Below the pieces are notes generated by a model that was given only the letters and a program-made list of their open reading frames with translations, searched no databases and had not been told where the DNA came from. The position numbers were made by a program, and so were the translations under genes. 32,000 nt of DNA from a virus, in IMG/VR virus record IMGVR_UViG_3300049489_000707, positions 131,035 to 163,034 of that record; one strand, written 5' to 3'. Shown here piece after piece: positions 1 through 32,000 of this stretch (positions are counted from its first letter, which is position 1; each line of letters opens with the position of its first letter).

Positions 1-1250
1 GCGGCGTAGAGCACCGGAGCGCCACCTGCGCCGAGGTAGTAGGGCACGTTCGCCGTTGCACCCGACAGGGCGCCTGCGACCACACCCATGGTCACAACCT
101 CAACCGGGTTCGGGGAGGTCACAGTCTCGCGTGCCACACCGATGATGCGGGCCTGGGCGTCCACAGAGGGTGCGCCAGGAGCCACAGTGTTGTTGCCCGA
201 GATGTACACGCCATCGCCGAGGTCGGTGTTGGCCGAGGTGGTCCAGATCTGCACGCTGTTGCTGTGGAAGTGCAGTGCCGAGGCGTCGCTGTCTGCACCA
301 GCGGTCAACGTGTTCAGGTTGGCTGCCGAGACATTGGCAGTGGTGGCCACATCGTTCACCAAGAACGCCGAGGGAAGCCCAACGACCTTAAGGCCGTCAG
401 CGTCCACATCGAGAGTGTTCGGGGTGTCGTCGATTTCCAGAGCGAGACCGGCCGCGAGGCGCTGAATGCCGCCTGCAGGATCGACCTTCGCGCGGAGCTG
501 ACCAGCGTCGCCCGAGGTGTCGAACTCAAGGCCCGAAGAGCCGCCGCCGTTGCCAGCGCCCTGGGCGTCAGCGTCGGTGTCCAGCTCAACGTGCAGAGTG
601 TTGCCGCTCTTCACGATACCGGAGCCGGCCACGATTGCGCCAGTACCAGTGAACTGAGTGAACACGAGGTTGGTCGTATCAACAGTGATGGGGTCGTTGG
701 TGGTGAGCACCCAGCCAGTATCGCTGTTCGCGGTACCTTCTGCGATGAACACTGCCACGCCAGCAGTGACTTCGGCGTTCTCGTCGCAGTCAGTCGCGCG
801 GGTCAGCACGAAGGGAGAGCCGCCGGAGCCGAGGTCGGTGACCACGTAGATGCCGTTGTCGTCCTGGGCTGCCTGGTCCTTGACAAGGACTCGGTTGCCG
901 TTGGCGACAGCCACGCCGTCGACAGTCAGTGCGCCGTTGGCGTCTGCGGTCAGGGTCTTGCCGATGCCGGTGCCGGCTGCGGTCACAGCTGGGAGAGCTG
1001 CGGCAGTAGCGAGGCGCACCGACTGCTTCCAGTCGAGACCTGCTGCGTACGCCTGAACATAGTCCCGGTTGACGGCGTCAGTGCCGGCAGTGGGAGCCGC
1101 GACGCCAACAATCCGCTGCGAGCTTGCGTCGAATGCAACGCCAGAAACGCCTACTGCGGTAACCTTACCGAGCGACAGCTCGTCAGTTGCCGCCTGCTCC
1201 TCGGTGTAGCCCTCGGTGGCGTTGAGAAAAGTGAACTTACGAAGTGCCAT
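1..1250 (-). CDS. Tail-fibre-like structural protein, C-terminal part cut by window edge
   Basis: Own minus-strand translation from ATG 1248-1250: MALRKFTFLNATEGYTEEQAATDELSLGKVTAVGVSG...NRDYVQAYAAGLDWKQSVRLATAAALPAV...NGNRVLVKDQAAQDDNGIYVVTDLG...DTGWVLTTNDPITV. It stays open to position 3, and is absent from the ORF track because no stop lies in the window. The G/A/T/V-rich sequence and the WK..VR.AT...G.RVLVK.Q...NGIY pattern recall phage tail fibres (from memory). GGAG lies about 10 nt upstream of the ATG. Confidence 0.6.
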   Translation of the reverse strand, partial: MALRKFTFLNATEGYTEEQAATDELSLGKVTAVGVSGVAFDASSQRIVGVAAPTAGTDAVNRDYVQAYAAGLDWKQSVRLATAAALPAVTAAGTGIGKTLTADANGALTVDGVAVANGNRVLVKDQAAQDDNGIYVVTDLGSGGSPFVLTRATDCDENAEVTAGVAVFIAEGTANSDTGWVLTTNDPITVDTTNLVFTQFTGTGAIVAGSGIVKSGNTLHVELDTDADAQGAGNGGGSSGLEFDTSGDAGQLRAKVDPAGGIQRLAAGLALEIDDTPNTLDVDADGLKVVGLPSAFLVNDVATTANVSAANLNTLTAGADSDASALHFHSNSVQIWTTSANTDLGDGVYISGNNTVAPGAPSVDAQARIIGVARETVTSPNPVEVVTMGVVAGALSGATANVPYYLGAGGAPVLYA

Positions 1251-1301
1251 GGGCTAGTCTCCAGGAAAAGAAAGGATGAAGTTGAGAACTTTCTACCCTG
1301 A

Positions 1302-1307
1302 AGATTA
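1302..1307 (-). promoter_or_regulatory. AATCTT-family motif (TAATCT, -10-like), 51 nt upstream of ATG 1250
   Basis: Minus-sense GGGCTCCTAATCTTCAGGG in the intergenic gap. Leader length is the same as at site 2204, and the leader also ends CCTGGAG-N-ATG. Confidence 0.4.
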
Positions 1308-1328
1308 GGAGCCCATGGGACCGAAAAA

Positions 1329-1748
1329 TCAGTCCAGTTTGGTCAGTTGGCCATTCTGGTCGTCGTAGGCGTACTCTTTGAGGAGAATCTTGAGGCGCTC
1401 CTCGATATCCTTGACAACCTTGGCGTATTCAGCCTTGGCTACCGCTGCCTCGTCGGTACGACCACGAATCAGCGCCATCATCTGCTGAAGCTTGCCCTCG
1501 GGGTCGACCTGCTTCAGGAACTGATCTCTCTTGATCATCTCCAGTCTCTGTTCAGCCTCAAAGGCTCGGGCCTGGAACTGGCTCAGCTGGAGGCGGTGCA
1601 GCTCGTCCTTGGTGAGGGCGAGAGGTGCTGGCTCCTGGGGCTCAAGCGCCTGTTTCTCCAGCTCTTTCTCGAAATCGGTGCGGAGGTCGACGACTTCGCC
1701 GACGATTGGATCTGCGGGATTGAACTTCTTCTTGATCTTTCGTGCCAT
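1329..1748 (-). CDS. Hypothetical coiled-coil protein (139 aa)
   Basis: ORF track. ATG start; K/E/Q-rich heptad-like sequence; start overlaps the stop of the upstream gene at 1748. Confidence 0.7.
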   Translation of the reverse strand: MARKIKKKFNPADPIVGEVVDLRTDFEKELEKQALEPQEPAPLALTKDELHRLQLSQFQARAFEAEQRLEMIKRDQFLKQVDPEGKLQQMMALIRGRTDEAAVAKAEYAKVVKDIEERLKILLKEYAYDDQNGQLTKLD

Positions 1749-2152
1749 TATCCTACCCTGGTTTTGAGGTCTTTCTCGAACTCCAACTTGATTCTAGCAG
1801 AATCGACAGCTACTCCGATGCTTTGCCAGTACTTGCGCTGTCCGCTGGTCACGGTTGGAGGCGTGATGGTGGGAACCCCCGAGTCCGACACCCAATAGTT
1901 GCGTCCTGGAGTCAAACCACTGTAAAGACTGGTCTCCCCCTGAAACTGGATGACCGCCCTGGTGGCGCTGATTTTGAAAACCACAACAGCCACGGCAGGC
2001 ATCTTGCTGAAGTCGGTGACGTCCGCCTTCCTGACCGTGTAGTCTGCTCCAACCTTGGCCCCGCTGATGTACACGAGGTCGCCAACAGCCTCACCAGCGG
2101 TGCAACCTGCGGTGGCTATGGTGCCTTCAGACCTGGGTCTGGTGACGATCAT
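1748..2152 (-). CDS. Hypothetical structural-type protein (134 aa)
   Basis: ORF track. ATG with CCTGGAG 7 nt upstream. The beta-rich sequence (GDLVYISGAKVG...PAVAVVVFKI...GLTPGRNYWVSDSG) resembles the last ~70 residues visible in-window of the fibre-like protein at 1..1250. Confidence 0.65.
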   Translation of the reverse strand: MIVTRPRSEGTIATAGCTAGEAVGDLVYISGAKVGADYTVRKADVTDFSKMPAVAVVVFKISATRAVIQFQGETSLYSGLTPGRNYWVSDSGVPTITPPTVTSGQRKYWQSIGVAVDSARIKLEFEKDLKTRVG

Positions 2153-2172
2153 CTATGACTCCAGGGGTTTGG

Positions 2173-2181
2173 TGGTACAAT
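2173..2181 (+). promoter_or_regulatory. Extended -10-like element TGgTACAAT upstream of gene 2225
   Basis: TGGTACAAT read directly in the divergent intergenic region 2153-2224. No clear -35. Confidence 0.3.
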
Positions 2182-2203
2182 CATCTGAGCAGCCCCAGTC
2201 AGA

Positions 2204-2209
2204 AGATTA
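2204..2209 (-). promoter_or_regulatory. AATCTT-family motif (TAATCT), 51 nt upstream of ATG 2152
   Basis: Minus-sense CCTGTGGTAATCTTCTGACTG in an intergenic gap. Confidence 0.4.
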
Positions 2210-2224
2210 CCACAGGCTTACCCA

Positions 2225-2527
2225 ATGAATGAAACCGCACGCAATGCGAACCGAATCATCCTGAAGTTCGTCACCGACAAAGACGCCAAGCTCCGCTATG
2301 GTGCCAGACTTCGAGCGATGATGCAAGAGGCGATCAGCCGGGGTGAGGAACCCAAAGGCTACCGCGTGGACTGGATTCTCAAGACGGTCACTGAGATGTT
2401 TGCGTGGCTGGCAACAAAAGCTGCTGAGTTCAACGCAGCGCATCCACAGGACGCTATCAGCGCAGACGACTTCTCGGACGTTCTCTCTACCGCTCAGATG
2501 CGAATCAAAAACCGCCGACAACGCTGA
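2225..2527 (+). CDS. Hypothetical protein (100 aa)
   Basis: ORF track. ATG start; balanced helical composition. 3' end overlaps the convergent gene 2505..3293 by 23 nt. Confidence 0.55.
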   Translation: MNETARNANRIILKFVTDKDAKLRYGARLRAMMQEAISRGEEPKGYRVDWILKTVTEMFAWLATKAAEFNAAHPQDAISADDFSDVLSTAQMRIKNRRQR

Positions 2528-3293
2528 TGAGAATCTGGTCCCTGATGCGAGTCTCGAACTCCTTGAGGGCCCAGTCGGCCGCCTCGTCCAAGAACTTCTT
2601 CGCCTCCAAGCCCGGGTGAACCCAGCGCCCCTGCCCCTTCATCTTTGATGACGCGATGCGAAAAGTCATGATGGACTTCTTCACTGACTCTTTGCCCTTG
2701 GCGTCCTTCACGTTGCTCTGGTAGACTCGTACCCCCTGAAGATGTGGGATGCCTGTCGCCCCTTGCTTGACTGCGCCGATCGGCCCGTGGCCAGACCCAG
2801 CGCCTGGTGCGGTCTTCACAGGCTGCTTCATGATGTCGAAGGAGTGCAGGAGCCCCGTCTTGGGCTTGCCATCGGCCCCCATCTCCAGCTTCCCGTAAGG
2901 AATCTTCCTCTTCTTCATCTCCGACTTGATGGTGTTGGTCAGAGTGTTCTGCGCTGGGGTTTGCTGGGTAGCGCCTTTCTTGTGTTCGAAGGGCACCACG
3001 ATGTAGCGGGAGCCGTCCTTCGCAGTCTTGGCCTTGGGGGATTTGAGGAGGCCGTCGAGCATGTCCATGTTGGGCTTGATGCCCTCCTCAATGAACATGG
3101 CGTCCTTGCCCAGCTCAATGACCCACGTGTCAGCATCGACCTGCTTGAAGCTCAGGGCGTTGATGTATTTCTCGCGGGTGCTGTGGAGCTTGGCCTGAAC
3201 CTCTTCGAGGATGTGCGCGTGGGTCTGGGCAGTCAGGTCCCTGGCCGCGTCGCTCATGGCCTTGTGGACTGACTTGTCGAAGCCCTTGACCAT
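2505..3293 (-). CDS. Hypothetical virion-associated protein (262 aa)
   Basis: ORF 2505..3389 trimmed to internal ATG (MVKGFDKSV...) because the longer start would overlap the HNH gene. No confident family assignment. Confidence 0.6.
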   Translation of the reverse strand: MVKGFDKSVHKAMSDAARDLTAQTHAHILEEVQAKLHSTREKYINALSFKQVDADTWVIELGKDAMFIEEGIKPNMDMLDGLLKSPKAKTAKDGSRYIVVPFEHKKGATQQTPAQNTLTNTIKSEMKKRKIPYGKLEMGADGKPKTGLLHSFDIMKQPVKTAPGAGSGHGPIGAVKQGATGIPHLQGVRVYQSNVKDAKGKESVKKSIMTFRIASSKMKGQGRWVHPGLEAKKFLDEAADWALKEFETRIRDQILISVVGGF

Positions 3294-3313
3294 CGCGATG
3301 ATGGGTCCCAAAT

Positions 3314-3814
3314 CTAGGTTGAAATAGATGATGACAGCCTCCGTTGAGCCGTTCTGACTCGATGGCAATTTGAGCAGACAAGCTCGCACTTCTTCAGCTC
3401 TTCCAGGAGCACTTCCATTCTGTAGCCGCGATCAACAAGTACGCAGATGCCGGCACGCTTTGTTCCTCGAACATGATCGAAGTCCATGGCCACTGCAGGG
3501 AACCTCCCGTGACAGTCGGTACAGGCCCCCGCTTTGAGTCCGTCCACAAAACGACGTTTCATGGCTTTCAACTCAGATAGGCGGGCCTTGATTAGCTCTC
3601 GCTTTTCCTTACGGTACTGAGCAGCCAACTTCAGACGCTCTTGTCGAGAACCAAGATAAGTCTTACGGCTGATCTCTTTGGATCTTTCTGGATTCTTTTG
3701 AACCCACTCATCGTGCTTTGCAGTAGAACAGGCCCGACAGTAGGAGTAGCCAGACGGCCTCGATGGCGTGGCTGGTAGGGCGGGCTCTTTCTGGCATTTT
3801 ACGCAAATCTTCAT
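3314..3814 (-). CDS. HNH endonuclease
   Basis: ORF 3314..3910 trimmed to MKICVKCQKE. N-terminal CxxC...CxxC; C-terminal FDHVRGTK...ELKKCELVCSNCHRVRT is the classic HNH/His-Me finger pattern. Confidence 0.8.
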   Translation of the reverse strand: MKICVKCQKEPALPATPSRPSGYSYCRACSTAKHDEWVQKNPERSKEISRKTYLGSRQERLKLAAQYRKEKRELIKARLSELKAMKRRFVDGLKAGACTDCHGRFPAVAMDFDHVRGTKRAGICVLVDRGYRMEVLLEELKKCELVCSNCHRVRTAQRRLSSSIST

Positions 3815-3821
3815 GCCAGTA

Positions 3822-3827
3822 AGATTA
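3822..3827 (-). promoter_or_regulatory. TAATCT -10-like hexamer 7 nt upstream of HNH ATG (leaderless geometry)
   Basis: Minus-sense TGATCTGTCTTAATCTTACTGGCATG. Shares a 16-nt identical run with the tRNA-operon promoter at 26578. Confidence 0.45.
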
Positions 3828-3834
3828 AGACAGA

Positions 3835-5238
3835 TCAGCCCCCAGGGTTGCGGCTCGAAGTCGGAGTCCCATCGGGGGCCATGACGATACCGGCCCTGAC
3901 CTGGCGCCACTTCGTCTTGCCCGTTGCTGGGTCCTGAACCTTCAGCTCGCCACCTTCGTGGGCTGCACTGGGGCCTGGGTCAACCTGGGAGCCAACTGGG
4001 AGGGTCACCTGGTGACGACCGGTCTTACCGGCTTCGAGGGCCGCCTTGTCCATCTTGCTGTAGTAGCTCGGGTCTTCGGTGAGATGGTCCTTGGCGACCT
4101 CTTTAGCTCGGGCTTCATCAAGGCCGTGCTCTTCCATCTCCACCCTCATCCCCTCAGCCAGCTGCTCGGGGTCGAAAGAAGAGTCGGAGGCGTCGTCCCC
4201 CTTGCCACCCGGCATCAAGTCCTTGCGCAGAATCTTGTTGGCCCAGTGGTCCTTGTGGTCGTGGCAATAATCTCCGGTGATGGTGCGCTGGCAACGACGC
4301 TCGCCGAGCTTCCATTTACACCGCCCCACCTTGCCCTCCGCCTTCTGGACTTCCTCTTCTTGCTGAGGCTGTCCACCATCTCCCATGGCGCTTCGAGCCA
4401 TGGCAATCATCGCCTGGACAACGCCAACCACCGACTGGTACATCTCGGGGTTGCTCTGTTTCATCTGCTCAAGCGCTGGCGCATTGGCTCGGACATTCTG
4501 GAGCACCTTCACGACCTGCTCGCGCACGCCATCGACCACACCAGAGGGCTTGCCCGCCGGTTGCTGCTGGTCCTTCTGGGCTGCTGCCAGCTGATGGAAG
4601 AGCTGCTCGAAGTCGGCCGCCGTGGGCTTGGGAGCTTCAGCTGGGGCTGGAGCATTGGCGATCTGGCTGTTGAGGGCCTCGTTCTCGCTGTGCTCGCTTC
4701 CTTCAGTCGGTGCGGCTGGGGCGGCTGGAGTGCTACGACTGGCCCCCGCGAAGCCTGCGTTGGAGCCAGCGTTCATGGCGGGCGCCGCCTTCTGCAGGCC
4801 GCTGTCGGGATTCAGGTACTCATCCTGCAGCTTCTCGCTCTCGGTCTTCTCTTTGGCCTCGGCCAGAATCTCGTCGACCTCTTCGGTGTACAGCTGGATG
4901 CGGTCGCCACCCTGGAGCTTCGCTGCCATCAGACTGCGGTCGGCTTCGGAGAGCTTGGTCCCGACACCCACGCTGCAGGTGCTACCCACGGCCCCCTCGT
5001 ACTGCTCGCGGATGCCGGGCAACTCACTGAGGTAGTCGGCCTCAATCTCAAGACGACCCTCGTCGCCACCCACCCCCACGACTTTGCCACCGTGAGACTC
5101 TGCCCAGCTGGCCCAGATACGGTTGCCTCGGTCGATAGCCTGGCCAAGCCTTGCTACTTCCTCAGGATTGTCCGCAAGACTGGCCCTGCCGACCATGCGG
5201 CCAATGTGGTCACCATCGAAAGAGACGAAGAGCTTCAT
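3835..5238 (-). CDS. Putative virion protein with N-terminal mCpol/GGDEF-like palm domain, low-complexity linker, Cys/His cluster and conserved C-terminal module (467 aa)
   Basis: ORF 3835..5478 trimmed to MKLFVSFDGDHIGR, because the divergent plus gene starts at 5291. FDGDHIG ... VGVGGDEGRL ... STCSVGVG ... AAKLQGGDRI matches the Cas10-palm/GGDEF layout. C-terminal EMEEHGLD..AKEVAKDHLTEDPSYYSKM recalls a phage virion-protein motif (from memory). Confidence 0.7.
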   Translation of the reverse strand: MKLFVSFDGDHIGRMVGRASLADNPEEVARLGQAIDRGNRIWASWAESHGGKVVGVGGDEGRLEIEADYLSELPGIREQYEGAVGSTCSVGVGTKLSEADRSLMAAKLQGGDRIQLYTEEVDEILAEAKEKTESEKLQDEYLNPDSGLQKAAPAMNAGSNAGFAGASRSTPAAPAAPTEGSEHSENEALNSQIANAPAPAEAPKPTAADFEQLFHQLAAAQKDQQQPAGKPSGVVDGVREQVVKVLQNVRANAPALEQMKQSNPEMYQSVVGVVQAMIAMARSAMGDGGQPQQEEEVQKAEGKVGRCKWKLGERRCQRTITGDYCHDHKDHWANKILRKDLMPGGKGDDASDSSFDPEQLAEGMRVEMEEHGLDEARAKEVAKDHLTEDPSYYSKMDKAALEAGKTGRHQVTLPVGSQVDPGPSAAHEGGELKVQDPATGKTKWRQVRAGIVMAPDGTPTSSRNPGG

Positions 5239-5245
5239 GGTGAGA

Positions 5246-5251
5246 AGATTA
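5246..5251 (-). promoter_or_regulatory. TAATCT -10-like hexamer 7 nt upstream of ATG 5238 (leaderless geometry)
   Basis: Minus-sense GTCAACGGTAATCTTCTCACCATG. Confidence 0.45.
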
Positions 5252-5254
5252 CCG

Positions 5255-5284
5255 TTGACAGGCGCTGTCGAGAACAGATATGGT
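5255..5284 (+). promoter_or_regulatory. Sigma70-type promoter TTGACA-18-TATGGT, 6 nt before ATG 5291
   Basis: TTGACA 5255-5260, TATGGT 5279-5284, ATG 5291. No room for a Shine-Dalgarno sequence. Confidence 0.6.
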
Positions 5285-5290
5285 TGGGAC

Positions 5291-5554
5291 ATGAAGACGG
5301 AACAACTACTTACCCTGATTGCCATCGCCAACAACGCCACCCTGGCGGACATCCTGGAGGCCTGCGATGAGGCCAAGCGCCAAGGCCCATGGACGCCGGC
5401 CTCAGGTGGCACTGAGCAGATCTTCCGGGCTCGCACCGGCAAGCGGCTCCTGTACTGCTGGCAACAGACCACGGGCAAGCATGCCTACCTCGACGTGGAC
5501 TCTGATATCATCCTCAGCGACGAAGAGGCCCGGATGCACCTGAACATGTACTGA
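5291..5554 (+). CDS. Hypothetical protein (87 aa)
   Basis: Internal ATG of ORF 5123..5554 (MKTEQLLTLIAIANN...). First gene of the plus-strand block. Confidence 0.6.
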   Translation: MKTEQLLTLIAIANNATLADILEACDEAKRQGPWTPASGGTEQIFRARTGKRLLYCWQQTTGKHAYLDVDSDIILSDEEARMHLNMY

Positions 5555-5561
5555 GGGCGTC

Positions 5562-5948
5562 ATGAGCAAGAAAAAGCCATTCATGGGGAGGGACTACCTC
5601 TTGCTCAAAATCATCGGCGGTGCTACAAAGGCTGGGGTAGAGCCCGACCGCAAGAAGGAAGCCAACAAGACCGCAGCGAGAGGAAACAAGATGAACAGAG
5701 CAGACCGACAGAAGCCGCAAGAGAACGGCATGATGGTGGCGGAGTTGAAGCACCTGCGTGCCCAGGTGAAGGCGAAGGACGAGAAAATCGCCAAGCTGAC
5801 CGAGGAGGTCCAGGAGCTTCGCGCTCAGGTGAACCTGACAGCCATGCTCGACCCCACCACCGAAGAGAACAAAGCGCTGGCGGAAGAGGCCAGGAAGTGG
5901 GCCGTGAAGTCGGGGCTAATCAGCACGACGGAAGAAGCCAAGAAGTGA
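5562..5948 (+). CDS. Hypothetical coiled-coil protein (128 aa)
   Basis: ORF track. ATG start; basic N-terminus followed by heptad-like AELKHLRAQVKAKDEKIAKLTEEVQELRAQV. Confidence 0.65.
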   Translation: MSKKKPFMGRDYLLLKIIGGATKAGVEPDRKKEANKTAARGNKMNRADRQKPQENGMMVAELKHLRAQVKAKDEKIAKLTEEVQELRAQVNLTAMLDPTTEENKALAEEARKWAVKSGLISTTEEAKK

Positions 5949-6169
5949 GCCTCCAGTTTACCCGAGCCGAGTTCGTCGAGTGCCCTACATGTAGGGCCAA
6001 GCCTGGCTCGCCGGCCCTGTGTCGCGAGTGTCTGGAACGGCGAGAGCTGCATGGGGTACTTCACAGGCTCCAGAGCTGGTTCCCGAACCAGGCCATGCAC
6101 CCCTACATCAAAATCTGCACCCACTGTAACGGAACCCCCAACCCATCTTGCCCGGAGCACGGGCGCTGA
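5945..6169 (+). CDS. Small Cys-rich (zinc-ribbon-like) protein (~74 aa)
   Basis: Frame of ORF 5897..6169. GTG at 5945 overlaps the previous stop (GTGA). CPTC...CRECL...CTHCNGTPNPSCPEH. Start is uncertain (5897 GTG is the alternative). Confidence 0.45.
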   Translation: MSLQFTRAEFVECPTCRAKPGSPALCRECLERRELHGVLHRLQSWFPNQAMHPYIKICTHCNGTPNPSCPEHGR

Positions 6170-6177
6170 GGTAGAAT
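6148..6177 (+). promoter_or_regulatory. Promoter-like TTGCCC-18-TAGAAT, 7 nt before ATG 6185
   Basis: TTGCCC 6148-6153, TAGAAT 6172-6177, ATG 6185. Lies in the 3' end of the preceding small gene. Confidence 0.45.
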
Positions 6178-6184
6178 CAAGCAC

Positions 6185-6973
6185 ATGACACCAATCATCA
6201 TCATCGGCGGCGGAGCAGGAAGCGGCAAAGACACGGTAGCGGAGATGCTCTGCCGGGGACGCAATGGGGTGATGATCGCCCAGGCCGACCCTATGAAGCA
6301 GTTCGCCCAGCAGGTGGCAGGCTTCACCACAGACCAGCTGTGGGGACCTTCCTCCAGCCGCAACGCTGAAGACCCGCGCTTCAGGCCCGGCATGGAGGGG
6401 GAAGTGAACTGGGAGCTGATGGCCGGGCAAGTGCTCTTCAGCGACCTCGCACCCAGCTGGCTGAACTTCATCGGAGCACACGACGCCTTCCCGGTACTCA
6501 AGAGCTGGTTCGACAAGCTCCGTGCCGACTTCAAGGACCGCACCCTGACCCCACGAGCGTTCCTTCAGACCCTTGGCACCGAGTTCGGTCGTACCGTCTC
6601 CCGTGACGTCTGGAGCAACCTGGCCATCAGCCAGGCCCGAGAGCTTCTCGTGGGTGGCGCCAGCTACGACCGCGAGAGAGGACTTCAGAAGTCAGACAAC
6701 CCTGGTCACAACTTCGTGGTCATCACCGATGGCCGGTTCCGCAACGAAATCCTCAATGTGACCTCGATGGGTGGCAGAGCCCTGAAAGTAGTCAACCCGG
6801 TCGACGAAGGTGCGGCGGTCGAGAGCGCCGGCATCAAGGGTCACGCCTCAGAGGCCGAGCTGAAGGGCATCCCTGACGGCTGGTACACGGATCGGCTCAT
6901 CAACGACAAGCGCCAGGGTCTTGTGGTGCTGGCGGCCAACGTGGAGGCATACGCCCGAGGCTGGGGGCTGTAA
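6185..6973 (+). CDS. Deoxynucleoside monophosphate kinase-like P-loop kinase
   Basis: P-loop IIGGGAGSGKDT and the ITDGRFRNE motif (D-x-RF-x-NE) are typical of phage dNMP kinases (from memory). Confidence 0.65.
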   Translation: MTPIIIIGGGAGSGKDTVAEMLCRGRNGVMIAQADPMKQFAQQVAGFTTDQLWGPSSSRNAEDPRFRPGMEGEVNWELMAGQVLFSDLAPSWLNFIGAHDAFPVLKSWFDKLRADFKDRTLTPRAFLQTLGTEFGRTVSRDVWSNLAISQARELLVGGASYDRERGLQKSDNPGHNFVVITDGRFRNEILNVTSMGGRALKVVNPVDEGAAVESAGIKGHASEAELKGIPDGWYTDRLINDKRQGLVVLAANVEAYARGWGL

Positions 6974-7575
6974 TGAAGAAGCTCCGCATCCTCATCGACA
7001 TCGACGGCATCGTGGCAGACACCATGCCGCACTGGCTCCAGTATCTCGGGGACCAGACGGGCGTGTACGCCAAGATGGAAGACATCACGATGTACGACCT
7101 CTCAAGGTGCCCTCCTCTGACCGAGATTGGCCCGGGGGTCGTCTTCGGAGTGCTCCAGGACGTAGGCTTCACGATGGGGATTCCCATGATGGAGGGGGCC
7201 GCCAACGTCCTCAAGAACCTCATGGACGACGGCCACGAGGTCTACCTGGTCACCGCCCGCAGTGGTGCTCAGCACATCGCCGAGACCTACGAGTGGGTCA
7301 AGGCAACGATGCCGTTCATCGACACCAGAAGGCAGCTCATCTTCTGCTACGAGAAGCATCTCATCGCGTGTGACGTCATCATCGACGACCAAGCGGCTAC
7401 GCTTCAGAAGTACAAGACCACGCACCCGAAAGCGTTGGCCTTGGGCATCAGGTACCTCTACAACGACCACCTGGATTGCTGTTCCAACCCTGTGGACGTG
7501 ACGCTGGTCGAGTACGGCGACACCGCCTGGGCCACCCTTTACCAGCAAATCATGCTGCACGCGGAAGAGCCATGA
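6973..7575 (+). CDS. 5'(3')-deoxyribonucleotidase (HAD superfamily, NT5C-like)
   Basis: ILIDIDGIVAD (DxDG nucleophile motif), LVTAR, VIIDDQ. TAATG overlap with the upstream gene. Confidence 0.7.
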   Translation: MKKLRILIDIDGIVADTMPHWLQYLGDQTGVYAKMEDITMYDLSRCPPLTEIGPGVVFGVLQDVGFTMGIPMMEGAANVLKNLMDDGHEVYLVTARSGAQHIAETYEWVKATMPFIDTRRQLIFCYEKHLIACDVIIDDQAATLQKYKTTHPKALALGIRYLYNDHLDCCSNPVDVTLVEYGDTAWATLYQQIMLHAEEP

Positions 7576-8138
7576 CCTGCATCGTCGGCCTCGTGGTGGG
7601 CGACCGTGTCGTCATCGGCGGAGACTCCGCCGCTGGCACCCATGGCTGGGGTATTCAGGCACGGGTCGACTCCAAGGTCGGCAACGTCGGTGAGTTCGTG
7701 TTCGGCTTCACCGACAGCTTCCGCATGGGCCAGGTACTTCTCTACCGCTTCACCCCACCGCCGATTGAAGGCGAACTGATGGCCTACATGGTGGGGCCGT
7801 TCATCGACGAGCTGCGTCGCACCTTCCGAACTGCCGGCTACGCTGAGCGTCAAAACGAGCGCGAGTCTGGGGGCACCTTCCTGGTGGGCGTTCGAGGCCG
7901 ACTCTTTCGCATCTCCAGCGACTACCAGGTGGGCGAGTCGAAGGACAGCTATGATGCCGTGGGCTGTGGAGCTGACATCGCCCTGGGTAGCATGTACTCC
8001 TCAGGCCTCGCCATCGAGCAAGCCCCGAAGGCTCGTATCCTGGAGGCGTTGTCGGCCGCTGAGCACTTCAGCGGTGGCGTACGTAGGCCATTCAACATCG
8101 TTGTGACCCCGCTTGCTTCTCTCCCCGACCCACTGTAA
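7572..8138 (+). CDS. Ntn-hydrolase, HslV/proteasome-beta-like peptidase
   Basis: Internal ATG of ORF 7476..8138 (ATGA overlap). MTCIVGLVVGDRVVIGGDS...FVFGFTDSF...AVGCGADIALG aligns by eye with HslV TTIV...VVIAGDGQ...AGFAGG...AIGSGG. Confidence 0.6.
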   Translation: MTCIVGLVVGDRVVIGGDSAAGTHGWGIQARVDSKVGNVGEFVFGFTDSFRMGQVLLYRFTPPPIEGELMAYMVGPFIDELRRTFRTAGYAERQNERESGGTFLVGVRGRLFRISSDYQVGESKDSYDAVGCGADIALGSMYSSGLAIEQAPKARILEALSAAEHFSGGVRRPFNIVVTPLASLPDPL

Positions 8139-8148
8139 GGTACAAGAC

Positions 8149-8373
8149 ATGCCAGACAACACTCCAGAAGACCCGGTGCAGCTCACACAAGAAGAGACCG
8201 AGGAGGTGGCCATGGCCCTGGGCCATATTCTCATTGCCACCACAGCAGAGTACTGTCATCAGATGGGACTGTCGATGGCCGACCCCAACACGCAACAGCT
8301 CGTTCGTGTAGTCCTGATGGGACTGCTCAAGACGTTGCCGGGTAGTGAACAAGCTCCTGAAGCAAAGGCCTGA
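8149..8373 (+). CDS. Hypothetical acidic protein (74 aa)
   Basis: Internal ATG of ORF 8113..8373 (MPDNTPEDPVQLTQEE...). Confidence 0.55.
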   Translation: MPDNTPEDPVQLTQEETEEVAMALGHILIATTAEYCHQMGLSMADPNTQQLVRVVLMGLLKTLPGSEQAPEAKA

Positions 8374-8375
8374 CC

Positions 8376-8735
8376 ATGCCGTACATGATCCGCAATGGCC
8401 AAGGCCTCTTCAGTACAGGCGGCGGTCATCCCAGCTTCCGAGAAGATGGCAAGATGTGGAAGACCCTCGGCCAGGTCAAGTCGCACCTCGCCATGTTCCG
8501 TACATACCAGGGCGTCAACCAGGTCCCCGCTGACTGGGAGGTCGTCGAGGTTCAACTGAAGCTGTTGAGCGGCGAGAACGCCCGTGCGCTGGTCCAACCT
8601 CTGGCCGACAAACAGGCTGAGCGCCAGGCTCAGTACAAGAACCGATTCGAGAAAGAGCGGGCTGACCGGGAGAAGGCGGAATTCAAGCGTCTGCAGAAAA
8701 AGTACGACCCAGCTCACGCACCGGGGCACGAATGA
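8376..8735 (+). CDS. Hypothetical protein (119 aa)
   Basis: ORF track. ATG 3 nt after the previous stop. Confidence 0.6.
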   Translation: MPYMIRNGQGLFSTGGGHPSFREDGKMWKTLGQVKSHLAMFRTYQGVNQVPADWEVVEVQLKLLSGENARALVQPLADKQAERQAQYKNRFEKERADREKAEFKRLQKKYDPAHAPGHE

Positions 8736-8989
8736 ACGAGAATCCGTGGAACACGCCGAACTTTCCCAAGAATTTCAGTCAAGACGAGCTGAACGACAAG
8801 CGTCGTGCTTCCATCAACTGGCTGCGCGAGAACTACTCGCACATCTGGCGACACCCGAGGCTGAGTGCCCACCGGAAGGCCGGTTTCCTGGCTGCGTGCT
8901 GCGACAGCCGTCGGTGCTACCTGGCCACTCTCGACCTGCCTGAGCGGGTTGAACACATCTACGTTGCACTGGTTCAAGAGGGTTTGTAA
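8732..8989 (+). CDS. Hypothetical protein (85 aa)
   Basis: ORF track. ATGA overlap with the upstream gene. Confidence 0.6.
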   Translation: MNENPWNTPNFPKNFSQDELNDKRRASINWLRENYSHIWRHPRLSAHRKAGFLAACCDSRRCYLATLDLPERVEHIYVALVQEGL

Positions 8990-8997
8990 TGGTGCCC

Positions 8998-9073
8998 GCC
9001 TCCGTAGCTCCAATGGCCAGAGCGTCCAGAGTAATGACCTGGAAGGTTGTGGGTTCAAATCCCACCGGGGGCA
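8998..9073 (+). tRNA. tRNA with apparent 9-nt anticodon loop (AGTAATGAC); isotype undetermined
   Basis: Hand fold: acceptor GCCTCCG/CGGGGGC (one G-U pair), U8, D arm GCTC-CAATGGCCA-GAGC, anticodon stem TCCAG/CTGGA enclosing 9 nt, variable AGGTT, T arm GTGGG-TTCAAAT-CCCAC, discriminator A. No CCA encoded. Confidence 0.7.
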
Positions 9074-9076
9074 CTG

Positions 9077-9232
9077 ATGAGTGACTGCGATCATCGTTGG
9101 CTGCTGGTACCTGGCGGTGAGGTTGGTGGCATCATGGTGCTTGGCTATTGGGTCTGCGTCAAGTGCAACCGCAAGGGCCCCAGCAGTCGATTCAAGTGCC
9201 CAGGCAAGTCCGTCTTCACGGAGGAAACATGA
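9077..9232 (+). CDS. Small zinc-ribbon-like protein (51 aa)
   Basis: Internal ATG of ORF 9047..9232; the longer start would lie inside the tRNA. CVKCNRKGPSSRFKC. Confidence 0.45.
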   Translation: MSDCDHRWLLVPGGEVGGIMVLGYWVCVKCNRKGPSSRFKCPGKSVFTEET

Positions 9233-9438
9233 GCGAAGTCAAAGACACACGAGAAGAGACGAAGTCCCGCCGTTGGCTGGCCATCTACGGGGCGATGATT
9301 GCTGCCGAGTGCATGGAGTACCGACTGCGCACCACCTGCTGCGTTTCAGAAAAGATGATGCGCGGCATCATGGAAGAGGCTGCGGCCATCGCCGACCTCG
9401 AAATCGAAGCCTCACAGGACAACGATGAAGTCCTCTAA
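9229..9438 (+). CDS. Hypothetical protein (69 aa)
   Basis: Internal ATG of ORF 9148..9438 (MSEVKDTREE...). ATGA overlap; GGAGGA upstream. Confidence 0.55.
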   Translation: MSEVKDTREETKSRRWLAIYGAMIAAECMEYRLRTTCCVSEKMMRGIMEEAAAIADLEIEASQDNDEVL

Positions 9439-9709
9439 GCCCTTCACCAAGAAAGAGCTGGCCTGGGCCCGCAAGCAGGCGAAGCTCCTCGGGGTCAAAG
9501 ATGGCCCCGAGGCGTTCCTGGAGATGCGCTGGTCAGAGGTTACGAAGCTTGCTGCAGAGCGGGGTCTGACGTGGGTGATTCAGGACTTGCCAAATCCGGC
9601 CGGAGGTACTCTTCCTGCCATCCCACTGTCACCCACTCCTTCTGCTGCGCCCGGTCGTAAGGCTCGACGACCTTCTTCGTCACGCCCAAAGAGTCGCCGA
9701 CGTACTTGA
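9425..9709 (+). CDS. Hypothetical protein (94 aa); C-terminal third is low-complexity and overlaps the convergent gene
   Basis: ORF track. The N-terminal 55 aa look protein-like. The P/S/R-rich tail overlaps 9540..9911 on the other strand. Confidence 0.4.
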   Translation: MKSSKPFTKKELAWARKQAKLLGVKDGPEAFLEMRWSEVTKLAAERGLTWVIQDLPNPAGGTLPAIPLSPTPSAAPGRKARRPSSSRPKSRRRT

Positions 9710-9911
9710 CCGTCTGCGTCATGTGAAGGCGGTTCCTCAGCTCGGCTCGGAGCATGTACATGCGCGTCGCCAGCCCCTTCAGCTGAACCAGTGCGGACCA
9801 CTCGTCGCCTGACGGCATGCGACCTGGTGTTCTGATCCACTCCTTCAGTGCTCCGATTTCGGTTTCGATTCTAATGCGCTCTTTGTTCCACTTCTCGATG
9901 TCTAGTTTCAC
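9540..9911 (-). CDS. Hypothetical protein (123 aa)
   Basis: ORF track. GTG start with AGGAG 6 nt upstream. Coiled-coil-like N-terminus. Confidence 0.6.
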   Translation of the reverse strand: MKLDIEKWNKERIRIETEIGALKEWIRTPGRMPSGDEWSALVQLKGLATRMYMLRAELRNRLHMTQTVKYVGDSLGVTKKVVEPYDRAQQKEWVTVGWQEEYLRPDLASPESPTSDPALQQAS

Positions 9912-9919
9912 GTTGGCTC

Positions 9920-10165
9920 CTATCGTACAAGCGCAAAGCGGGCCATCGCCTTGCGCAGGCTTTTGCTCCTGACCTGCGGCTGAATGCCGATGGCCATGAG
10001 CTGGTTGTTGAGGTCTGGTTCGCGGATTGCCACATGGGCAATGCCAAGGCCCAAGAGCTTGCGCTCCAAGTCCATCAGGGCTTGTTCGTTGGGCACTTCG
10101 AGGGCCACCGCATGGGTGGTGTTCGGGAGATTACCTGGGGCACTCTCACCGGCGGCATGAATCAA
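9920..10165 (-). CDS. Minimal PTH2-like (peptidyl-tRNA hydrolase 2 fold) protein; true N-terminus probably further upstream
   Basis: TTG start in the ORF track. The in-frame upstream sequence HHYCIIRSDLPRGVQFAQ (to 10219) aligns with QVIVMRKDLKMRRGKEIAQGAHA of the PTH2 gene at 29911. The C-terminal half aligns with ...VCLQVDSEEEL...CVAIGP.... Confidence 0.5.
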   Translation of the reverse strand: MIHAAGESAPGNLPNTTHAVALEVPNEQALMDLERKLLGLGIAHVAIREPDLNNQLMAIGIQPQVRSKSLRKAMARFALVR

Positions 10166-10219
10166 CTGGGCGAACTGAACGCCTCTCGGGAGATCCGACC
10201 GGATGATGCAGTAGTGATG

Positions 10220-10273
10220 AAAAAATGAGACCGTCTCAGACTCCCCTGATGGGGACTGACCTGAGACGGTCTC
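10220..10273 (-). terminator. Rho-independent terminator (13-bp perfect stem, inner 5-bp stem, T6 tail)
   Basis: GAGACCGTCTCAG (10227-10239) pairs with CTGAGACGGTCTC (10261-10273). Inner stem TCCCC/GGGGA. On the minus strand it is followed by A + TTTTTT (10225-10220). Confidence 0.75.
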
Positions 10274-10343
10274 GGAACCAAGTTTGTCGGCGGGCAGCCC
10301 GCTGCTGTCAATGCTCTGAGTTCATGGAATTCATTCTACCGCA

Positions 10344-10349
10344 AGATTA
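10344..10349 (-). promoter_or_regulatory. AATCTT-family motif (TAATCT) overlapping the endolysin TAA stop
   Basis: Minus-sense CGAACCGTAATCTTGCGGTAGAATG, about 70 nt upstream of the terminator hairpin. Confidence 0.35.
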
Positions 10350-10979
10350 CGGTTCGTCAACCGGCTTCGACTCATCTGCCGGCGGGGGGAGGACAACCGC
10401 AGGCTTCGCCGCTTTCGGCTTCACGCCCCAGGTGGCTCTCTTAAGCCAGTTCTTGCGAAACTTGGCCAGGGCTGGGTTGCGGACGATGATCCGCTCGTAG
10501 TAGGCGGCCATCTCATCGCCAAAGGCCCTCACGAAGTCCTCTGGATTGCAGGCGTTGATGGCGGCAAACGACTTGTCGCCCAGGCTGCCGTCGACCTTCA
10601 GTTCGGGACTTGCGCCCAGGGTGTTGCAGGCTCGCTGGGCGAACTCCGCACAGCGCTTCGGGCCCATGTTCACGGCCGAGTCCATCATCTTGGTGGCGGC
10701 GGTCTGGTCGACCACCCTGCCGTAACCCCACTGGTTCCAGAAGTACTTCCGGTACAGGCTCTCGCAGGTCGCTCTGCTGACAGCCTTCAGGCACCCGGGG
10801 AAGAAGTTGACATGAGGCAGGCCGAGGTCCTGAGGGGTCAGCCCGAGACGCTTGATAGTGAGCATGGACCAGCCCCAGACGGTCTCACCACCCGGATCAG
10901 CCGGGTCGTCGACCCAGAAGTTGGTGGGGGTGCCCTCGTGGGCCATGATGACAGGAATCGCTGCTTCAAAAGTGCTCAT
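10347..10979 (-). CDS. Endolysin: GH108-type muramidase with C-terminal peptidoglycan-binding region
   Basis: ORF 10347..11129 trimmed to MSTFEAAIPVIMAHEGTPTNFWVDDPADPGGETVWG (EGG...D..DpGG.T..G motif of GH108). KVDGSLGDKSFAAIN resembles a PG_binding_3-type module. Confidence 0.75.
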   Translation of the reverse strand: MSTFEAAIPVIMAHEGTPTNFWVDDPADPGGETVWGWSMLTIKRLGLTPQDLGLPHVNFFPGCLKAVSRATCESLYRKYFWNQWGYGRVVDQTAATKMMDSAVNMGPKRCAEFAQRACNTLGASPELKVDGSLGDKSFAAINACNPEDFVRAFGDEMAAYYERIIVRNPALAKFRKNWLKRATWGVKPKAAKPAVVLPPPADESKPVDEP

Positions 10980-10984
10980 TGTTC

Positions 10985-11902
10985 TTACCCTGGCTTCAGG
11001 TTGTCCTGGTGGAGGTAGTCTTCGTGGTACTGATTCAGCTTCGGGTTCCACCACTTGACCTCGTAGTAGTGTCCCGGGCCGTCGATGTCGTTGTCTTGGT
11101 ACTGGGCCGACGTCACCTTGCCCTTCCAAGGGACGGCCTGCTGGTCGACGTGGGTCACGGTCTGGCCCGGCTTGTACAGCTGGCCGCCGGCCTTCAGCTT
11201 CGCCTTCTTGGCCTCGGTCTCACGCTGTCGAGCCAGCTCGTGAAAGCCTGGGTCGCTCATCATGGCGTGATGGGCGTCTGCGAGAATGCCCTCCACCTTG
11301 GTGCGAGCCAGCTGCTTGCGAGCCTCGATTTTGGGGACGATCGACGACACGCCGTCTGCTACCTGGGGGCCTGCAGCTGCAGTCTCTTTGACGGCCGCGT
11401 CCCACCCTGCCGGGACCTTGGCTGGGGTTGCAGCTGGGGCAGGTTTAGCCGCCGGCTTCTTGAAAGGAAGCACCTTGCCGTCTGCCTTAGCCAGCTCGCC
11501 CTTCTTCTCTTCCTTGGCCGGCTTGTCCTGGAGCAGGAACGCATCGCCTCGATGCGGCTTGAAGCGGTAGAAGTTCTCCTGCTTATCGGCCAGGCCCTGA
11601 ATCTCGTGGGGAACCGGCCCCATGGGGTCAAGGCCCAACTCCTTCATGTGCAGCTGGTACATCATGCCGTGCTTGTGGCCTTCCTCGTGGCTGCCTGCCG
11701 CCTGAGCTGCCTTGAGCCCCTGCATGTGGTACGCTGCTGCCTCACGGTGCTTGTCCTGCTTGTACTCGTGGTGAGCGCGGTGCTCGGCGTCTGGCCGGGC
11801 CATGCGGTGCTTGAACTCGTAGACTGCCGCCCTGGATTCCAGGTCGTGCTTGTCTTCGTCCTTGGCAATCTTCCGACCGTTCCAGCTTGGTGCGTTATCC
11901 AT
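10985..11902 (-). CDS. Hypothetical His/Lys-rich protein (305 aa)
   Basis: ORF track. ATG start, 8-nt overlap with the upstream gene. The antisense ORF 10979..11914 is rejected. Confidence 0.65.
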   Translation of the reverse strand: MDNAPSWNGRKIAKDEDKHDLESRAAVYEFKHRMARPDAEHRAHHEYKQDKHREAAAYHMQGLKAAQAAGSHEEGHKHGMMYQLHMKELGLDPMGPVPHEIQGLADKQENFYRFKPHRGDAFLLQDKPAKEEKKGELAKADGKVLPFKKPAAKPAPAATPAKVPAGWDAAVKETAAAGPQVADGVSSIVPKIEARKQLARTKVEGILADAHHAMMSDPGFHELARQRETEAKKAKLKAGGQLYKPGQTVTHVDQQAVPWKGKVTSAQYQDNDIDGPGHYYEVKWWNPKLNQYHEDYLHQDNLKPG

Positions 11903-13196
11903 TGCGGCTCCTGAACGTCTTCATCAGTGCCTTGACCGTCTCAGCGTCGATGTTGGAGCTGAAGTCCAGCACGTAGCCGTCACCGTAGGCTGTGGTCTTG
12001 ATGCTCTTGGCGAGGTCGCGGAAGCAGATGCAACCCTTGAATTTGTTGTTCTCGAACTGGTGGCCTTCGCAGATTTCACAGGGCCGCTCGGCTTCGGACT
12101 TGCCGACAGCGAGGCCTGGTTGCTTGGGAGCCTTGGGGAGCTTGGGCTTCGGCGCTGCGCCTTGAGTGGCCTGGCCCATGGTCGGCTGCTTCTGCGGAGG
12201 CATGGCGCCTTGAGGGCCTTGCTGCGCGGTAGGCTTGTGGCTGCTGCCTGGTAGCTCGACCTTGCCGAACTGAGGATTCTTCGCGTTGCCGGCCCAGAGC
12301 GCTTCGCCCTCGTCCGTTTGTAGCTTTGATGGATGCACTGTTTTTCCTGTAACTTTCTGGGCGTGGGCATACATCGCCGACGCAACACCTCGACGCTGAT
12401 GAGCTTCATCAACGCCAACGGTGCCAGCAACCAGGGCGTTGCCATGGTGCTTGAAAGTGGCGACACCAACTGGGTCGCCGATGTGGTCTGGGTGAAATGC
12501 CCGGACGGTAGTCATTGAGCCGTTGTGCTCATGATGAAAGGTGTAGCCGGCGTTCGGGTCCAAGACCTTCTTACCCAAGCCAGGCTTGAACTCACCCTTG
12601 TACTTCTTCTGATGCCAGTTGGCGATCTCGCCCGCGTCTTTCAGATTGCCGATGCCGCGCTGGACGGTCGACTTGGAGAGGGTGTGAACTACCAGGTAGG
12701 GGCGCTCTGATGAGCTGTCACGCTCTACGTGGTAGTGACCGTGCTGGGTGATAGTCTGGGGACTGAGCACCTTGGGTGACTTCAGTTCCTGCATCAGCAC
12801 CTGGGCCTTGGCCAGGGTGTCGATGCTCTTGCCGAGCTTCACCAGTACAGTGTCACGGACATCGGCGTCAAGAGTACCGGTCTCTACGCCCAGGGCCATG
12901 GCGATGCTGGCAGCGAGGTGGTAAATGCTGGCTTGCTCGAAGCTGTAAACGCCTTCGTTGAGGGTGATACTGCCACTGAAGCCACTGTCCGACTTCTGAA
13001 ACTGGACGTAGCTGTTCTCGATGCCTGGGATTGGCCCCTCGTACTCGTGGGCAGCGGTGAATGAGAGCCAGCCTACAATGGCGCGGGGGATGAGGATTTG
13101 ATCCAGCTGAGGCTCACGCTCAGCAGCCTTCCGCAGGGCTTGTGCCCCGTCGGTACCCAGCGCTGCTGCCATGAATTTCCTGCCCAAGTCGGACAT
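11895..13196 (-). CDS. Hypothetical protein with GNAT-like segment and C-terminal Cys cluster (433 aa)
   Basis: ORF 11895..13208 (TTG) trimmed to ATG MSDLGRK with GGAGAC upstream. VGVDEAHQRRGVASAMYAHAQ resembles GNAT motif A. CEICEGHQFENNKFKGCIC. Confidence 0.65.
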   Translation of the reverse strand: MSDLGRKFMAAALGTDGAQALRKAAEREPQLDQILIPRAIVGWLSFTAAHEYEGPIPGIENSYVQFQKSDSGFSGSITLNEGVYSFEQASIYHLAASIAMALGVETGTLDADVRDTVLVKLGKSIDTLAKAQVLMQELKSPKVLSPQTITQHGHYHVERDSSSERPYLVVHTLSKSTVQRGIGNLKDAGEIANWHQKKYKGEFKPGLGKKVLDPNAGYTFHHEHNGSMTTVRAFHPDHIGDPVGVATFKHHGNALVAGTVGVDEAHQRRGVASAMYAHAQKVTGKTVHPSKLQTDEGEALWAGNAKNPQFGKVELPGSSHKPTAQQGPQGAMPPQKQPTMGQATQGAAPKPKLPKAPKQPGLAVGKSEAERPCEICEGHQFENNKFKGCICFRDLAKSIKTTAYGDGYVLDFSSNIDAETVKALMKTFRSRNG

Positions 13197-13213
13197 CGTC
13201 GTCTCCAAGGCTA

Positions 13214-13219
13214 AGATTA
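13214..13219 (-). promoter_or_regulatory. AATCTT-family motif (TAATCT) overlapping a TAA stop, 17 nt upstream of ATG 13196
   Basis: Minus-sense GGCCGAGGTAATCTTAGCCTTGGAGACGACGATG. Confidence 0.35.
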
Positions 13220-14083
13220 CCTCGGCCCAAAGCCACCATCTTCGGGCTCAGGGGTTTGTCGGGGGCTCTCGGGGCCCGAGTCTTTGTTCTTGGGGTCTCG
13301 TCGTGCTTGGTCGTCGTGGCTCTCGTTGAGGAACAGGAACTCTCGGTTGAGAAGAGCCTGCTGAGGCATGCGAACGAGGGTTCGGTCGTCGTTGATGGGC
13401 GACTCCACCTGGGCCACGCGAATCTCGTGCAGGAGCCGGGCGCAGTACCAGAAGGGCCGGTAGCGGTAGCGAATGCTGATGACAGCGCCCCGGCCCGTCT
13501 CCAGGTCGTCGATGGGGCGTTTGCCGTTGGGCAACCAGTTCACTTGCCCATTCTTGAGGCAGAAGTCTTGTCCTTCCTTGTAGGAATCACCACGAGAGTC
13601 CACCAGATTTTCAACGGTCACAGCGGGGAATGCCAGGCGCTCGGTCCCGCTCTCGTTGCATCGGCTCAGCTGCCACGTGGGCACTGTGATAGACTCTTCG
13701 TTGAGGTAGAAGCGGTCGAACGGGGCAAGGTAAAAGTCTTTACCTTCCTCGTATTGGCGCGGGAAGCTGGCTGTAAAGCTCGCACCGTCCACAAAGCCAA
13801 CATCCCGCAAATCCTGCTTGTTTTGGTTCCCGACGAGCAGTGACTTGATGCAGCCGGCCTTGCTGTAGAGGTAGCCGTTGCTGCAGCCGGCGTGGTCTTC
13901 ATGAGGCCTGCGGTTGTCGTCCAGGTCGGTCATCCCTACTGGACAGCGAAGGGCCACGTAGTGGACCAGCTGAACGCCGTGGCTACGAATGGCCTGGTCA
14001 AAAGCCTCAGCGTCAAAGCTGACCTGGACCTCACGATGGTCGATGTTCAACGTCTCAACTGGGCTGCGGCCGTTCCTTGCCAT
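13217..14083 (-). CDS. Hypothetical (probably structural) protein (288 aa)
   Basis: ORF track. ATG start, globular composition, no family recognised. Confidence 0.65.
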   Translation of the reverse strand: MARNGRSPVETLNIDHREVQVSFDAEAFDQAIRSHGVQLVHYVALRCPVGMTDLDDNRRPHEDHAGCSNGYLYSKAGCIKSLLVGNQNKQDLRDVGFVDGASFTASFPRQYEEGKDFYLAPFDRFYLNEESITVPTWQLSRCNESGTERLAFPAVTVENLVDSRGDSYKEGQDFCLKNGQVNWLPNGKRPIDDLETGRGAVISIRYRYRPFWYCARLLHEIRVAQVESPINDDRTLVRMPQQALLNREFLFLNESHDDQARRDPKNKDSGPESPRQTPEPEDGGFGPR

Positions 14084-14085
14084 GG

Positions 14086-14409
14086 TTACTTCACCGGCTC
14101 GGCCGTCTCACAGATGGCTCGGAGTGCATCGGTGAGGTTCTCGTACTTGGGGAGCACCAACTCGAAGGCCTCGATGTCGACATGGTCGGACTTGCTCAGC
14201 TCAGACCAGACGATTTCCGGCTCATGCTTCTGAGCGATATGACGCGCCACAGCACGGTGGGGGCCAGTACCTAGGGTCTCGTAGCCAGTGCCGCCGGGGG
14301 TGACCAGGATGTGGAGGCCGCCCTTCGTGCGCAGGTGATAGACGGGCTTGCCGTGTAGGTTGCCCACCTTCTTGGGTTTTTCGTCGATTTGTTTCGCGCT
14401 AAGGTCCAT
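14086..14409 (-). CDS. Hypothetical protein (107 aa)
   Basis: ORF 14086..14427 (TTG) trimmed to ATG MDLSAKQ with AAGGAG upstream. Confidence 0.6.
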   Translation of the reverse strand: MDLSAKQIDEKPKKVGNLHGKPVYHLRTKGGLHILVTPGGTGYETLGTGPHRAVARHIAQKHEPEIVWSELSKSDHVDIEAFELVLPKYENLTDALRAICETAEPVK

Positions 14410-14432
14410 TTGAGACTCCTTCTTCAAAAAGA

Positions 14433-14438
14433 AGATTG
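14433..14438 (-). promoter_or_regulatory. AATCTT-family motif (CAATCT variant), 23 nt upstream of ATG 14409
   Basis: Minus-sense GGCCGGCAATCTTCTTTTTGAAGAAGGAGTCTCAAATG. Confidence 0.4.
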
Positions 14439-14444
14439 CCGGCC

Positions 14445-14473
14445 TTGACGGGCGTTTTGGGGCCTGATAGGGT
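14445..14473 (+). promoter_or_regulatory. Sigma70-type promoter TTGACG-17-TAGGGT, 7 nt before ATG 14481
   Basis: TTGACG 14445-14450, TAGGGT 14468-14473, ATG 14481. Confidence 0.55.
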
Positions 14474-14480
14474 GCGTCTC

Positions 14481-14720
14481 ATGAAAACGAACCTCGGCAC
14501 CAAGGTCTACTACACCGGCGACATGGCCAACAGCAGCGGCAACTTCGAGGTGGTAGACTTCGCAGGAAGCTACGTCACCCTTCGAGAGATTGACGGAGAG
14601 GGCCGGCGGTTCCAGGGGATTCACACCCACCAGATCGGCGACGTCTACCAGGGCCACTGCAACCCCCGCTTCGTCACCGAAGAGGCCCGTCAGGCCTTCC
14701 GGAAGGCGAGGGGCCTGTGA
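14481..14720 (+). CDS. Hypothetical protein (79 aa)
   Basis: Internal ATG of ORF 14436..14720 (MKTNLGTKVYYTGD...). Confidence 0.6.
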   Translation: MKTNLGTKVYYTGDMANSSGNFEVVDFAGSYVTLREIDGEGRRFQGIHTHQIGDVYQGHCNPRFVTEEARQAFRKARGL

Positions 14721-14941
14721 AGCTGGACTCTACGCTGACCCCCAAGGAACTCAGGCTGGTCAGGGCCGACCTGAAGGCCAGGGGTCTGAAGCTCCCCAAG
14801 AGCGGCTGGACGATTCAGCTCAGCAACGGTACCCGGGTCTGTAGGGACCAGCACGGCTACTACTTGACTGGACCATTTCCAGGTGTTACATCACCGTTGG
14901 CCAAAGGCCACGTTTACATCACAGAAAGGCAGCACACATGA
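14717..14941 (+). CDS. Hypothetical protein (74 aa)
   Basis: ORF track. GTG start in a GTGA overlap with the previous stop. Confidence 0.5.
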   Translation: MKLDSTLTPKELRLVRADLKARGLKLPKSGWTIQLSNGTRVCRDQHGYYLTGPFPGVTSPLAKGHVYITERQHT

Positions 14942-15459
14942 GCGAAGCACAGATAGACACGTTTGTAGTCCTGACTGAATCCGGCGACCTTCAGGAGAGA
15001 AACGAGAGGGTTCTGGAGGCCGTCAAGAGGATGCCACAGCAGCAAGGCACCTACCAGCAGGTCATCGACTTCATCGCTGGAACGAATGACGTCCCCATCG
15101 CCGACGGGAACGCCATCTCGGCACCCATCATCAGCGCTCTTTCGGAGCTGTACTACGAGGGCTGGCTCAATGGCGAAATCAAGGTCCCAAATCCGAGAGC
15201 GCGGAAGACCTACACAAAGAAGGGGAAGCTTCGCAAGCCGAAAGCCAACACCTTGTACCGCTGGCTCGGTTACAAGGGCCCGGAGGTCCCCAAGGACGAG
15301 TCGTGGAAGGAGTACGCCGAACGCCTGGAAGAGGAGCTGAAGCTTGCCAAAGAAGAAGCCAAGCTCATGGAAGAGCTTGCGACCGAAGCAGGCCGGCGCT
15401 ACGCCGAGGCGATGGAGACAATCCAAAAGCTTACGGCGTCGCCAGCCAAAGCTGGTTGA
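14938..15459 (+). CDS. Hypothetical protein (173 aa)
   Basis: ORF track. ATGA overlap. Basic middle segment and coiled-coil C-terminus. 29-nt convergent overlap with the giant gene. Confidence 0.6.
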   Translation: MSEAQIDTFVVLTESGDLQERNERVLEAVKRMPQQQGTYQQVIDFIAGTNDVPIADGNAISAPIISALSELYYEGWLNGEIKVPNPRARKTYTKKGKLRKPKANTLYRWLGYKGPEVPKDESWKEYAERLEEELKLAKEEAKLMEELATEAGRRYAEAMETIQKLTASPAKAG

Positions 15460-18400
15460 TGGCCTGGCTCACGCTGGGCTCGGTCAGGAGCTTGCGAATC
15501 CTGACCAGTCTCTCCAGGCTGGGCTGAGGGTCGATGCCGTACCGAGCCAGGACCTGCTCTAGGTCGCCTCCGTGGACACCTTCCAGCCAGGTCCGCAGCT
15601 GCTCGTCGGAGTCCTTGTTCAGGCTGGGCATGGCCCGGAGACGCTGCTCAGGGAGCAGGCCGTGCCAGTTGTCCCCCTTCCAGGCTCGCAGGTAGTACGG
15701 GATGAAGCTGTTCTTGTCACGGGCCGGGTCGAAGCTCGGGCCAGCAAAGGCGCTACCGTGGTCGATGAGGGCTACGGGGTGGTTGTCTTTCTCGGGACCG
15801 ACCATCAGGTTCTGGCCATGCCGGTCTGGGTTGCCCAGGATATAGTCTAGGACCGCCCACTTGTGCAGCTCACCAGTGTGGCGATACTTCTCCAGCGCCT
15901 TGTGGGGCAGGCCTGGGTCCTCGAACTTGAGCTTCTCCAGGTTCTTCCAGCTGAAGGGAAGCAGGTGCAGGGCGGCCACTTCCTGACCGTCAATCAGCAA
16001 GAGGTCGGCCCGTGGCACGCGGTTGCCCAAGCCCAAGGCGTCAGCCACGTGCCAGAAGGCGGCTTCGCGCCGGCTCTGGTTGGCACCTTCCTCTCTGGCG
16101 CCCAAGGCGGGGCTCTGCTTGCCACTGCCGGGCTTCAGGAGGTACATCATACCCGTCTGGGGGTCGCGCACCATCATGGTGCCTTTGGAGTGCTTGCCAC
16201 CAAGGTGGAGGTCTTGGTCGGTCTCAGCGCTGAACCCTCGACGTACCCCATCAGCAACCTCGGCTCCATCTGGCATCAGGGCCTGGATCTCGTGGGTCCT
16301 GTGCGGCTGATTCTTGTTGAGCTTCCCGTCCTGGAGGCTGACCACAGCGAGGATGGCCCTCTTGTTCTTATTATCGACGGGCAGACCCACGGAGGTGAGA
16401 GCGGCTACGTCTGCGTCAAGGCCAGAGAGAAGGGCTTGACGGAACAGGTCATAGTCAGGCTCGGTGTGAGCCAGGAACTGCGCTGCCTTCAGGAATGCTT
16501 CGAACTTCGGCTGCATACCAAGCTGGTCCTCGTAGGTATTATCATACCCTACGCCAGGATCGGACTTGACAATCTGCTCAACCTGTACATCGGCCTTTCG
16601 CAGGTCGGCCCATTCGGTCAGGAGGTCGGCCTCGGTCTTGAGGATGACTCCAACCTCTTGAGGGGTTAGATTCTGGGCCTTGATGCGAAGCTTCTGCCAG
16701 ATTTGCTTGGCGATGTCGTGGCTGGCTTTCTCAGCGTTGCGGTGGCCGAGAATCTTCATGGCCTTGTGGGCCTTGTGCCGCCACATCTGGTCCTGCAGGT
16801 AGTTCTGGAGGTAGGCGATCCGCTCTTCTGGATGTCTCAGGGCGTCGTAGCCCTTGAGGGACCAATCGGTGAGCTTTTTCAGGTGTGCGTGTTCGGTCGG
16901 GTCGAGGGCCGCCAGCGTAGTGGCAACAATGCGATGGCCAGCTTCCTTGCCGTAGGTCTGCTTCAGGTGAGCGAAGATGCCGTGCTGTGTCTCGTGGCCC
17001 AGCGTACCAAGCAGGCCTGGGCCCGACTTGACGCTCATACTGAACTTGCGGCGTGCCGGAGCCACCGGAGTGTTCCGCTTCATGTTGTAGCGGACGTACC
17101 CGTGGCTCATCGCCGTTTGGAGGTCAGGCTTGTCAGCGCCCACGACTGCTATCTCCTGGTGTGCCTCGGGGGTGCGAATCATCGGGGTGCTGGGCACCTT
17201 GTTTTGGCCCAGGCGCGGGTACATCAGATAGCCGACCGTCTTCGCCAGCAGCTCGTGCTTGAGACCTGGAGGTGTGAGGTGGTGGTCAGTGACCATGGAG
17301 CGTTGCTCTTCCGTGCATCGCGGGTGCAGGGCGGCCAGGGTCTGGAGGTCGGGGTCGAAAAGGACAGACTGAATGTGTTCCGGCGTCAAGTCGGGACGGC
17401 TCAGTGCCGCCTTTCGAGTGTAGATGTCTTCATGATGGAGCGCCTCGTGAATCATGGGCGCGGTCATCTTGGGGTGACGTGCAGCGAAAGCCCGGACCTC
17501 AGGGTCTTCGTCTTGGAGGGCCATACGAAGATGGTAGGGGGTGACGTGCTTGTTCTTCAGGGCGAGGATGCGCTCACGAGGATTCTCGTGCTGCAGCATC
17601 GCTTCAAGAGGGTCGTGTTCGGTCTTCTTGAGCTGTGGCTGGCCCTGCTTGCCGTGCAGCTGCATGGCAGTGTACGACTGGACGTAGTGGTCGTCCTTGA
17701 TTTGATCTTCAGTCGCGTTGGCGCAGGCCGTGGAGCCCCAACGCCAAGCATAGGCCGCCTTCTGCGGGTCACCATGACGGTGCTTGAGACGTGCGAAGTG
17801 AGCACTGGCCAGGAGGTTGTAGAACTTGGGGTCGTTCTTGAACTTCTCCAGGAAGGTCTCAGGCGAGCTGAGGCCTGGGTACTTCTGGTTCATCAGCTTG
17901 GACTTCGCGTACTCCTCATGCGCGGTCACCGGCTTGAAGCCGAGAGCACCGAACGCAGTATGGAACTCGCCCTTCTTGTGAGCGGCGTGCGCCATGTTCT
18001 GGCCGAAGCTCGACTCCAGATGGGCGATGGGGATGAGATCAGGATGCAGCTCCTCGGGGGTCCAGGCGGGGATGCCGCTGGCCTGGGCGACCTCATTCAT
18101 CTGCGGCTTGACAGTCTGGTGCTGCTCTGGAACATGCGGGGCCGCTGGGGCGTGGAGAGCACCGCCCATGGCAATGCTGCCAGCGAGTGCTGCGGTAGCC
18201 AGGAAGCCCTTTTTGAGACCGGCTTCAGGGTCTTGGGAGTCTAGATTACGGAGTTGTCCGGTCACGGGACTGTAGCGCTGCAGTCCCACGTGTTTGGCTG
18301 CCTCGTCTCGGTTCATGAAGACCCCGGCGTGAGTCACAAACCCGGCTTCCCAGTCGGAGCTGTTGTGTGGACCGTCTTCCCGGTGATTCATGGAGCCGCC

Positions 18401-19897
18401 CAGAAGCCAAGGCTCGATGTTGTGGTACGCTCCGGTCTCGACAACAGTGCCATCTTTGTGCCGGAATCCAGCATTCCGGAACTCGCCCTTGGAAAGGATT
18501 TCCTCGGTTTTTTGGAGGTCCTCTGACTTGAGGGCGTAGTCGTAGCGGCCCACACGGTCATCGTAGGGGCCCTTCTTCGTCTTCTTGCCAGGCAGCTTCG
18601 GGGCTTGAGTCGCCTTGTACTCAAGCCCGTGCTTCTCGGCGAGCTTCTGGTGAACCCTAGAGGCCATGGAGCTGTGGATGTTGCCAGACACACTTCGTGC
18701 GCCGGCGTGGTAGGCGTGTGCCATCACCGACTCATACAGAGGCAGACCGAGCCCCTTGCCTCGGAACGACTCTTCGAGGTCGGACTGAATGAAGCGCAGA
18801 TTGCCATGCTCCATCTGACCTCGGACATAGCCTACTGGCTGACTGCCGGAATGGAGCGTTGCGTGGATTGTATTGTCGGGCTCGTGTTCGACTCGAACCT
18901 CGAATCCCCTGTGCTCAGGGCTCAATACGTGGCTGTAGTTGAAAACGTTCTTTCCGCGCTCAGTCGTGAACTTGAGGCCGCCACGGGGAATATCTGCGAT
19001 GGCCATCTTTTCCATGTCTTCCGACTTGGCAACAATATGGCGAACGGATAGCGGATGGAAGTAGGCAAGGGCGTCCTTCACGCCGTAGCTGTGGTAGCCA
19101 TGGTAGCCAAGCTTCTTGAGCTTCTTCTCGACCTGGTCAAGGTCGCTGGCCTCGAACATCATGCCGTACTTGGTCTGCTTCCACTTGCCGGCCTTGAGGT
19201 TGAGCTTGTCGTCACCCATGTCGTATAGACGAGTGCCGGCGGGTAGCTCGCCGTGGTAAAGGTGGGCAGCCGATGCAACGTGGGCTTCGGGCGTGCCCGG
19301 ACGTGTGTAGTAGTACGTCCTTGGAATTCTCTTGGAGCGATTGCGCTCTTGACCTGCAGCTCCCGTCCCCTGGAACTTCGGGTCGAGTGTCTTCAGGCCT
19401 GGAGTGGTGCTGTAGTGCTGCACAGGCAGCGGCTTGGTCATCAGGAGGTCTTTCTTCTCCAGCGGCTCGTCGACCTCGCCATCTTGGCAACCGAGCAGGC
19501 GCAGTGTGATGTTCTTTTTGGAGTGCAGGTTGCTCATGATCTCCTCAGGAATATCATGCGCCTCAACCCATTTCCACTCGGAGCACTCTTCGTCGGGGTC
19601 CTTGCCACCATCCGGGTCGCCAACCACGAGGCAACGGAAGCAGTAGATGTGCAAGTCTTCCTTGGCCTCACCCACGCCCAGGTACTCGAAGTTCTCGCCC
19701 TTCAGGCCAGTCTCTTCTTCAAGCTCGCGGCGTGCAGCGTCGATCGGCTCTTCACCGGGCTCGAAGTGACCACCAGGCATGGTCCATTTCTCGGTGTCGT
19801 TCCGTAGACCGAACAAGAGCAAGCCATCGGGATTGAAGGCGGCGATGGACGCTACCTTCGTCGGCTCCTTCTCGCGCTGTGACTTACCGAGCTTCAA
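15431..19897 (-). CDS. Giant polyvalent protein (1,488 aa): Nudix + GNAT + lytic transglycosylase + HEAT/LRV-like repeats + HExxH + PI3K/PI4K-like kinase module
   Basis: Single ORF. TTG start 6 nt after a GGGGG run. GGHFEPGEEPIDAARRELEEETGL (Nudix box, aa 42-65). FRGKGLGLPLYE (GNAT, ~aa 378). IAHLESSFGQN...AFGALGF (Slt-like, ~aa 624-654). Repeats ~aa 765-865. HETQH (aa 968-972). MYLLKPG...LGNPDRHGQNLMV...LIDHGSAF (aa ~1250-1384). Confidence 0.8.
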   Translation of the reverse strand: MKLGKSQREKEPTKVASIAAFNPDGLLLFGLRNDTEKWTMPGGHFEPGEEPIDAARRELEEETGLKGENFEYLGVGEAKEDLHIYCFRCLVVGDPDGGKDPDEECSEWKWVEAHDIPEEIMSNLHSKKNITLRLLGCQDGEVDEPLEKKDLLMTKPLPVQHYSTTPGLKTLDPKFQGTGAAGQERNRSKRIPRTYYYTRPGTPEAHVASAAHLYHGELPAGTRLYDMGDDKLNLKAGKWKQTKYGMMFEASDLDQVEKKLKKLGYHGYHSYGVKDALAYFHPLSVRHIVAKSEDMEKMAIADIPRGGLKFTTERGKNVFNYSHVLSPEHRGFEVRVEHEPDNTIHATLHSGSQPVGYVRGQMEHGNLRFIQSDLEESFRGKGLGLPLYESVMAHAYHAGARSVSGNIHSSMASRVHQKLAEKHGLEYKATQAPKLPGKKTKKGPYDDRVGRYDYALKSEDLQKTEEILSKGEFRNAGFRHKDGTVVETGAYHNIEPWLLGGSMNHREDGPHNSSDWEAGFVTHAGVFMNRDEAAKHVGLQRYSPVTGQLRNLDSQDPEAGLKKGFLATAALAGSIAMGGALHAPAAPHVPEQHQTVKPQMNEVAQASGIPAWTPEELHPDLIPIAHLESSFGQNMAHAAHKKGEFHTAFGALGFKPVTAHEEYAKSKLMNQKYPGLSSPETFLEKFKNDPKFYNLLASAHFARLKHRHGDPQKAAYAWRWGSTACANATEDQIKDDHYVQSYTAMQLHGKQGQPQLKKTEHDPLEAMLQHENPRERILALKNKHVTPYHLRMALQDEDPEVRAFAARHPKMTAPMIHEALHHEDIYTRKAALSRPDLTPEHIQSVLFDPDLQTLAALHPRCTEEQRSMVTDHHLTPPGLKHELLAKTVGYLMYPRLGQNKVPSTPMIRTPEAHQEIAVVGADKPDLQTAMSHGYVRYNMKRNTPVAPARRKFSMSVKSGPGLLGTLGHETQHGIFAHLKQTYGKEAGHRIVATTLAALDPTEHAHLKKLTDWSLKGYDALRHPEERIAYLQNYLQDQMWRHKAHKAMKILGHRNAEKASHDIAKQIWQKLRIKAQNLTPQEVGVILKTEADLLTEWADLRKADVQVEQIVKSDPGVGYDNTYEDQLGMQPKFEAFLKAAQFLAHTEPDYDLFRQALLSGLDADVAALTSVGLPVDNKNKRAILAVVSLQDGKLNKNQPHRTHEIQALMPDGAEVADGVRRGFSAETDQDLHLGGKHSKGTMMVRDPQTGMMYLLKPGSGKQSPALGAREEGANQSRREAAFWHVADALGLGNRVPRADLLLIDGQEVAALHLLPFSWKNLEKLKFEDPGLPHKALEKYRHTGELHKWAVLDYILGNPDRHGQNLMVGPEKDNHPVALIDHGSAFAGPSFDPARDKNSFIPYYLRAWKGDNWHGLLPEQRLRAMPSLNKDSDEQLRTWLEGVHGGDLEQVLARYGIDPQPSLERLVRIRKLLTEPSVSQAINQLWLATP

Positions 19898-19907
19898 GAT
19901 AGCCCCC

Positions 19908-20747
19908 TTACAGCGTCCCTGAGAAGATCTTGTACCCGAAGAGGGCCTTGAGCTTCTTGGTGATGGCCTTCATCTTCTCTTCCAGCTCTTCGATGCGGCC
20001 CTTAAAAATCTGCGGACCAGGCGTGCTCACGCTCTGGCTGAGGCCGTCGATACCAAGACTCTGGCTCTGGGAGCGGGCAAAGCTGAGAGCCAGCTGGGAA
20101 AGCACCTCGCATGCAGCGCGGCTCCCGATGTACTCGTTGAGGATGCGGGGCAGCATGCCACCTGGGAAGCCCGAGGTGTACTCCACCTGCCACCACGCGG
20201 GGATCCACGGCTTGTTCCCGAGAATCTGCAGGTAGGCGGCGCCGCCACTGGACTGCTGAGGGATGTACGCACCCTGAACGAAGGCGACAGTGAGAGGCAC
20301 GATGTTGATTTGCCCCTTGGTCAGGTAGGAGGTCTCAACCCACTCGTTGGGCACCACGTAGACGTCCAGCTGATTGCTGGGGGTCACGCTGAGCTTGTCC
20401 ATGCTGGTGGCCGGTCGGTGACTGAGCTGGAAGTAGCCAAACGAGCTGTAGAGGTTCAGGTCGAAGGGGTGCTTCTCACGCCGCTTCACGGGGAAGATGT
20501 CAATCTTCAGCTCGCTCTCGGCCTGGGCTACTGCGCCATCGATGATGTCTCGGAGGATGTCGTCAGTGATGATGGTCGCCTTGCCGGTCACGGGGTCCTT
20601 GGCACAGGCCAGACTGACGCCCAAGAGATGACGCGACTTGAGCAGCTCAGGAGTGAGCAGCGGCTCCATCTGCGGGAACTCCGCCTGGATTGCGTTCTCT
20701 GGAATTGGTCCGCCGATTGCGAACCTGGAGTTGGTGTAGTCTGCCAT
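19908..20747 (-). CDS. Hypothetical virion-type protein (279 aa)
   Basis: ORF track. ATG with AAGGAG upstream. Position immediately upstream of the giant protein suggests a virion module. Confidence 0.65.
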   Translation of the reverse strand: MADYTNSRFAIGGPIPENAIQAEFPQMEPLLTPELLKSRHLLGVSLACAKDPVTGKATIITDDILRDIIDGAVAQAESELKIDIFPVKRREKHPFDLNLYSSFGYFQLSHRPATSMDKLSVTPSNQLDVYVVPNEWVETSYLTKGQINIVPLTVAFVQGAYIPQQSSGGAAYLQILGNKPWIPAWWQVEYTSGFPGGMLPRILNEYIGSRAACEVLSQLALSFARSQSQSLGIDGLSQSVSTPGPQIFKGRIEELEEKMKAITKKLKALFGYKIFSGTL

Positions 20748-20756
20748 GACGACTCC

Positions 20757-21167
20757 TTAGATGCAGCCGGTGTCCGAGGCGATCCGGAGGCCGTTCTTGA
20801 CGAGACCCTTGCGAATCACAGCCCCTTCAGTCAAAGTCAGCTGCAGGCTGGCGGTGCCGCTGATGGTGTCGGTGGCCAGGAAGTCGAGCTTCCAGATGCT
20901 GCGATCATCAGGGAATGGGTTGGTGGCAGCTCGGGTGATTTTCTTGCCGTCGTCGATGCTGTTGACGACCACCGAAAGGGTTGCCCCGGTGGCGGGGACA
21001 TATCGCCTGCCTGCAGGTGCAAAGCCTCTCAGAGCGCCGTCCAGGGACTCATCAATCAGCTGAAAGTAGATGCTGGCGGCCTCACCCTTCGTGAACTGCC
21101 CTACCTGGGCGTACTCGAAGCTGTTGACGTTCGCCACATCATTGAGAAATCTTGCACTTAGAAGCAT
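20757..21167 (-). CDS. Hypothetical beta-rich (Ig-like?) protein (136 aa)
   Basis: ORF track. ATG with GAGGAG upstream. Confidence 0.6.
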   Translation of the reverse strand: MLLSARFLNDVANVNSFEYAQVGQFTKGEAASIYFQLIDESLDGALRGFAPAGRRYVPATGATLSVVVNSIDDGKKITRAATNPFPDDRSIWKLDFLATDTISGTASLQLTLTEGAVIRKGLVKNGLRIASDTGCI

Positions 21168-21197
21168 GGGGTTGGATCTCCTCTGGACCTGACCAGA

Positions 21198-21203
21198 AGA
21201 TTG
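21198..21203 (-). promoter_or_regulatory. AATCTT-family motif (GGCCGCAATCTTCTG), 30 nt upstream of ATG 21167
   Basis: Minus-sense TGGGCCGCAATCTTCTGGTCAGG. The 15-mer is identical to that at 28298. Confidence 0.45.
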
Positions 21204-21210
21204 CGGCCCA

Positions 21211-21465
21211 TCAGCAGGTCCCAGTGTCCATGGCGGTTACCTCCATGGTGTCCCAGTCGATGGTGGCTAGGCAATCGGGGAAGCGCTCGCCAATGAAGTC
21301 CTCAGCCAGCTCCCGAGCCCAGGCTCTGAAGTCCTCGCCCCTTTCGGGGTGGTCGAACCTGAATCTGTGTCCGAGGAGCTGGTCGTGGTCTGAGTACAGC
21401 TCGACGTAGTGCCCACAGCACCCGGTCTCGCACCCGTGCCCGCCATGGTAGACGACGATTTTCAC
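21211..21465 (-). CDS. Small Cys/His-rich protein (84 aa)
   Basis: Frame of ORF 21211..21690. GTG at 21465 in a GTGA overlap with the upstream stop. VKIVVYHGGHGCETGCCGHY... Confidence 0.5.
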   Translation of the reverse strand: MKIVVYHGGHGCETGCCGHYVELYSDHDQLLGHRFRFDHPERGEDFRAWARELAEDFIGERFPDCLATIDWDTMEVTAMDTGTC

Positions 21466-21659
21466 TTCTTCCTGCTGCTGGTTACACGGTCCAGGTACCA
21501 GTAGCTGCCGGCTCCGACCACAAAGGCCAACATAGTCAAAAGGTGGAGCTGTTGGAGGTCTCGGTTGCCGAGGTGCCGAGCGACAAAGAGCAGCGGGAGA
21601 TTCACGAAGAATCCCACGATACAGACCCAGAAGCTGATGGTTCGGTAGACAGCCTTCAT
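21462..21659 (-). CDS. Small membrane protein (65 aa, two hydrophobic segments)
   Basis: Internal ATG of ORF 21462..21860 (MKAVYRTISFWVCIVGFFVNLPLLFV...LLTMLAFVVGAGSYWYL). ATGA overlap. Confidence 0.55.
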   Translation of the reverse strand: MKAVYRTISFWVCIVGFFVNLPLLFVARHLGNRDLQQLHLLTMLAFVVGAGSYWYLDRVTSSRKK

Positions 21660-22030
21660 GACATCTGCCCACCACTGACCGGGGTCCCACCCAAATGCGT
21701 GGCCGTCAAAGCCAAGGCGGGTACGTAGACCAGGGTCGGCACGAAACCCTCCTCTTCTGTATCCACAAAGCCCCTGTACTCCAAAGCGGCGTCCAGCCAG
21801 TACTTCCTGCCGTCCGTCTCCAGGTCCAGGCGCTCTGGTGTGTTGGGGTCGATGGCACACTCCGCGACCACCGTACCTGCCTCGTTCTTGATGAGAGCGA
21901 AGCCGATGATTTTCCCCGCGTCATTGAAGATGGGCACGGGGCCATAAGAGCGCCCTTCAAGGCCCTTCTGGACAACCAGGTCCTTGTTGAAGCGGAAGAC
22001 TCTGATGTCCTTGTAGGTTTTCTCGGTCAT
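21656..22030 (-). CDS. Hypothetical protein (124 aa)
   Basis: ORF track. ATG start, protein-like sequence. Confidence 0.6.
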   Translation of the reverse strand: MTEKTYKDIRVFRFNKDLVVQKGLEGRSYGPVPIFNDAGKIIGFALIKNEAGTVVAECAIDPNTPERLDLETDGRKYWLDAALEYRGFVDTEEEGFVPTLVYVPALALTATHLGGTPVSGGQMS

Positions 22031-22377
22031 GCGACCCCCGGTGGCATGGTGGGAACATGGACGTCCTCTGAACCATCTACAACCCCCATCTGAATCAGCT
22101 TGTAGGCCAGCAGGATGACCAGGTCGCGGTACTGGGCGTCAGCTTCCATTTGCTGGGGCTGAACCGTCTTGTAGTACTCGGCAGGGGGCTTGGATAGGAG
22201 CACAAGGGCCATCTGGTCCTCCTCGGCCAAGCAGTACTCGTAGGCCAAGCTCACCAGGCACTTGTGGTAGGCGCCCTCGCTGAGGGTACCGGTCGCCCGA
22301 ATGTCCTCAATCATCTTGAGGGCGGCGTCGACCTTGTCCCTGGTCCGAGGCTCTACTCGCGATGTTCCTTCTCCCAT
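22027..22377 (-). CDS. Hypothetical protein (116 aa)
   Basis: ORF track. ATG start; ATGA-type overlap downstream. Confidence 0.6.
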   Translation of the reverse strand: MGEGTSRVEPRTRDKVDAALKMIEDIRATGTLSEGAYHKCLVSLAYEYCLAEEDQMALVLLSKPPAEYYKTVQPQQMEADAQYRDLVILLAYKLIQMGVVDGSEDVHVPTMPPGVA

Positions 22378-22538
22378 GCTTCCTCCAAATCCTGATCATG
22401 TTCGTCAGGGCTTGACTCCATCTCAAGTATAGCATCGAGTTCGGCCTGGAGCTTCTGGAGGAGCCTGGTGTTGTTGCCGGCAGCCTTCATTTTCTTGCCC
22501 AGTTCAGCCAACTTAACCCTCTTTAAGTTGTCGCTCAT
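22353..22538 (-). CDS. Hypothetical small coiled-coil protein (61 aa)
   Basis: Internal ATG of ORF 22353..22604 (MSDNLKRVKLAELGKK...). ATGA overlap with the thyX stop. Confidence 0.5.
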   Translation of the reverse strand: MSDNLKRVKLAELGKKMKAAGNNTRLLQKLQAELDAILEMESSPDEHDQDLEEAWEKEHRE

Positions 22539-23377
22539 TGGATGGTAAGTCCCTTGTATTCCACGAGATTTTCGTTCGGGAACATCTTGCGGTGTTGGAT
22601 CCACCCGAAGAAGTTGCCGCAGGGCTCGCCGGGGTCGTCTGCGGGAGTGGCTTGGTGTTCGGCGGGGCTCGCGTGCTTGGGGTCCTCACCTACCAGTCGC
22701 ACGAAGAGCTTCTGGTCTTCCTCGGTACTGGAGCGCTTGCCCTCGTGATTCAGGTAGGAGACACGAGCGCAGCGGGCTACGCTTACCTGCAGGGCGAGCT
22801 TGATGCCCAGCTCTTCCAGCTCGGAGTCTTCCACGAAGGGGAGGTGCCACTCGCCGGCCTGAAGCATGCGTGGGATGCTGGCGTTCTGAGCTTCGAGCAT
22901 GGAGATGGCCAGCTCGCGAATCTCTGGCTGGGCCTTGGCGTGGTTGCGGAGGTGATAGAAGTTCGCCCACTCAGTGGATGTGCAGACCACGGTGATGTTG
23001 AACCAGGGCTCCAGGATGCGGTTGGCGATCTGCTTGTGCAGGCCAAGCTTCTCGAAGAGCCAGCTGACCGCCAGCATGAGGTAGGCGGCCTTGGTCCAGA
23101 GCAGCTTGGCCAGGGCCAGGCGCCAGCCCTTCAGCTCAGCCTCGGCCTGCATGCCAGCCTGGTTGGCGCCCCAGTAGACGGGCATTGCTGGGTCCATGCG
23201 GACTGAAGCTCGAATCTTTCGGGCCGGAATGGCCCGAGAACTGGCCGCATTCCTACTGAACACCCGGTGAGTCATGAACTCCGCATGCACGAAGCGCGGG
23301 TAGGTCAAGACGAAGGTGGTGATGCGCTTGCCCTGGGGGCTGATGCTGTCTGCAACGACGCGGGCGGCGATGCTCAC
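22535..23377 (-). CDS. thyX: Flavin-dependent thymidylate synthase ThyX
   Basis: FMTHRVFSRNAASSRAIP is a variant of the ThyX RHRxxSxxxxSxR signature. Start set at GTG 23377 (GTGA overlap, GGAGG upstream). The ORF-track start at 23398 is the alternative. Confidence 0.8.
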   Translation of the reverse strand: MSIAARVVADSISPQGKRITTFVLTYPRFVHAEFMTHRVFSRNAASSRAIPARKIRASVRMDPAMPVYWGANQAGMQAEAELKGWRLALAKLLWTKAAYLMLAVSWLFEKLGLHKQIANRILEPWFNITVVCTSTEWANFYHLRNHAKAQPEIRELAISMLEAQNASIPRMLQAGEWHLPFVEDSELEELGIKLALQVSVARCARVSYLNHEGKRSSTEEDQKLFVRLVGEDPKHASPAEHQATPADDPGEPCGNFFGWIQHRKMFPNENLVEYKGLTIQ

Positions 23378-23841
23378 GCTTCCTCCAGGTCTGCCCACCG
23401 GAAGCTGAAGTCGTACGGCTCCTCTTCGGATGGCTTCTTGGGCTTGGGCGTCCAGCCGGTGACCGTGCAGGTGCCGTCGTAGTAGCCATTGGACTCATTG
23501 CGCCAGTCGACCACGACGGTCTCTTGGTTGGTGGAGAGCTTGACGGCGTGGTACCTGTAGCTCCCACCGTTGTAGCCGTTCTCCTCAGTAGCTTCGACCC
23601 GGTAGTCGGCCACGTTCGACTCCACAGGCTCAACGCCCAGTAGGGTCTGCCCGACCAGGGCCTTGACGTCTTCCACCGAGCGCTGCTCGAAGTAGGAGCC
23701 GCTGCAGCAGTCGCCAGTGAGGCGAAGCTCGACCTTGCGGCCATCATCGGCGATGAGGGTGAGGACCTCATCAGGCGCCTGATAGAAGGCACGCTCGGGG
23801 GTCTTATTGTGTTCGACTGCAACGATTTTGAAGATGCTCAT
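23374..23841 (-). CDS. Hypothetical protein (155 aa)
   Basis: ORF track. ATG start; ATGA overlap with the upstream gene. Confidence 0.6.
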   Translation of the reverse strand: MSIFKIVAVEHNKTPERAFYQAPDEVLTLIADDGRKVELRLTGDCCSGSYFEQRSVEDVKALVGQTLLGVEPVESNVADYRVEATEENGYNGGSYRYHAVKLSTNQETVVVDWRNESNGYYDGTCTVTGWTPKPKKPSEEEPYDFSFRWADLEEA

Positions 23842-24200
23842 GTTTTCTCCAGCTGGGTACCGATGGTCTTGATACTGTAGTCGGTGTTGCGCCCCATGTG
23901 GACACCGACCATGCGGATTTCACACTTCTTGATGAGGCCACCGTTTCGATCAAGAGTCAAGCCACCAGCTCCTGGGTACAGGTACTGGAGGGCGGTCTCG
24001 GTCTCCTTGAAGGGACGGATAGTGGCGTAGACCCCATCCTCTGTCTTCTCCAGGGTGGCGTAGCCCATGCACTTTGTGATGTCGTCGCTGTAGTCGTAGG
24101 CGACCGGCACCTCGCCCTCTCGAATCTGGACACCCGCTGGGTCAAAGGTATCGCCCATAGAGTCGGGCTCGTTGCTGAAATTCAGAATCTTCACTCTCAT
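23838..24200 (-). CDS. Hypothetical protein (120 aa)
   Basis: ORF track. ATG start. Confidence 0.6.
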   Translation of the reverse strand: MRVKILNFSNEPDSMGDTFDPAGVQIREGEVPVAYDYSDDITKCMGYATLEKTEDGVYATIRPFKETETALQYLYPGAGGLTLDRNGGLIKKCEIRMVGVHMGRNTDYSIKTIGTQLEKT

Positions 24201-24207
24201 GAGAGAA

Positions 24208-24237
24208 AGTCTACTCCATCTTGGCGAGGAAGTTCAA
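24208..24237 (-). promoter_or_regulatory. Promoter-like TTGAAC-18-TAGACT, 7 nt before ATG 24200
   Basis: Minus-sense TTGAAC (24237-24232), TAGACT (24213-24208; its TAG is the upstream stop codon), then 7 nt and the ATG. Confidence 0.4.
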
Positions 24238-24645
24238 CATCTTTCTCAAGTAGAGGCTGAGAGGGTCGAAGGCCATGGCAAGCACGAGCCAGAAGCCCAC
24301 GTACTTCAGGTTGATGAGGCCCATGGGTGTATGTCGGGCCTTGCCGTAGTCCCAGGGAATGACACCAATGCACTTCTTGAGCAGCCAACCGCTCAAGGCC
24401 TCAACGCCGTAGATGACGGGGACGTACAACAGCGCCTTCAGGTAGAAGGGCCAGGGCAGGGCCTCGCTGACGCCTTCGAGGGCCAAGGCTGTTGCCCCGT
24501 AGATCGGCAGCATGTAGAGGTAGGTCTGGGACGTCGCCTTCCAGTTCTTTTGGAAGAGCGAGTAGACGCCAGTGAAGAAGACTTCAATGAGGAGACCGAG
24601 GCAGCCGTAGACGAAGAACTTCTGAAGCAGCAGCGCCCAGTTCAT
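24211..24645 (-). CDS. Polytopic membrane protein (putative 'ABC-transporter type IV'/DUF1113-like family)
   Basis: Four hydrophobic segments. IPWDYGKARHTPMGLINLKYVGFW resembles the WDYS motif of that family (from memory). Confidence 0.55.
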   Translation of the reverse strand: MNWALLLQKFFVYGCLGLLIEVFFTGVYSLFQKNWKATSQTYLYMLPIYGATALALEGVSEALPWPFYLKALLYVPVIYGVEALSGWLLKKCIGVIPWDYGKARHTPMGLINLKYVGFWLVLAMAFDPLSLYLRKMLNFLAKME

Positions 24646-24791
24646 TTTTTCTTTCCAAGGTCGCGGGCCAGCTGGGCGTCCTTGGTCAGCTGGAATCGCA
24701 TTTGCTGCTTGTGGTCCAACAGAGCTTCTTCCAGCTTTTCGATGCGGGCCTGCAATGCAGCCACCACTTCAACCAGCTCGACTATTAGCAT
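24642..24791 (-). CDS. Small coiled-coil protein (49 aa)
   Basis: Internal ATG of ORF 24642..24959; the longer ORF runs through tRNA genes. MLIVELVEVVAALQARIEKLEEALLDHKQQ. The ATG lies 2 nt after tRNA-Ala. Confidence 0.4.
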   Translation of the reverse strand: MLIVELVEVVAALQARIEKLEEALLDHKQQMRFQLTKDAQLARDLGKKK

Positions 24792-24792
24792 A

Positions 24793-24865
24793 TGGAGCCT
24801 GACGGGATCGAACCGTCGACCTCCTGCGTGCAAGGCAGGCGCTCTCCCAGCTGAGCTAAGGCCCC
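24793..24865 (-). tRNA. tRNA-Ala(UGC): tRNA-Ala (anticodon UGC)
   Basis: Reverse complement: GGGGCCTTAGCTCAGCTGGGAGAGCGCCTGCCTTGCACGCAGGAGGTCGACGGTTCGATCCCGTCAGGCTCCA. G3-U70 pair; loop CTTGCAC. Confidence 0.9.
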
Positions 24866-24868
24866 AAA

Positions 24869-24980
24869 CTCCCCCGGTGAGATTCGAACTCACAAGCGGC
24901 GACACTTCCATCGCCACAGCCCACCAGCCTCGTCGGCTAAGCGGTACTCCTGGACACACCCCTATCCAGGCTGCAGGGGA
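24869..24980 (-). ncRNA. Over-long (112 nt) tRNA-like RNA embedded in the tRNA array; isotype unresolved
   Basis: Canonical T arm GTGAG-TTCGAAT-CTCAC. Seven-bp acceptor helix TCCCCTG/CGGGGGA. Hairpins CCTGG-12nt-CCAGG, TTAGCC-GACGA-GGCTGG and GGCGAT-GGAAGT-GTCGCC. Spacers of 6 and 3 nt to the flanking tRNAs match the other units. Confidence 0.5.
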
Positions 24981-24986
24981 ACACCA

Positions 24987-25057
24987 TAGCGGGCCCTGGA
25001 GTCGAACCAGGCTCTCCGGGGTATGAGCCCGGCAAGGAACCGCTCCTCTAGCCCGCA
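24987..25057 (-). tRNA. tRNA-fMet(CAU): Initiator-like tRNA-Met (anticodon CAU)
   Basis: Reverse complement: TGCGGGC TA GAGG AGCGGTT CCTT G CCGGG CTCATAC CCCGG AGAG CCTGG TTCGACT CCAGG GCCCGCT A. Three G-C pairs at the base of the anticodon stem and an unpaired 1:72 (U-U) are initiator hallmarks. The 5' 10 nt overlap the trx 3' end. Confidence 0.75.
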
Positions 25058-25350
25058 GTAACAGTCTTCAGCGCCTCTTCAATCTTCGCTTCCAGGTCGA
25101 TGCTCGGCCTGCCTCCGATGACCCTCATCTTCTCATCTGGCGCCATCAGAATCAAGGTGGGAATGCTACGAACGCTGTACGTAGCCGCCAGCTGCGGATG
25201 AGTGTCAACGTTCACCTTCTTGACCTCCAGCCTGCCTTCGAACTTCTTTGCAATTGCCTCGATTGCGGGGCTCATGGCCTTGCAGGGCCCGCACCAGTCG
25301 GCGTAGAAGTCGAACAGCGTCGGGAGGTCGTTCGGTTGGTTTTCGTTCAT
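25048..25350 (-). CDS. trxA: Thioredoxin
   Basis: FYADWCGPCKAM active-site motif (WCGPC), about 100 aa, and the typical SIPTLIL cis-Pro region. Confidence 0.9.
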   Translation of the reverse strand: MNENQPNDLPTLFDFYADWCGPCKAMSPAIEAIAKKFEGRLEVKKVNVDTHPQLAATYSVRSIPTLILMAPDEKMRVIGGRPSIDLEAKIEEALKTVTAG

Positions 25351-25358
25351 GGTCAGGA

Positions 25359-25364
25359 AGATTA
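25359..25364 (-). promoter_or_regulatory. TAATCT -10-like hexamer 8 nt upstream of trx ATG; its TAA is the upstream stop codon
   Basis: Minus-sense CGCACCGTAATCTTCCTGACCATG. Confidence 0.4.
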
Positions 25365-25595
25365 CGGTGCGAGGCGTCGGTGCTTTTGGATCTGCTTCGC
25401 GACGTCTTCGAGGGCATAGCCAAGCGCCTTGAATTGGTTGCGACTCGTGGCGCTGGACATGAACTTGTCCTTGCCAGCCTGGTAGCTGCCGATGGCGACG
25501 CAGACGTAGGCGGTGAAGTACTCTCCGTCCTGCTTCATCTCGGTGATGATCTGGTCGAAACTGACCCCCTCAAGGTCCTTCATGTAGTTCATCAT
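25362..25595 (-). CDS. Hypothetical protein (77 aa)
   Basis: ORF track. ATG start; 25592 or 25583 are alternatives. Overlaps the upstream gene end. Confidence 0.55.
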   Translation of the reverse strand: MMNYMKDLEGVSFDQIITEMKQDGEYFTAYVCVAIGSYQAGKDKFMSSATSRNQFKALGYALEDVAKQIQKHRRLAP

Positions 25596-25911
25596 TGTCC
25601 ACCTCTGCGTACTGGTTGATGAAGCTCAGCTCGTTGGTCGTGCCCAGCTTGCCGCTGAAGGCCTCCTCAAGCTCGGCAGCCTCCTTGGGGTTCTTCCAGG
25701 CGATGAACAGGGTTGTGCCGTCACCAATGCAGCAGCGCCGAAAAATGCGACAGCCTGCCCGGGGCTTTTCCTCCTGGAGGCGTTTGCCGCACCCTCTACA
25801 CTTGAGTGGCTTCTCGTAGTGGACGTAGGTCACACGGCGCTTGAGGTAGTCCGTGTACCTCTCGAACTCTTCCTGGCTCATCGTATTGGGATTCACGTTG
25901 GCGTAGGGCAT
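25570..25911 (-). CDS. Hypothetical Cys-containing protein (113 aa)
   Basis: ORF track. ATG start. CRGCGKRL...CRIFRRCCIG. Confidence 0.6.
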   Translation of the reverse strand: MPYANVNPNTMSQEEFERYTDYLKRRVTYVHYEKPLKCRGCGKRLQEEKPRAGCRIFRRCCIGDGTTLFIAWKNPKEAAELEEAFSGKLGTTNELSFINQYAEVDNDELHEGP

Positions 25912-25917
25912 AGTGCA

Positions 25918-25945
25918 ACTCTACCACGACCAGCGGTGCTGTCAA
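25918..25945 (-). promoter_or_regulatory. Sigma70-type promoter TTGACA-16-TAGAGT, 6 nt before ATG 25911
   Basis: Minus-sense TTGACA (25945-25940), TAGAGT (25923-25918), TGCACT, then ATG. Starts 2 nt after the tRNA-Ser 3' end. Confidence 0.6.
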
Positions 25946-25946
25946 A

Positions 25947-26034
25947 CGGAAGGCCTGGGATTCGAACCCAGACACCCTCTTTCGAGAGTGGACGGCTTAG
26001 CAAGCCGCTCGTTTAGCCGTTCACGCAACCTTCC
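25947..26034 (-). tRNA. tRNA-Ser(GCU): tRNA-Ser (anticodon GCU), type II
   Basis: Reverse complement: GGAAGGT TG ... GCGGC TTGCTAA GCCGT, long variable arm CACTCTCGAAAGAGGGTG, T arm CTGGG-TTCGAAT-CCCAG, then GCCTTCC G. Confidence 0.85.
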
Positions 26035-26037
26035 AAG

Positions 26038-26124
26038 CGGAGTGATGACGAATCGAACGCCTGGGGCTGTTAACCCCACCCTGGTTTTCGAGACCAGTTG
26101 CCAGCCATTCCAGCGGATCACTCC
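26038..26124 (-). tRNA. tRNA-Ser(CGA): tRNA-Ser (anticodon CGA), type II
   Basis: Reverse complement: GGAGTGA ... CTGGT CTCGAAA ACCAG, long variable arm GGTGGGGTTAACAGCCCCAG, T loop TTCGATT, then TCACTCC G. Confidence 0.8.
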
Positions 26125-26128
26125 AAAA

Positions 26129-26202
26129 TAGCCTCGCCCGGAGTCGAACCGGGAAAACCTGGTTTCTGAGACCAGTACGTATACCAATTCCGTCACGAGG
26201 CC
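26129..26202 (-). tRNA. Class-I-sized (74 nt) tRNA carrying a CAG (Leu-type) anticodon
   Basis: Reverse complement: GGCCTCG TG ACGG AATTGGTAT ACGT A CTGGT CTCAGAA ACCAG GTTTT CCCGG TTCGACT CCGGG CGAGGCT A. Variable region is only 5 nt. Confidence 0.7.
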
Positions 26203-26211
26203 GTGACAAAG

Positions 26212-26285
26212 TCTAGGTGGCCAGATTTGAACTGGCGGTCTCTCGGGTCCGGGCCGAGCGCGATACCGGGCTTCGCTACACCTAG
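26212..26285 (-). tRNA. tRNA-Pro(CGG): tRNA-Pro (anticodon CGG) with C at position 33
   Basis: Reverse complement: CTAGGTG TA GCGA AGCCCGGTA TCGC G CTCGG CCCGGAC CCGAG AGACC GCCAG TTCAAAT CTGGC CACCTAG A. C1-G72 and A73 fit Pro. Confidence 0.8.
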
Positions 26286-26289
26286 ATGG

Positions 26290-26362
26290 TCCAAGCCCCC
26301 GGAATCGAACCGGATCCTCTCGCTTTTCAGACGAGCGCGCGCACCAGCTACGCCAGGCTTGG
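26290..26362 (-). tRNA. tRNA-Phe(GAA): tRNA-Phe (anticodon GAA)
   Basis: Reverse complement: CCAAGCC TG GCGT AGCTGGTGC GCGC G CTCGT CTGAAAA GCGAG AGGA TCCGG TTCGATT CCGGG GGCTTGG A. Confidence 0.8.
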
Positions 26363-26377
26363 GTGAAACTATGTGAG

Positions 26378-26460
26378 TGGATCGGGTTGGATTTGAACCA
26401 ACGAAGCCCGAAGGCGCCTGATTTACAGTCAGGTGGGTTTAGCCGCTTCCCTACCGATCC
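26378..26460 (-). tRNA. tRNA-Tyr(GUA): tRNA-Tyr (anticodon GUA), type II
   Basis: Reverse complement: GGATCGG TA GGGAAGCGGCTAAACCC A CCTGA CTGTAAA TCAGG CGCCTTCGGGCTTC GTTGG TTCAAAT CCAAC CCGATCC A. Confidence 0.85.
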
Positions 26461-26577
26461 GCAGAGTCTTAGAGACTGGGATACGGTGATGGGCTAAACG
26501 AGGGCGACAGAGGGCACACGGATAGCCGCAAGCTCGAAAGTCGAAGCTGGGCTGAGAACCGGGTGACCATGAACGTA

Positions 26578-26606
26578 AGATTAAGACAGACCGAAACGAA
26601 TGTCAA
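26578..26606 (-). promoter_or_regulatory. Consensus sigma70-type promoter TTGACA-17-TAATCT driving the tRNA array
   Basis: Minus-sense TTGACA (26606-26601; contains the HNH TGA stop), a 17-nt spacer, then TAATCT (26583-26578). About 110-nt leader before tRNA-Tyr. Confidence 0.7.
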
Positions 26607-27070
26607 GCCCACCCATGACAGCGACGCCTGGTGATGATTCCATTCACGTGAGAGCGACTGACCCCAAAGCGCACTGCCAGCTGGGCCTGGGTAATACCAC
26701 CAGCGGCATAGGCGCGACGCATCTCGGTGACCTGATCTCCGTTCAGTTTCTTAGGCACAAAGACCTTGGAGCCGCGAGCAAAGGCCCTCTTCATGTTTTC
26801 AGAATGAGTCACCAGCTCCAGGTGGGCCAGAGCGATGCAGTTCGGCCGGCTACAGGTGTGGTCCAGCTCCATGCCGGCTGGGACCACACGGCCAGCAAGC
26901 TCCCACACGACCACGTGGGCCATTCTCAACTTGCCCTTTACCTTGACTTGAGCGTACTTGGAACTGCAAGGCTTCTTGGCCAGAAGGATACAGCCGGTCA
27001 GCGGGTCTACCTCCGACTGAAGCCTGAGTCGATCTTCAAGTGGGATGTCACGGCGGCCTTGTAGTTTCAT
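26603..27070 (-). CDS. HNH (HNH_3-type) homing-like endonuclease with C-terminal HTH-like tail
   Basis: MAHVVVWELAGRVVPAGMELDHTCSRPNCIALAHLELVTHSENMKR (DH.C....C.N..HLE..T..EN pattern). C-terminal ITQAQLAVRFGVSRSHVNGI. Confidence 0.8.
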   Translation of the reverse strand: MKLQGRRDIPLEDRLRLQSEVDPLTGCILLAKKPCSSKYAQVKVKGKLRMAHVVVWELAGRVVPAGMELDHTCSRPNCIALAHLELVTHSENMKRAFARGSKVFVPKKLNGDQVTEMRRAYAAGGITQAQLAVRFGVSRSHVNGIITRRRCHGWA

Positions 27071-27498
27071 GTTGCCTCGGGGATAGAGTCAGGTGGCTTC
27101 TTCACGCAGATACCGAAGACGTTGCCACCCAGCTCTTCAGGGGTGATGACGCGCACGCCATTCTCCTCGATGTTGCTCTTGCTCTTCCAGGAGTCGAAGG
27201 CAATGAGGCTGTCGCCGAGGCAGCCAATGATGGCTACCCAGTGAAGCTCTTCGTCGAGGTGGATGATGACGGGGGTGCCGGCCAGCACACGCTTGCGTAC
27301 GGTCGAAGTGCGCCACACGGCAGTCGGAGAGCAGCCCAGCTTGCGCAGGGCCCGCATCAGCTGCCGCTCGTCTGTACCTTCGGGGGTGGTGCCGGCCAGC
27401 TTGGCTACGTGCGCCTCCGGCACCTGCAGCCCGTACAGACGCAGGGCGTTGACCGCCGCTGCTGGACCACAGGTGTAGGAGCGCGTCTGGTACTTCAT
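27067..27498 (-). CDS. Papain-fold cysteine peptidase, C39-like
   Basis: QTRSYTCGPAAAVNALRLYG (Gln + Cys nucleophile helix), LHWVAIIG (His), IAFDSW (Asp). ATGA overlaps on both sides. Confidence 0.6.
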   Translation of the reverse strand: MKYQTRSYTCGPAAAVNALRLYGLQVPEAHVAKLAGTTPEGTDERQLMRALRKLGCSPTAVWRTSTVRKRVLAGTPVIIHLDEELHWVAIIGCLGDSLIAFDSWKSKSNIEENGVRVITPEELGGNVFGICVKKPPDSIPEAT

Positions 27499-27698
27499 CC
27501 CAGGTCTTCGTTCCTGGTCTCGTACTCTTCAACGAAAGAGACCAAGACATCGCGAATCTGTGCCTCGGGGGTGCCATCGGCTGAATCCCACAACTCTTCG
27601 ATTCTCTCGATGGCGAGTTCGTACTCCTCCTCGGTCTCAATGCGATTGTAGGCCTGAGGGTCACGCTTCAGCTTCGTCTGCGAGTGCGTCGAGGGCAT
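27495..27698 (-). CDS. Small protein resembling the N-terminal helical hairpin of HigA/XRE-type antitoxins, without an HTH domain (67 aa)
   Basis: IETEEEYELAIERIEELWDSADGTPEAQIRDVLVSFVEEYE matches the ..EY..AL..I..L.D...GTPE......L..LIE.YE pattern (from memory). The protein ends right after it. Confidence 0.45.
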   Translation of the reverse strand: MPSTHSQTKLKRDPQAYNRIETEEEYELAIERIEELWDSADGTPEAQIRDVLVSFVEEYETRNEDLG

Positions 27699-27873
27699 TG
27701 TAGAGTTTCTCCGCTGCTTGATTCAGATTGTGCTCCAGGGGTTTCGTATCTGTCAAGGGGTTCGCCTGGCCGCCCCCGAGGTCGGTAGCCGCGTCAATCA
27801 GGTCTTCCACCAGCTCGTGGAGGAGCTGCTTCGTCGTCAAAGCACGAAGCCGCTTAAGTCTTGATGGATTCAT
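27661..27873 (-). CDS. Hypothetical helical protein (70 aa; 77 aa if ATG 27894 is used)
   Basis: ORF 27661..27894. The internal ATG MNPSRLKRLRALTT shortens the overlap with the upstream gene. Confidence 0.5.
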   Translation of the reverse strand: MNPSRLKRLRALTTKQLLHELVEDLIDAATDLGGGQANPLTDTKPLEHNLNQAAEKLYNALDALADEAEA

Positions 27874-28279
27874 CGGGCAGGCCGTACGGGACATTGGCGT
27901 TGAGGAAGTCCTTGACCTTTTTCACCACATCCGAGCTGATGGCGTTGTTCTTCATCTCCTCTTCCCACCCCTGCGCGGGGTTGACGCCAAAGCCAGTGTT
28001 GTTCCGTGACCCGATGTAGAAGAAGTGAGGGTCGCTGTGGATGACGGCCCCCTTGTCCCTGATGAAGGGGTAGACGTACAGGTCCTGCCCACGGTCGATG
28101 TCCATCTGGTCGACGTACGGGTTGACCGAGGCGGCCGTAAGACGTACGTGGCGGCCGTCGGCATGGGCCCTGAGGTCGGCGTGGTCAAAGTAAGCCTCAG
28201 CCGCTGCTGTGTACGTCTTGGAAGCAGCTCCCAGCCGCTCCTTCAAATCTTCGATATGCTGGAGGATGTCGATGTACAC
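27854..28279 (-). CDS. Hypothetical protein (141 aa from GTG 28279)
   Basis: ORF 27854..28378 re-started at GTG preceded by GAGGAGGAG. This removes a 71-nt overlap with gene 28308..28574 and leaves the AATCTT motif intergenic. Confidence 0.55.
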   Translation of the reverse strand: MYIDILQHIEDLKERLGAASKTYTAAAEAYFDHADLRAHADGRHVRLTAASVNPYVDQMDIDRGQDLYVYPFIRDKGAVIHSDPHFFYIGSRNNTGFGVNPAQGWEEEMKNNAISSDVVKKVKDFLNANVPYGLPDESIKT

Positions 28280-28297
28280 GGGCCGCTCCTCCTCAGA

Positions 28298-28303
28298 AGA
28301 TTG
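28298..28303 (-). promoter_or_regulatory. AATCTT-family motif (GGCCGCAATCTTCTG), 18 nt upstream of GTG 28279
   Basis: Minus-sense TAG GCCGCAATCTTCTGAGGAGGAGCGGCCC GTG. Confidence 0.45.
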
Positions 28304-28307
28304 CGGC

Positions 28308-28574
28308 CTAGTGAAGGCTGTCCTCTCTGGTGATGGGAAGCCAAGGCTCTGGATCTCTGTCTGAACGGATTGTGACATGACGCTCCTGAATTCGCAGGGT
28401 TACTCTCTTCATCTTCGGATCTACCCTCTTGCTGGTACCGGCAATGACGAGACCTTTGGTGAGCTGTTGAAACGCGACGTCTTCGATGGTCAGCTCGAAC
28501 CTAGCCGGCAACCAAGGCCCGCTCTCAAGGCTGGCGATGATGGCGTCCTCGATGGCTTCGTAGACGAAGTTCAC
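28308..28574 (-). CDS. Hypothetical protein (88 aa)
   Basis: ORF track. GTG start in a GTGA overlap with the HAD gene stop. Confidence 0.55.
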   Translation of the reverse strand: MNFVYEAIEDAIIASLESGPWLPARFELTIEDVAFQQLTKGLVIAGTSKRVDPKMKRVTLRIQERHVTIRSDRDPEPWLPITREDSLH

Positions 28575-29134
28575 GGCTTGCTCTGGAGCATCTTGATGGC
28601 CCGACCCACGTGGGAATCCTTGAGGCCGTTCGCCGAGCTGGTCTGAATCCAGTTGGGCCGAAGGTCGATCTCCGTAGGAATGTGGCAGTAGACGTCAATC
28701 GCCGGGTCGTAAACGGCCGCCCTGTTCGGCTTCATACCACTGTGGTCATCGTCCAGGATGAGGAAGTGTTCGACCTCGGGGTGGGCGTCGAGGTACATGC
28801 GGATTTCCCCGCCACGGGTGCGGTGGGGGGTAGAGCCCAGCGTCAGCCAGCCTCCAACCGGAGAGCTGACCGGGAAGGGGGTGTGGCCGATGATCTCACC
28901 CTGAAGACCACGCTCCTTCAGAAGTCTCACGAGCCCGTCGAAGTCCTCGTAGACCCCGTGGGTGTAGCTGTGCCTCCAGGTGGAGCTGATGACGATTTTC
29001 ACGTCAGGACATGCCTCGATGATGCGGTTGAACCGCTTGATCATCCCGGGGTTGAGCCCCAGGAAGCCGCCGATGCGGTCCCTGGTCTGGTCGTGGTTGA
29101 GCACGCCATCGATGTCAAGGAATAGGACCTTCAA
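28571..29134 (-). CDS. HAD-superfamily phosphatase (RNA-repair-associated 'HAD_SAK'-like or nucleotidase)
   Basis: TTG start with GGGAGG 7 nt upstream. MKVLFLDIDGVLNHD (DxDGV nucleophile motif), VISSTWR, FLILDDD. Confidence 0.65.
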   Translation of the reverse strand: MKVLFLDIDGVLNHDQTRDRIGGFLGLNPGMIKRFNRIIEACPDVKIVISSTWRHSYTHGVYEDFDGLVRLLKERGLQGEIIGHTPFPVSSPVGGWLTLGSTPHRTRGGEIRMYLDAHPEVEHFLILDDDHSGMKPNRAAVYDPAIDVYCHIPTEIDLRPNWIQTSSANGLKDSHVGRAIKMLQSKP

Positions 29135-29702
29135 GGGTATGCCTCCCGTGCCTCACACCGATATCAGGGGTGTGTTCAGCGGTCAATAGGGTCTGGAAGG
29201 TCTGGGGACGGAAGTTCCAGACGTCCACCCCCACATTGATGATGTTCCCCCGGCGAAGGAACTTCTCGTGTACGTGGCCACAGAACCAGATGTCGTGCTC
29301 GGGCGGCTCAGGGGTGAATTCGGTGTGGTAGAAGCGGTCACCGTACGGGTCTTCGGAGCGCGGTGGCACGTGGGACAGGTAGACCTTCTTGCCGTCGATC
29401 TCCAAGAGACGGTTGATGTAGACCTCGTTCCAGCCCTGGGCCTTCATCTTCTCTTCTGACTGGTCGTGGTTGCCACGGATGAGAATCTTGTAGCCGGCCA
29501 GGCGCTTCAGGAAGCCGGCGTGCTCGGTCTTGGGGCCCATGGCGAAGTCGCCCAGGTGGATGATGGTGTCGGTGCTCTGGACGACCTCATTCCAGTTCTG
29601 AATGAGCATCTCATTCATGTGGGGTACGTCCTTGTAGGGGCGTCCGCTGTACTTGATGATGTTGGCGTGGCCGAAGTGGGTGTCACTGGTGAAGTAGATC
29701 AT
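29115..29702 (-). CDS. Calcineurin-like metallophosphoesterase
   Basis: Full motif set: SDTHFGH, HLGDF, RGNHD, GHVH. Confidence 0.8.
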   Translation of the reverse strand: MIYFTSDTHFGHANIIKYSGRPYKDVPHMNEMLIQNWNEVVQSTDTIIHLGDFAMGPKTEHAGFLKRLAGYKILIRGNHDQSEEKMKAQGWNEVYINRLLEIDGKKVYLSHVPPRSEDPYGDRFYHTEFTPEPPEHDIWFCGHVHEKFLRRGNIINVGVDVWNFRPQTFQTLLTAEHTPDIGVRHGRHTLEGPIP

Positions 29703-29911
29703 TTGAATCTGTGTCCGTTTTCGAGGTAGTTCTTGGCCAGGTCTCGCACCTGGGCCGGGTTTGCTTTGCCTTCGAGGTACCTCATTGTAGCGCCGATCAA
29801 CGCCATCAGGCCCATCCCAAAACCATAGCTGGCGCTGATGGCGTTCTTGAGGCGCTCGTCTTCGGCAGCCTGCATCTCAGCTAGGGTGGGTACTCCGTCG
29901 GGGTGTGGCAT
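29699..29911 (-). CDS. Hypothetical small protein with one hydrophobic segment (70 aa)
   Basis: ORF track. ATGA overlap. SYGFGMGLMALIGATM. Confidence 0.5.
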   Translation of the reverse strand: MPHPDGVPTLAEMQAAEDERLKNAISASYGFGMGLMALIGATMRYLEGKANPAQVRDLAKNYLENGHRFK

Positions 29912-30312
29912 CAGTAGAGCTTCAAGTGAGAGGTGATGGGGTCAATCTTCTCGGAGAGGTCCGGGCCGATGGCCACACAGGTCTTGGTGGGCACGCCGTT
30001 GAACTCGGTGGCACCTGAGTCAACGATGATCTTGACGAGAAGGCCAGCCCTGTAGGCGTTGGCGTAGACCTGGATCAGCTCTTCTTCGGAGTCGACCTGC
30101 AGGCAGACTTTGGTGAAGAGGCCCTGCAGCCAGCCTTGCTCGGCATCGCTGAAGCAGGGCTCGTAGTACTCGTGGGCATTGAGGATACGGCCCTTGTACT
30201 CCAGCCGGTCAACCAGCCACTTCATGCTGGCGTGAGCGCCCTGGGCAATCTCCTTGCCCCGGCGCATCTTGAGGTCCTTCCGCATCACGATGACCTGCTT
30301 CACGTTGCTCAT
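29911..30312 (-). CDS. Peptidyl-tRNA hydrolase, PTH2 family
   Basis: ORF 29911..30327 (GTG) trimmed to ATG MSNVKQVIVMRKDLKMRRGKEIAQGAHAS...VDSGATEFNGVPTKTCVAIGPD...HLKLY, the PTH2 pattern. Confidence 0.75.
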   Translation of the reverse strand: MSNVKQVIVMRKDLKMRRGKEIAQGAHASMKWLVDRLEYKGRILNAHEYYEPCFSDAEQGWLQGLFTKVCLQVDSEEELIQVYANAYRAGLLVKIIVDSGATEFNGVPTKTCVAIGPDLSEKIDPITSHLKLY

Positions 30313-30328
30313 GACCCCATGATACACG

Positions 30329-30355
30329 AAAACCCCGGGTAAACGACCCCGGGGT
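30329..30355 (-). terminator. Possible rho-independent terminator (8-bp GC stem, short T tract)
   Basis: ACCCCGGG (30332-30339) pairs with CCCGGGGT (30348-30355). Minus-sense it is followed by TTTC. The T run is weak. Confidence 0.4.
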
Positions 30356-30397
30356 CGGCACGACGCGAGGTTTTTCAGCTACCCGGACGTCTCCGGA

Positions 30398-30790
30398 TCA
30401 ACGCTTGGCCCGTGGGCCGCTTCGTCGTGCCTTGCCCACACGGGAATTCTTTGTCTTTGGCTTGGCGCGAGACTTGCGCTTCTTCTTGGGAGCCGGAGGT
30501 GGCTCAAAGATGAACTCCTGGGGCTCGTTCGACCCGTCAGCCCCGTAGTACAAGTCGTAGTCGATGTCATCGGCCAGCTTTCTGGCTGCCTCATCGACCT
30601 GCTGAGACAGGCCGACCATCATGGGCTGGGTCTCTGTGACGGTCTTGGTCTCGACCTTCCACATGGGTTCAGCGACCGGCGGAATCACCACCTTCTCAAA
30701 GGCCCTCTCACGACTCCAGAAGCCTGAAATGAGAAGGAGCAGTGCTACACTCAACAGACCGAGTAATACTGCTACGAGCGTAAAAATCAT
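30398..30790 (-). CDS. N-terminally membrane-anchored protein with basic C-terminal tail (130 aa)
   Basis: MIFTLVAVLLGLLSVALLLLISGFW transmembrane segment. C-terminal PKKKRKSRAKPKTKNSRVGKARR. Confidence 0.6.
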   Translation of the reverse strand: MIFTLVAVLLGLLSVALLLLISGFWSRERAFEKVVIPPVAEPMWKVETKTVTETQPMMVGLSQQVDEAARKLADDIDYDLYYGADGSNEPQEFIFEPPPAPKKKRKSRAKPKTKNSRVGKARRSGPRAKR

Positions 30791-31254
30791 TTCTTCACCT
30801 TCTTTGTGTTGCGGGTTGACTTCTTCTTGGGCTTGGTCTTGAGGGCCTTGGTAATCTTCTTCTGGGCTCGCTCGTCAAGCTTGAAGGCCTCAGTACGGGC
30901 CAGCTGGAAGTCGACCGTGACCAGGTAGGTGCCTGAGCCCTGGCCAAAGTACTTCCTCATCTGCTCCAGTTCTCGACCGGCAGGTCGACGTAGGTCGACA
31001 CCGTGCTTGAACGCGGCCTCCGCAAACTCAGGGTGCATGAAGGCGATAGCCTGCACCGGGTCGGTGACGTCGGTGATGGTCAGATGGACCTTCTTCTCCT
31101 TGTCCAGCTCCACGATGTCCCCGCGCTGTGGCGGGGCGAGCTGCTCGGGGAAGAGGGTGTTCTGGTGCTCCTGAGTGTCGACCATCTTGGCGTCGGCATC
31201 CAGCTTACGGTCCCAGGGGCTAATGCTCTCTTCGGGTGCGGTCGGGTCACTCAT
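30787..31254 (-). CDS. Hypothetical protein with Lys-rich C-terminus (155 aa)
   Basis: ORF 30787..31278 trimmed to ATG MSDPTAPEE. ATGA overlap downstream. Confidence 0.55.
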   Translation of the reverse strand: MSDPTAPEESISPWDRKLDADAKMVDTQEHQNTLFPEQLAPPQRGDIVELDKEKKVHLTITDVTDPVQAIAFMHPEFAEAAFKHGVDLRRPAGRELEQMRKYFGQGSGTYLVTVDFQLARTEAFKLDERAQKKITKALKTKPKKKSTRNTKKVKK

Positions 31255-31867
31255 TGGTCTTCCTGAACAGACGGGCAAAACGGGTCCAGAGGTTGGGCTT
31301 CATGGCCGAGACCTCTTTCGGGGTGATGAGATGCGCACTGTTGACGACACCACGCTCGCCAATCTCCACCACGTACGTCCCGGGTGTGGAAACTCCAGAG
31401 AGGTTGCTGGTATTGAGCATTGGGCCGATAGGAGTCGAAACGGGCTTCTGGAGCAGCTCGACTTGGCGCTGCATCTCGTCGTTGAGGTCCTTGAGGGCCT
31501 TGCGTTCTGCCTCCAACTCGCTCTTGCGCTTCTGGATGCGCTTGAAAGCCTCGGGGCCGACACGTTCCAGAAGCAGGTCATTGATGTGAACGAAGCTGGG
31601 GGGCGGCTCGCCGGTACGCACCGTGTCCTTCAAGAGGGCCAACTGGGCAATCTCAGGACTGGTCAGCTCCTCTGTCGCCTGTTTGCTTTGCAACTCGGCG
31701 ATGCGCTCCAGAGCCTTGCGCTGATAGTCGTTGAGCTTGTGGACACGGCTCTCCGCCAGCTTGAGCTTGGCCATCTCGGCGATCAGCTCATCGAGCGTCA
31801 TCTCCTCGCTTTCAGTCTTGAGTTCCGTTACGGTGCTGCCAAGTTCGTGTTCAGGAGTCACAGCCAT
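31247..31867 (-). CDS. Hypothetical coiled-coil protein (206 aa; possible N-terminal extension to TTG 31963)
   Basis: ORF 31247..31963. Internal ATG MAVTPEHELG chosen because the upstream 32 codons look non-protein-like. Start is uncertain. Confidence 0.5.
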   Translation of the reverse strand: MAVTPEHELGSTVTELKTESEEMTLDELIAEMAKLKLAESRVHKLNDYQRKALERIAELQSKQATEELTSPEIAQLALLKDTVRTGEPPPSFVHINDLLLERVGPEAFKRIQKRKSELEAERKALKDLNDEMQRQVELLQKPVSTPIGPMLNTSNLSGVSTPGTYVVEIGERGVVNSAHLITPKEVSAMKPNLWTRFARLFRKTNE

Positions 31868-32000
31868 GTGGGTCACCAGGTATGCAGCATGAGCCCCAGC
31901 ATCAGCTGAGACTTGAGAAGAGAGTCGCCCAGGTAGAAGGGCCTGGGAATGGTCATCCGCCAATCAGCGGTCAAGGACAAGTGTGGCACAAGCTGAACTT

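Follow-up and report, generated by a model that had tools for sequence, protein, structure and literature searches.

A predicted mCpol domain with intact catalytic residues in a modular protein of a relative of Myxococcus phage Mx1

The window analyzed here, a 32,000-nucleotide stretch of an IMG/VR virus record, comes from a phage related to Myxococcus phage Mx1 (~170 kb) and contains a minus-strand ORF, running from position 5238 to position 3835, that the ORF list and the sequence identified as a real gene. The complete gene (3835..5238, minus strand) encodes 467 aa plus a stop codon, and its product comprises, in order, an mCpol domain, a linker, a helical core, a Cys/His cluster, a DUF5661 segment and a C-terminal tail. 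Homologues of the ORF numbered 131 at E<=0.001, and the AlphaFold2 model of all 467 aa had a mean pLDDT of 76. The plus strand also has a long ORF here (3958..5370), which was rejected as a gene in favor of the minus-strand ORF with its 131 homologues. The start given by JGI lies 18 codons upstream of the ATG at 5238 and yields a 485-aa product (P0001). We preferred the ATG at 5238 because homologues such as P0002 and P0003 begin at an MK.. that aligns with it and because the match to the Pfam model PF18182 begins at aa 4 of the 467-aa protein. The peptide that an initial annotation of this DNA had quoted as a nucleotide cyclase domain is the N-terminus of this ORF, read from the ATG at 5238, and the interval it had assigned, 4864-5238, corresponds to aa 1-125.

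The neighbors of the gene are an HNH endonuclease gene (3314-3814), the gene for a soluble phrog_16819 protein and small soluble ORFs, and nearby lies a divergent block with genes for a deoxynucleotide monophosphate kinase (DNMK) and a 5'-nucleotidase (NT5C). The endolysin, virion-protein and HNH genes of the window are further signs of a phage origin. A co-directional run of genes in neck and tail positions begins with this gene and, in the related locus L003 and in Mx1, extends to a ~950-aa ORF that occupies the place of the Mx1 tail sheath gene; the annotation "tail sheath" for this ORF exists in Mx1 only. In Mx1, the family member has its place between the gene for the major capsid protein and that for the tail sheath. 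According to Pfam, the protein contains neither a MuF nor a portal domain, and its gene does not adjoin the portal gene. Fusion to a MuF or portal domain is the usual head anchor of polyvalent phage proteins. No 2TM, S-2TMbeta, CARF or SAVED effector was found beside the gene, nor beside its counterparts in the related loci L002 and L003 and in Mx1. A Panoptes-like operon, in which an mCpol gene has a nucleotide-gated membrane effector gene nearby, was rejected because there is no such effector gene in the vicinity.

Six nucleotides before the ATG is a motif, GGTAATCTT (5245..5253, minus strand), that was recognized by its enrichment and conservation. The window has 10 matches to it versus 1.24 expected, 7 of the 11 motifs on the minus strand are located 4-29 nt before ORF starts, and in 13 of 16 related loci it stands upstream of the gene's homologue. 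In the form YAATCTT the motif is common to the gene, the Mx1 portal gene and other genes of the Mx1 morphogenesis block. It also precedes a thioredoxin gene and an HNH gene and is therefore not a strict marker of structural genes. We consider the motif a candidate phage-specific promoter or start-proximal signal. A search upstream of the gene on its own strand found no sigma-70-like promoter; the divergent block has one.

The first ~125 aa of the protein (4864..5238, minus strand) were assigned to the mCpol (minimal CRISPR polymerase) palm domain of the Cas10-palm/GGDEF superfamily, an assignment on which the sequence profile, the solved structures and the predicted fold all agree. The Pfam mCpol model, PF18182, matched with 36.8 bits in the full protein and 40.6 bits in the domain alone (cut-off 26.4; E=4e-10 to 6e-9), over model positions 1-113 of 114. 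When a profile of the family was compared with the PDB, the mCpol chains 9NWN and 9MNR were matched at E about 3e-10 (9NWN, 2.8e-10). The AlphaFold2 model had pLDDT values of 92-98 across aa 1-130, and its top six Foldseek matches were to 9pd0, 9mnr and 9nwn (TM 0.72-0.85, rmsd 1.7-3.0 Å; the best of them TM 0.80-0.85, rmsd 1.7-2.8 Å), with the Panoptes OptS structures 9mnr and 9pd0 at TM 0.84 and rmsd 1.7-2.0 Å; GGDEF and Cas10 structures were the runners-up. The mCpol/GGDEF-like domain called in the initial annotation thus held up in both profile and Foldseek comparisons, which led to solved mCpol structures. A stricter mCpol model, NCBIfam NF033576, gave 28.7-33 bits, under its curated cut-off of 40. 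Judged by sequence, the phage clade is a divergent mCpol subfamily.

The mCpol domain was reportedly first defined by Burroughs et al. in 2015. The one role characterized for it so far, in papers of 2025-2026, is that of synthase in the Panoptes guard systems of bacteria, which agrees with the earlier remark that mCpol domains are mostly described in cellular conflict systems. The solved examples, OptS of K. pneumoniae (9MNR, 9PD0) and mCpol of E. coli ECOR31 (9NWN), have the same fold (TM 0.80-0.85 over ~119 residues), and the phage domain equals them in length and, like them, has no sensor domain. The SxGxG and K..GGD elements are likewise shared, at a sequence identity of about 20%. The differences are that OptS/mCpol is a stand-alone protein of ~120 aa whereas the phage domain is the N-terminal part of a 467-aa protein, that the phage hairpin is a canonical GGDE where OptS has AADG, that the base-contacting residues S30 and N34 correspond to G32 and D36, and that Panoptes has an adjacent effector gene of a kind (2TM, CARF or SAVED) not present beside the phage gene. 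The palm of Cas10 (Csm1/Cmr2) from type III CRISPR systems has a homologous fold and a GGDD-type hairpin, and was recovered as a weak Pfam Cas10-Cmr2_palm2 match and as Foldseek matches to 6o75 and 3w2w. Unlike Cas10, the phage protein has a single minimal palm, with no HD domain, second palm, RNA-guided complex or regulatory loop L1. The GGDEF model (PF00990) did not match the protein at E<=10, and the motif is GGDEG rather than GG[DE][DE]F. GGDEF structures in the PDB matched the model at TM about 0.5, and mCpol lacks the N-terminal elements of GGDEF.

All of the motifs named in the initial annotation are present: D8-G9-D10 (5209..5217, minus strand), G57-G58-D59-E60-G61, S89-x-G91-x-G93 and A106-K107..G110-G111-D112-R-I. 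In the phmmer alignment to 9NWN and 9MNR, D8 aligns with Asp6 of OptS/mCpol, and D59, in the G57-G58-D59-E60 beta-hairpin motif (5059..5070, minus strand), aligns with Asp57; both aspartates are catalytic in OptS/mCpol (PMC12657218). Among 110 aligned sequences (the query and 109 homologues), D10 was conserved in 95% and D8 in 67%, and D8, D59 and E60 were all kept in 180 of 230 homologues (78%). The GGDE hairpin is highly conserved within the clade of the query, and close relatives have 91-94% identity in the mCpol domain compared with 77-85% in the adjacent linker and core. Based on these intact residues, the domain is probably catalytically active. About 22% of relatives, the Mx1 protein among them, no longer have the complete set of catalytic acidic residues; the Mx1 protein has S8, and LGAVG replaces GGDEG in it. 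A role conserved throughout the family therefore cannot be catalysis alone.

The A/P/Q-rich linker, the Cys/His cluster and the E-H...DHLTEDPSYY module that had been noted in the remainder of the protein were all located. The linker (aa 126-232; 4543..4863, minus strand) is mostly predicted to be disordered, with AlphaFold2 pLDDT below 50 at aa 150-182, 201-205 and 225-232. Within it is a short linear motif, E-G-S-E-H-S-E-N-E (aa 179-187; 4678..4704, minus strand), that stands out by family conservation: 96 of the 234 family members that are full-length contain E.SEH[ST], whose median position is residue 181, and it was retained in P0110 and P0113, in which the mCpol domain is absent. We speculate that this motif could be a processing or docking site. 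The helical core (aa 233-285; 4384..4542, minus strand), which reads ...QVVKVLQ..APALEQMKQSNPEMY..VQAMIAMAR, has predicted helices over aa 234-284 at pLDDT 85-93 and is conserved in the family consensus, with P264 invariant. Profile searches with the core gave weak, non-significant matches to four-helix FAT domains (E about 0.04). A PHROG match to "portal protein" (phrog_1289, E=0.0015) was judged unreliable, as it covers the low-complexity middle of the protein.

The Cys/His cluster, CKWKLGERRCQRTITGDYCHDHKDH (aa 307-331; 4246..4320, minus strand), lies in what proved to be a variable slot of the family. It is limited to the closer relatives and may be a small zinc-binding element, with short beta strands predicted at 304-306 and 319-321 and block means of pLDDT of 61-69 for aa 301-330 that drop to 50 for aa 331-340. 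Also in the slot is the E-H...DHLTEDPSYY module (aa 355-393; 4060..4176, minus strand), a predicted helical hairpin at pLDDT 93-97 that matched DUF5661 (PF18905) over aa 358-398 at a borderline 27.4 bits against a cut-off of 27; the same model reached up to 49 bits in the relative P0110, where DUF5661 adjoins an ART-PolyVal domain. A homologue search with this segment alone collected one candidate. In Vibrio phage VPs20, DUF5661 is found inside a DUF2213 protein encoded between the terminase and capsid genes; in Caulobacter phage Cr30 it is a free 70-aa ORF away from the structural genes. The earlier suggestion that this module is of a virion type is supported in that it is a DUF5661, known from head-module and polyvalent contexts; the Cr30 copy lies outside such a context, and the structural search with the C-terminal 272 aa gave the suggestion no confirmation.

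The C-terminal tail (aa 398-467; 3838..4047, minus strand), KAALEAGKTGRH..LPVGSQ..KVQDPATGKTKWRQVRAG..PTSSRNPGG, is a family-specific small beta-rich element with strands predicted by AlphaFold2 at aa 431-435 and 442-446. It terminates 204 of 234 family members, and among 50,697 phage records it occurred once in Mx1 and in no other phage. Foldseek of the C-terminal 272 aa against the PDB gave no significant match; the best had E=2.7, and the hints of an SH3-like fold were faint. A search of the window for a paralogue of the tail, helical core, DUF5661 or mCpol segments, as a possible shared packaging signal, found none.

The protein belongs to a family of 819 clusters at 50% identity, whose members range from 300 to 1300 aa. 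Sequence comparison indicates that the constants of the family are the N-terminal mCpol domain, the helical core and the unique C-terminal tail, with the variable slot between them. PF18182 matched 55 of 56 long relatives. The cargo of these 56 members included GNAT (12), ART-PolyVal (4), DUF5661 (4), ParB_N (2) and NUDIX (1) domains; P0110 has ART-PolyVal and no mCpol domain. The family gene was found in 14 IMG/VR loci, several of them on contigs of about 168-182 kb. Megablast of window positions 3000-9000 against the 50,697 phage records gave no match. When the GTDB genomes were scanned with the alignment of the family, none of the 67 pattern matches was confirmed; representative genomes therefore give no sign of cellular or prophage copies. 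Across 79% of its length the query is 33% identical to WNM70340.1 of Mx1, which is annotated as "hypothetical protein" and was tabulated without discussion as "mCpol+?" by Sullivan et al. 2025 (Supplementary Table 3; PMC12657218). The two share an architecture of mCpol-like N-terminus, helical core and C-terminal tail, and both come from phages of one kind, ~170 kb in size and related in synteny. They differ in that the catalytic residues, DUF5661 and the Cys/His cluster of the query are all missing from the Mx1 protein.

This variable-slot architecture, as read from sequence, resembles that of phage "polyvalent" effector proteins, in that several unrelated domains from the polyvalent repertoire are found in one phage-encoded polypeptide: the hallmarks ART-PolyVal, ParB_N and NUDIX, plus GNAT, are all present in the family. 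Iyer et al. 2017 (PMC5512222) reported GGDEF and RelA/SpoT domains in delivered polyvalent proteins and proposed that such domains interfere with host nucleotide signaling; mCpol is mentioned zero times there. The query carries few domains for a polyvalent protein and has, instead of a MuF/portal anchor, the family-specific helical core and C-terminal tail.

We tentatively favor, at somewhat short of an even chance, the reading that the gene encodes a modular effector of Mx1-like phages in which an active mCpol domain interferes with host nucleotide signals and which is plausibly packaged. In its favor are the identity of the domain, the intact catalytic residues, the polyvalent-like modularity, the phage origin, the link of the gene to the morphogenesis block, and the cyclic-nucleotide defenses of the presumed hosts: M. 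xanthus has CBASS and type III-B CRISPR, and Myxococcota have Panoptes operons. Weighing against it are the relatives with degraded active sites, the low NCBIfam score, the C-terminal region's lack of resemblance to any solved virion protein, the missing MuF or portal fusion, the occurrence of the upstream motif before non-structural genes and the weakness of the PHROG portal match. By analogy with OptS/mCpol, we infer that the palm (aa 1-125) would form a homodimer without a sensor domain and would constitutively convert NTPs to a cyclic di- or oligonucleotide, while the long disordered linker would connect it to the helical core, the swappable cargo slot and the C-terminal tail. The most likely role of the protein would then be to jam nucleotide-second-messenger signaling in the host, whether that signaling serves immunity (CBASS, type III CRISPR or Panoptes-like systems) or physiology. 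Co-expression of the gene with the morphogenesis genes is probable, and virions may package its product and deliver it along with the DNA, in the manner of other polyvalent phage proteins. A decoy or interference function, as suggested in the initial annotation, is plausible. If the enzyme is active, phages themselves would make immune-type cyclic nucleotides, and the protein would be a candidate means of silencing "inhibitory-signal" defenses such as Panoptes or of jamming CBASS/type III signaling.

A narrower form of this reading, which we regard as doubtful, is that the phage mCpol acts as an anti-Panoptes factor, constitutively supplying the "all is well" cyclic nucleotide that the Panoptes synthases of the host also make. 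The phage-made nucleotide would hold nucleotide-inhibited S-2TMbeta or CARF-TM effectors off while phage sponges or phosphodiesterases drain the CBASS and type III CRISPR signals, and delivery from the particle would give immediate protection. Myxococcota, the phylum hosting the one cultured relative, carry both Panoptes types, and the CBASS and type III-B CRISPR systems of M. xanthus, located in one island, stop Mx4 and not Mx1. Such a factor would be the "anti-anti-anti-defence" that, according to Sullivan et al. 2025 (PMC12657218), is still to be found.

Another explanation, unlikely in our assessment, is that the protein is morphogenetic or structural, for instance a scaffold, a head-internal or a neck-associated protein, with the mCpol fold serving as a dimer or tetramer module and the cyclase being vestigial or incidental. 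Consistent with such a role are the fixed position of the gene in or beside the morphogenesis block, its single copy in Mx1 with no paralogue in the window, the retention of domain and tail in the members that have lost catalytic residues, and the occurrence of DUF5661 at the scaffold/protease position in VPs20. OptS forms stable dimers and tetramers (PMC12657218), and the composition of the phage protein is scaffold-like, being helical and A/Q/E-rich with a strongly conserved extreme C-terminus. However, the full acidic triad in 78% of homologues and the high conservation of the GGDE hairpin in the query's clade are unexpected for a purely architectural module, the enzymes of the variable slot (ART, GNAT, ParB, NUDIX) are typical of host-directed effectors rather than of assembly, and Foldseek of the C-terminal 272 aa detected no likeness to known scaffold, portal or neck proteins.

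It is similarly improbable that the protein is a non-packaged intracellular enzyme whose c-di-GMP-like or c-di-AMP-like signals reprogram host physiology, and not immunity, during infection, with motility, exopolysaccharide, cell envelope or development as targets. Phage GGDEF cyclases exist, in Bacillus phage SP-15 (A0A127AWB9) and in uncultured phages in BFVD, and Mx1 has, in addition to its family gene, a separate intact GGDEF gene (WNM70324.1) between the protease and capsid genes. These virus-encoded diguanylate cyclases are of the same palm superfamily, but the structural match of the query to a phage GGDEF cyclase was TM 0.44 versus 0.84 for mCpol. Relatives of the Mx1 GGDEF gene, which might complement dead mCpol copies, were not found in IMG/VR, and no GGDEF homologue was detected in the window or in the related loci that were fetched. 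In 84% of the family members with intact residues, D or E occupies the position aligned to mCpol N34, a residue that contacts adenine, which hints at a different base preference; by comparison with the guanine contacts of GGDEF enzymes, this preference may be for guanine. Against a role in physiology, the mCpol enzymes characterized so far serve immunity, the companion cargo of the family consists of conflict-type domains, and no signal receptor or effector is evident near the gene.

We consider it very unlikely that the palm is a nucleotide-binding pseudoenzyme or sponge that binds rather than makes NTPs or cyclic oligonucleotides and so titrates host signals. The persistence of the SxGxG and GGD elements in clades without the catalytic Asp residues would fit such a function, but the query retains all of its catalytic residues and no precedent for a palm-domain sponge was found in the literature consulted. 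That the gene is a phage-borne defense or exclusion module, guarding against competing phages in the manner of Panoptes, whose synthase is an mCpol, is hardly credible given that no effector of the types named above is adjacent, that the PADLOC match was marginal and at the domain level (E=0.0044), and that the mCpol is embedded by fusion in a large phage-specific scaffold whose gene has a fixed position in lytic-type ~170-kb genomes.

Returning to the favored reading of a modular signaling effector, an mCpol with an intact active site is here part of an effector-type protein carried by a large and diverse group of ~170-kb phages. The occurrence of catalytically intact and dead versions on one scaffold, together with a swappable cargo slot, constitutes a natural experiment, and the conserved C-terminal tail may be a previously unrecognized anchoring module for phage effector proteins.

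The mCpol gene lies on the minus strand of the window, running from an ATG at 5238 to a stop codon at 3835-3837, and encodes a protein of 467 residues. The motifs quoted for this protein in the initial annotation were all found in their described places. The plus strand also has a long open frame here (3958..5370), which was set aside as an artefact of the 60% G+C content; the minus-strand product had 131 homologues at E<=0.001, together with significant family matches.

Codons 1-125 (4864-5238, minus strand) specify the N-terminal domain, which was initially called a Cas10-palm or mCpol (minimal CRISPR polymerase) type. Pfam model PF18182 (mCpol) matched the whole protein with 36.8 bits and the domain alone with 40.6 bits (curated cut-off, 26.4 bits), over model positions 1-113 of 114. 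The sole further palm match in Pfam was a weak one to Cas10-Cmr2_palm2, and Pfam GGDEF did not match the protein. A profile of 84 family members picked up both mCpol sequences of known structure, 9NWN and 9MNR, with E=3e-10 and the domain covered end to end; the query sequence alone reached them at E=0.002-0.004. An AlphaFold2 model built from the family alignment had pLDDT values of 92-98 across residues 1-130, and its best six Foldseek matches in the PDB were chains of OptS/mCpol, the synthase of bacterial Panoptes systems (TM 0.72-0.85, rmsd 1.7-3.0 A), with GGDEF domains and Cas10 ranked below. The initial call was thereby upheld, with no sign of an unrelated fold, and based on the agreement of Pfam, the family profile and the predicted structure we assign residues 1-125 as an mCpol domain. 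The stricter NCBIfam mCpol model gave 28.7-33 bits, under its cut-off of 40, and PADLOC a marginal domain-level match only; because of these scores the phage clade is classed, by sequence, as a divergent mCpol subfamily.

The one cultured phage matched by the full protein was Myxococcus phage Mx1 (169.6 kb, contractile tail), whose homologue WNM70340.1, annotated as 'hypothetical protein', had 33% identity across 79% of the query. Homologues came almost exclusively from metagenomes, recurrently on contigs of ~167-173 kb; 14 loci in IMG/VR carried one, and none was found in the GTDB representative genomes. Phage genes in the window included a GH108 endolysin, PHROG virion and tail-fibre families and two HNH endonucleases, alongside ThyX, deoxynucleotide monophosphate kinase (DNMK), 5'-nucleotidase (NT5C) and an HslV-like peptidase. 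The related loci span 44%-66% G+C, which makes it probable that these phages have hosts in more than one lineage.

A HMMER scan of the 130-residue domain against 1.84 billion representative proteins identified 819 clusters at E<=0.001 (662 at E<=1e-10); the domain nearly always occupies residues 1-130, in proteins of 300-1300 residues. The extreme C-terminal tail, ...GK(I/V)KV.H.DG...W..VRAGQV.S.DGH..SSRNPGGK, ended 204 of 234 full-length members, and a helical core (residues 233-285 of the query, pLDDT 85-93) was also conserved across the family. Between core and tail is a variable slot, which in the query holds a Cys/His cluster (residues 307-331) and DUF5661 (residues 355-393; 27.4 bits, Pfam cut-off 27), and which in 56 long relatives contained GNAT (12), ART-PolyVal (4), DUF5661 (4), ParB_N (2) or NUDIX (1) domains. 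Two relatives without the mCpol domain, P0110 and P0113, kept the core and tail, the former with ART-PolyVal as its cargo. A linear motif, E-(G/A)-S-E-H-S-E, is located in the predicted disordered linker (residues 179-187; 4678-4704, minus strand); its E-(G/A)-S-E-H-S portion was conserved in 96 of 234 members and retained in the mCpol-less relatives, and we speculate that it is a processing site, such as for a maturation protease, or a docking site. Constant ends with swappable, conflict-type enzymatic cargo are likewise a feature of the polyvalent proteins of Iyer et al. 2017 (PMC5512222), who inferred that these enter with the DNA, reported rare GGDEF and RelA/SpoT domains among them, suggested that nucleotide signalling in the host is thereby disturbed, and did not mention mCpol.

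In OptS of K. pneumoniae the catalytic residues are Asp6 and Asp57 (PMC12657218), to which D8 and D59 (in the G57-G58-D59-E60 hairpin) of the query corresponded in the HMMER alignment. The adenine selectivity of the ECOR31 mCpol is due to S30 and N34 (PMC12657230), whereas the query has G32 and D36 at the matching positions. Where family members have the active site intact, position 32 was mostly S and position 36 was D or E in 84%, and an acidic residue at this base-contacting position may indicate a substrate other than ATP. D8, D59 and E60 were all kept in 180 of 230 aligned relatives, and the active site was strictly conserved in the query's clade, where close relatives also had the mCpol domain conserved above the neighbouring linker and core region. 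The remaining 50 had lost at least one of the three residues, with losses clustered in more distant clades; in the Mx1 copy position 8 is S, and LGAVG stands where the query has GGDEG. Because of these losses, the alignment argues that the family-wide role cannot be catalysis alone. A structural or oligomerisation role for the protein would accommodate dead copies, and we consider it unlikely as the explanation for this family, in whose query clade the catalytic residues persist. Mx1 also encodes a 243-residue protein, WNM70324.1 (17173-17904 of the Mx1 genome), with an intact NGGDEF and a Pfam GGDEF match of 38 bits, from a gene between those for the prohead protease and major capsid protein. 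It may functionally replace the dead mCpol copy; a pattern scan of IMG/VR found no relatives of it.

The mCpol gene is divergent from a plus-strand block with DNMK, NT5C and a sigma-70-like promoter, and opens a run of closely spaced genes with the same orientation. An inserted HNH endonuclease gene (3814→3314, minus strand; phrog_2255, E=7e-23) separates it from its conserved neighbour, encoding a phrog_16819 protein (3293→2505, minus strand), after which small ORFs follow. At the equivalent site neither Mx1 nor the related locus L002 gave an HNH match in PHROG or Pfam, and two others, L003 and L004, had an 80-residue ORF there. The HNH protein probably acts as a free-standing homing endonuclease. 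A second, HNH_3, gene is at 26603-27070. Gene order in these three loci was as in the window run, which in L003 reached a ~950-residue ORF at the position of the tail sheath of Mx1, the only genome with that annotation. The Mx1 order is large terminase, portal, a 1239-residue 'prohead protease', GGDEF 'nucleotide cyclase', major capsid protein, ThyX, DNMK, a 1479-residue NUDIX protein, kinase, the mCpol protein, four hypothetical genes and tail sheath.

Six nucleotides ahead of the mCpol ATG is GG(C/T)AATCTT (5245-5253, minus strand). The pattern VRYAATCTT had 10 matches in the window against 1.24 expected, the nine others being at 2203, 10343, 11864, 13213, 14432, 21197, 25358, 28297 and 30850. 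Seven of 11 minus-strand motif copies were 4-29 nt 5' of ORF starts (two of them TTG), compared to none of five plus-strand copies, and 13 of 16 loci had the motif ahead of the homologous gene. The genes that it precedes in Mx1 are the portal gene and several more of the same block. Taken together, these placements suggest that the mCpol gene is co-regulated with morphogenesis genes. It is not a strict structural-gene marker, as thioredoxin and HNH genes carry it too, and it may be a phage-specific promoter yielding near-leaderless mRNAs. One copy is 4 nt before the TTG start of a 437-residue protein (11895-13208, minus strand) with a weak GNAT domain, GNAT also being the commonest slot cargo of the mCpol family. 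In the unusually large Mx1 'putative prohead protease' (13002-16721), YAATCTT falls 8 nt inside the annotated start; translation may therefore begin a few codons further on.

The polyvalent-like cargo, late-block position and shared upstream motif favor the mCpol protein possibly being sited in the particle. The C-terminal module had initially been likened to head or virion-associated proteins, a view that stood in part: DUF5661 occurs inside a DUF2213 protein of Vibrio phage VPs20, between terminase and capsid genes, and Caulobacter phage Cr30 has it as a small ORF of its own, but the C-terminal 272 residues (pLDDT 75) had no solved-structure match (best E=2.7). The protein had no MuF or portal domain and only a weak PHROG 'portal' match. 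A paralogue of the tail, as expected of a common packaging signal, was absent from both the window and Mx1.

In the likeliest mechanism, the N-terminal domain would be a catalytically active cyclase with no sensor, making a cyclic di- or oligonucleotide inside the infected cell. The phage-specific scaffold and tail would tether it and set its location, which may be the particle, and it would serve to interfere with host nucleotide signaling. Such defences are of real relevance to Mx1, the sole cultured relative: a CBASS and type III-B island of M. xanthus stops Mx4 and not Mx1, for which the authors suggested extra countermeasures (PMC11506125), and both Panoptes types are present in Myxococcota (Supplementary Table 3, PMC12657218). 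Manipulation of the host for a non-immune purpose is a doubtful alternative. An anti-Panoptes role, with the phage enzyme providing the decoy nucleotide that keeps Panoptes effectors inhibited, seems to us improbable; Sullivan et al. explicitly anticipated phage 'anti-anti-anti-defence' (PMC12657218). A nucleotide-binding pseudoenzyme is very improbable, and a phage-borne guard system scarcely credible as there is no effector gene nearby.

MCpol, phage GGDEF genes and polyvalent proteins are already known. As the initial annotation held, mCpol is mostly described from cellular conflict systems, and the main texts consulted discuss cellular contexts only; in Sullivan et al. 2025 (PMC12657218), Supplementary Table 3 lists the Mx1 homologue without comment as 'mCpol+?', its only viral entry. 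The sources consulted did not describe how large the phage family is, its architecture of constant ends and variable cargo, the active site being intact in most members and dead in Mx1, or the link to morphogenesis genes.

Several other window genes were of interest. A giant protein of 1488 residues (15431-19897, minus strand) combines NUDIX at its N-terminus (78 bits) with a PI3/PI4-kinase-like domain at its C-terminus (38 bits), and seems to be another polyvalent-type protein of the block that holds the mCpol gene; its Mx1 counterpart is the 1479-residue 'NUDIX hydrolase' followed by 'kinase', and its L002 homologue (1789 residues) had faint GNAT matches. The plus-strand block with DNMK and NT5C also encodes the HslV-family (proteasome-like) peptidase (7572-8138; phrog_1040, E=1e-17). 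Lastly, a possible module for RNA repair or anti-defence is clustered on the minus strand (27067-29702): it comprises a Peptidase_C39-like protein (27067-27498), a HAD_SAK_2 domain (28571-29134, 87 bits), which belongs to the 'Swiss Army Knife' RNA-repair proteins, and a calcineurin-like phosphoesterase (29115-29702).

Follow-up and report, generated by a model that had tools for sequence, protein, structure and literature searches.

The 32,000-nucleotide window analysed here (positions 131,035 to 163,034 of the IMG/VR record IMGVR_UViG_3300049489_000707), which also holds nine tRNA genes, contains one very long reading frame in which motifs of several unrelated enzymes follow one another, and this raises the question of whether such a chain is a genuine protein and, if so, where its enzymes would act. 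A first-pass annotation made from the letters alone had described a single uninterrupted frame at 15431-19897, and this description was borne out: the frame is unbroken over 1,488 aa, it lies on the minus strand (which had not been given), and every motif quoted was found at its assigned residues. The start codon is TTG, 5 nt past a Shine-Dalgarno-like AGGGGG and 10 nt past the stop of the upstream gene, and both start and length are credible because an independent gene call on a 168,933-bp JGI contig gave the same protein over all 1,488 aa and the alignments of close homologues begin at residue 1.

Modules of the encoded protein

Judged by profile scores and by conservation, the motifs are beyond chance (Nudix with an E-value of 1e-21, PI3_PI4_kinase with 37.6 bits against a cut-off of 27.1), and the E-S, HExxH, K/E/DRHxxN/DxG and RxxGxG residues are invariant in homologues down to 20-45% identity. 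Comparison with 89 homologues and 27 IMG/VR loci showed that the product is a chain of eight autonomous modules that are shuffled among relatives, varying in order and copy number, and four of the eight have enzyme-family support. The Nudix module comes first nearly always and the kinase module last always (the latter in the best 150 of 1,024 representative relatives). The features, all on the minus strand, are as follows, with an arrow at the predicted cut:

15431..19897, minus: whole frame, candidate polyvalent effector polyprotein (1,488 aa + stop)
19908..21167, minus: upstream flank, 279-aa and 136-aa genes (in 22 and 19 of 27 related loci)
19460..19897, minus: module A, aa 1-146, Nudix hydrolase domain (matched by sequence in Pfam, PHROG and the PDB)
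19028..19459, minus: module B, aa 147-290, conserved mobile module (27 instances at varying positions in homologues; alignment A4)
19019..19033, minus: V-A-K↓S-E, aa 289-293, junction motif at the B/C boundary
18515..19027, minus: module C, aa 291-461, GNAT acetyltransferase (PF00583 in module copies)
18521..18535, minus: A-L-K↓S-E, aa 455-459, C/D boundary (in relatives a gene ends exactly at the K)
18209..18514, minus: module D, aa 462-563, small and conserved (seen 12 times in homologues, its place in the chain varying)
18155..18205, minus: weakly hydrophobic Ala/Gly-rich segment, aa 565-581, SAR-like, after L-K-K-G and followed by a Pro/Gln-rich linker
17618..18112, minus: module E, aa 596-760, lysozyme-fold, Slt-like lytic transglycosylase (alignment A1, AlphaFold2 model, Foldseek)
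17618..17632, minus: L-K-K↓T-E, aa 756-760, E/F boundary (in relatives a separate gene begins here)
17213..17635, minus: module F, aa 755-895, helical HEAT/LRV-like repeats (HEAT_2/LRV_2 scores below cut-off)
16541..17212, minus: module G, aa 896-1119, all-helical with HExxH (alignment A2, AlphaFold2)
16559..16573, minus: I-V-K↓S-D, aa 1109-1113, junction motif at the G/H boundary
15434..16540, minus: module H, aa 1120-1488, helical lead-in and protein-kinase-like domain (Pfam PI3_PI4_kinase, alignment A3)
10985..14427, minus: downstream flank, 113-aa, 288-aa, 437-aa and 305-aa genes (conserved in related loci)

The Nudix assignment of module A was confirmed by Pfam, PHROG and PDB sequence matches. 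The Nudix box spans aa 42/43-65, with a perfect fit to GX5EX7REUXEEXGU at aa 43-65, NUDIX (PF00293) aligns to aa 15-118 with an E-value of 9.9e-22 (77.8 bits against a cut-off of 21.1), and the module also matches phrog_1198 and, at E ~1e-6, Nudix proteins in the PDB. These PDB neighbours are a mix of DIPP, Ap4A and ADPR enzymes, and for the substrate subfamily all NCBIfam equivalogs scored far below their cut-offs (the best, RppH, with 31 bits against 116). In module C, the motif-A-like segment FRGKGLGLPLYESVMAHAYHAG (aa 378-399) contains the acetyl-CoA motif A (R/Q-x-x-G-x-G/A) as R379-G-K-G382-L-G384. The acetyltransferase proposed there holds at the family level, PF00583 (Acetyltransf_1) being matched by 19 of 20 copies of the module (best E 2.6e-10), although the query's own copy, with 19.7 bits, is marginally under the cut-off of 20.7; PDB matches to GNAT proteins were weak, and relatives carry the module in up to four tandem copies. 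Two further conserved modules, at aa 147-290 and 462-563, had gone unseen in the first-pass annotation. The invariant residues of the former, module B, include H161, E184, R187, P192-R193, Y195, Y197 and E204, and searches of PDB and Pfam returned no relative of it; its identification as ART-PolyVal was ruled out (hhalign probability 1%).

The hydrophobic stretch FLATAALAGSIAMGGAL (aa 565-581) precedes module E, and a similar weakly hydrophobic, usually Ala/Gly-rich segment is found ahead of 43 of the 44 SLT-like modules in homologues, where the best 17-aa Kyte-Doolittle mean ranges from 1.07 to 1.69 and is above 1.4 in 21 of 44. Module E itself carries IAHLESSFGQN (aa 624-634) and AFGALGF (aa 648-654), with E628-S629, G650/G653, A714, W718-R719 and G721 invariant. 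Its AlphaFold2 model (pLDDT 88, pTM 0.81) places E628-S629 at the end of the model's helix 24-34, and every one of the top 27 Foldseek matches in the PDB is a lytic transglycosylase or an enzyme of the lysozyme fold (E 6e-3 and above), the list being headed by Slt, Cj0843, phiKZ gp144, Slt70, MltE and MltD with a probability of 1.0, E-values of 6e-3 to 0.1 and TM ~0.5; in BFVD, the best E-value was 1.3e-5 and most matches were LT_GEWL/SLT proteins. Pfam SLT (PF01464) did not match the query and the family profile had no PDB sequence match. The earlier proposal of an Slt-type transglycosylase thus draws its support from the predicted fold and the lytic transglycosylase/GEWL-type matches, and a Slt-like muralytic domain is supported on modest scores.

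For modules F and G, what had been read from the letters stood in part. The stretches quoted as HEAT/LRV-like, QDEDPEVRAFAARHP (aa 795-809) and HHEDIYTRKAALSRPD (aa 821-836), are in place and module F recurs as a repeat, with about 100 copies across 54 homologues, but the profiles stayed under every cut-off (HEAT_2 with E 0.04 and 14.6 bits against 27.7 for the query; LRV_2 with E 1.4e-4 for one relative). Likewise, HETQH (aa 968-972) of module G is present, and H968-E969-x-x-H972 and E1024-E1025 stay unchanged in 16 sequences with identities as low as 20%, but a match to a known fold or family was not obtained: none of the 16 members had a Pfam match, no PDB sequence matched, and the Foldseek search of the PDB for a zincin fold gave no E-value under 3, the stretch N-terminal to the HExxH helix being modelled at pLDDT <50, so that it may still form a sheet. 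The AlphaFold2 model (core pLDDT ~90, overall 69) puts HExxH and E1024-E1025 both at helix starts, and sequence and model together are consistent with the zincin-type ligand pattern, that is, HExxH on a helix and a third-ligand Glu on a later one. A second HExxH, HEALH at 817, also occurs; only the motif at 968-972 is conserved in homologues.

Module H holds MYLLKPG (aa 1251-1257), LGNPDRHGQNLMV (aa 1354-1366) and LIDHGSAF (aa 1377-1384), and the PI3K/PI4K-like kinase named by the first-pass annotation was upheld, since the query and all 18 of the 18 members of the module pass the PI3_PI4_kinase (PF00454) cut-off. The match in the query is modest in score and covers aa 1325-1386 and model positions 117-173 of 241 only, that is, the ~60 residues of the catalytic-loop-to-DxG core. 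K1255, E1278, D1358-R-H-G-Q-N1363 and D1379-H-G1381 are the same in 18 sequences with identities as low as 42%, DHG standing where DFG would be expected; the module profile gave no significant match in the PDB (E 0.035-0.2). Members also score with Fam20C (12 of 18), HipA_C (10 of 18) and LepB_N, and a lipid kinase is not established because the ~60-residue match equally resembles HipA and Fam20, a protein being as likely a target as a lipid. The PI3K/PI4K-fold kinases, including HipA, and the Fam20/LepB-type enzymes share with module H the ATP-binding Lys, the alpha-C Glu, the DRHxxN loop and the D-x-G motif, and the helical/FAT accessory domains of eukaryotic PI3K/PI4K were not detected in module H.

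The junction motif and the gene slot in Mx1-like phages

A motif described here for the first time, [L/I/M]-x-K↓[S/A/T]-[E/D], marks the module junctions and is 12-fold enriched at module edges. It occurs six times in the query against 0.55 expected (0 of 5,000 shuffles reached six) and 219 times in the 89 homologues against 46 expected. Where relatives have the cassette in separate genes, its sites coincide with the stop and start codons, as they also do with natural termini, and these termini point to a predicted cut after the Lys.

The slot that holds the cassette is conserved within the block of structural genes that leads from head to tail in genomes like that of Myxococcus phage Mx1 (~170 kb). 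In Mx1 the locus is enclosed by the genes for the major capsid protein and the tail sheath and has the same flanking genes, which recur in 19-23 of the 27 IMG/VR loci at 30-60% identity. The 279-aa upstream gene matches phrog_772/phrog_442 (tail fibre/head-tail adaptor) and, downstream, the 288-aa gene matches phrog_1004 (virion structural protein), the 437-aa gene is a GNAT, and the 113-aa product has a conserved E-L-S-K-S-D/E, with the junction motif at a conserved position in 23 of 24 homologues. Metabolic genes, for thymidylate synthase and dNMP kinase, are also scattered through this block, and position alone is therefore no proof of virion association. The Mx1 counterpart (OR576727.2) consists of a 'NUDIX hydrolase' (WNM70333, 1,479 aa) and a 'kinase' (WNM70334, 619 aa), both annotated by name only and without a study found in the literature searched. 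The Nudix, GNAT, Slt-like and kinase modules and part of module B are homologous to those of the query at 36-48% identity, whereas the order differs (GNAT ... ART-PolyVal ... Nudix ... Slt-like) and the cassette is formed by two genes with ART-PolyVal instead of one gene without it.

In the Mx1 genome, 17 of 28 motif occurrences fall in the portal-to-pre-sheath block, a 6.5-fold enrichment for a block chosen post hoc (P ~3e-9, or ~3e-7 without the two polyvalent genes). The portal has two occurrences and the scaffold-position protein four; sheath, baseplate and terminase have none, and the replication, metabolic and tail proteins lack the motif. Its position at junctions and gene ends together with its enrichment in head-module proteins suggests processing by a protease. 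The Mx1 'prohead protease' has a marginal PHROG match and no Pfam match, so its specificity is not predictable.

Proposed packaging and delivery, and alternative readings

Considering the shuffling among 89 homologues, the ART-PolyVal and PBECR5 domains of relatives, the conserved head-tail slot and the motif shared with portal and scaffold-position proteins, all of which fit a virion-delivered toolkit, we think that the product of the frame is probably a polyvalent effector polyprotein, from an Mx1-like phage with a contractile tail (~169 kb), that would be packaged, cut at the junction motif and ejected. The protein would be made late and packaged in the head, where a head maturation protease or its own HExxH module may cleave it at the junction motif into separate enzymes, which would be ejected with the DNA. 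The anchor and the muralytic unit would then act at the envelope during entry, and the Nudix, GNAT and kinase units in the cytoplasm, with nucleotide-type signals or RNA caps and host proteins as possible targets, so that defence would be blunted and the host cell taken over.

The multi-enzyme chain could instead be a product of sequencing or assembly errors that joined separate genes in one frame, as the two or three adjacent genes in Mx1 and most IMG/VR relatives might suggest; this is very improbable, since full-length fused frames occur on five independent contigs at 77-91% identity and at two further related loci (1,580 and 1,678 aa), the junctions are in frame with a conserved linker motif and without stop remnants, and GC3 is 0.76, uniform and gene-like. 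Given a genuine protein, it might still remain unpackaged and act only inside an already infected cell (in nucleotide or NAD housekeeping, in modification of phage or host proteins, or in local wall remodelling, for example). The metabolic genes in the block would agree with this, as would the frequency of Nudix, GNAT and kinase domains among cytoplasmic phage enzymes and the fact that no virion proteomics for Mx1 or relatives was found in the literature searched. We nevertheless regard such a role as unlikely, because a muralytic module with a preceding membrane-type segment would be of little use in the cytoplasm, and it is not the lysis enzyme, as Mx1 encodes a separate endolysin elsewhere in its genome. 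The slot is moreover conserved between virion genes, the junction motif follows portal and scaffold-position proteins and not the replication, metabolic or tail proteins, and the ART-PolyVal and PBECR5 domains present in relatives take their definition from polyvalent proteins for which delivery by the virion is predicted.

A structural role in the tail or baseplate, as a tape-measure or tail-lysin type of protein with enzyme domains as mere decoration, whose transglycosylase drills the wall from the tail tip, would explain why tape-measure, tail-lysin and tail-fibre proteins of the same lysozyme fold appear among the BFVD matches and why the upstream neighbour matches a tail-fibre-annotated PHROG. 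It is hard to reconcile with a chain of globular enzyme modules instead of a long coiled coil, or with a module order and number that vary freely among close relatives, which a length-determining or baseplate-fitting part would not tolerate, and other large Mx1 genes, without the junction motif, are annotated as baseplate components; we hold this role to be rather improbable.

If the packaged polyprotein is the correct reading, its effectors would act before phage gene expression and would thus be prime candidates against early-firing defences, such as NAD/ADPR- or nucleotide-signal-based systems and abortive infection. The compact, conserved and highly variable slot of the culturable Mx1 (Myxococcus xanthus) would allow injected effectors to be catalogued and swapped, and the candidate processing motif would make mature injected proteins predictable from sequence alone. 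The atypical kinase family, with ~400-1,000 representative clusters, and the three conserved modules B, D and G are obvious candidates for biochemical study. More tentatively, the motif may be a junction code read by the head protease of Mx1-like phages, such that code-flanked modules are swapped into the polyprotein or into neighbouring genes, co-packaged, released and injected. Were this speculation true, the code would amount to a cassette system by which injected anti-defence enzymes are exchanged rapidly, including an undescribed injected PI3K/PI4K/HipA-type kinase and the enzyme-like modules B, D and G. A motif that proved to be a protease site could also serve to bring foreign cargo into capsids.

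Comparison with known systems

The prohead proteases of T4 and of the phiKZ group recognise L/I-x-E and S/A/G-x-E, respectively, and this type of trimming relies on a short Glu-containing motif common to scaffold and portal-type proteins. In SAR enzymes, the catalytic domain is preceded by a weakly hydrophobic segment rich in Gly/Ala. The motif of the query differs from those of T4 and phiKZ, its cleavage being predicted from sequence, and its hydrophobic segment is internal to the polyprotein unless processing exposes an N-terminus, whereas that of SAR endolysins is N-terminal. The lysozyme/Slt fold with a Glu-Ser pair at a helix end is shared by module E with PRD1 P7, the T7 gp16 N-terminal domain and the phiKZ gp144/gp181 type, and PRD1 P7 and phiKZ gp144 were among its Foldseek matches, but identity to virion-associated lytic transglycosylases is 15-26%, with TM ~0.5 and no Pfam SLT match. 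The protein kinase gp0.7 of phage T7 is a functional analogue of module H. T4 Alt and IPI-III and the ejection proteins of phiKZ and SPN3US (PMC9503650) follow the same proposed logic of head co-packaging, trimming and ejection with the DNA, although most of these packaged proteins are single-domain, in contrast to a chain of eight modules.

The first-pass annotation knew of no comparable protein, but the polyvalent class, with P1 DdrB and the N4 virion RNAP as examples, was described by Iyer, Burroughs, Anand, de Souza and Aravind (2017; PMC5512222), and the homologous Mx1 locus has been deposited, so the query is not without precedent. Polyvalent proteins are likewise giant: they combine numerous enzymatic domains that are unrelated to one another, their architectures are shuffled and their genes are linked to those of the virion, and their listed components include GNAT, kinase, lysozyme/transglycosylase and HExxH peptidase domains. 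For packaging in the head, precedents with Nudix, GNAT, lysozyme, kinase and metallopeptidase domains are on record in that article and in PMC9503650. The query has several unrelated catalytic domains in one large polypeptide (2-15 in the class), phage coding with linkage to virion genes (Mx1 synteny and virion PHROG flanks), and shuffled architectures with hallmark domains in relatives, which carry ART-PolyVal, PBECR5, a ParB-like domain and mCpol; among the hallmark types (MPTase, ART-PolyVal, PBECR), the query lacks ART-PolyVal and has only the HExxH module, without an assigned family.

In PMC5512222, the Nudix domain is mentioned only in passing, and the kinases form a truncated clade of the Ser/Thr/Tyr type, found in prophages of Verrucomicrobia and Bacteroidetes, unlike the DRHxxN loop of the PI3K/PI4K type. 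Term searches of that article found neither 'PI3K' nor a Nudix-first/kinase-last cassette, modules B, D and G or the K↓S-E motif. Overall, the query is a variant of the known polyvalent class, a polyprotein with the Nudix module first and the kinase module last.

Gene model and modular composition

The 1,488-aa reading frame is genuine. It occupies 19897 to 15431 of the minus strand (1,488 codons and a stop) and opens with a TTG start lying 5 nt past an AGGGGG run and 10 nt past the stop of the upstream gene. The first-pass annotation, made from the sequence alone, had reported one uninterrupted frame here, which was confirmed by an independent call of the identical product on a 168,933-bp JGI contig and by close homologues whose alignment starts at residue 1; every motif it had quoted was also found at its residues. 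The window has no close sequenced relative, since a Megablast search of phage genomes found nothing but a tRNA match, and its nearest sequenced relative is Myxococcus phage Mx1, at the protein level only. Comparison with 89 homologues by BLAST and jackhmmer resolved eight independently recurring modules, two beyond the six noted at first.

The Nudix module (aa 15-118) holds an exact GX5EX7REUXEEXGU box at aa 43-65 and matches Pfam at E 9.9e-22, with concordant PHROG and PDB Nudix matches, in line with the original call; regarding its substrate subfamily, the NCBIfam equivalogs RppH, YtkD, MutT and NudE all scored far under their cut-offs. The GNAT assignment (aa 291-461) was also upheld: the copy in this protein is borderline, scoring 15.3 bits when the full sequence is searched and 19.7 when the module is taken alone (cut-off 20.7), but 19 of 20 diverse copies in relatives match Acetyltransf_1 (best E 2.6e-10) and motif A is present as R379-x-x-G382-x-G384. 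The two added modules are B (aa 147-290; 27 instances with many invariant H/E/R/Y/P residues) and D (aa 462-563). A PDB profile search and a Pfam scan of all members of module B returned only noise. Its invariant H/Y/E residues had raised the possibility of a divergent ART-PolyVal ADP-ribosyltransferase, a reading that was dropped because ART-PolyVal instances lie elsewhere in relatives and hhalign gave a probability of 1%.

The proposed Slt-type transglycosylase stood by fold, with its E-S pair at a helix end, and not by sequence profile. The module (aa 596-760) had no Pfam or PDB sequence match, even using a 24-sequence profile, and its profile returned only noise from PDB sequences. Its AlphaFold2 model (pLDDT 88, pTM 0.81) was searched against the PDB with Foldseek, and the best 27 matches were all lytic transglycosylases or lysozyme-fold enzymes, including P. 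aeruginosa Slt, Cj0843, phiKZ gp144, Slt70, MltE and MltD (probability about 1.0 for the best matches, E 6e-3 to 0.4, TM about 0.5). BFVD matches were mainly LT_GEWL/SLT proteins (best E 1.3e-5), many of them virion-associated (PRD1 P7, tail lysins, an internal core protein). Because of this model, these structural matches and the invariant E628-S629, placed by the model at the C-terminal end of a helix, we accept aa 596-760 as a predicted lysozyme-fold, Slt-like muralytic module, that is, a structural relative and not a Pfam-level member. The best BFVD match, A0A6J5KVM0 of an uncultured Caudovirales phage (538 aa; E 1.3e-5, TM 0.67, 26% identity), bears the annotation PolyPPase_VTC_like domain protein, which suggests that the module is also joined to a polyphosphate-related domain in other phages. 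Ahead of the Slt-like module, 43 of 44 instances carry a weakly hydrophobic stretch of about 17 residues, usually Ala/Gly-rich, typically placed after L-x-K-G/S and usually followed by a Pro/Gln-rich linker, so conserved an arrangement that the segment of the present protein (aa 565-581) is not incidental; its composition resembles that of the signal-anchor-release segments of SAR endolysins.

For the HEAT/LRV-like repeats (aa 755-895), no profile scored over its cut-off, although this helical-repeat module recurs many times among homologues. The HExxH residues of HETQH are invariant in relatives but brought no fold or family match. Within this HExxH module (aa 896-1119), H968, E969, H972 and E1024-E1025 are invariant down to 20% identity, and both the HExxH and E1024-E1025 lie at helix starts in the AlphaFold2 model (core pLDDT about 90, overall 69). 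This is the pattern that the 2017 polyvalent-protein survey describes for the zincin-like 'MPTase' (Iyer et al., 2017; PMC5512222). Foldseek gave nothing better than E 3, a sequence-profile search of the PDB and a Pfam scan of all members gave only noise, and a homologue search with the module profile returned a single unannotated protein. We regard the module as conserved and probably metal-binding, and do not file it as a zincin.

The C-terminal module (aa 1120-1488) matches PI3_PI4_kinase at 37.6 bits (cut-off 27.1), as do 18 of 18 diverse members above the cut-off. The PI3K/PI4K-like claim thus holds for the profile match and the invariant catalytic set, but the aligned part covers only about 60 residues, from the catalytic loop to DxG, and HipA_C (10/18), Fam20C (12/18) and, in one relative, LepB_N also score. 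Against the PDB, the profile reached a Fam20-like protein, ATM/Tel1 and PI3K-delta at E 0.035-0.2. Because of the profile match and the full invariant set (K1255, E1278, D1358-R-H-x-x-N1363, D1379-H-G), the module is predicted to be a protein-kinase-like phosphotransferase that looks active and has a PI3K/PI4K-type loop. The family comprises some 415 representative clusters with E of 1e-30 or lower, and the kinase forms the extreme C-terminus in all of the best 150 of 1,024 representative relatives (351 to 2,445 aa). The IMG/VR loci L008, L016, L023, L024 and L026 have the kinase module twice, once within the Nudix-led gene and once as a gene of its own (about 450 aa) that follows it directly.

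Relatives, genomic slot and neighbouring genes

Relatives arrange and multiply their modules freely, with as many as four GNATs in tandem, as many as five helical-repeat modules and, at some loci, two kinases; Nudix is at the N-terminus in nearly all. They also add ART-PolyVal, PBECR5, ParB-like, mCpol and DUF5661 domains. The Pfam families ART-PolyVal and PBECR5 go back to the 2017 survey (PMC5512222). Mx1 (169,621 bp, contractile tail) is the sole annotated relative. Its cassette is split into a 'NUDIX hydrolase' gene (1,479 aa) and a 'kinase' gene (619 aa), located between the genes for the major capsid protein and for the tail sheath, and synteny between the window and Mx1 extends throughout the block. 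Of the 27 IMG/VR loci compared, many of which lie on 165-182-kb contigs, 19-23 share the flanks of the cassette (136-aa and 279-aa genes upstream; 113-, 288-, 437- and 305-aa genes downstream) at only 30-60% identity, the cassette itself being variable. The flanking genes match virion-structural PHROGs, several downstream neighbours look effector-like, e.g., the 437-aa (GNAT) and 547-aa (mCpol and DUF5661) proteins, and the Mx1 endolysin gene is separate, 100 kb from the cassette. The shuffling, added domains, Mx1 synteny, conserved slot, virion-structural flanks, effector-like neighbours and separate endolysin all accord with how phage-type polyvalent proteins have been defined in the literature, and that this is a polyvalent protein of the structural module is highly probable.

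The 437-aa neighbour (11895-13208, minus strand) matches GNAT PF00583 at 20.9 bits (cut-off 20.7) and carries VGKSE at aa 368-372; in most related phages its conservation is confined to the N-terminal part. The 547-aa protein (3835-5478, minus strand) contains mCpol PF18182 (E 8e-9, aa 84-196) and DUF5661 (aa 438-478), with a junction-type VQKAE between them, and is an mCpol nucleotide cyclase that the phage carries within its structural block; both domains are also fused into polyvalent relatives (homologue P0064). Other features of the window are:

14938-15459, plus strand, 173 aa, and 14914-15426, minus strand, 170 aa: two overlapping ORFs filling a 1-kb gap
24792-26460, minus strand: eight tRNA genes (Ala, Met, Ser x2, Leu, Pro, Phe, Tyr)
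8998-9074, plus strand: tRNA-Ile(AAT), apart from the eight-gene cluster

The two-ORF gap is absent from Mx1 and the closest IMG/VR relative. Its plus-strand ORF is gene-like (GC3 0.74), converges on the polyvalent gene with a 29-nt overlap of its 3' end, and had no homologue among the related loci examined. The tRNA-Ala, the sole nucleotide-level match of the window, is 92-94% identical to Stenotrophomonas phage tRNA-Ala genes. Besides, plus-strand genes at 5562-10500, including a dNMP-kinase homologue (6185-6973) whose Mx1 counterpart adjoins thymidylate synthase, interrupt the minus-strand block syntenic with Mx1, which indicates a local rearrangement or insertion.

The motif at module junctions

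The motif [L/I/M]-x-K-[S/A/T]-[E/D], with the boundary after Lys, occurs in the protein as VAKSE (289-293), ALKSE (455-459), LQKTE (461-465), LKKTE (756-760) and three copies at 1085-1113. The strict form was found 6 times against 0.55 expected, a count reached by none of 5,000 shuffles, and 219 times against 46 expected in the 89 homologues; the core K[STA][ED] reached 18.2 per 1,000 residues within 10 of module edges, compared with 1.5 in cores and 2.0 in unassigned sequence. In split cassettes of relatives, gene 1 ends '...YEYALK*' and gene 2 starts 'MEDGIEQLL...', exactly the ALK/SEDL and LKK/TEHDPLEAML positions of the present protein (slash, boundary). The GNAT-end pattern Y-x-Y-x-L-[K/R/T] (n = 67) is followed by 'SE' in 31 cases, by the protein end in 8 and, in most others, by another residue plus E, and natural N-termini, for instance 'MSDELQKMAIADI', line up with the internal 'AK/SEDMEKMAIADI'. 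This evidence argues that the motif is real and marks autonomous units.

In Mx1, the portal-to-pre-sheath block, delimited for these statistics after the data had been seen, accounts for 19% of the proteome and 17 of 28 genome-wide strict motifs (1.69 versus 0.26 per 1,000 aa, P about 3e-9; P about 3e-7 without the two polyvalent genes). The portal has two (aa 45 and 637 of 686), and a 290-aa protein encoded just ahead of the capsid gene, in scaffold position, has four; none was found in the terminase, capsid, sheath, 1,925-aa baseplate protein or the replication/metabolic enzymes checked by name. This distribution links the motif to head proteins. The 113-aa neighbour immediately downstream of the cassette (14086-14427, minus strand) shows E-L-S-K-S-[D/E] at one shared alignment column in 23 of 24 homologues (30-93% identity), a candidate processing site. 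In the 305-aa and 547-aa neighbours the motif falls within unalignable linkers and has no positional conservation.

The head protease of T4 recognises L/I-x-E and that of phiKZ-like phages S/A/G-x-E, and by analogy the simplest reading would make the junction motif a head-maturation-protease site. A cut after Lys would be favoured because of the natural termini at the motif. Alternatively, the HExxH module may cleave its own polyprotein; self-processing was proposed for MPTase domains in the 2017 survey (PMC5512222). Overall, that the protein is cut at the motif is an almost evenly balanced question, tilting slightly to the negative. The Mx1 'putative prohead protease' (13002-16721 of its locus) has 1,239 aa, an unusually large size for this kind of enzyme. 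It had no Pfam match and its PHROG match to head maturation protease covers 47 residues only; it could thus be a multi-domain fusion in its own right. Its cleavage preference was unpredictable because Pfam and PHROG could not type it.

Proposed role, rival readings and known systems

Established for this protein are a conserved multi-module gene, shuffling, the structural-block slot, an enzyme family for four modules and the motif at natural gene boundaries. In the mechanism we propose, it would be made late, packed in the phage head, cut at the junctions and ejected with the DNA; the anchor and muralytic unit would work at the host envelope, and the Nudix, GNAT and kinase units would target proteins of the host as well as its nucleotide-type molecules or RNA 5' ends. 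We hold this overall picture of a packaged, cut and ejected effector to be reasonably probable. The presence of metabolic genes in the same block could point to an intracellular multi-enzyme that is not packaged, which we consider unlikely, and a role as a tail or baseplate structural protein appears quite improbable. An artefactual fusion of separate genes is hardly credible given that full-length fused ORFs occur independently.

A literature search on PI3_PI4_kinase in bacteriophages gave nothing relevant, and neither the announcement of the Mx1 genome nor a myxophage survey of 2026 reports functional or proteomic results for the cassette genes. Neither the Nudix-first/kinase-last cassette of Mx1-like phages nor a PI3K/PI4K/HipA-type kinase module in polyvalent proteins was found in the literature searched, nor were modules B, D and G (the HExxH module) or the junction motif. 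Published work already predicts that GNAT, kinase, lysozyme and metallopeptidase domains are packaged in phage heads, as are Nudix domains in myoviruses (PMC5512222, PMC9503650). With the polyvalent class already described and a homologous locus on deposit, the protein is not categorically new, and one further member would not astonish a specialist; nonetheless, the junction code together with a culturable model phage makes the long-standing prediction of 'injected toolkits' directly testable.
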